Below, in pieces: positions 1 to 50,310 of a stretch of DNA of 50,310 bases. The position numbers and the translations under genes are program-made. Position 1 is the stretch's first letter. Each line of letters opens with the position of its first letter. The stretch is from a virus (taxonomy: Duplodnaviria; Caudoviricetes), in IMG/VR virus record IMGVR_UViG_3300024331_000001, positions 1 through 50,310 of that record. One strand, given 5' to 3'. The notes under the pieces were generated by a model. It was not told the origin of the DNA. It searched no databases and saw only the letters and a list, made by a program, of their open reading frames with translations.

Positions 1-8518: not shown

Positions 8519-10516
8519 ATGCCATTCGTATCCAATATGAACGACGAGGACCAAAACAAGCAGAACCAGCCGCAAGGTTCTCAGGGAGTGGTGTCTCCTA
8601 GCGGGGGAGGCGGAGCAGTGCGTCTAGCTCCTTCTGCTGCGGTTCCTGCTGGTGGCGCTGGTTCAGGTGGTGTAACGGGTACAGGTCCTGCGTCAGCCGG
8701 TGGTCAGTTTGCATCCATGGGTCAGTATTTGAAAGCCAATATGAGCAATGCCGAGCCATTGGCCGGTAAGTTGACAGCTGGTATTGGTCAAGAGTATCAA
8801 GGTTTAGAAGGACAAAATCAAGCGGCTCTTTCTAGCATTGGAAATCAAGTCTCAGCTCAACCTGATTATTCTAAAGCCAATGATACAATCGCTCAAGAAG
8901 CCGCTAATCCTACGTCTTTCGCGGGAGATCAAGGCAACGTAGCATCATTTCAAAATTTACTGAAGGCGTCTTATAATGGCCCTACTTCTGCGGAAAGCAC
9001 CAGTGATTATGCCAACCAACAGGCGGCCATCAATAAGTCTATCGCTCAAGGTCAGGATGCAACGCAGACGGAAGGTGGTAGGGAAAATTTATTAGCCAAA
9101 AATGAAGCCAAGCCTACCACTGGGGTGACCGCGTTGAACAGTGCTATCCTTTCCAAGAGCCCAACGGCACTGGCGTCTGTGGAAAATGCGTATCAACCGT
9201 TTCAAAACTTGCTTACTGGTCTCCAGAGTGGAGCTACGGCGCAAAATAAGGCCATCGCAGATAAACAAGCACAAGCTGCAACAGCTAAACAAACAGCTAC
9301 CGACGCTTTGAATTCTCAGATAACCGGCTTAAATACCTCGGTAGGTAACGAATTGACCACAGCTCAGCAGAAGCTGGCAGCTCAGAACGCCCAGATCAAA
9401 TCAGAGCTTGCGGCAGGAGCGCCCAGTGATGGAACCTTACAGGCTCTCGGTGTGACACGAGATCAATGGAACTCTCTATCAGCGGCTCAAAAAGCGGCTG
9501 CTACTCCCCAAGATGTTTATTCTAACCAGCATCAATTTGGAGCTACCACAGGCACTTCGAACATCGATCTTGCGGGTTTCTTGAATCAGAATGATCCAAA
9601 CAATGTTCTTAACGCCGGCAATGTGGCAACTAAAGCAGACTATGATAAAGCTGCCGCGTTTCAATCGCTTCTTGGAGGCTTAGATTTGGCTACGCCTACG
9701 ATGGCCATCAATCCTACCACAGCAGCGCAAGCAGGTACAGCACCGGTCAACGCTAGCACCTTTGACTATCAGACGGCTTTAACTACGGCTCAACAGGCTA
9801 AGACTGACCAGTTAGCCGCCGCTCAAGCTTACGTGGATGCTCTACAGTCTGGTGCGGATGAAAATCATGCCCAGTTGGCTGCGCAAGATGCGGCAAAGAA
9901 AGCGGGAATGGCTCGTATAGCAGGGATTGCTCAGACTCCTTTAGCGGCCACCGGTGCAGCAGCGGCAGGCGCAGTGGGTGCAGCTAAAAACGTGGGGAGC
10001 CAGTTCTCTACGGCGCCAAGCGCAATTAAGAACATAGCGGCAAACGTTTTGACGGGTGGCTTGTCAACTCCAGCCCAAGCTATAGCCGGAGGAGTAAAGC
10101 AAGCTGTGCAAACCATCACCAATATCTTCTGCTTCCATCCAGACACCCTTATCACGATGGAAAGTGGGAGCTTATTGCCTATCCATAAGATCGTGGTTGG
10201 AGATTTGACCAAAGGCGGCAAGGTTTTGGCCACCACACGAGCCATTGGACAAGACTTCTATTGGTACAACGGTGTAGTTGTGACAGGTAAACACGCGGTA
10301 AAGGAAAACGGTACGTGGATTCGCGTAGAAAACTCTAAACTTGGCCATCAATTCAAGTATCTCACAGAAGTCGTGTGCAATCTTGTCACTGAGAAGCATA
10401 GAATCTACGCAAATGGCATAGAATTTGCCGATCAGTATGAGACAGACATGTATGAATCGCTTGATATGGATGAATCTTTAGCGGAGTTGAACAAGAATGC
10501 AAAGCATGTGGGCTGA
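8519..10516 (+). CDS. Putative ejection/internal virion protein with C-terminal Hint domain
   Basis: Ala/Gln-rich helical body; from Cys538 CFHPDTLITM...TGKH...VCNLVTEKHRIYANG matches Hint blocks A, B and F. Confidence 0.75.
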   Translation: MPFVSNMNDEDQNKQNQPQGSQGVVSPSGGGGAVRLAPSAAVPAGGAGSGGVTGTGPASAGGQFASMGQYLKANMSNAEPLAGKLTAGIGQEYQGLEGQNQAALSSIGNQVSAQPDYSKANDTIAQEAANPTSFAGDQGNVASFQNLLKASYNGPTSAESTSDYANQQAAINKSIAQGQDATQTEGGRENLLAKNEAKPTTGVTALNSAILSKSPTALASVENAYQPFQNLLTGLQSGATAQNKAIADKQAQAATAKQTATDALNSQITGLNTSVGNELTTAQQKLAAQNAQIKSELAAGAPSDGTLQALGVTRDQWNSLSAAQKAAATPQDVYSNQHQFGATTGTSNIDLAGFLNQNDPNNVLNAGNVATKADYDKAAAFQSLLGGLDLATPTMAINPTTAAQAGTAPVNASTFDYQTALTTAQQAKTDQLAAAQAYVDALQSGADENHAQLAAQDAAKKAGMARIAGIAQTPLAATGAAAAGAVGAAKNVGSQFSTAPSAIKNIAANVLTGGLSTPAQAIAGGVKQAVQTITNIFCFHPDTLITMESGSLLPIHKIVVGDLTKGGKVLATTRAIGQDFYWYNGVVVTGKHAVKENGTWIRVENSKLGHQFKYLTEVVCNLVTEKHRIYANGIEFADQYETDMYESLDMDESLAELNKNAKHVG

Positions 10517-10823
10517 TTACTTCCAAGAAAAGGGTCTCATAGTCGTTGAGACCCAACGCGGATTGATGAGTGCGTACGTAATTGGCAACGTTTGTATGGT
10601 GGACAATTTCTACGTCAAACCAGAGTATCGTGGAACAGGTTCAGCTCTTCAATTGACGCTTCAGCTTATCCAACGAGCAAAAGATCGAAACTGTAACACA
10701 TTCTGCGCTGAAATCTACAAGAGTGATCCTATGTACGATTATATCTTAAGGCTTCACAAGCATTTTGGTATGAGCGTAACAGAAGACAATGAGCACAAAA
10801 CTGTAACCTATAAGGAAATCTAA
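10497..10823 (+). CDS. GNAT-family acetyltransferase
   Basis: FYVKPEYRGTGSA resembles the acetyl-CoA-binding motif A (V.P..RG.G). Confidence 0.7.
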   Translation: MQSMWADYFQEKGLIVVETQRGLMSAYVIGNVCMVDNFYVKPEYRGTGSALQLTLQLIQRAKDRNCNTFCAEIYKSDPMYDYILRLHKHFGMSVTEDNEHKTVTYKEI

Positions 10824-10824
10824 C

Positions 10825-11097
10825 ATGCTTGATCCTAAAACACTGCTGCCGATGATTAAAAAACTCCTGCCTAATGAGTCTGATGCGGACATCATGGCAG
10901 GTATCAAAGAATTTGAAAAGGCGCATCCTGATTTAGGAAATAAAGAAGCTCTTCAAGCTCTCATCACCGCGTTGAAGCAAATGCAGAGTGGCGGTCAACA
11001 GGGACAACCTCAGCCGCCCCAGCAGCAAGTTCCAGCAGCGCCAAGTAAGCCGTTTGGTCAGAGTATGCTAGGTAGTCTTCCAACAGGAGCAAAATAA
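10825..11097 (+). CDS. Hypothetical protein
   Basis: 90 aa, coupled to neighbours, Gln/Pro-rich tail. Confidence 0.65.
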   Translation: MLDPKTLLPMIKKLLPNESDADIMAGIKEFEKAHPDLGNKEALQALITALKQMQSGGQQGQPQPPQQQVPAAPSKPFGQSMLGSLPTGAK

Positions 11098-12374
11098 TGG
11101 GATTTTTAGATAGCATCACCGGCTCAGCCGATAATTCAGCTCAAGAGTATTTGAAACAAGCTCTTGCAGCTTATAACAATGTAAACGTTCCGACCGTTGC
11201 GTCTGAACAGGTTAACGAGTTGCCCATGCAGACGGTGCAGGGTACTGTTAATCCTCAAAACATAGCGGTGGCAGAACAGGCTCCGTCTGAGTACAACAAC
11301 ATCTCTCTTGATCCTACCACGCGAGCAGCTCAGATGTCCGCGTTACAGTCATATATGGACATAGCTAATTCTGGCGGATTGGACGCAGAGTCTAAGTTGG
11401 CCATCCAGCAAGCGATAGATGCCGCAAACAACCAATCTAGAGGTGATCAAGGCGCTATCATGAACGCTGCCCAGGCAATGGGTCAAGGCGGCGGTGATTT
11501 TGCCTTAACACAACGCGCTATCGCGTCTCAAGGAGCTTCTAACAACGCAGCTAATCAGGGAATGCAAGCGGCAGCGATGGCTGAAGCCAATAGAGAAGCA
11601 GCTCTTAACGCCATGGCGAATATCGGTGGCGGTATCAACGCAGCTGATTATAATCAAGCGGCAGCAAAAGCAGCGTCACAGAATACAATCAATGCTACCA
11701 ATACTGGAGCTAGGAACGCAGCTAACACAGGCAATGTAGCCAACCAGATACAGACAGGTGAGTTTAACGTAGGTAACGCTCAGAACGTAAATGCAGCTAA
11801 CACGGCGGCTGGTCAGAACAAGGTGTATTACAATGCTGGGTTGCCGCAGCAAAAGTTTAACAATGAGCTCGCAAAAGCATCTGGCGTGGCTGGCGTCAGC
11901 AACAACCAGGCTACCGCAGCTCAGAACGCTACGAACGCCAACAACGCCTTTACTGGTTCTTTACTTGGTACCGCCGGTACAGTAGCAGCTACAGCTTTAG
12001 GTGGTCCGGCTGCTGGAGTGATGGCGAACCAAACGTTGAAACCAAAACCAGTTATGGTGAGCAACAACGCCTCCGCAGGAGTTAACGCAGCTCACGGTGG
12101 ATACATGTGCTACGCCGACGGCGGAGTGACGCATGACCACGGCATCTGTATGAAATTAGGTGGACATGTTGGAGGCGAAGCTGAAGTACCTGGAGATAGT
12201 GAGCAGAACGACACAATCCCAGCCATGCTTAGTCCCGGAGAGCTCGTGATTCCGCGCTCTGTGCCGAAAGATGGACGACATATGGAAGAATTTGCTCGAA
12301 ACGCTCCAGTACATGGTACTGACAAGAAAGTAGACCTCACTGGCTTTACCAGTGGGTACAAAAGGAGTCGCTAA
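11097..12374 (+). CDS. Putative ejection (pilot-like) protein
   Basis: Ala/Asn/Gln-rich; C-terminal GG-rich segment ending DTIPAMLSPGELVIP resembles a module I recall from virion/tape-measure proteins. Confidence 0.6.
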   Translation: MGFLDSITGSADNSAQEYLKQALAAYNNVNVPTVASEQVNELPMQTVQGTVNPQNIAVAEQAPSEYNNISLDPTTRAAQMSALQSYMDIANSGGLDAESKLAIQQAIDAANNQSRGDQGAIMNAAQAMGQGGGDFALTQRAIASQGASNNAANQGMQAAAMAEANREAALNAMANIGGGINAADYNQAAAKAASQNTINATNTGARNAANTGNVANQIQTGEFNVGNAQNVNAANTAAGQNKVYYNAGLPQQKFNNELAKASGVAGVSNNQATAAQNATNANNAFTGSLLGTAGTVAATALGGPAAGVMANQTLKPKPVMVSNNASAGVNAAHGGYMCYADGGVTHDHGICMKLGGHVGGEAEVPGDSEQNDTIPAMLSPGELVIPRSVPKDGRHMEEFARNAPVHGTDKKVDLTGFTSGYKRSR

Positions 12375-12375
12375 C

Positions 12376-14058
12376 ATGCCTCTTTCCCACGGAAAATCAA
12401 AAGAAGCTATCAGCAAGAACATCAAGACAGAGGTTGAAGCTGGCAAACCGCAGGATCAAGCGGTGGCCATTGCTCTCAACACGGCTCGAGAAGCTGGAGC
12501 TCATATCCCCAAACCAAAGATGGCCGAAGGTGGGAAGGTGGAACGTACGTCCTTAGAACATCAAGAACCGAATGCCATGATGGCGCGCGCTATGGCTGAT
12601 GGCGGCGTTTGGCTTCAAAATGAAACTCCTGAGACAGTGAAAAAGGCTACGCACGTCGAAGGCGCACAGCCGACTGAAACGACTACCACTGGAGACGGCA
12701 CAAACGAAGGCATCGCTCGAATGGATAAAGGTGGCTATCCTCACGTCACGTTTTTAGAAAATGTCAGCACGCCTGAAATGAAGAAAACGGTTCATCTAGA
12801 AGACCCTTCCGGTGCTCATGAAGGCCATATAACTAAGGGCCATGAGGAAAACTACGCCAAAGGCGGAACCATCCACAAGGCTGAAGATCGGAACAAAGAA
12901 CCTTCCAAACCAGCAGATATCAACATGTCTCACGAGGCAAAATTGGCTGAGATTTATAAAGCGATGGGCATCCAGAAGTACGCGGACGGTGGGATTACGC
13001 CACAGGCAGCGCCTGCTGACCCCCTGGGGATGCCCCCGCAAAGCGATCCTACGTACTGGGATCAGATAAAGGCCGCCCTAGCCCAGGTAGCTAGCCCCGT
13101 GACCAAACCGATAGGAGCCATCAATGATGTGGTCGCAGGCGCTGCTAAAGCGGCCGCTCCAGCTGCTCCCGCTGTCGTTTCTGCGCTCAATAACCTGACT
13201 GGGGCATCCTTGCCCGTTCCGGCCGCTCCAGCTCCTCAAACGTCAGATTTGGCCGCTTCTGCGCCAGCTCCTGTCGCGCCTCCGGTCTTGCCGCCTGCGG
13301 CCCCAGCCCATCCCCCGGTGGCTGCCGCCCCGGCCACTGATGGTACGGCGAGCACTTTGAAGAATCTTTTCAATCAGGACACGTCTAAGCTAACCGAGGG
13401 AGTCAATCCTGAAGATAGACAAGCTTTAGCTAGCAAAATGGAAGGCTCACAACGCGGTATTGGCTCCATCGTGGCCGAAGCTGTGGCTGGTCTTGGAGAC
13501 GCCCTGGCTGCAAAAGGCGGAAGAGAGCAACATTCATTAAAGGATATCTTTTCAATGCAAAAACAGCAACGAGATGAGGCGTTAGCCAATTTCGATGCAG
13601 CGAGACAGCAGCGTTTGCAAAAACTGGACCTGCAAACCAAGATGGGGAATAACTTTATCAATCAACTGGCGGCTCAAGATGCCTATGGCATTGATGAACA
13701 TCTCAACAAACAACTTGGCGCTCCTCCGGGCACTGCGCATAAAGACCTTCCGTTATATATGCAGATGATGACAGCCCAGGTGGCACAGCAAGAAAAAGAT
13801 GCCGATCTCTACATGAAAGCCCATGCACAGGCGGCCAACGATGTGGACTCAGCTATCAAAAATGCTAGTGTTTTCAACATAAAACCAAGCCCTGCGCAGA
13901 TTCAAGCGAGCGGAGCAAAGCTGGCCGATCAGTATTATCACAAGGCTAAAGGCAGCATACTTTTCCAGCCGTCAGACGGACAGAAACCTGTCTGGATTCC
14001 GGCGGCGAACATTCAAAAAGCGAAACAGATGGACCCGCACGGACAAATCGTTCAATAA
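12376..14058 (+). CDS. Putative ejection/internal virion protein with repeated [M/Y]xxGG motifs
   Basis: ATG 12376 with AAGGAG RBS; N-terminus MPLSHGKSKEAISKNI...QAVAIAL resembles a small phage domain; five GG motifs and a Pro/Ala linker. Confidence 0.6.
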   Translation: MPLSHGKSKEAISKNIKTEVEAGKPQDQAVAIALNTAREAGAHIPKPKMAEGGKVERTSLEHQEPNAMMARAMADGGVWLQNETPETVKKATHVEGAQPTETTTTGDGTNEGIARMDKGGYPHVTFLENVSTPEMKKTVHLEDPSGAHEGHITKGHEENYAKGGTIHKAEDRNKEPSKPADINMSHEAKLAEIYKAMGIQKYADGGITPQAAPADPLGMPPQSDPTYWDQIKAALAQVASPVTKPIGAINDVVAGAAKAAAPAAPAVVSALNNLTGASLPVPAAPAPQTSDLAASAPAPVAPPVLPPAAPAHPPVAAAPATDGTASTLKNLFNQDTSKLTEGVNPEDRQALASKMEGSQRGIGSIVAEAVAGLGDALAAKGGREQHSLKDIFSMQKQQRDEALANFDAARQQRLQKLDLQTKMGNNFINQLAAQDAYGIDEHLNKQLGAPPGTAHKDLPLYMQMMTAQVAQQEKDADLYMKAHAQAANDVDSAIKNASVFNIKPSPAQIQASGAKLADQYYHKAKGSILFQPSDGQKPVWIPAANIQKAKQMDPHGQIVQ

Positions 14059-14070
14059 AGGAACTCAAAC

Positions 14071-15957
14071 ATGGCCATGGATTTTACAGCGTTACAAGGT
14101 GTTCCATCGGAAACAGGTCATCTAGACTTCTCTGCTATCGGTGGCGTTCCTGCCGTGGGTGGTGGACCGTCTGCGGAAGATGAAACATCTGCTCTTGGAG
14201 CGGCAGGACGCGGAGCTGTTGGGGTGCTTCCTCTTGGCAAACAAGCATACGCCGCTGTTGCTGGCGCCGCAGAGAACAAGCCGTATCTGCAAGAACGCCA
14301 AGAATTAGAGAAAGAGATTGAAGCAGATATCGCCAATCATCCAGCTGCAAGACTGGGTGGACAAGTGGCTGGTGTTGTGGCTCCAGCCTTGCTTACCGGC
14401 GGTGCAAGCACGCTTGGTGGTACTATTGCCGAAGGCGCCGCGATGGGCGCAGGATTTGGAGCAGGAAACGCTATTGATACGCTTGCTAGTGGGGGAAGTG
14501 GAGCGAAGGCGGCAGGAGATGTTGCATTAGGAACACTTGCTGGCGGAGCGGGTGGAGCAGCGGGAAGAGCGGCAGGAAATCTTATCGGTAAAGCTGCTAG
14601 CCCATTTGTTAACTCACAGGATGAGCTGATGGCCGAAGCTACAGCTGGTATCTTAGGTGGCACAACGCGGCAGATTCGTTCTCTACCGGGCAAGAATCCG
14701 GTGCAAACCTTGACTAAGTTAGGCTCCGATATGGCTAAGTATCATGTTAATGGTGAACCTCTGATCCAAGTTACAGATCAAATGCCGGCGCGCTTGGATA
14801 AGTTCATAGCACTCCAGAAACAGGCCGGTCAAACCATCGGTGATACGATTAAGAGCTCCAATGTTGAACCTATAGCGGCAAAACCTATCATCGATGAGCT
14901 TGGGACAGCCCTTAAGTTTGCTACGCCAGACGATCAGGTGCAAATGCAGGCTGTCATGAATCAAATCAATCAATATGCAGAAAAAGACGGTACTATCCCA
15001 TTTGACCGACTTCAACAGCTGAAGGGTGAATTGGGCGACAGAGCGTTTCATGGTCAAGGCGATCCAGTCCTTCAAGCCGCCTATCATACTGTCAGCGATG
15101 TCCAAGATCGTGAATTAGAGAAGGTTTCATCGGTTATCAATAAACCTGCGTTTGACGACGCTAAGAACGCTTATCAAATGACATCTAGAGCAATTCCTAT
15201 GCTCCGCATGGCTGTTTCTAAAGAAGTAGGCGGTAAGACTAACATGGTAGTGCCAGGAGCTGCGTTGCTTAGCGGGCATCCGCTGGTTGCAGCTGGAGCG
15301 TTGGCTAAGAACCGTCTTTCTCAAATGGGAAGCGGCGCGATGTTTAAAGGCCTACAGAACATACCAGAAAACGCTGGAGCTATAGCTGAAGCGCTACCAG
15401 GTAAAGCTGGCGCCCAAGCAGGCGGAGCCGCTGTACAACAGAATATGGGTGAAACGCATCCGGTGCCAGGAAAAGGTGCTCCGTCTCCGAGCGACACTCA
15501 GCCAAACAAGTTGAATATCGATCATCCTGCTCTAGCACAATGGAAACCTATGTTTCAACAGAACGCTCAGAATGCTAAGAATCCTGGAGAAGTAGAGAAA
15601 TCTCATGCGGTGACAGACTTTATCCTTAGTCAGCGTGATCCTGGCTACGCGGCCGCGAAAAAGAAAGCATCTGAAGCGCCGGTGACAGAGAATCAACCTG
15701 CGAAGATGTCAGAAGGTGGTATTATAGCAGACTTAAAAGAGAACTTTGGAAAGCCGGTGCCTGGGTTCGGCAGTACGCTTCAAGGATTGGAAAACGTAAT
15801 GAAAGGCGCTAAAAGTACGCCTGTTCCCATGGAAAACCAGTTACCTGTTCAGACAGAGAAGACGCCGAAGTTTCACGAACCATTTAATACCGACTTTGCC
15901 GATCAACTGAAGGCATTTCTAGCAGATAAGGAGAAAGACGATGCCGAGTCTAGATAA
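14071..15957 (+). CDS. Putative large ejection protein
   Basis: 628 aa with Gly/Ala-rich hydrophobic segments; last gene of the internal virion cluster. Confidence 0.6.
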   Translation: MAMDFTALQGVPSETGHLDFSAIGGVPAVGGGPSAEDETSALGAAGRGAVGVLPLGKQAYAAVAGAAENKPYLQERQELEKEIEADIANHPAARLGGQVAGVVAPALLTGGASTLGGTIAEGAAMGAGFGAGNAIDTLASGGSGAKAAGDVALGTLAGGAGGAAGRAAGNLIGKAASPFVNSQDELMAEATAGILGGTTRQIRSLPGKNPVQTLTKLGSDMAKYHVNGEPLIQVTDQMPARLDKFIALQKQAGQTIGDTIKSSNVEPIAAKPIIDELGTALKFATPDDQVQMQAVMNQINQYAEKDGTIPFDRLQQLKGELGDRAFHGQGDPVLQAAYHTVSDVQDRELEKVSSVINKPAFDDAKNAYQMTSRAIPMLRMAVSKEVGGKTNMVVPGAALLSGHPLVAAGALAKNRLSQMGSGAMFKGLQNIPENAGAIAEALPGKAGAQAGGAAVQQNMGETHPVPGKGAPSPSDTQPNKLNIDHPALAQWKPMFQQNAQNAKNPGEVEKSHAVTDFILSQRDPGYAAAKKKASEAPVTENQPAKMSEGGIIADLKENFGKPVPGFGSTLQGLENVMKGAKSTPVPMENQLPVQTEKTPKFHEPFNTDFADQLKAFLADKEKDDAESR

Positions 15958-16147
15958 ACGCCTTACAAAGCTGGAAGACGCGATAGTCACGCATCTAACG
16001 GAATCTGGAGAAATCCGTGGGGCTATTACAACGCTCACGAGTCAAGTAAATAAGATTTCTGATAGAATGTGGTACGCACTATGGATGCTAGCAATAGGCG
16101 CGTTAGGGATCGTGGGATTTTTGTTGAAGGTGACACTGTGGAAATAG
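15941..16147 (+). CDS. Small coiled-coil plus C-terminal TM protein (holin-like candidate)
   Basis: 68 aa; hydrophobic WYALWMLAIGALGIVGFLL; upstream of the putative lysin. Confidence 0.5.
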   Translation: MPSLDKRLTKLEDAIVTHLTESGEIRGAITTLTSQVNKISDRMWYALWMLAIGALGIVGFLLKVTLWK

Positions 16148-16157
16148 GAGGTTCGGT

Positions 16158-16403
16158 ATGGAAGCGGAATCGATGGTCTGTCCTGGCTGTGGCTTTAGGA
16201 TTGAACCTATTTACATCTTCGATCGCAGCCCAAAGACCGGAAAACCCTATCTTATCGTACGCTGTCCACGCGAGCGATGCAGCTTCAACATCGACATTGA
16301 AGACTACACCGGACCCCGAAAAAAACGTGCTGAGGATAAGCCGCAGAAGTCTAAAGACATCGGCGGGGATGGAGGAAAGTCGGGTTGGCGTTTTGGCCTA
16401 TGA
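16158..16403 (+). CDS. Zinc-ribbon protein
   Basis: GGAGG RBS and ATG; CPGC...CPRERC. Confidence 0.6.
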   Translation: MEAESMVCPGCGFRIEPIYIFDRSPKTGKPYLIVRCPRERCSFNIDIEDYTGPRKKRAEDKPQKSKDIGGDGGKSGWRFGL

Positions 16404-16698
16404 GGGTAAGTTCTTAGCCTATACTCTCGAGCACGAGAGCGTTAAAATCCCACCAGGTCGTTATGCAGGCGAGCTACGATGGAGTAAGCGCTTTGGAGAG
16501 ACAGTTGTATACATTCATGTTCCGAAGCGGTCTGGAATAGAAATCCACCGTGGAAACTGTCCGGCTGACTCAGGAGGATGCGTGTTGGTGGGTACAGCAG
16601 TAGATGGTGCTTGCCTTGACAACAGTAGACAGGCACTTGAGCGTACGGTGAAGACATTACCACAGACGTTTACCGTGGTAGTAACTGAGCAAAATTGA
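16327..16698 (+). CDS. DUF5675-like protein (candidate endolysin, L,D-transpeptidase-like His/Cys)
   Basis: LRISRR...GVLAYEGKFLAYTLE...IPPGRY...IEIHRGN...GGCVLVG pattern; start uncertain (GTG 16327 chosen, frame open from 16069). Confidence 0.65.
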   Translation: MLRISRRSLKTSAGMEESRVGVLAYEGKFLAYTLEHESVKIPPGRYAGELRWSKRFGETVVYIHVPKRSGIEIHRGNCPADSGGCVLVGTAVDGACLDNSRQALERTVKTLPQTFTVVVTEQN

Positions 16699-16771
16699 TA
16701 ACAGCGTAGAAGCAAAACGCCACAGCTAGCCCGTAGAGAAACAAGATAATCAGTATAGTTCTAAGTTGCAT
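16670..16771 (-). CDS. Small single-pass membrane peptide (33 aa)
   Basis: MQLRTILIILFLYGLAVAFCFYAVINFAQLLPR with GGAGG RBS; below the ORF-track cutoff. Confidence 0.5.
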   Translation of the reverse strand: MQLRTILIILFLYGLAVAFCFYAVINFAQLLPR

Positions 16772-16866
16772 TTCTTCCTCCGATGTTCCCGCCAGATATC
16801 TACCACAAAGCACGAGAGTATCCTACCTACGAACGTTCCTAAGATAACCGCCAGAAATGTCGTCAC
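16750..16866 (-). CDS. Small single-pass membrane peptide (38 aa)
   Basis: GTG overlapping the upstream stop; MTTFLAVILGTFVGRILSCFVVDIWREHRRKK. Confidence 0.45.
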   Translation of the reverse strand: MTTFLAVILGTFVGRILSCFVVDIWREHRRKKCNLELY

Positions 16867-17972
16867 TTTATCAACCCTTCCTGCCTAGCCAACCCACAAC
16901 ATATCACAAAGTCCAATCCTGAGTGCCAAATATAGGCTTCAGTCACCCCGTCCCATTCCTTGTAGCTAAACATATTGCGCTGCCACATGAATTCCTGCGA
17001 TCCGCGGTTTTCCATGGGTAGCGTTTCTTTTGCCCGTACGTGACCGCCCCAGTTGACGGTTTCTATTGGGCCAGGATCGGGCGGTTGAACTACGCCTCTC
17101 GTTCTATTTTGGTAGGTAAACGTGTGCAGCATCGAAAGATTGACCTCATGCGGTCCGAGAGCAGGCGCACAAAGCACCTCAACCCAGGCATTGTTGGACT
17201 TTCGCATGATACGATGAATGCGTCGAAGCCCTTTCGCATAAATTTCTTGTCCTGTCACTTTATAGAGAATATGCAGATGAATGGCGGCCCGATGAGTATC
17301 GTAATCGGTATCCCACCACAATAGTTTCACTTTTGGGTAAGCAAGAAGGAGCTTATACTTAGCAAAAAGCTCGAAATATGGCGCGTCTAATGCCGGATCG
17401 TTCAGCCTTCCTACCGCGAGAATGGCTAAAAGCAGCGTAATCCTCAACGGGTCTGCTTTCCAACCCTGTTCTAGCGCTCCAAATTCTGTGGGCGTGCCTT
17501 TAAGATCAGTCAACGCGTAACCAGAAGCACAAATTTGCCTCGCCCAACGTGCCGCCAGGTCTGTCTGTTTACTAGCCCAAAGGCCAAAGATAACGCCCGT
17601 AGCAGCATCGTTTGACGCTGTGTCGTTTATTGTTCCATCGGCCTGTATTCCGCGTATGAGGATATTGTTGATGAATAACCTCTCGAGCTGAGCTTCAGCG
17701 GCAGCGGTATCCGCGTATCTGAAGGCTAGCATAGCCAGATAAAGACCCTGGAAAAGAGCAAAATCACCAGAGTCTTTTGGCATAGGAAGCTGGTACATGA
17801 ACTGGCCATCTACGACGTGAGTAGTCTGCAGATGCCAAAATAGCTGGGTTTCAAGATTGACAAGATCAGCAGTTACAATCGGAAGCTGAGCCTGTTTGAA
17901 AGGATCATAACACTTGTTGACTAAATCGCACAGCCAAATGGCTGCTACCTTGATAACGTTAATGAACCACAT
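16863..17972 (-). CDS. Hypothetical helical protein (about 369 aa)
   Basis: Long ORF; ATG 17972 with GGAGG RBS; Trp/Asp/His-rich; family not recognised. Confidence 0.75.
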   Translation of the reverse strand: MWFINVIKVAAIWLCDLVNKCYDPFKQAQLPIVTADLVNLETQLFWHLQTTHVVDGQFMYQLPMPKDSGDFALFQGLYLAMLAFRYADTAAAEAQLERLFINNILIRGIQADGTINDTASNDAATGVIFGLWASKQTDLAARWARQICASGYALTDLKGTPTEFGALEQGWKADPLRITLLLAILAVGRLNDPALDAPYFELFAKYKLLLAYPKVKLLWWDTDYDTHRAAIHLHILYKVTGQEIYAKGLRRIHRIMRKSNNAWVEVLCAPALGPHEVNLSMLHTFTYQNRTRGVVQPPDPGPIETVNWGGHVRAKETLPMENRGSQEFMWQRNMFSYKEWDGVTEAYIWHSGLDFVICCGLARQEGLIK

Positions 17973-18150
17973 GTTTGTCCTCCCCGCAATCGGCCAGCCC
18001 AAAACGATACATGCTCTGAAGAGTCAGTTCAAACTGCTTACTGCGCTTATATCGGGCCACCCCGTCTTCCGCGCCTTTCTGATAGACGTACCAAAACAGT
18101 GGAAACAGGATGGTCGCTGTTAAAAGTGCTGCTACGATATATCGTTTCAT
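17959..18150 (-). CDS. Small N-terminally membrane-anchored protein
   Basis: 63 aa, MKRYIVAALLTATILFPLFWY. Confidence 0.6.
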   Translation of the reverse strand: MKRYIVAALLTATILFPLFWYVYQKGAEDGVARYKRSKQFELTLQSMYRFGLADCGEDKHVVH

Positions 18151-18298
18151 TCGTCTTCTCCCTGATCGCCTAGTATCATTGCTACGAGTCCGAAGCCGAT
18201 AACAAGCCCTCCTATAAAAGCTACTGTCAAAAACGCACAGTGAACGGCCATCTCTGCGACTTGTAAAAGCACCGTCGTGTCAATTTGAGTTATTTCCA
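18147..18298 (-). CDS. Small membrane protein
   Basis: MEITQIDT start with GAGGAG RBS; hydrophobic AFLTVAFIGGLVIGFGLVAMIL. Confidence 0.55.
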
Positions 18299-19033
18299 TA
18301 GGCTCCTCGTGTCTGAGAAGATAGTGTATAGCATCAAAGTCGTCAAAAGAATGGCTCCTATCATGTTCCAAGTCGCGTAAGTTTGGGGCTTGAACTTTTT
18401 TCCGCGGATTCCTTCGATTGCGTAAAGAAATACGTGACCACCGTCAAGCGCTGGAATGGGGAATAAATTGAAAAGCCCCAGGCTCAACGAAATGATCGAT
18501 AGAACAGACCCAAATCGAACGAATCCTTCTTTAAACGAATCGGCTAGAATCTTAACGATCATCACAGGGCCAGAAACAGCCGCATCTGGTACCGTAGACT
18601 GACCTCCAAGGAATTTAAGAGATTCTACGATAACCGCCCGGCATAATTCCCACGCCTTGGCAGCCCCGGCCAAAACCGGCCAATGTCGTCCGAAAATCAA
18701 GAGACCCAGCATGATGAGATAGCCTAAAAGAAGGCTAGCGACCGGTCCAGCCAGAGCAACCAACGATCGTTTCCACCAAACCAATGAGAAAAACCCACGC
18801 TTGACCTTGGACATTGGGTCTTCGCCATCACACTGAACAAATCCACCTAGTGGCAGCAGTCGAAGCTCATAGGAGGTATCCCCGATGGTTTTCTTGAGCA
18901 GAACAGGTCCAAACCCGATGGCGAACTTGTTAACCTTTACCCCGAATAGCTTAGAAACCAGCATGTGGGACGCTTCGTGAAATCCAATGAGTGCTCCAAA
19001 ACCTAACATAATTGCTAGAGCAGCTAGAATCAT
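18290..19033 (-). CDS. Site-2 protease (M50/RseP-like intramembrane zinc metalloprotease), no PDZ domain
   Basis: HEASH zinc motif, FAIGFGP and LRLLPLGGFV loops, AGP, NLFPIPALDGG. Confidence 0.92.
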   Translation of the reverse strand: MILAALAIMLGFGALIGFHEASHMLVSKLFGVKVNKFAIGFGPVLLKKTIGDTSYELRLLPLGGFVQCDGEDPMSKVKRGFFSLVWWKRSLVALAGPVASLLLGYLIMLGLLIFGRHWPVLAGAAKAWELCRAVIVESLKFLGGQSTVPDAAVSGPVMIVKILADSFKEGFVRFGSVLSIISLSLGLFNLFPIPALDGGHVFLYAIEGIRGKKFKPQTYATWNMIGAILLTTLMLYTIFSDTRSLWK

Positions 19034-19210
19034 TTTATCTCCTTTAAGACTTCTACAGGCGCTGGCGTTACCACTGTCTGCGCTGCTTCAGCTTTCTGTT
19101 TCGCTCTCGCGGCCTTCTTCCTCGCAACTTCGCGTTTTATATCTGTGTCTGAACGTCCCCAGTAATACTCTCGCGTTAGAATGTAGGCGATATAGGCTTC
19201 TCTAGCCATT
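19030..19210 (-). CDS. Hypothetical basic protein
   Basis: MAREAYIAY...; coupled to the S2P gene; start approximate. Confidence 0.45.
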
Positions 19211-19222
19211 TGTGCCAATCCA

Positions 19223-19420
19223 TTATTTTTCCTCGGGCTGCGGCAGCAACATTCTAATTCCAGCCCGCACTCCTGTGATTTTGGCGTGCAAAGGACTGTA
19301 GAATACTTCATCAGCTGAGTGCAGGGTAGCATTCATTTTAGCCATGTGCTCGAAATACTTTTGGCAGTCTTCTAGTATAGCATCTATTTTCTGAAACTCT
19401 CTTTGAAGGTTTTTTGTCAT
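19223..19420 (-). CDS. Hypothetical protein
   Basis: 65 aa, ATGA overlap with the upstream gene. Confidence 0.6.
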   Translation of the reverse strand: MTKNLQREFQKIDAILEDCQKYFEHMAKMNATLHSADEVFYSPLHAKITGVRAGIRMLLPQPEEK

Positions 19421-19848
19421 TTAATAGTCACCCAATAGTCTGAATGTTTATAGCCTGGAATTACTCCTTCAAAAAGCTCGCCCCAGTCGGCAGAGCTTAC
19501 AATTTCATCACGAAGGTGCGGCCATTTTTCAACCGCTTTCTTATAGCGCCAGGCGTACGCTTTTTGTTGCAATTTTACTACAGCACGATTAAGCAGCCCA
19601 AATAAGAACGTGTTAGCAAGCCAGAAGTCCAGCCGCATCGGCCACCATTTGGGGTACCAGGCATAGTTAGGCCGCCAGATTGAGTATATCCCGTACCAAC
19701 CAAAACTACAGTAGACGCGAACGGTTCCAAACTTTTCTTTGATGCAGCTGACATTCACCCTGGGGTATTTTATAAGCCAACCCCCTATGAATTCAGCCGC
19801 ATCGTTAATTCCCTGCCAGTCTACGTTTTCGTCTCCCCAAGAGTGCAT
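19417..19848 (-). CDS. Hypothetical phage protein
   Basis: 143 aa, IKEKFGTVR motif, GGAG RBS. Confidence 0.7.
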   Translation of the reverse strand: MHSWGDENVDWQGINDAAEFIGGWLIKYPRVNVSCIKEKFGTVRVYCSFGWYGIYSIWRPNYAWYPKWWPMRLDFWLANTFLFGLLNRAVVKLQQKAYAWRYKKAVEKWPHLRDEIVSSADWGELFEGVIPGYKHSDYWVTIK

Positions 19849-19849
19849 A

Positions 19850-20572
19850 TTATTCTCCCGTTAACTCATATACGACGCTGGGCTTCTTCTTTGCGGCTTC
19901 AACCAGAAACTTCTGAAGTTTCTCTGTAGGTATCCCACCGGCTATGGCCGAACTTCCGTCTTCCCATCCCACGTCAGTCATGGCTACGATTTCACCCTTT
20001 GAATTAGCCCATGGTCCACCAGAGTTGCCTCCCCGGATCATTGCATCGCTTAAAACCCACCGATCGTGCTCACCGCTGATGATGCCGTAGCTTGCGAACC
20101 AGAGCATGTACCCGCGAATGTTCCCAACAGATACAATAGGTTCACCTAGAATCGCCGTTTTGGCAAAAACAGGCGCTCTATGGCCCGACACTGGAGTATT
20201 TAGCTCCAGAATGGCGATATCCTGCGGCTGGTTGATGAATTTCAGCTTTCCATGGACGACTTTATCTCCAGGATAGACGTAAATCCACAGCGTATCAGCC
20301 CTTTTGCTCTCAGGAATAACATGGGCACAAGTCATCACCGTGGTCGAACTGAGCAGGATACCGGTTCCCCGCCACCGGTCATTCATGCTCTCGTTCGAAA
20401 TAAGAACAGTGTATTCTTGCACCATTTTGACTGTATCGCTAGTGATTGGAGACGGGCCATAGCGAGCATCTGGTACCTTAGCTTTTGGCTTAGGCATGGA
20501 ATAGGTTAGCAACACTAGGGCCAAGGTGGCTCCAATGCTGATACCCATGACTGCGTATACAAGCTTTTTCAT
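19850..20572 (-). CDS. Membrane-anchored trypsin-like serine protease (HtrA/DegS-like), no PDZ domain
   Basis: N-terminal TM helix; catalytic triad motifs TCAHV, DIAIL, GNSGGP. Confidence 0.9.
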   Translation of the reverse strand: MKKLVYAVMGISIGATLALVLLTYSMPKPKAKVPDARYGPSPITSDTVKMVQEYTVLISNESMNDRWRGTGILLSSTTVMTCAHVIPESKRADTLWIYVYPGDKVVHGKLKFINQPQDIAILELNTPVSGHRAPVFAKTAILGEPIVSVGNIRGYMLWFASYGIISGEHDRWVLSDAMIRGGNSGGPWANSKGEIVAMTDVGWEDGSSAIAGGIPTEKLQKFLVEAAKKKPSVVYELTGE

Positions 20573-20796
20573 TTATCGTCTCCTTTGGGTGGTTTGATCT
20601 TTCCTTGCTTCAAGCCTTGATGGATTATATGTTCTACGCGTTCCTTATACTCTTCTACAATGATGTCTGCCTTACGGTACTCGGCTAGTAAACGCTTCAT
20701 GTCATCTTTGGTTTTGGGGTTCTTCGTCTTGGCCCATTCCATGAAGGCTATATACTGGTCGAGCGTTAGGACGTCTATACGCGTGAAGTTTTTCAC
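20569..20796 (-). CDS. Hypothetical protein
   Basis: Probable GTG start overlapping the upstream stop (VKNFTRID...). Confidence 0.5.
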   Translation of the reverse strand: MKNFTRIDVLTLDQYIAFMEWAKTKNPKTKDDMKRLLAEYRKADIIVEEYKERVEHIIHQGLKQGKIKPPKGDDK

Positions 20797-21512
20797 GGAC
20801 GAATCTCCACCCCGGTCTTCCGATAAGCCTTGTGAGACCAGCCTCCGCAGCCACCCTTTTCTTTGCGGCATTCATAGCGTTTGGATTTGTTGACAGCGCC
20901 ATAAATCCAACCACGTTGATTGAGGGTGCCTTTCTTTTCACAGAGAGGGCATTGGTCAGGCTCATTGTTGATGCTAGCCAGATTAGGATGCTTAAACCCA
21001 AAGACCCGCATTTTGAGATAGACTTCTGCGGTTAGTTTAACATCGTGAATATTGTGAGTAACAATCTTGCGGATGGCTTTCTCGTTGCCGCCACCAGCTA
21101 GAAGCCAGTCATTCATGTCTGTCTCAGTTTTCTTAACCTTACATCCCAGGAATTTACCAAGTCCTTCCAGTGAGTTTTTGACTCGCATCTTCTTGAATGA
21201 AACCTCACAGGTGTCGTAGTGCGGGATGTTAGGCAACGGAGCGTAACCCCAATGCAACAACCTACTGTTAAGCCATGGAATATCAAACCATTTCCCATTG
21301 TGAGTCACGATCATGTCGAATTCCAGAAGCTTTTTGCGAATAGCCAAGACGAGCTTCTTATCGTCTAATGGGTTAATCTTGATATTATCCCGAACAAGGA
21401 TATCTACCTTAGATTTACCCAGCTCCATGATACCCGAACAAATCATGAAGCCTTGATCGGCTTTAAATCTAAACGTGTGGCACTCGATATCCCAGATTCC
21501 AATTTTAGCCAT
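20793..21512 (-). CDS. RNase H-fold (DEDD) 3'-5' exonuclease with C-terminal zinc ribbon
   Basis: WDIE, HNGKWFD, HNIHDV motifs; CPLC...YEC. Confidence 0.8.
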   Translation of the reverse strand: MAKIGIWDIECHTFRFKADQGFMICSGIMELGKSKVDILVRDNIKINPLDDKKLVLAIRKKLLEFDMIVTHNGKWFDIPWLNSRLLHWGYAPLPNIPHYDTCEVSFKKMRVKNSLEGLGKFLGCKVKKTETDMNDWLLAGGGNEKAIRKIVTHNIHDVKLTAEVYLKMRVFGFKHPNLASINNEPDQCPLCEKKGTLNQRGWIYGAVNKSKRYECRKEKGGCGGWSHKAYRKTGVEIRP

Positions 21513-21679
21513 TAGTTGCGCTCCTTTTGACTTTCTTCCACCATAACTTCAGACAATACTCGTGCACCTATTACCATGTCCGTTAATATCTCTACACACT
21601 TCCAGAATCCTACCTGTATATACATCTGCCGCATTTCGAACTTCAGTTGAGCTATGTCTAATTCCGATCGTTTACTCAT
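21512..21679 (-). CDS. Hypothetical protein
   Basis: MSKRSELD start overlapping the Fic stop. Confidence 0.5.
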   Translation of the reverse strand: MSKRSELDIAQLKFEMRQMYIQVGFWKCVEILTDMVIGARVLSEVMVEESQKERN

Positions 21680-22152
21680 TGGAACCACCCATAGTACTCC
21701 CATCTGTCTAACCAAGTAATGTTTGCTGGAGGAAGCCCGATCTTATGGCGCTGCCAGTTCATCACCATACGCCCTACTCTTCCGTTTCCATCGGCGAAAG
21801 GATGGACACGCTCAAACTCTATGTGAGCTTGACGCACACTTTCTTCTGTGTCCGCCAGCGCCCACACGCTGAACCAGTTTAAGATTAACCCTGGCACTTG
21901 CTGCCAATTAGGACAAACTCTGCCTCCGACCCAGACGTCTACATTGCGCAAAGCACCGATCCACTCAGGATGATAATCTCCGTATATCTTGCGACCAGCC
22001 ATTATTTCACCGTGAAGCGCTAGGACATTTTTAAGAGTCAATGATCTACGTAGGAAGCGTCTGTAAGCTTTTGTACAGACTGCGTCGGCTTCCCGTTCAT
22101 TTACAGATTCTATGAGATTAGACTCTCGAATCCATTGTGGAACTTGTGTCAT
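21676..22152 (-). CDS. Fic-domain protein (AMPylase-like)
   Basis: Complete HPFADGNGRVGR signature. Confidence 0.9.
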   Translation of the reverse strand: MTQVPQWIRESNLIESVNEREADAVCTKAYRRFLRRSLTLKNVLALHGEIMAGRKIYGDYHPEWIGALRNVDVWVGGRVCPNWQQVPGLILNWFSVWALADTEESVRQAHIEFERVHPFADGNGRVGRMVMNWQRHKIGLPPANITWLDRWEYYGWFQ

Positions 22153-22418
22153 TTCTCCCACCACTTTTTACCCCAAGACGGAAACGCCCAAAAGCCCATA
22201 AACCAGACTTCGCATCCGCCTTTGTAGAACTCAAGGTATAGTACCATCAGCTTTCCAATGCGAAACTCAACGATGGGTGTTTCCTTGCTTCCACGCATAT
22301 CGTCGCGCCATCCATACTCCCAGCCACAGGCCCAATCATCCATACACGTAAGACTAATGTCTAACGTACCGTTTTTCTCGACTCGATAGAGCGTGAAAGG
22401 ACCAAGTTTGAAGATCAT
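22149..22418 (-). CDS. Hypothetical Trp-rich protein
   Basis: 89 aa, GGAGG RBS, coupled. Confidence 0.6.
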   Translation of the reverse strand: MIFKLGPFTLYRVEKNGTLDISLTCMDDWACGWEYGWRDDMRGSKETPIVEFRIGKLMVLYLEFYKGGCEVWFMGFWAFPSWGKKWWEK

Positions 22419-22672
22419 TTGACCTCCGTGGTATAGACATCTACTGGTATTTCCCCGCCCCGCTTTTTAGCTTCTTTCATGATGAGCTCTACTACTTCGA
22501 CCGGGCTGAACGTATCCAGCGTGGGGGTTGCGTCAATGATAACATGGAATAGTTGCATATTGCCTCCAATATCGCCCGTAGCATTACACTTAGGGCATGG
22601 TAGCGTCGCGGGATGGCCAGACGGGCTTCTCCCGTAAACGCCTTTATGACCGTTGCAGGTCGGGCACTTCAT
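22415..22672 (-). CDS. Protein with DnaJ-type CxxCxG zinc-finger motifs
   Basis: CPTCNG and CPKCNATG. Confidence 0.55.
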   Translation of the reverse strand: MKCPTCNGHKGVYGRSPSGHPATLPCPKCNATGDIGGNMQLFHVIIDATPTLDTFSPVEVVELIMKEAKKRGGEIPVDVYTTEVK

Positions 22673-22905
22673 TTGAACAACACGTAGGTCGAGTTTAGCG
22701 TTTCGATGACTGAAAAATCAGCAGACTTTGAGACTTTCTGCACCACCGACAAATTACAGCAGTCGAATGGCCTTCCGACTCTCCTAAACAAAAACCCCTG
22801 TCCCTTTTTAGGAGCGCGCATATACTCAATCGCGACAGGTGCCATACCAAATACAGGCGCGTTTCTAGACTTGATGAAAAGTAGTGTTCCTTTAGACAGT
22901 TGCAT
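22669..22905 (-). CDS. Hypothetical protein
   Basis: 78 aa, GGAGG RBS. Confidence 0.55.
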   Translation of the reverse strand: MQLSKGTLLFIKSRNAPVFGMAPVAIEYMRAPKKGQGFLFRRVGRPFDCCNLSVVQKVSKSADFSVIETLNSTYVLFK

Positions 22906-23191
22906 TGCGTTCTACCTCCAGGTATTTGAGCAATTTTAGGGCCGATTCCAACGTATGGCGCCCAACTATGAACTTGTTGCAGCGGTAGCAAAGAAGCCCA
23001 CGAACCTGGCCCGTCTTATGGTTGTGGTCTACTGATAACCGCATTTTAAACGATGATTCTGGCTTCTCACACACTCCACACTTCCCACCCTGCTTGACTG
23101 AGAGCTTTTCCCGCTCAGCTTCGGCCAGGGGCTCGGTCAAGTGAGGCCAATACTTCCGCATCCCGTACAACTTGATTTTCTTCTTACTCAT
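22892..23191 (-). CDS. Endonuclease VII-domain protein
   Basis: QGGKCGVC...LSVDHNHKTGQVRGLLCYRCN. Confidence 0.85.
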   Translation of the reverse strand: MSKKKIKLYGMRKYWPHLTEPLAEAEREKLSVKQGGKCGVCEKPESSFKMRLSVDHNHKTGQVRGLLCYRCNKFIVGRHTLESALKLLKYLEVERNATV

Positions 23192-23414
23192 TAGGATGAT
23201 CCATGCAAAACACAACGTATCGCTGCCAGGCCATTTCCATGCCAAGAGTGAACCTTGGCCCGCTATCATGCCGGCATCCAGGCAGCGTTATCACATATCT
23301 ACGACTAGCGTTTCGCATGGCTCGCCCAAACTCTTCGATGATAAGCTCCAGCTCAGCGTTCTCCCGCTGTTGCTTGAGCGTGCTACACTTTAGCAGCGTT
23401 CCAGTTTTTGCCAT
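23184..23414 (-). CDS. Hypothetical protein
   Basis: 76 aa, GGAGG RBS, fills the gap between pol and EndoVII. Confidence 0.5.
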   Translation of the reverse strand: MAKTGTLLKCSTLKQQRENAELELIIEEFGRAMRNASRRYVITLPGCRHDSGPRFTLGMEMAWQRYVVFCMDHPNE

Positions 23415-25245
23415 ATCCTACCTCCGCCTTTAATTTAATAGTTGGTAGCCATGAAGGCACCTGTTCCATTGCTGCTTTGAGGACTTGGACAGCTTCTTTT
23501 TCTTCGCCCTTACGGCAGATGGCTTTAACTTCATCGTGAATCTGTCCAACACACTCTAGGTGTCTATCTTCAGCGCGTTCTATCGCTTCACGGCAAAGCT
23601 CTCCCGCCAACGCTTGGCAGATGTTCTCGACCATCATTCCACCATAGATACCAACGGTTTCGATCTTCCCACTCTTGTCGAATGAATCATAGTGCCATCC
23701 TTCGCGGTGTTCCTGCGATTTTGGATCAAAATAGTCGCCATATTGCAGGTTAGGATAGTAGATAGACAACCCCGATGGCAAAATGAGCGTATTTTTACGC
23801 GCCTTTATGAAAGGAGCGAACCAGAGAACACTGATCTTACCTTCCGCGAGAAGCGGCAGAATGTTGTTCATGTTTTCCCACAGTTTGGGGATATTGAAAT
23901 AGGTCTCTCGGTACAGCTTGACCACGCGCTTTGCTTCTTCATCACTAATGTCTTTCCCTAGCACCGTTTTTACGCGGGTCTGAAACTTTTTCCAACCCAT
24001 GTTGTATCCCAGTCCTAAAATACCTTCTTTTCCGAAGAATCGCTCGTCAGGATTATCGTGTTTATTGATAGGTCTACCATAAATAACCGATGCAAAATCT
24101 GAATAAACGTCTACATCTTGCGCGAAGGCTGTCATCAATTTAGGTTCTTTTGCTATCCATGCAACCAGTCGCGCTTCAATCGCAGCGAAATCACCTACAA
24201 CTAAACTATGATCTTCAGGTGGTTCTACCGCCGTGCGTAGAAACGATTTTCTGGTAAAATTCTGTGGGTTGCCGCCTCCACCGCTGCCGCCCGAGTATCT
24301 ATGAGTCTGCGGAGCTCCTGAGAAACCAATGTCAAATGGGAACGCACCGGTTTTGGCAACCTCGAGAAGAGCCGTCCCACGCGTTTCCAGAAGGTTGGCT
24401 GTACTTGCGATTCTGGCCCTGTATAGTTCAGGATGGGAACTCTTGAGAGCGTCGAGTCCAGAATCCGTTTTCGCAAACGCAGGGATCGCCTTTCCTGTTC
24501 GAGGTGACATTTTTGTTCGTACTGGGATGCCCCGTTCCACCAGGTATTGTGCGAATTGTTTAGTCGAGCTAAGGACACTCTTTTCGACACCCGATGCCCT
24601 GATGATGTTTTCACGCCGAGCTTTCTCTTCCTCGACGCCTTTGGCAAGGACGAACTGGCTGAGGATGAGCTTTGGATCGACAAAACATTTGATCGTCCAG
24701 TCCATGGAGAAGAATTGGGACGCCGGAAATTGCGAGATAAGTTTTTCATAGATTCCTTTACAGATATCAGTATCTGTCTTACAATACTCTCCCAGATTAG
24801 CGAGCTGCTCGGAGGTAGGATTCCGAACACCGTCGCACGAAATATCGCCCTTCGGAGGCAACCCAAGGTATTCCGCCAGCCGTTTAAGTGAATAATTTGA
24901 TACGTTTCCGCCGAGTACAGCTTTCGCTAGCCCCACCGTGTCCATATAAGCATAAGGTCGAGGCATATTGAATATCCATCGTAGGATAGCGCCGTCAAAC
25001 CTGATATTATGGGCAACGAGTACTGTATTTGCCCAGTCAACTGAGTTCACCCAGGCTCGTACAACATGGTCTCCAGTAATCCAGTGAGTCTTCTCTTCGT
25101 CTGTGAACCGATAGGCCATACCGTGGGCATGGAAGCGCTCATCGCGGATATAACGCGCGACGTGCAGCCCTTTCGGCCGCTCTTTGGTCTTGAGACAATA
25201 GCCTTTCTTCGTATCGTAGAACGTTTCGAAGTCGACTACTACAAT
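23383..25245 (-). CDS. Family A DNA polymerase with 3'-5' exonuclease (start non-canonical or uncertain)
   Basis: ExoI VVVDFET upstream of the first ATG (25119), ExoII AHNIRFD, motif A GDFAAIEAR, motif B RFFGKEGILGLGY, motif C QIHDE. Confidence 0.92.
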   Translation of the reverse strand: MVVVDFETFYDTKKGYCLKTKERPKGLHVARYIRDERFHAHGMAYRFTDEEKTHWITGDHVVRAWVNSVDWANTVLVAHNIRFDGAILRWIFNMPRPYAYMDTVGLAKAVLGGNVSNYSLKRLAEYLGLPPKGDISCDGVRNPTSEQLANLGEYCKTDTDICKGIYEKLISQFPASQFFSMDWTIKCFVDPKLILSQFVLAKGVEEEKARRENIIRASGVEKSVLSSTKQFAQYLVERGIPVRTKMSPRTGKAIPAFAKTDSGLDALKSSHPELYRARIASTANLLETRGTALLEVAKTGAFPFDIGFSGAPQTHRYSGGSGGGGNPQNFTRKSFLRTAVEPPEDHSLVVGDFAAIEARLVAWIAKEPKLMTAFAQDVDVYSDFASVIYGRPINKHDNPDERFFGKEGILGLGYNMGWKKFQTRVKTVLGKDISDEEAKRVVKLYRETYFNIPKLWENMNNILPLLAEGKISVLWFAPFIKARKNTLILPSGLSIYYPNLQYGDYFDPKSQEHREGWHYDSFDKSGKIETVGIYGGMMVENICQALAGELCREAIERAEDRHLECVGQIHDEVKAICRKGEEKEAVQVLKAAMEQVPSWLPTIKLKAEVGYGKNWNAAKV

Positions 25246-25262
25246 GCGTTTACCTTCGTAGG

Positions 25263-25769
25263 TTAGAATAGTATATCACTTTCTGCTGCCAACTGCGCAG
25301 CAGCCTTTATCTTGTTTCGCACGTACTCAGCGCCGTTAAGGTTAAACACAATAGCCGCGAGATGATCTTCGTCGGTCTCCCCGCGGAGATACTTGACTAG
25401 ATGACGGCTGAAACTGGCGATGAATCGTTTTAATTCTGCCTCACCCTCGGCTTTGAGCCAATTATGCTCGCTATATTTTATAGCACCTTTCATCATGAGT
25501 ACGGTGTATCTGTCCACTATGGCTGAAAGACCACCATCTGTAACGCCAGCAAGCGCATGAACTATTCTAGCTGCTTCCCACAGTCCACCGTTTTCATACC
25601 AATCTTGGGCCGCTTTAATAACGCCGCTGAATTTGTCGCCCTTAAGTAATTCCCAAACTAAAGGCCCATCAAGCGCCAAATCGTACCGCATTTTGTCTTC
25701 CTGCGGTTCCCTTACCATTCCGCCTGCGAATTCCTGTCTCTGATTGTTATCTTTGAGGGTGTAGTCCAT
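25263..25769 (-). CDS. dATP/dGTP diphosphohydrolase-like (DUF5664-type) protein
   Basis: RQEFAGGMVRE...KMRYDL...GAIKYSEHNW...RHL...EDHLAAIVFN. Confidence 0.7.
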   Translation of the reverse strand: MDYTLKDNNQRQEFAGGMVREPQEDKMRYDLALDGPLVWELLKGDKFSGVIKAAQDWYENGGLWEAARIVHALAGVTDGGLSAIVDRYTVLMMKGAIKYSEHNWLKAEGEAELKRFIASFSRHLVKYLRGETDEDHLAAIVFNLNGAEYVRNKIKAAAQLAAESDILF

Positions 25770-25987
25770 GTTATCCTTTATAGATGAATTAGCCAAATGA
25801 TTAGGTCCGTTGTCCAGTCAATCCACCATTCTTTAAGTCTATTCATACTGTGAATGGTGCGTCGTCAGTTGTCTCAAAAACAGCACAGCGCTACACGCGT
25901 AACAAAAATACGTCCGTTGATTCAGCGTGCACAGCCATGTTAGCTTGCAGAATGGACAAATGACGTTTCTAACTGTAGGCGGCGTCA

Positions 25988-26284
25988 TTAGATTGTACCA
26001 TTTTCTGCTTCTTTTTTGTCTTCGTAAGGCATGACAAATTTAATGAAGAAAACCTGCCACGCCAGAAGTAGTGCTTTCAACTGAGCAAACTTAAATGTCA
26101 GAACGTACTTCAGCGCCTTCAATAGAACCTGGCCAAATAACCGATCGGCTGTTGTCCATCGCGGTGAGAGACGCCACGCATGAACCAACGGCCAGTATTC
26201 CATAAAGCAGTGGTCTCCTGGCTCCCATTTGGTCAATAGATCAAGCAAAGCATCGTGTCGTCTCTCTATTGTAGTGAACGGCAT
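25988..26284 (-). CDS. Hypothetical protein
   Basis: 98 aa, ends PYEDKKEAENG. Confidence 0.65.
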   Translation of the reverse strand: MPFTTIERRHDALLDLLTKWEPGDHCFMEYWPLVHAWRLSPRWTTADRLFGQVLLKALKYVLTFKFAQLKALLLAWQVFFIKFVMPYEDKKEAENGTI

Positions 26285-26661
26285 TATAGTTCTCCCTTTA
26301 AATTATTTACGTCTTCTTGAGTGCAAGGATCGCCGCCCGGCTCGTAAACGATATCCGTGTACCCAGCCTGTTCCAGCATATTTACCATCTTCCATCCAGC
26401 GTCTACGTTAGCCGTATGAATGCGCACTTTACTAGGACGATTGTCAACGTCTAACAGACAGAGTACATGGCAGACCGGCATAAATGTCTCTTTGTACGTA
26501 CGAATGTCTCCACCGCGGATGAAGCAAATGTCGTGGTCAAGGCTGATCTCGTCTACACGACCATTAAACAGGTGATTAACAGCGTCAGTAATGGTTCGAG
26601 CGAGCTTCCAACCTTCTGGACAGCGCCGCAAATCGTCTACGTATAAACGCATTCCGCTCAT
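26284..26661 (-). CDS. Cyclic-phosphate-processing receiver-like domain protein
   Basis: RLYVDDLR...W...ISLDHD...IHTAN pattern. Confidence 0.7.
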   Translation of the reverse strand: MSGMRLYVDDLRRCPEGWKLARTITDAVNHLFNGRVDEISLDHDICFIRGGDIRTYKETFMPVCHVLCLLDVDNRPSKVRIHTANVDAGWKMVNMLEQAGYTDIVYEPGGDPCTQEDVNNLKGEL

Positions 26662-26764
26662 TCGTCGTCCTCCATAGATGTTTCAACCGGCTCTAGGTGT
26701 TCTTGATAAGCTTCAAAACCATCGAAAATAATCTTGCAATACATACAAAATACATCCGGCGGCA

Positions 26765-27205
26765 TTATTTAAGCTTCCTTTTCACCCATCGTAGCGCTGT
26801 TAGTTGAGTAGGGCAGATTTTTGTCGCTAAGATCGTGGTAAAATTCGTGTGATGTTTATCATACATTCTCGGTGCGACGAGTACGATAGGTCGCCGTAAT
26901 TTATAGTACGCTCTACCCATTTCCCAGGCGCTGCCAGAAGAAGACTTGTCACCGGTTAGATGCACCAACATTCGACATTTGTCAAGGTTTCTAAAGTCTT
27001 TACGCACGAAAAAAGCCATCTTCGCCCGCGTCATCGCGGTATCAATAACGGCGTTAGGGTTTATCACTTCGTCGCCGGCTGGATCATAGTATGTAAGCCC
27101 AAGACTCTTGCATATTTTCTTCGCTTGATGACGTTCGTCTAGTACATCTCGTCCTAATCGACCATTCATACTACCAGCGAGATAAACATCGTATTTTAAT
27201 TTCAT
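26765..27205 (-). CDS. Nucleoside 2-deoxyribosyltransferase / nucleotide hydrolase-like protein
   Basis: VYLAGSM N-terminus, KDFRNLDKC, SSGSAWEMGRAY with the catalytic-type Glu. Confidence 0.7.
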   Translation of the reverse strand: MKLKYDVYLAGSMNGRLGRDVLDERHQAKKICKSLGLTYYDPAGDEVINPNAVIDTAMTRAKMAFFVRKDFRNLDKCRMLVHLTGDKSSSGSAWEMGRAYYKLRRPIVLVAPRMYDKHHTNFTTILATKICPTQLTALRWVKRKLK

Positions 27206-27302
27206 GATAGAAGCTTCTTCAAACACGCAGCCACGAAGGCATAAAGATATTTATATGACAATCCTACCATGAGGGAACAAATCACGTTGACTAGTGTATC
27301 AT

Positions 27303-27524
27303 TCATGAGTCGCCTCCTGCCGGATAGAAGCTCTGGCCTTCTTCCGGCGGTTCACCATTGGGAAAGTCGTAGCACGCACGATGAACGATCTCTACGCACA
27401 CTCTAGGCTCTTCAATAGCATAGTGTATATCGCTGGGTACATTGTGGTACACGGAAAGCATGATAGCCACGATTTTGTCGTTGTCTTTGAAAGGATAATC
27501 ACAAACCGCACAGAATCGTTCCAT
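27303..27524 (-). CDS. Small zinc-binding hypothetical protein
   Basis: CAVC...HRAC; GGAG RBS. Confidence 0.55.
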   Translation of the reverse strand: MERFCAVCDYPFKDNDKIVAIMLSVYHNVPSDIHYAIEEPRVCVEIVHRACYDFPNGEPPEEGQSFYPAGGDS

Positions 27525-27628
27525 ATTATCTCCCATTCATCCAGCGTGAAAAGTCTACCCAACAGATTTTACAGCAGCCATACCAGCTACGTTTGCCGCA
27601 CCAAAAGCAACGTCTGGCTGTTTCTTTC

Positions 27629-29212
27629 TCAGCCATTGAGTCCTCGCACTGACACTCCACCATTATCAGTATCGATTACGGAGGCGTAGAACGGTTTGGC
27701 CTTCTTCTTAGCAAAGGTACCTTTCACATGCCAAACCATCGAGGTATGCTCTTCCATTTTACGCACAACCATACAAAACTCCGCGGCAGCAGTGATAGCG
27801 CCGCTTCCAGAGATAGTACCCATATTAGGTTCGCCTTGCGGTTCACCGTTGGGGTAAGCCATCTTGTTTTCGTGATGAATGAAGAGAAACGCGCAGCCTA
27901 CTTCATCCCTCAGGGTCTTCAATCGCTCAATTACTTTTTGAATCTCTGTACTATCGTTTTCAGGCGCCGTATGGAACGTTTTAAAACTGTCGATTATCAC
28001 GATATCTGGCATCATTTCTAACAGTGCTGTCTTAAACGCCTGGAAAGAATTGTCCATGTTCAGCCTGATGGTGCTACCCGCGGTCATAATCAGTCGGTTG
28101 TTTAGATCACCTTTCGTCATACCTTTCGCTGCAAGCACACTATTGAACCGGTTTTGCGTGTCGTCTCTCGTGCGCTCTTGCTCGATAAACCATACTTTGC
28201 CGCCCACAACAGGAAACAGGCCAGCCCACATTCCATCGCCTCTGGCGCATTCTACCGCGAGGTCCATACAAAGCCAGGTCTTCAGCGTTTCAGGCAGCCC
28301 ACAGACAAACCCAATAGACTTTCGCGTGATAAACGGTTCAGACAACCACTCAGCCGGTTTGCTTTCTTTGAGAAATTCATCTGCTGATTCATATTTAATC
28401 GAACTGATCGGAGCTTGGCCCGCAGGATACCGCTGCCAGATTTCGGCTATCTTAGCCTTTAGTCCTTCATACGGCTTGCCGTTTTCTAAAGCGTGAGGAT
28501 GCAGCAGCGCGAAGGTATCTTCCTCACTGAAATTGTGATGTCTAAACTTGCCCAGAACCCGGATCAACGTGTTGTGCACGTGACCGTTCTGCATCTCCTT
28601 GATAGCCTCGGCGACGAAGCCTTGCGTGTTGCGCTTTGCTAACCCCGCCAGCAGCTTCTTCTGCTCGATAAATATCGTAGGCAGGGGAGGCAGCAAGCTT
28701 TTCAATATCGGAGACCCAGCCCATAAATACCTCTTGCCGTTGGGATGGAGACTCGGCGGGACCAGCACATAACCTCCCGTTCCCCTGGTATCGACGCCTG
28801 GAGCGAGTTTTTTGGCTTGCCGCGTTACGAGCTTTTGCCCTTCTGGCACGAGATACCATAGTTGCTCTCCATTTCCTGTTATCGTTCTGATGGGCGAAAC
28901 GAGACCCATCTGTCGGCCTGATTCAATACCGATCGGTCCGTCTAAATCTACCACACCTACCCCGTCTCCTGTTCGAACCCCAATGTTGGCGTTAGGCCAT
29001 TTGGTCCACCACTCTCTAATCTGAGCTTCGTTAGTAGTCGCATCAGAGAGCCCGTTAGACGTTCTAGGATGCTTTCCTTTGCTGTGCTTGTCTCCGTTCG
29101 GCAGGAAGTCTGCGGCTCCATGAGAGCACGAACAGACTCCAGGCGCCACTGGCTCCCAGACCGGGAAGACAGGCAATCCAGATTGAGCGTATTTTAACGC
29201 GTGTTCCATCAT
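27629..29212 (-). CDS. Bifunctional primase-polymerase fused to a RecA/AAA-type helicase
   Basis: KHP, WPNANIGVRTG, VVDLD, DTRGTGGYVLVPPS; Walker A-like GLPETLKT, Walker B IVIIDS, FIHH. Confidence 0.88.
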   Translation of the reverse strand: MMEHALKYAQSGLPVFPVWEPVAPGVCSCSHGAADFLPNGDKHSKGKHPRTSNGLSDATTNEAQIREWWTKWPNANIGVRTGDGVGVVDLDGPIGIESGRQMGLVSPIRTITGNGEQLWYLVPEGQKLVTRQAKKLAPGVDTRGTGGYVLVPPSLHPNGKRYLWAGSPILKSLLPPLPTIFIEQKKLLAGLAKRNTQGFVAEAIKEMQNGHVHNTLIRVLGKFRHHNFSEEDTFALLHPHALENGKPYEGLKAKIAEIWQRYPAGQAPISSIKYESADEFLKESKPAEWLSEPFITRKSIGFVCGLPETLKTWLCMDLAVECARGDGMWAGLFPVVGGKVWFIEQERTRDDTQNRFNSVLAAKGMTKGDLNNRLIMTAGSTIRLNMDNSFQAFKTALLEMMPDIVIIDSFKTFHTAPENDSTEIQKVIERLKTLRDEVGCAFLFIHHENKMAYPNGEPQGEPNMGTISGSGAITAAAEFCMVVRKMEEHTSMVWHVKGTFAKKKAKPFYASVIDTDNGGVSVRGLNG

Positions 29213-29415
29213 TAGGCGCCCAGTTTTGTTGGGATCGATCCACCGTTTTTCAAGCAGATTTCAACCAAACGCTGCTTCGCGGCCATCTTCGCCTTATTGA
29301 TCTGGCCAAGGGTTTCCAGCTTACGGTTGATCTGTCTAGCCGTTTTTCGTGATAGTCCTATGTAAAATTTAAGTTCTTTAACAGCCTGCTTCTTGGTGGA
29401 CATTGGTTTCTTCAT
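29212..29415 (-). CDS. Small basic hypothetical protein
   Basis: 67 aa, GGAGG RBS. Confidence 0.55.
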   Translation of the reverse strand: MKKPMSTKKQAVKELKFYIGLSRKTARQINRKLETLGQINKAKMAAKQRLVEICLKNGGSIPTKLGA

Positions 29416-29887
29416 GCGCGACCTCCTGATTATTCAGATAATTGGCCAAACCTATTAGCTTATCAACGTTATCTTGACACATTCCGAGCGCTCTATTACA
29501 GCCTTGACACAGCAAACCACGAAAACGCATGGTTTTATGATCGTGATCCATGTGAAGATTAGCGATTCGTCCGCAAGATTTATTGGCGCATCTACCCTCT
29601 TGAAGACAATGGACTGCGGTGTAATCCTGAGAAGTAAATTGCTTACCAAAAGTATTTAGAACGCCTTTCCACTCCTGTTTTCTGGCGCTTTCTTGTATTC
29701 TTGCTATATGTTTTTCACGGTATTGCTTCCAGTGTAGTGTGTGCCACCTTTTGTTAGCGGCGTTCATTTCTGCCCGGTGATTTTTAGCCCATTCTTTTGT
29801 TCGTTGTCTGCTGCATATTTTACAAGCTTTATATTTTGTTCTACCAACCGTCAAAGTATCATGACCTTGTGGGCAAAACCGTTTCAT
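29378..29887 (-). CDS. Second endonuclease VII-domain protein (homing-endonuclease-like)
   Basis: CPQGH/CKIC N-terminus; QEGRCA...MDHDHKTMRFRGLLCQGCNRALG. Confidence 0.8.
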   Translation of the reverse strand: MKRFCPQGHDTLTVGRTKYKACKICSRQRTKEWAKNHRAEMNAANKRWHTLHWKQYREKHIARIQESARKQEWKGVLNTFGKQFTSQDYTAVHCLQEGRCANKSCGRIANLHMDHDHKTMRFRGLLCQGCNRALGMCQDNVDKLIGLANYLNNQEVAHEETNVHQEAGC

Positions 29888-29948
29888 AGTTTGAACACCT
29901 TTGTCGCCGCCCACATTGCCGCGAGTACTAGACACAGCAGAATTTCAG

Positions 29949-30587
29949 TCATTGTGCCTCCATAATTTTGGCCAGTCTAGCTTCGTCATCAAAGTCTGCC
30001 CTGAGTCTTAAAAACTCATTGAGCGGTCGCTTGCCCAATTTAAACGTCTTTGTTGTAACCTTGAATCTCGGCTTATCTTTGCTCGTACAGACGATCATCC
30101 CTTGCGCGAGTTCGATTCCCGTTTGCTCCTTATAGGCTTGAGCGTAAGCAACTAACTGTAAGTCCATGTCTGGGTATATCTTACTGCTCGTCTTCCAGTC
30201 GTAGAGCATCGGCTTCTTTTCATACGTTCCTACCGCGTCTAACGTTCCTGAGTAGTAGTGTTGACGACTTATGACCTTCAGTTCTGTGCTATGGATTTCT
30301 CCCTCCACGTCTTCTGCCCATTGAATCCAGGACTTCATCATCCCTTCGACGCGCTTCTGCATATTTGGAGAGAGACTACAATCTACTAAGAAACAACCAT
30401 CATCTAAATACTCTTCTATGCACCGGTGAAACTCCGTTCCTATCTTGTTTGCTAGCTCCGTCTTGCGCTCGGCTAGATACCCCCACTTTTCACGCCAAGT
30501 CACAAGCCACGGCTTTTCTTTCGAACCAGTTATGGTAGAGACTGATGGGTACCATATACCATCGAGAAACGTTTCTGAATGTGGCAT
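29949..30587 (-). CDS. PD-(D/E)XK exonuclease
   Basis: YPSVSTI, GTEFH, E...GTLD...YDWKTS, QLVAYA. Confidence 0.85.
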   Translation of the reverse strand: MPHSETFLDGIWYPSVSTITGSKEKPWLVTWREKWGYLAERKTELANKIGTEFHRCIEEYLDDGCFLVDCSLSPNMQKRVEGMMKSWIQWAEDVEGEIHSTELKVISRQHYYSGTLDAVGTYEKKPMLYDWKTSSKIYPDMDLQLVAYAQAYKEQTGIELAQGMIVCTSKDKPRFKVTTKTFKLGKRPLNEFLRLRADFDDEARLAKIMEAQ

Positions 30588-30944
30588 TTAGTCCTTATTA
30601 ACCCATCCAAGGCCGTGCTCAGCGATTTGATCCACAAGAACCAAATAGCTTTCAAGCGTGCCGCCTTGATTGAACTGAAGACCCGCCATACTTTGAAGCG
30701 CAGCCTGCCAAACGCCTGACCGGCGAATACGCTTGCCTGTCTCAACGTCCCGCTCTTCTTTGTTAGACCAGTAACTTTCCTTGTCAGCAGCTTTCTCTTT
30801 AGGCGTCGTCTGTTTAGGAGCAGCTTTAGGAGCAACAACTTTGGGACTTTCAACTACTGGCGCTTCGGTAGCTGCACCTACCCCTAAGATAGGAGCTTCT
30901 GCAACCGCGGTCGCTCCATTTGTGCCTGGTTTTTTCAATGCCAT
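30588..30944 (-). CDS. Hypothetical protein of the recombination cluster
   Basis: 118 aa, GAGGAGG RBS. Confidence 0.7.
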   Translation of the reverse strand: MALKKPGTNGATAVAEAPILGVGAATEAPVVESPKVVAPKAAPKQTTPKEKAADKESYWSNKEERDVETGKRIRRSGVWQAALQSMAGLQFNQGGTLESYLVLVDQIAEHGLGWVNKD

Positions 30945-30945
30945 C

Positions 30946-31296
30946 TTAGGCCTCCTCGACGTCGTAGTTCTGCGGACATTTACCGAACCTGTTTTTCTTA
31001 CCGTCTTCTAACCGCGTTATTGTGTACACATTGCCAGGCGCAGCTTGAGCCAACTGGATGGCTAAACGTGTAGACGGAATGACTTCAACTTCAGTTCCTT
31101 CTTCCGGCGGGTCAATCTCAACTTTACCCTTTACGAATAGACAATTAGCGTCCAATGCCTTGAACTTATAGACAGCCTTGTCGCCGTTGCCGAAGTCCTG
31201 ATTTCTCTTTCCTACGAGCTCACCCTTAAACATCTGTCCGACCTCCGCGAGCTTCACGGAAGGAGGGAAGTTATTGGAGCTTAGTTTTTTACCCAT
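30946..31296 (-). CDS. Possible single-stranded DNA-binding (OB-fold-like) protein
   Basis: 116 aa, beta-rich, acidic end, next to the exonuclease; function inferred from context. Confidence 0.45.
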   Translation of the reverse strand: MGKKLSSNNFPPSVKLAEVGQMFKGELVGKRNQDFGNGDKAVYKFKALDANCLFVKGKVEIDPPEEGTEVEVIPSTRLAIQLAQAAPGNVYTITRLEDGKKNRFGKCPQNYDVEEA

Positions 31297-31306
31297 GTGT
31301 CCTCCT

Positions 31307-31825
31307 TTAGATTCTTACGCTGACGAGCCCGTGAATGTCTTTGCGTGGGCCAATCATTTCGTAACCGACCGTCAGGCGTAAGTTGTGCCAAACTGTGTAT
31401 GATACTGTAAGCGGTAAACCAAGACTATCAACTTTGAGTCTGTCGAAACTGAACGCAAAACCGGCGTCTAGCTTTTTCCAATAGAAGAAGTCTAATCCGA
31501 TATAGTCGTTCACTTGCCGAGAATAACCTATTCCTATGTAAGGAATCGCTTCAAATCCCCATTGTGGTACTCTGACGCGCACAGTGCCATTGGTCAACAG
31601 TTCAATGCTGGTCGGGCGATCGGGGAGCGTTGTAACCGTTGTTCCGTTCTTTGTGGCTACGATAATTGTACGCTTTAAGGGATTGACGATAATCTTCTCT
31701 TTAACGTCGGGTGAAAGATTGGGATTAGCTATCGCAGTATCTCGCTTTTTCTGGCACGATCGCAGAGTAAAGAGCGCTACGATGATAGCCCCAATGATGC
31801 TCGCCATTATTAGGTATTTCTTCAT
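31307..31825 (-). CDS. Membrane-anchored protein with amphipathic beta-strand C-terminus
   Basis: N-terminal TM followed by SC; alternating-pattern strands ending GLVSVRI. Confidence 0.6.
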   Translation of the reverse strand: MKKYLIMASIIGAIIVALFTLRSCQKKRDTAIANPNLSPDVKEKIIVNPLKRTIIVATKNGTTVTTLPDRPTSIELLTNGTVRVRVPQWGFEAIPYIGIGYSRQVNDYIGLDFFYWKKLDAGFAFSFDRLKVDSLGLPLTVSYTVWHNLRLTVGYEMIGPRKDIHGLVSVRI

Positions 31826-32142
31826 TAAACTCTCCCTTTCGCTATTGCCTGCTTACAGTATTTCCGCACAAACTCGATTGCCTCGTCAAGCATCTTCTGC
31901 GTCCTTAGTTCATCCATTTCAAGAACAAGAGCCGCTTCTTCCAGTGATTTCTCGTCCCGCACTACCAAGAGATAAACTTCTTTGCGGCATCCCTGGAGCT
32001 TTTCTATCGCTTCCCCCATAATTCGATGGGGCGTAGCATATTCTGGTTTCTTATTCTTCACTTGCGCGACGAGCCATTCGAGCTGCCTTTCGGCGTAACT
32101 TCGCGGCCTTCTTATTATGCCAAAACACGTCTCGACGAGCAT
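31825..32142 (-). CDS. Stand-alone sigma-70/ECF region-4-like HTH protein
   Basis: AIEKL...RKEVYLL...KSLEEAALVL...TQKMLDEA follows the region 4 pattern; no region 2. Confidence 0.6.
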   Translation of the reverse strand: MLVETCFGIIRRPRSYAERQLEWLVAQVKNKKPEYATPHRIMGEAIEKLQGCRKEVYLLVVRDEKSLEEAALVLEMDELRTQKMLDEAIEFVRKYCKQAIAKGRV

Positions 32143-32174
32143 GCTTACGCGACATTCGTGAAGACGTATCTTTC

Positions 32175-32564
32175 TTAGTGGGATAGCTTTTGAACATGTT
32201 TAGTTCCCTTCTTAATCTCAGGAAACGGCGTACGAATAACCCACACCGATGAACTGTGTGGCTTTATATTTTTCTCTTGAGCCAACGTGTACACGAATAC
32301 ATCCACAGTATTACGTAAGCGAGGATGAGTGCAATCATTGACAATCCTATACCCAACGCCAGGAACAAGTAACACGTCACGATAGCGAACTTTTCCAGAA
32401 GCCAGCAAGTCTTGGCTAACAGCTGCTCCCAACATCGAGACGTTTTCATCAATAGATGTCGTACATCCATACCGCCCCCTACATTCTGGCTTCGTCTGTT
32501 CTGGAACCGGCCTATACGCGGTCACCATGGTAAAGCTACTAATGAGTATCGCTTCGATCATCAT
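32175..32564 (-). CDS. 3D-domain (peptidoglycan-related) protein
   Basis: VTAY, AAVSQDLL, IVNDC, TVDVFV motifs. Confidence 0.7.
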   Translation of the reverse strand: MMIEAILISSFTMVTAYRPVPEQTKPECRGRYGCTTSIDENVSMLGAAVSQDLLASGKVRYRDVLLVPGVGYRIVNDCTHPRLRNTVDVFVYTLAQEKNIKPHSSSVWVIRTPFPEIKKGTKHVQKLSH

Positions 32565-32573
32565 TTTAGCCTC

Positions 32574-32801
32574 CTAGTCTCCTGGCATGAACGCGTCGCG
32601 CTTTGGCACGAACTCATCTTTCTCGTAGAATCCTACTTCAACGTAGCCTCGTCCTTCACACTCTTCACAGTTGTGCCAGTCATCATATTCTTCGCAGTTG
32701 CGAGAAGCATCATACCCACCTTCTCCCCCGCATCCCATACACATTTCATATTCTACCATCTCGCCTGAGTCATCGTCTTTGATTTTAAACGTTTCGCTCA
32801 T
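32574..32801 (-). CDS. Acidic protein with DnaJ-type CxxCxGxG motifs
   Basis: CMGCGGEG and CEECEGRG. Confidence 0.6.
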   Translation of the reverse strand: MSETFKIKDDDSGEMVEYEMCMGCGGEGGYDASRNCEEYDDWHNCEECEGRGYVEVGFYEKDEFVPKRDAFMPGD

Positions 32802-32802
32802 T

Positions 32803-32952
32803 TTAGCACCCCGATCCGCAGTCATGGTAGCGAGCAAAGAACAAATTGCCGCAGTTTCTGCACTTCTCCCACATCTCTCCATTGCGTGTCTCGTAGTATT
32901 CCTTAACGTGTTCGCCGTTCGTTGCTGCCGATGACGTGCAGAGATCATCCAT
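32803..32952 (-). CDS. Small Cys-rich protein
   Basis: MDDLC...CRNC; 49 aa. Confidence 0.45.
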   Translation of the reverse strand: MDDLCTSSAATNGEHVKEYYETRNGEMWEKCRNCGNLFFARYHDCGSGC

Positions 32953-32968
32953 TTTATAATCCTTTTGA

Positions 32969-33448
32969 CTACCGGGATAACAGCTGAAGCTTCTTTTCAA
33001 GCTCATCGATGCGGCGTTCTTCATAGCTTTTGCCAAGCTTAAAGACAACACGAGCACCAAACATGAAGTTTGTACCATCGCCAATTACGTCCTGGTTGTT
33101 CTTGCGGCTTGGTAGATAGATATTGAACGCCTGTATTTGAACGTATTTGCCATCATAAAGACGAACCGCCGCGTCTAAAGCCAGCTTTGCGGAACGATCT
33201 ACCTGCGCATCAGTACCATTTTTGCCATCTTTACCGTTAGCACCATTTGTTCCATTGGCGCCGTTAGTACCATTGGTACCATTCGAGCCGTTAAGACCGT
33301 TCTGTCCAGTTGGACCCTGCGGACCTTGTGGTCCTTGAGGACCTGTGTTACCACTGCATCCGTTGCCGTTACCATTATCGTTACCACAGTTTGCGGATAC
33401 TACGCCAGCTAAGCTCATTACTGTTAACAAGACGATGAATCTCTTCAT
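32969..33448 (-). CDS. Secreted collagen-like (Gly-X-Y) protein
   Basis: AAGGAG RBS, signal peptide MKRFIVLL...VVSA, repeats GPQ x3 then GxN/GxD triplets. Confidence 0.75.
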   Translation of the reverse strand: MKRFIVLLTVMSLAGVVSANCGNDNGNGNGCSGNTGPQGPQGPQGPTGQNGLNGSNGTNGTNGANGTNGANGKDGKNGTDAQVDRSAKLALDAAVRLYDGKYVQIQAFNIYLPSRKNNQDVIGDGTNFMFGARVVFKLGKSYEERRIDELEKKLQLLSR

Positions 33449-33563
33449 TTTGTCTCCTTTGAAAGGTCTTCTAAAAACGCCTTGCGCTTTTCTATAGCTA
33501 ATTGTTGCTGGAACCACATTCGTTTAAGCTCTTCAACTTCTTCTTTTCTGGTCATATATTCTC

Positions 33564-33860
33564 CTATCCAACCCAGTTAGGTTGCGCTACGCCCACTAAA
33601 TCATGGGGAGCGGTGAAACGTTCAACAGAAGACTCAAACCGTTCAATGACAATTTTGATCGGTTCCTTTTTCGGCGCCACGGGAGTTTCTTTAATTCCAT
33701 GCCCCAACAAGAACGGGCGCAAACGATCTTCTACGCGCGCCACAATAACATCTTTGATTGCTGGGTCCATCGGCTTCCATTGATGCTTAAACGTATTTTT
33801 GTGATCGATGTATCCAAGCACGTCGCCAAATTTCATTCCACAGCGTTCGCAATTTTTCAT
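33564..33860 (-). CDS. Hypothetical protein with C2H2-like N-terminus
   Basis: CERC...H...H. Confidence 0.55.
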   Translation of the reverse strand: MKNCERCGMKFGDVLGYIDHKNTFKHQWKPMDPAIKDVIVARVEDRLRPFLLGHGIKETPVAPKKEPIKIVIERFESSVERFTAPHDLVGVAQPNWVG

Positions 33861-34090
33861 TAGAGTAGTCCTTTCTCTTTCATTCCAACAAGAGTAAGAG
33901 TGACCGGAGCGCTATCACGATGATACACATATCCTGGCACCATAGGTTCAAGAACATCGTACATATGAATTCCACTACCAAAACCGTCTTTCTGAAACCC
34001 AACGTGCCGTACTTTAATGCCAGCTGCGCCGATGATCGCTAGTTCTGTTTCAAGGACTTCTTCTGGAGTTGCTATATTGATCGGTTTCAT
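33860..34090 (-). CDS. Hypothetical protein
   Basis: MKPINIAT start with AAGGAGG RBS. Confidence 0.6.
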   Translation of the reverse strand: MKPINIATPEEVLETELAIIGAAGIKVRHVGFQKDGFGSGIHMYDVLEPMVPGYVYHRDSAPVTLTLVGMKEKGLL

Positions 34091-34101
34091 AGAAGCCTCC
34101 T

Positions 34102-34272
34102 TTAGTGACACGTACAAACGTAGTCGCCGTGGTCGCAAGCTGCGATCTTATTCTTCTGATCCCACGCGTAACACCCTGGTGAACAATAACCTTTAGAGAA
34201 CACGCCGCCAGAGATTAAGGGCAAGCTAACTTCTAACTCTTCTCCGCAAGCTTGACAAAGTATCGTTATCAT
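34102..34272 (-). CDS. Small Cys-rich protein
   Basis: CQAC, CSPGC; GGAGG RBS; first gene after the promoter at 34293-34340. Confidence 0.55.
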   Translation of the reverse strand: MITILCQACGEELEVSLPLISGGVFSKGYCSPGCYAWDQKNKIAACDHGDYVCTCH

Positions 34273-34292
34273 GTGTTTGTCCTCCATGATAT

Positions 34293-34340
34293 ATTATACC
34301 CCCAGAACACCGAAAAGCACATAGGTCAAAAGGCCCTTTT
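34293..34340 (-). promoter_or_regulatory. Sigma70-like promoter with conserved upstream element
   Basis: TATAAT -10; AAAAGGGCCnnnTGACCTAT sits at the same distance from -10 as in the 37952-38000 copy. Confidence 0.65.
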
Positions 34341-34992
34341 AATAGCCAGTCTTCTGGCGCACTAGATTCTCCCGATTCTTGGCTAAATAAACAGTATGAA
34401 TTTTAGATGAATCTAGACCCACTATAATCGACAATTCTAACAAGAAGTGCCACGCGTCTATGATCTCCTCATGAATTTTAGACATATCCAGCGGCTTTCG
34501 CGTCTTTTTCCACGGCTTCCAATTCAATTCCTGAAGCGTCTCCGCGAGCTCTACTATCAAAGCCATGAGATACTCTTTGAAAACGCCGGTTAATTCTGCT
34601 TCATTGGCCGCAAAATGCTCAGGACTATCTGCGTATCTAACGCCTAATTTCTGCATTAAAAAGCGTTGTTTTTCGAACAAATCGGTGAGCTTGTCTACGG
34701 CCCGTCTATTTAGGGCCTGCTCTGACGCGGTAGCCCAACGACAGTTAGATTTTTCATAGTTTCCATTGTTGTCGATTCTATCAAGGGAGTGGGCTGGAGA
34801 CGGCGCTCTTCCCATATCCGCTAGGAAATTCGCGTAAGATTTGAACCATCTATCGCAGACGCTAATGCCTCTTCCCCCATAATCTTTGTACTGCGCATTA
34901 GCAGATACGTAGCAGCGCGTTCTCATACTTCTCCACGCAAGCCATTCTTTGCTTGTTTTACCATCTTTGGTTTCGTTATGTTTGATGTTCAT
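34339..34992 (-). CDS. HNH-like domain fused to dimeric dUTPase/dCTPase (all-alpha NTP pyrophosphatase)
   Basis: N-terminal WRSMRTRC...YGGRGISVCDRW...SLDRIDNNGNY...NCRWAT; C-terminal ELAE...WKPWK...EEIIDAWHF...KNRENLVRQ..GY. Confidence 0.8.
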   Translation of the reverse strand: MNIKHNETKDGKTSKEWLAWRSMRTRCYVSANAQYKDYGGRGISVCDRWFKSYANFLADMGRAPSPAHSLDRIDNNGNYEKSNCRWATASEQALNRRAVDKLTDLFEKQRFLMQKLGVRYADSPEHFAANEAELTGVFKEYLMALIVELAETLQELNWKPWKKTRKPLDMSKIHEEIIDAWHFLLELSIIVGLDSSKIHTVYLAKNRENLVRQKTGY

Positions 34993-35717
34993 GGTAAGCC
35001 GAGCATCCCCTTTACCTTCTCTTCGTCTCTATCGTAGATATGGAGCGAATGAGCGAGGTGTGTATATGTACCTTTCTGCAAATCAGGATAATGGGATCTA
35101 AGCTCAGCCACCATACGATCAAGCAGCGAGCAGAACCACGGAAGGTCATAAACCAGACCAAGAACTAGATCATTTGATCGCATAACAATAGTCAGATGCA
35201 GTTTGTTTTCACGGATAAGAAAATTCCCGTGCATGGTGCAGACCTGATCTTTGTTACCCCACCACTGATGGTCAGGCAACGAGAACCTAACGAATGCCTG
35301 GCGAGTATCTTTGTCCTTGATTAGGCTTTGCTTAGCCCATTCCCATTGCGTGTCATGGCTTCGGCATGATCTATTCTTCCAAATTAGGAAGCCATAGGCC
35401 GAATTGATTGTACCATCTTCGTTGGCTATCTTACGCCAAAAGCTGCTGGCCTTTTCAAAGTCCTCAACGCGATTGGTACCCAGATCGTAGAGAGCCATTT
35501 CTTTGAGAGTATAATCGCGGATGACTTGATTACGCTCGTTGTCCAATGTCGCGATAGGATCAGACGTAGGATTTGATACGGTGAACATATAGTCAAGACA
35601 TTCGCGAATCGGCAAACCTCTTGGAGCTGATTTATAATCAGGACTATAATAAACGTCCGTAAGAGCCTCAAGATACGCTTCACTTGGTGAACTATAAACT
35701 CTCCGAGTTATGCGCAT
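34989..35717 (-). CDS. Thymidylate synthase-superfamily enzyme, dCMP hydroxymethylase-like
   Basis: INSAYG, DTRQA, DQVCT, MRSNDLVLGLVYD (Asp at the base-specificity site), SLHIY. Confidence 0.8.
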   Translation of the reverse strand: MRITRRVYSSPSEAYLEALTDVYYSPDYKSAPRGLPIRECLDYMFTVSNPTSDPIATLDNERNQVIRDYTLKEMALYDLGTNRVEDFEKASSFWRKIANEDGTINSAYGFLIWKNRSCRSHDTQWEWAKQSLIKDKDTRQAFVRFSLPDHQWWGNKDQVCTMHGNFLIRENKLHLTIVMRSNDLVLGLVYDLPWFCSLLDRMVAELRSHYPDLQKGTYTHLAHSLHIYDRDEEKVKGMLGLP

Positions 35718-36601
35718 GCTACTACCTCTTTGAATTGGGCTACGTATTCCCCTTTTTGCTTTGACTTAAATCGTTTGACAAACTGCGGGTGATGGAAAGC
35801 ATAGTAATGAAGACCAAAACTAGTTAATTTCTCCGCTGCTTTACGGCCAAGCGCCATAAATATGGTCCTGTCCGTATTGGCGAGTCTATACGCTTCTTCT
35901 TTGGTTAACTTATCAGCGTTACAAATATACACAGCTTTTTCTGGCACGTTAGCGGCTTTAAAAGTGTCTAGCAAGAATTGAGATGACACGCCTTTATCGA
36001 ACGGGAGATTACGCCAGGTTACGTTCTTGTTGACCTGTTCTCCGACGAAGACAATCTTAGAACCGGTGATGGTACCTATGCCTGAATACTTGGCCGGCGT
36101 ACCCAACGACTGCTGAATTTTCCGCAGATCATTGACGATCTTACGAATGCTATCAAGCGATGAACCATCGTACCGAATAACAGGACCGGCATTCGTTAAG
36201 GGGAAAACCTTTGCGAATCCTTCGGCTGCGGCGGCGTTCTGTTTTGTGTCAACGACTTCATGCTCTGTACTGTGGAGTAATCGTTCATTCGCTAGCGCCA
36301 TGTTCGTGACAGCATGGATAAGGATGGTCTGCTTCAATCGCATAACTCGTTCGATAGTCACCAGCTCCAACGGTGTGATTCCAGCCTTACCACGAAACAT
36401 TGGACCATAAACGAGCTCGCCTAGATGAAACCGATCGCAAACCGTGGGACGTTTGAGCGCTAATAGAAAATCGATATATTCGTCGGCAGGCGATCCCTTA
36501 GGTGCGCTAAAATGCTTGTATTCAAAGCCTAACTGCTTGGATATAGCGGTAGCCAACGTAGTCTTGCCTGTCTTGTCTGGACCTTCAATGACGATCAACA
36601 T
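35708..36601 (-). CDS. dNMP (thymidylate-like) kinase fused to a uracil-DNA glycosylase-superfamily domain
   Basis: IEGPDKTGKTT P-loop, DRFHLGELVYG; C-terminal IVFVGEQ...PF...YICNA...ALGRKA...HHPQF. Confidence 0.75.
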   Translation of the reverse strand: MLIVIEGPDKTGKTTLATAISKQLGFEYKHFSAPKGSPADEYIDFLLALKRPTVCDRFHLGELVYGPMFRGKAGITPLELVTIERVMRLKQTILIHAVTNMALANERLLHSTEHEVVDTKQNAAAAEGFAKVFPLTNAGPVIRYDGSSLDSIRKIVNDLRKIQQSLGTPAKYSGIGTITGSKIVFVGEQVNKNVTWRNLPFDKGVSSQFLLDTFKAANVPEKAVYICNADKLTKEEAYRLANTDRTIFMALGRKAAEKLTSFGLHYYAFHHPQFVKRFKSKQKGEYVAQFKEVVACA

Positions 36602-36827
36602 GTTTGTCTCCTGTATACGGTGGTGGTTCACAATCTTTGTGTCGAATAAGCCCACCTATGCCAATCCATCTGCCCGCGTCTTTAACGAACGAGACGCTCA
36701 TGCCGCAAATATAACATTGTTGCCACAGCTTCTCCCCGTTCTCCAGAGCGCAAGGCTTATCAATAAACTCTGTCGCCGTACCTTTGAATAGTTCCGGATA
36801 AATGGGATGAGTATACGTAGCCATCAC
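36585..36827 (-). CDS. Small zinc-binding hypothetical protein
   Basis: CYIC...HKDC. Confidence 0.55.
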   Translation of the reverse strand: MMATYTHPIYPELFKGTATEFIDKPCALENGEKLWQQCYICGMSVSFVKDAGRWIGIGGLIRHKDCEPPPYTGDKHVDRH

Positions 36828-37174
36828 TCTTTATCTACCTCTTGTTTGATGACATTATACGCGGCCATATTGGACTTGCACCATTTGACGATGCGCGCTT
36901 CACACTGGCGAATCTGAGTCTCAATGGTTGTGCGCTTCTTACCCAGTTTTATGGCAATCTCATCCTGCGTGAGCCGATCATAGTTGTATAGATGCCAAAC
37001 CTTACGTTGCTTCGGCGTGAGATATCTTACCGCTTGACGGATCATGACTTCTTCAGGTCGAGGATGTTCGTTATTCTGCGGTTCCGGCGCCAGCAGTTCC
37101 TCTTCAGGAAACGCTTTAAGGCTTATGCCAATTGGATTACGAATTGGGATGAACTCCCTACGTTTACGCCCCAT
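36824..37174 (-). CDS. Stand-alone sigma-70/ECF region-4-like HTH protein
   Basis: LTPKQRKVWHL...LTQDEIAIKLG..RTTIETQIRQ; no region 2. Confidence 0.75.
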   Translation of the reverse strand: MGRKRREFIPIRNPIGISLKAFPEEELLAPEPQNNEHPRPEEVMIRQAVRYLTPKQRKVWHLYNYDRLTQDEIAIKLGKKRTTIETQIRQCEARIVKWCKSNMAAYNVIKQEVDKE

Positions 37175-37493
37175 ACGCACCTCTCTCTATAAGTAGCCCT
37201 TTTTGGACTATAGTTTTGTGCAAACATTTGCGAAGTTTTTTAACCAATGCTATATCCCAGTTGATTTTATCAACCGTTTCTATCCTCATTATTTCTACGT
37301 CAAGGCCCAATCCTCTCTTCAGCGCTTCATGCATCTTCGCTTGCCTCGCGCTTATTTTATCGAATGGCGTTTTTAACTCAATGAGTCTTACGACGCCATC
37401 TTTAATAGTCAGGAAGTCTGGCCATCCTCCACGAAACACTTCGTACCCATCTTTCCGCAACGCATCGTATATTCTTTGTTCATTTTTATTCAT
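37164..37493 (-). CDS. VRR-NUC-type PD-(D/E)XK nuclease
   Basis: GWPDFL...LIELKT...SARQ. Confidence 0.8.
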   Translation of the reverse strand: MNKNEQRIYDALRKDGYEVFRGGWPDFLTIKDGVVRLIELKTPFDKISARQAKMHEALKRGLGLDVEIMRIETVDKINWDIALVKKLRKCLHKTIVQKGLLIERGAYGA

Positions 37494-37852
37494 GATGCCC
37501 TCCCGATGCAGCGGATATGCTTACGTGGGCCTACTCTCCAGCCACCATAGGCTACACCATCTTTGATAGCCCAGGCGTGAGACCTAGACATGACAAGGAA
37601 CTTACCCTTAGGATTTTGCGCTAGAAATTGAGCATGAGTAATGTGACGAGTGATAGGAGAGTATATAGATATACCATATGCTAGCATAGCCTTAACACAT
37701 ATACGGTTAGGAGTTCCACATCGATTACGTCTACCTAAGCGTCTAAGCTTAGAGTGGACCTCAAAATAAGGCTTGTCTAAAACGTTAGCCAAAGCTTGGA
37801 CCATACAATCGTTCCTTTCAAGCATGTTTGGCTGGCTGATCTTGAATTCCAT
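37490..37852 (-). CDS. Hypothetical phage protein with Cys/His pair (possible papain-like fold)
   Basis: NDCMVQALA...SHAWAIKDG; GAGGAGG RBS; first gene of the leftward arm. Confidence 0.6.
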   Translation of the reverse strand: MEFKISQPNMLERNDCMVQALANVLDKPYFEVHSKLRRLGRRNRCGTPNRICVKAMLAYGISIYSPITRHITHAQFLAQNPKGKFLVMSRSHAWAIKDGVAYGGWRVGPRKHIRCIGRAS

Positions 37853-37951
37853 CTTGTTGACCTCCTCATCATTTGACTATACTAACTGTAGTCCACCCAA
37901 TCCTATCTATGGAAGCAGAAAGACTGAACGCCTACTAACTAGCTCCCCTTA

Positions 37952-38000
37952 ATTCTACCAGGAGAAGCCCAAAAAGTAAATAGGTCATTCGGCCCTTTTT
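37952..38000 (-). promoter_or_regulatory. Sigma70-like promoter with conserved upstream element
   Basis: TTTACT-17 bp-TAGAAT with extended TG; preceded by AAAAGGGCCnnnTGACCTA. Confidence 0.7.
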
Positions 38001-38324
38001 TGCGGCAGACCATTAAGCTATTCGACTACAGTTGATTGTAAGCTGGGCTCTAAGGGATTGGTCCACCCTTTCGAGCCAAGAGTGATGAGCTCAAACAATC
38101 GGAAGGCCTGCGATGAACAGGTTTTACCTAACCTTGGACCCTTGTTTTGTGTACTCAGCAATTAGCCTTAAATCAAGCATAGAATTTAAGCTGAATTTCA
38201 TACATCAGCTTGACTCTAAACGATGCGTTAAATTCAGTCTAAAAGGTGATTGAGATAACCTAAAGAATCAATCTAATCATCTTTTAATCCAAACGGATAG
38301 CTGAGAGTGAGAGACTAACTCGCC

Positions 38325-38400
38325 ATGCAAACTTTTGTTGATCGATGCAAAGATTTGTAGTCAAATGTAAAAGTATATAACAGTTAACATGATTTTACAT
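38325..38400. repeat. Degenerate 20-bp-period repeats plus inverted repeat in the AT-rich divergent intergenic region
   Basis: ATGCAAA at 38325 and 38345, ATGTAAA at 38365; ATGTAAAA is inverted to TTTTACAT at 38393-38400. Confidence 0.5.
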
Positions 38401-38417
38401 AGCCTTTTGGAGGCTGA

Positions 38418-38708
38418 ATGTGCAGCGATTGCCGTGAAGCAAACCTTAAGCGTAAGCAGGCGCAATTCGACGAGCCGGTTGTTCGGCCGCTCAAGAAAGG
38501 CGGATACGCGTCGAAGAGCAAGAAGGTTTGGCGTGATCGGTACGAGGCAGCGAGGAAGAGCTTGAAGCAGGCGATTGAGTGGTACGCGCGAGCTCGTGAA
38601 CGTGGTTACGCTGACTCGTGGTTGTATGAACGCTTGAAGCGAGATAACTGGTGGGCGAAGAAGTACCGCGAGGCGAGAGCAAACGCTAAAGCACACGGTG
38701 CTATCTAA
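38418..38708 (+). CDS. Basic hypothetical protein
   Basis: 96 aa, GGAGG RBS, first gene of the rightward arm. Confidence 0.65.
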   Translation: MCSDCREANLKRKQAQFDEPVVRPLKKGGYASKSKKVWRDRYEAARKSLKQAIEWYARARERGYADSWLYERLKRDNWWAKKYREARANAKAHGAI

Positions 38709-38940
38709 AAATAAGCAAGCGCCCGCCGGGATCCGAGGGAGCTACCTCTCATTCTAATTATACCATGAGAACGCAGATTTGTACATAGGCTATTAGGCCT
38801 AATTTTAAAGATCGGGGGATCAGCATGATTATCTATGAATCGTTGCCTGAAGCTAACTTTCCAGAGCTTGAGGATAACGAATGGCCACACAGAGAAGAGA
38901 TGCGTCAGCAGGCCATCGCTCAGACGTATGGGTGGGCGTG

Positions 38941-39258
38941 ATGACTGAATCTAAAGGCATTCGATCGTTAGGCATCGTCATCTATCCTGATGGCTCGCAG
39001 GCTGAGGTCTTCAAGGTTGAGCTCAGCCATCCTATGTTCGTGTCGCTACGGAAGCCGCGTAGGTTAACGTTAGCGCCTTTTGGCTTACTGTTAGGACTCA
39101 TGCTTCTGATGCTATCAGGTTGCGTCCACCTTCAGATGGTAGGCGACAAGCCTATCTGTCAGCTGGACTACCAGTCTGGCATCAAGCACTGCGAGTACGA
39201 TACCTGGCAGGCTTGTCACGCTGACCTGCGAGATAAGAATCTGTGCTACCACCGATGA
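38941..39258 (+). CDS. Hypothetical membrane protein with lipobox-like LSGC
   Basis: Hydrophobic LLLGLMLLMLSGC followed by a Cys-rich tail; start uncertain. Confidence 0.45.
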   Translation: MTESKGIRSLGIVIYPDGSQAEVFKVELSHPMFVSLRKPRRLTLAPFGLLLGLMLLMLSGCVHLQMVGDKPICQLDYQSGIKHCEYDTWQACHADLRDKNLCYHR

Positions 39259-39617
39259 TTGGCTACTGCTGCGAGAATGGTAACTTTGAGGACTCACATG
39301 TCTGCATGAAGCAGCCGCAGGACAGCGGTCGACCTACGCTTACCGAGCCTAAGAACAAGGGTGGTCGTCCCAAAGGCTTTGATGGCACCCGCTCGAAGGC
39401 CAACAGCCATGTCGCCCAGGCGTTCAAACGGGTAGGCCTCGACTGGCGTGAGGACCTGGCGAAGGCCATCATGCGCAATGACCGACATCGGATTAAGCTC
39501 TGGCTCAAGCTCTTGCCTCATCTGATCGTCTCAAGCCGGAAGAGCAAGGTCAAACGGTGGAAGGGTAAGCCGTCCAAGGCAGCCATGATCGCCCTCGAGA
39601 CATTGGAGGGCAAGTGA
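39256..39617 (+). CDS. Possible terminase small subunit
   Basis: NKGGRPKG motif and helical basic body, upstream of TerL; start uncertain. Confidence 0.5.
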
Positions 39618-39946
39618 CGAGCCTGACGGTGGTCAGACGCTATGTAGACATGAATGGGCGTTACGTAGGCGAGCTCTACATGAACGGGACGATGATCGGC
39701 GCTTCGCTCGACAACCTGCCGCTGGAGTACGAGGGTGGTCGTCTATGGTTTTTGGATACCTGGCAGAGCTTCCTCAAGCCTCTGACCTGGCGTACGGTAC
39801 GGGTTGGTGGGACTGAGCCAGCCAACGATAAGGCAGCTCGGCAGAAGGTAAGAGGGAAGTTCTTTCCATTCACCGTTAAGCTGCATGTGGAGAACAGATT
39901 TGTCGCTGATGCGACCGACGTTGTGGGGAAGGGAGACGTACACTAA
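39614..39946 (+). CDS. Hypothetical protein resembling the DUF5675 N-terminus
   Basis: LTVVRRY...YVGELYMNG...SLD; lacks the His/Cys motif. Confidence 0.5.
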   Translation: MTSLTVVRRYVDMNGRYVGELYMNGTMIGASLDNLPLEYEGGRLWFLDTWQSFLKPLTWRTVRVGGTEPANDKAARQKVRGKFFPFTVKLHVENRFVADATDVVGKGDVH

Positions 39947-40095
39947 TGCTGATAATGATCGCGATTCAGATGCTGTTAGGCCTGATCGGTATGTCCGTGC
40001 AGGTCGTGTTCTACGCTACAACCGCTTACTGGGTTGCTAAGATGGCGCGTAAGGGTTGGAAGGACGGTAGTAAATAAAGGTTATCGGGGGCTGTA

Positions 40096-40479
40096 ATGTT
40101 AGGTCATGATTTTACAGACATGCCGTGCAAGAACGTGGGTGAATACCCGCTTGAGATCGCGCTCCAGCTTCGTTGCAGGTGGTGCATGAAGACGCCGATG
40201 AAGGCGCGAGAGGACGGCTGTCCGATCCATGAGCTGGAAGAGCACGGTTCAATCTTACTGAGCGCGTTTAACCCAGGCGGTGTGATGCATTTTCACGGGC
40301 GCAAGTGCGTAACATGCGATGGACCGATCATGGGCCATTGGTTACGTAAAGGTTCTCAGCATTACTGGTGCTATGAGATGGGTCATCATCTAGACCTCCA
40401 GTTCAGTGAAGGCATCAACGATTGCGTATATGACGTTGAAGGCATGGTTGTGCCGCCAGAACCATGCCAGCCTCAATGA
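40096..40479 (+). CDS. Cys/His-rich hypothetical protein
   Basis: CRWC, CVTC, GGGGG RBS. Confidence 0.6.
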   Translation: MLGHDFTDMPCKNVGEYPLEIALQLRCRWCMKTPMKAREDGCPIHELEEHGSILLSAFNPGGVMHFHGRKCVTCDGPIMGHWLRKGSQHYWCYEMGHHLDLQFSEGINDCVYDVEGMVVPPEPCQPQ

Positions 40480-40561
40480 GTTGTCCTTGGTGCAAGCGAC
40501 ATATAGTCAAAGAGAAGCCTGAAGACTCATTCTTCTGCGCTTGGTGCGGATGGGGGGAGAG

Positions 40562-40963
40562 ATGGATCAGATAAAGAATAGCCAATTTGACATACCGTTT
40601 TTCGTGGACGACACGAATCCGCCCGATCATAAATGCGGTGGGTGTGAGCATAGGATTAAAATGGCCGATGGTTCGTATACATGCCTATTGGTAAAGCAGA
40701 ATATCAGTTTAAAACGTGGAACATGTCTGCTTTGGGAGAAGGGACCGGAAAAGTATAAACCGGAAGATATCAAGCCTTCGCGTTCTACGCCCGAGACAGC
40801 GGGATATATTGAAGCGGATTTGGTTAATTGTAGCACGTGCGATCATTATTCGGCTGGTAACTGTCTATTATGGACCGGCAAAGTGAAGCCTGGGCAATGC
40901 TGTGACGTGTGGGAACACACAGACAAGCCGATCATCGGATTTGATAAGCCGTACCAAGAGTAA
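40562..40963 (+). CDS. Protein with two tandem HiPIP-like four-Cys repeats
   Basis: CGGC...C...GTCLLW and CSTC...C...GQCCDVW. Confidence 0.55.
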   Translation: MDQIKNSQFDIPFFVDDTNPPDHKCGGCEHRIKMADGSYTCLLVKQNISLKRGTCLLWEKGPEKYKPEDIKPSRSTPETAGYIEADLVNCSTCDHYSAGNCLLWTGKVKPGQCCDVWEHTDKPIIGFDKPYQE

Positions 40964-40988
40964 ATAATAACTAATCGGGGGTAATACA

Positions 40989-41288
40989 ATGAACGAACAA
41001 GCACAAGTGAATCCAAACGCAGAGCAGGACGCGCGCAAGCGCCAGTTGCAAGACGTGGAAGCGGTACGGGACCTGTTTGCCCGTTCGCATGACTATATCG
41101 CGCAGGCGACGTATCCTGGACACATGGGACAGAAGATCGCTGAGGTGTTAAACTTCTTAGCGTTCCAGCACAATGACTTTAAAATCCGCGGTGAGAACCT
41201 GAAGAAGCAGATCGATAGCGTGGTTGACGTGAAGGCTGCCGAGGCGGTAGTGGCTGAGACATTAGCAACTGAAGCGCCGAAGGCTTAA
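40989..41288 (+). CDS. Hypothetical helical protein
   Basis: 99 aa, directly abuts TerL. Confidence 0.7.
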   Translation: MNEQAQVNPNAEQDARKRQLQDVEAVRDLFARSHDYIAQATYPGHMGQKIAEVLNFLAFQHNDFKIRGENLKKQIDSVVDVKAAEAVVAETLATEAPKA

Positions 41289-42770
41289 GTGACCGAAGAC
41301 CAGAAGGCTAAGGCTATCCTGGCCTCCTGGCAGACGGGACGGCTGTACGTTCATTTAAACCCGTCTCAGAAGAAGATATACGACCAGTTCAAGTTGACGG
41401 CTCCAGTCAATTCGAAGTTCGTCGTCAATTGTAGCCGCAAGATCGGGAAAAGTGTGCTAGGTATGTTTCTAGCTGCTGAGGTCTGTATCCAGAAGCCTAA
41501 AGCCTTGGTTGCATTCATCGCGCCGACCATTGACGACGTGCAGGAATACGTGCGGCAGCTCTACGATGTGGCCTTTGCGTCATGCCCAGATGAGCTCAAG
41601 CCGCGGTTGCTCAAGACCCAGATCAAGTTTGCCAATGGGTCTAAGATTCTGTTCCGAGGCGTTGGTAAAGGACAGGGAACAAGCTATAACAATCTCCGTT
41701 CCTTCGCCTTTGACCTTATCATCCTCGACGAAGCCGGCTTTTCAGCCAATCTAGATGAGATCGTAGACGGTGCTTTGCTGTCTACCCTTATCCCTCGGAA
41801 CGGCAATATGCTGTTGATGTCTACGCCTCCGGTGACTCCTGACCACGTGTTTAAGACCTACTGCGATCAGGCTCAACTTGAAGGCGCGTACATGGAACTG
41901 ACCATCCGCGACAGCCATTATCCGCTGGAATTACAGGATAAATTCATCAAGGACTTAGGAGGTATAACTTCCCACAAAGTGCAGAGAGAATTTTTCTGTA
42001 AGTTTGTGATCGATACGGACTTTCAGCTCTGTCCAGAATGGAAGCCTGAGTTTGAGCACGACTTAGCGCAGGACGATAATTTTAAGTACTGGTTCAAGTA
42101 TGAAGGCCTCGATCAAGGATGGACGGATAATTCAGTCTGCCTGTTCGGTTACGTCTGGCACCCGAAAGGAAGACCTTCACAGATTCACTTCGCGGATGAA
42201 GTATCCATGAAGAGTCCAGAGCAAACCACCGATCATTTGGCTCAAACGATTATAGCCAAAGAGCAGGAAGTGTTCGGAAAGCACGAGATCAAGCGGCGTA
42301 TTGCAGATAATAACACGCCTTCATTGCTTCAAGACTTCACGCTACGGCATAAGTTGTACTTCTATCCAGTAGAGAGCAAGACGTATCTGGACGTCATGGT
42401 ATCAGATGTTCGTGAGCTCGTGAAGGATCGCAGGGTTACAGCCAGTCCTAAATGTGTTCAGTTGATTGGATGCATGCGAAATGGTGTATGGACCAAGACC
42501 AAGGGCGGTACTAGAGGCAAGGAATTTTCACGCTCCAAGGCCTTCGGTCACTATGATGGTTTTGCTGCGGCTATGTATTTTATCCGTAGCGTAGACCTTT
42601 TAACGAACCCTCTTCCTCCAGAGTACAGGCACAACGAAGAGAACACCTTTATCCCCAAGAAGCTGTTGGAAGGTGACAAAGCCCAGACCGGCGAGATCAT
42701 AGGGGCTGGTTTAGACGCGGCAATGACAACAGATTTTAATGCTAAAGAACACGATCAAAGTTATGACTAA
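41289..42770 (+). CDS. terL: Terminase large subunit
   Basis: Walker A SRKIGKS, Walker B LIILDEAGF, coupling motif MSTP, nuclease GLDQG and HYDGF. Confidence 0.92.
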   Translation: MTEDQKAKAILASWQTGRLYVHLNPSQKKIYDQFKLTAPVNSKFVVNCSRKIGKSVLGMFLAAEVCIQKPKALVAFIAPTIDDVQEYVRQLYDVAFASCPDELKPRLLKTQIKFANGSKILFRGVGKGQGTSYNNLRSFAFDLIILDEAGFSANLDEIVDGALLSTLIPRNGNMLLMSTPPVTPDHVFKTYCDQAQLEGAYMELTIRDSHYPLELQDKFIKDLGGITSHKVQREFFCKFVIDTDFQLCPEWKPEFEHDLAQDDNFKYWFKYEGLDQGWTDNSVCLFGYVWHPKGRPSQIHFADEVSMKSPEQTTDHLAQTIIAKEQEVFGKHEIKRRIADNNTPSLLQDFTLRHKLYFYPVESKTYLDVMVSDVRELVKDRRVTASPKCVQLIGCMRNGVWTKTKGGTRGKEFSRSKAFGHYDGFAAAMYFIRSVDLLTNPLPPEYRHNEENTFIPKKLLEGDKAQTGEIIGAGLDAAMTTDFNAKEHDQSYD

Positions 42771-42789
42771 ATTTTCCAAGGGAGACTAA

Positions 42790-50310: not shown

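What the first reader, a model, noticed from the sequence alone, without database searches (positions are those of the whole stretch)
16670..20572. Phage-encoded site-1/site-2 protease pair: a candidate regulated intramembrane proteolysis system without PDZ control
Seen: a TM-anchored trypsin-like protease (TCAHV/DIAIL/GNSGGP, 19850-20572) and an M50 protease (HEASH, NLFPIPALDGG, 18290-19033) lie about 800 bp apart in one co-directional run. Neither is long enough to hold a PDZ domain. At least four small single-pass membrane peptides lie downstream (18147, 17959, 16750, 16670). Established: DegS then RseP sequentially cleave the anti-sigma RseA to release sigmaE, and their PDZ domains gate that activity. 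Inference: the phage carries a constitutive two-step cascade. It could release a host ECF sigma, destroy membrane-bound defence sensors or receptors, or process its own TM peptides. I do not know of such a pair described in a phage of this size.
Basis: partly seen in the sequence, partly recalled or inferred. Interest (0 to 1): 0.85.

Follow-up and report, generated by a model that had tools for sequence, protein, structure and literature searches.

The report
Phage RseP-type protease without PDZ gate
An uncultured soil phage carries a membrane-anchored HtrA-like serine protease and, as a later add-on, a gate-less copy of the bacterial intramembrane protease RseP; related phages suggest the two work separately, not as a fixed two-step pair.

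Summary
Both genes are real. 19850-20572(-) is a Trypsin_2/HtrA-fold protease with an N-terminal membrane helix and an invariant His-Asp-Ser triad. 18290-19033(-) is an RseP-type M50 site-2 protease with the PDZ tandem cleanly excised. The window is a complete 50,310-bp soil phage with terminal repeats.

The cascade reading is weakly supported. The serine protease is a core gene of this ~50-kb phage group. 0 of 10 related viral records searched whole carry any M50 (0 of 6 that are at least 90% complete). The M50 lies in a hypervariable stretch at the operon end.

The M50 belongs to one clade of PDZ-less RseP proteins, placed in five viral records and in no close cellular genome. It also occurs in 69-180-kb viral records, 14-83 kb from a different, lipoprotein-type S1. 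0 of 5 further large records with that S1 have M50. In favour of a link, all 6 records with M50 that could be searched whole also hold one S1, and about 12 close-relative contigs seem to hold both.

In E. coli, damaged PDZ domains let RseP cut full-length RseA without DegS. An ungated phage RseP that needs no site-1 cut is therefore my preferred mechanism. Its substrate is unknown. I found no paper on a phage RseP.

The parts
19850..20572 (-). S1: membrane-anchored HtrA-fold serine protease without PDZ, 240 aa; a core gene of this phage group
   Evidence: Pfam Trypsin_2 E 1.8e-18. Triad H84/D118/S184 invariant in 26 relatives. Model pLDDT 85 with helix 2-24. Foldseek best matches are HtrA1, HtrA3, DegS-deltaPDZ and DegP, E about 1e-13. 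Syntenic orthologues in 11 related viral loci.
19417..19848 (-). p143: 143-aa protein of unknown function between the two proteases
   Evidence: No family hit over a cut-off. Homologues sit elsewhere in the genome in L102 and L105, E 1e-70 and 8e-65.
19223..19420 (-). p65: 65-aa protein of unknown function
   Evidence: A homologue directly follows S1 in L098, E 2.7e-36. No family hit.
19030..19209 (-). p59: 59-aa basic protein; its stop overlaps the M50 start (ATGA)
   Evidence: Start read from the sequence. Homologues of 57-80 aa lie upstream of S1 in L100, L104 and L105 and downstream in L098.
18290..19033 (-). M50: RseP-type site-2 intramembrane metalloprotease with the PDZ tandem excised, 247 aa; accessory gene
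   Evidence: Pfam Peptidase_M50 E 2.4e-49. TIGR00054 172.9 bits against 147.55. Profile 4-116 aligns to RseP 3-114 and 116-246 to RseP 298-428 of 9j82. Model pLDDT 91.7. TM-score by query 0.83-0.88 to RasP and RseP. Absent from 10 of 10 collinear relatives searched whole.
18147..18299 (-). tm50: 50-aa hydrophobic ORF overlapping the M50 stop; an orphan
   Evidence: ATG 18299 with GAGGAG upstream. Hydropathy segment 9-46. Matched only itself in the 5.8-billion-protein collection.
17959..18150 (-). tm63: conserved 63-aa single-pass membrane protein
   Evidence: Family alignment A3 of 8 sequences with 9 invariant positions. Directly follows S1 in L099, L100, L101 and L105. Lies near p379 in L021, L022 and L105.
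16863..17972 (-). p369 (listed as a 379-aa ORF from TTG 18002): conserved protein with a hydrophobic N-terminus, function unknown
   Evidence: ATG 17972 with GGGGAGGA upstream. Homologues in L098, L105, L106, L021 and L022. ESM Atlas gives mostly viral hypothetical clusters; the alpha/alpha-toroid family scores only 0.80, a lead.
16750..16866 (-). tm38: 38-aa hydrophobic ORF; its GTG start overlaps the p369 stop
   Evidence: Read from the sequence. Hydropathy segment 1-25, followed by 5 K/R. Conservation not tested.
16670..16771 (-). tm33: 33-aa hydrophobic ORF, last of the minus-strand operon
   Evidence: ATG 16771 with GGAGGA upstream. Conservation not tested. Similar tiny hydrophobic ORFs end the operon in relatives that lack M50.

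Best explanation
These are two separate membrane proteases with different histories, not an obligate site-1/site-2 pair.

(1) The 240-aa S1 is a core gene of an uncultured ~50-kb soil phage group. It is an HtrA-fold protease domain held at the inner membrane by one N-terminal helix. It stands at the distal end of the long replication/early operon.

(2) The 247-aa M50 was inserted later, with other small genes, into the hypervariable stretch between S1 and the convergent lysis-like genes. It belongs to one clade of RseP proteins, seen so far in phage or environmental contigs. This clade keeps the catalytic membrane core: the HExxH helix, the re-entrant beta-hairpin, the helices that follow the PDZ region in RseP, and the LDG helix. 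It has lost the periplasmic PDZ tandem, which in E. coli RseP keeps uncut substrates out.

Inferred mechanism: during infection the phage makes an ungated RseP. This enzyme cuts single-pass inner-membrane proteins or peptides inside the bilayer without needing a prior site-1 cut. The targets are most likely host proteins, such as anti-sigma factors or small membrane proteins.

Shown: family, fold, motifs, PDZ loss, distribution. Inferred: activity, lack of gating, host substrates.
For: Identity and PDZ loss:
- establish the family, motifs, alignment, model and fold matches.
- The PDB profile search splits the phage profile exactly around RseP residues 115-297.

S1 is core and M50 accessory:
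- 11 of 12 viral loci with S1 relatives are collinear with the window: polymerase, exonuclease, S1, then convergent DUF5675 and tail genes.
- The S1-to-convergent-gene gap varies from 251 nt to about 5 kb, with different small genes in each phage.
- 0 of 10 of these records searched whole have M50, and 0 of 6 that are at least 90% complete.

M50 travels alone:
- Across 26 M50 loci, no window gene other than tm63 and p379 (3 loci) recurs next to it.
- Its neighbours differ widely between loci.
- In the 69-180-kb records it is 14-83 kb from their S1.

One clade outside cells:
- 23 PDZ-less proteins, from five viral records and from environmental contigs, form one clade with SH-aLRT 100.
- There is no close relative among representatives of 185,579 species; the best PDZ-less hits are 31-37% identical.

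[quoted passage not shown] RseP also degrades small membrane proteins, including HokB (PMC10470546, abstract).
Against: - All 6 M50-bearing records that could be searched whole also carry one S1 gene. In the window's clade, 12 contig lengths are shared between the M50 and S1 hit lists. M50 may therefore only be kept in an S1 background.
- Both genes sit in one tightly packed co-directional run here; overlapping stops and starts were read from p59 to tm38, not between S1 and M50.
- No substrate is identified.
- Whether an RseP that has lost the whole PDZ tandem is active and ungated in this host is extrapolated from E. coli mutants.
- The host is unknown.
- Whole genomes of the other ~40-50-kb M50 phages (L021, L027/L028) could not be read. 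M50 without S1 has therefore not actually been observed.
Confidence: 0.6

Rival explanations
1. This is a true phage-encoded two-step cascade. The anchored S1 trims the extracytoplasmic part of a single-pass membrane protein, from host or phage. The M50 then cuts the remaining stub in the membrane.
For: - The two genes are 816 bp apart in the same operon.
- The pair seems retained across the window's clade, with 12 shared contig lengths.
- 6 of 6 M50 records searched whole have one S1, in two phage backgrounds with two different S1 subfamilies.
- The S1 has the HtrA/DegS fold and a membrane helix.
Against: - S1 occurs without M50 in 0/10 plus 0/5 related records.
- In the large records the two genes are 14-83 kb apart.
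- No S1 lies within the flanks of 26 M50 loci.
- PDZ loss removes the known need for site-1 trimming.
- The S1 scores 23 bits against the 423-bit DegS cut-off.
- 19 of 26 family members have more K/R after the helix than before it, so the catalytic domain may face the cytoplasm.
Confidence: 0.17
2. The M50 processes the phage's own small membrane proteins (tm63, tm50, tm38, tm33, or a holin/antiholin). This would time lysis or mature a membrane factor. Its target is phage-encoded rather than host-encoded.
For: - M50, tm50, tm63, p369 and tm38 have overlapping stops and starts; tm33 overlaps tm38 by 22 nt.
- The block abuts convergent lysis-like genes.
- RseP degrades small membrane proteins in E. 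coli (abstract).
- tm63 has a proline in its helix and co-occurs with M50 in L021, L022 and L027.
Against: - tm63 and similar tiny hydrophobic ORFs are present in relatives that lack M50.
- tm50 has no relatives at all.
- No small ORF is conserved next to M50 across 26 loci.
- tm38 has its positive charges after the helix, opposite to the N-in orientation of known RseP substrates. The orientation rule is recalled; the charges are.
Confidence: 0.13
3. The M50 is a membrane housekeeping helper. It clears remnant signal peptides or damaged membrane proteins while the phage overloads the envelope. In this it resembles other proteostasis genes seen beside it in other phages.
For: - A ClpP gene lies 0.3-1 kb downstream of M50 in L003 (also L005, L025 and L030 by reading).
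- An SPFH/Band 7 gene lies 1-2 kb downstream in L019 (also L020, L022 and L027 by reading).
- RseP removes remnant signal peptides (abstracts listed).
Against: - The host already has RseP, present in 14 of 14 control genomes.
- Loss of the PDZ gate is not needed for signal-peptide clearance.
- Those neighbours are absent from the window.
Confidence: 0.1

Closest known systems
RseP / RasP (group I site-2 proteases; E. coli RseP 7w6x, Aquifex aeolicus RseP 9j82, B. subtilis RasP 9a6w)
   Same: - HExxH and NxxPxxxLDG motifs, the re-entrant beta-hairpin, and four membrane helices plus the post-PDZ helices.
- Profile E 5.5e-60 to 9j82.
- TM-score by query 0.83-0.88.
- Passes the TIGR00054 cut-off.
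   Different: - The whole PDZ tandem is missing (RseP residues about 115-297 of 9j82).
- It is encoded by phages.
- It forms its own clade.
PDZ-less RseP orthologues at the cdsA-rseP-polC locus of some Clostridia MAGs (L110, L111, P0090)
   Same: Same length class (245-256 aa), M50 only, no PDZ. They are 35-37% identical to the window protein.
   Different: They sit in a cellular housekeeping locus between CDP-diglyceride synthase and PolC. They nest inside PDZ-bearing Clostridia RseP in the tree, which indicates a separate PDZ loss.
DegS / HtrA family (S1C), including DegS-deltaPDZ constructs
   Same: - Chymotrypsin fold with a His-Asp-Ser triad.
- N-terminal membrane helix, as in DegS.
- Best sequence and fold matches are HtrA1, HtrA3, DegS-deltaPDZ, DegP and DegQ.
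   Different: - No PDZ domain.
- Only 23-36 bits against cut-offs of 416-423.
- About 23-26% identity.
- Lys/Pro-rich linker after the helix, and uncertain orientation.
- No close cellular relatives and none in 50,697 deposited phage records.
Other M50 peptidases annotated in uncultured phages and giant viruses (BFVD: A0A6J5SMS1, A0A6J5RHB6, A0A5J6VKI8)
   Same: Viral proteins carrying an M50 annotation.
   Different: Only weak structural matches, with TM-score by query 0.30-0.52 and 15-17% identity. They are other M50 subfamilies, not RseP-type.

Membership tests
RseP-type site-2 protease (Peptidase M50, TIGR00054) | HExxH zinc motif in the first membrane helix | tested here: met
   H19, E20 and H23 are invariant in 24 sequences.
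RseP-type site-2 protease (Peptidase M50, TIGR00054) | NxxPxxxLDG motif carrying the third zinc ligand | tested here: met
   N189, P192, L196, D197 and G198 are invariant.
RseP-type site-2 protease (Peptidase M50, TIGR00054) | Membrane-re-entrant beta-hairpin after helix 1, and overall fold of the protease core | tested here: met
   Model strands at 34-50 and 53-68, pLDDT 91.7. TM-score by query 0.83-0.88 to RasP and RseP.
RseP-type site-2 protease (Peptidase M50, TIGR00054) | Score above the curated family cut-off | tested here: met
   TIGR00054 172.9 bits against 147.55. The E. coli-type model NF008046 gives 105.8 bits against 477, which is not met.
RseP-type site-2 protease (Peptidase M50, TIGR00054) | One or two periplasmic PDZ domains between helices 2 and 3 | tested here: not met
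   No PDZ family at E <= 0.1. The alignment skips RseP residues 115-297. The model has only a short loop there.
RseP-type site-2 protease (Peptidase M50, TIGR00054) | Intramembrane cleavage of a single-pass substrate | not testable with these tools
   Needs an expression and cleavage assay.
DegS / HtrA (S1C) protease | Chymotrypsin fold with a His-Asp-Ser triad | tested here: met
   Triad invariant. Fold matches with E about 1e-13 and TM-score by target 0.73-0.79.
DegS / HtrA (S1C) protease | C-terminal PDZ domain(s) | tested here: not met
   No PDZ hit. The model ends after the protease domain.
DegS / HtrA (S1C) protease | Score above the curated cut-offs (DegS TIGR02038, Do family TIGR02037) | tested here: not met
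   23.1 bits against 422.95, and 36.4 bits against 416.2.
DegS / HtrA (S1C) protease | N-in membrane anchor with the catalytic domain in the periplasm | tested here: inconclusive
   The helix is present. K/R after the helix exceed those before it in 19 of 26 relatives, mean 2.7 against 1.4. This is a crude charge count only.
DegS / HtrA (S1C) protease | Trimeric assembly | not tested
Two-step regulated intramembrane proteolysis system (site-1 plus site-2 protease on one substrate) | The two proteases co-occur across related genomes | tested here: inconclusive
   M50 given S1: 0 of 10 and 0 of 5 records. S1 given M50: 6 of 6 records, from two backgrounds.
Two-step regulated intramembrane proteolysis system (site-1 plus site-2 protease on one substrate) | A dedicated single-pass substrate (anti-sigma-like) encoded with them | tested here: not met
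   No conserved partner next to M50 in 26 loci. tm63 occurs without M50. tm50 is an orphan.
Two-step regulated intramembrane proteolysis system (site-1 plus site-2 protease on one substrate) | Sequential cleavage shown | not testable with these tools
   Needs biochemistry.

The most novel reading that the evidence does not exclude
A clade of RseP, seen so far only in phage and environmental contigs, lost its PDZ gate once and then spread among unrelated soil phages (~50-kb and up to ~180-kb genomes). On this reading it is a phage takeover tool. It would perform ungated intramembrane proteolysis of host single-pass membrane proteins. That could switch on or off envelope sigma-factor circuits, or destroy small membrane toxins and defence effectors. 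This would be the first case of a virus hijacking regulated intramembrane proteolysis with its own site-2 protease. In a bolder version the phage S1 proteases supply the first cut.
Probability: 0.35. Interest if true: 0.8.

Novelty: new variant of a known kind. Interest (0 to 1): 0.55.

Why it matters
RseP-type proteases control envelope stress, iron signalling and small-protein turnover in bacteria. Their PDZ domains are the accepted safety gate.

Here a long-lived and diversified lineage has dispensed with that gate (49-100% identity, at least 87 clusters); it was placed in viral records wherever the record could be classified. It is a natural experiment on that gate. It also gives a candidate way for phages to rewire or disarm the host inner membrane.

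The idea is directly testable in E. coli with existing RseA and sigma-E reporters. I found no paper on it in four full-text searches.

The specific claim that made the finding look exceptional, a fixed DegS/RseP-like pair, is not what the comparative data favour.

Tried and rejected
- Single-protein scans of viral contigs found no relatives of either protease. Alignment-based scans were needed.
- A DNA search of the region against deposited phages gave no match.
- A tblastn of the M50 against deposited phages returned 22 records. All listed matches either split around a PDZ-sized gap or cover part of the protein. Several lie in records that look like bacterial DNA, for example a 289-kb Salmonella contig annotated RseP. 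I did not count these as phage M50 genes.
- A tblastn of the S1 against the same collection gave no match.
- Whole-record searches of the metagenome contigs behind L018, L021, L027, L028 and L036 were not possible, because the records are not held. Whether those M50 phages have an S1 beyond the 8-10-kb flanks is therefore unknown.
- The look-up of encoding contigs was announced as closed and was not called. The Logan contigs of the closest relatives could not be read. The statement that the close clade holds both genes rests only on equal longest-contig lengths.
- PADLOC gave nothing for the M50. For the S1 it matched only protease domains of RT-Protease_XI and other defence proteins, which I read as generic Trypsin_2 similarity.
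- Sequencing runs: five soil metagenome runs hold the stretch, and no RNA holder is listed. Contigs of four of them laid on 16000-21600 were identical, with no joints. This gave no information on variants or expression.
- The idea that tm50 and M50 form a conserved two-gene cassette was rejected, because tm50 has no relatives.
- The longest DUF5675 ORF (16069-16698) has an N-terminal hydrophobic segment. This is probably not part of the protein. The Pfam match starts at residue 102. A conserved 81-aa ORF occupies the upstream part in another frame.
- Complex prediction was not used, because the report does not claim that any two of these proteins bind.
- Host assignment failed. There are no close cellular relatives of either protease. 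The polymerase is only about 31% identical to those of Pseudomonas and Rhizobium phages.

Full report
WHAT IS THERE

The window is an entire IMG/VR virus record of 50,310 bp with direct terminal repeats, rated 100% complete. The plus strand carries the terminase and portal (41289-44850) and a run of large plus-strand ORFs at 1-16698, most with no family match and read here as structural.

A long minus-strand operon runs from about 37850 down to 16670. It carries replication and nucleotide genes:
- prim-pol/helicase
- family A DNA polymerase
- RNase H-like exonuclease
- thymidylate synthase
- dUTPase
- two endonuclease VII genes
- a Fic-domain protein

Both proteases lie at the distal end of this operon.

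THE SERINE PROTEASE (19850-20572, 240 aa)

It matches Trypsin_2 at E 1.8e-18. Its best solved relatives by sequence are the protease domains of HtrA1, HtrA2, HtrA3 and DegS, with E from 8e-7 to 1e-4.

A model built on 26 relatives has pLDDT 85. It shows a helix at residues 2-24, a disordered linker at 30-37, and then a two-barrel chymotrypsin fold. Foldseek ranks HtrA1, HtrA3, DegS-deltaPDZ, DegP and DegQ first, with E about 1e-13 and TM-score by target 0.73-0.79. H84, D118 and S184 are invariant.

It is not a DegS orthologue. It scores 23 bits against the DegS cut-off of 423, and 36 bits against the Do-family cut-off of 416. Its orientation is open: 19 of 26 relatives have more Lys/Arg in the 15 residues after the helix than before it, mean 2.7 against 1.4. 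By the positive-inside rule (recalled) this does not favour a periplasmic domain. The count is crude.

THE M50 (18290-19033, 247 aa)

It matches Peptidase_M50 at E 2.4e-49. It passes the NCBIfam RseP equivalog TIGR00054, with 172.9 bits against 147.55.

A profile of 24 relatives hits Aquifex RseP (9j82) at E 5.5e-60, and E. coli RseP (7w6x) at 1.5e-45. The match comes in two pieces: profile 4-116 aligns to RseP 3-114, and profile 116-246 aligns to RseP 298-428. So the PDZ tandem is cleanly missing and everything else is kept.

The model has pLDDT 91.7, with the beta-hairpin at 34-68. It superposes on RasP and RseP with TM-score by query 0.83-0.88. HExxH and NxxPxxxLDG are invariant.

DISTRIBUTION OF THE M50

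- The protein collection holds about 87 clusters of PDZ-less proteins of 244-261 aa at 49-100% identity. After these there is a sharp drop to PDZ-bearing cellular RseP.
- In a quick maximum-likelihood tree of 59 rows, the 23 PDZ-less proteins of this family that I labelled 'phage' form one clade with SH-aLRT 100; only those that correspond to the five IMG/VR records are on records classed as viral. Rows used: those 23, 4 cellular PDZ-less and 32 PDZ-bearing. The remaining hits were left out.
- A small group of cellular PDZ-less proteins nests inside PDZ-bearing Clostridia RseP, so it lost PDZ separately. Those cellular ones sit between cdsA and polC, a housekeeping position.
- No close relative of the phage clade was found among representatives of 185,579 species. 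The best PDZ-less hits are 31-37% identical.
- Five IMG/VR records of 69-180 kb carry it. So do many soil and peat metagenome contigs.
- Its neighbours differ from locus to locus. No window gene other than tm63 and p379 (3 loci) recurs beside it in 26 loci. Several of these loci are the same contig held in two collections.

IS IT A PAIR?

Evidence against:
- Twelve IMG/VR loci encode S1 relatives at 27-56% identity. Eleven are collinear with the window, from the polymerase through S1 to the convergent DUF5675 and tail genes.
- None of the 12 loci has an M50 hit in its flanks. Of the 10 records searched whole, 0 have any Peptidase_M50. This includes 0 of 6 that are at least 90% complete.
- In L099, L100, L101 and L105 the S1 is followed directly by the tm63 homologue. 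The window therefore carries a 1.7-kb insertion there (p143, p65, p59, M50, tm50).
- The S1-to-convergent-gene interval ranges from 251 nt to about 5 kb, with different small genes, many of them hydrophobic.
- An HMM of the S1 family finds 0 hits at E <= 1 among 2188 ORFs of the 26 M50 loci. The positive control found 12 of 12.
- The five large M50 records each have one Trypsin_2 gene. It is a lipoprotein-type S1, 25-27% identical to the window's, and lies 14-83 kb from the M50.
- Of five further large records with that S1 type, 0 have M50. One of these is a complete 192-kb genome.

Evidence for:
- All 6 M50 records that could be searched whole have an S1.
- Twelve longest-contig lengths are shared between the M50 and S1 hit lists: 50324, 7168, 21306, 10932, 11827, 52877, 44057, 21886, 17566, 16382, 6059 and 4614. 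This suggests the pair stays together in the window's clade. It is an inference, because those contigs could not be read.

MECHANISM

[quoted passage not shown] RseP also degrades small membrane proteins, including the toxin HokB (PMC10470546; abstract and outline seen).

A PDZ-less RseP is therefore expected to act without a site-1 cut. Together with the distribution, this makes a stand-alone, ungated intramembrane protease acting on host membrane proteins the best reading. My confidence that the two proteases are not an obligate pair is about 0.6. The substrate is not known.

THE SMALL MEMBRANE ORFS

- tm63 is a real, conserved family. It occurs with S1 in phages that lack M50, and beside p379 in others.
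- tm50 overlaps the M50 stop, but matched only itself in 5.8 billion proteins.
- tm38 and tm33 have good ribosome-binding sites. Their conservation was not tested.
- Comparable tiny hydrophobic ORFs end the operon in M50-free relatives.

These ORFs are therefore weak evidence for M50 substrates.

NOVELTY

Four full-text searches found no paper on a phage-encoded site-2 or M50 protease or a phage HtrA-like anchored protease. BFVD holds a few viral proteins annotated as M50. They match the model only weakly, with TM-score by query at most 0.52 and 15-17% identity.

VERDICT

The PDZ-less RseP in a phage is a new variant of a known kind and worth an experiment. The site-1/site-2 pairing is possible but not favoured.

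Noticed in passing
window 21676-22164 (-): A 162-aa Fic/DOC-domain protein sits in the same early operon. It matches Pfam Fic at E 8.9e-15 and the PADLOC SoFic model at E 2.3e-15. It may be a host-modifying enzyme.
   Followed up: partly
window 16069-16698 (+), 16158-16403 (+), 15941-16147 (+): A convergent block faces the protease operon. It holds a DUF5675 domain (E 5.1e-20) that starts only at residue 102 of the longest ORF, a conserved 81-aa Cys-rich ORF in another frame, and a 68-aa ORF with a C-terminal hydrophobic segment. All three are conserved in relatives. By position it may be a lysis cassette; this was not tested.
   Followed up: partly
window 16863-17972 (-); L098, L105, L106, L021, L022: p369/p379 is a conserved protein of a mostly viral family with a hydrophobic N-terminus. 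It is often next to tm63. Its ESM Atlas structural neighbours are in Acidobacteriota and Hydrogenedentota. An alpha/alpha-toroid family appears only as a weak lead, score 0.80.
   Followed up: partly
L003:9066-9728, L019:5931-6791: In other phages the PDZ-less M50 lies near a ClpP protease gene (E 1e-26) or an SPFH/Band 7 gene (E 1.7e-35). This hints at a membrane-proteostasis gene set in the large phages.
   Followed up: partly
L110:7989-8759, L111:7989-8726: Some Clostridia MAGs have a PDZ-less RseP orthologue at the housekeeping cdsA-rseP-polC position. Gate-less RseP therefore also exists in cells.
   Followed up: partly
L098-L108, downstream of the S1 gene: The end of the early operon is a hot spot for small accessory genes. 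The interval from S1 to the convergent gene varies from 251 nt to about 5 kb. It often ends in 31-61-aa hydrophobic ORFs.
   Followed up: partly
window 1043-1117 (+): A single tRNA-Met (CAT) gene lies near the left end of the genome.
   Followed up: no
window 22892-23269 (-) and 29378-29935 (-): There are two endonuclease VII-domain genes in one 50-kb genome. Homologues are scattered in related loci.
   Followed up: no
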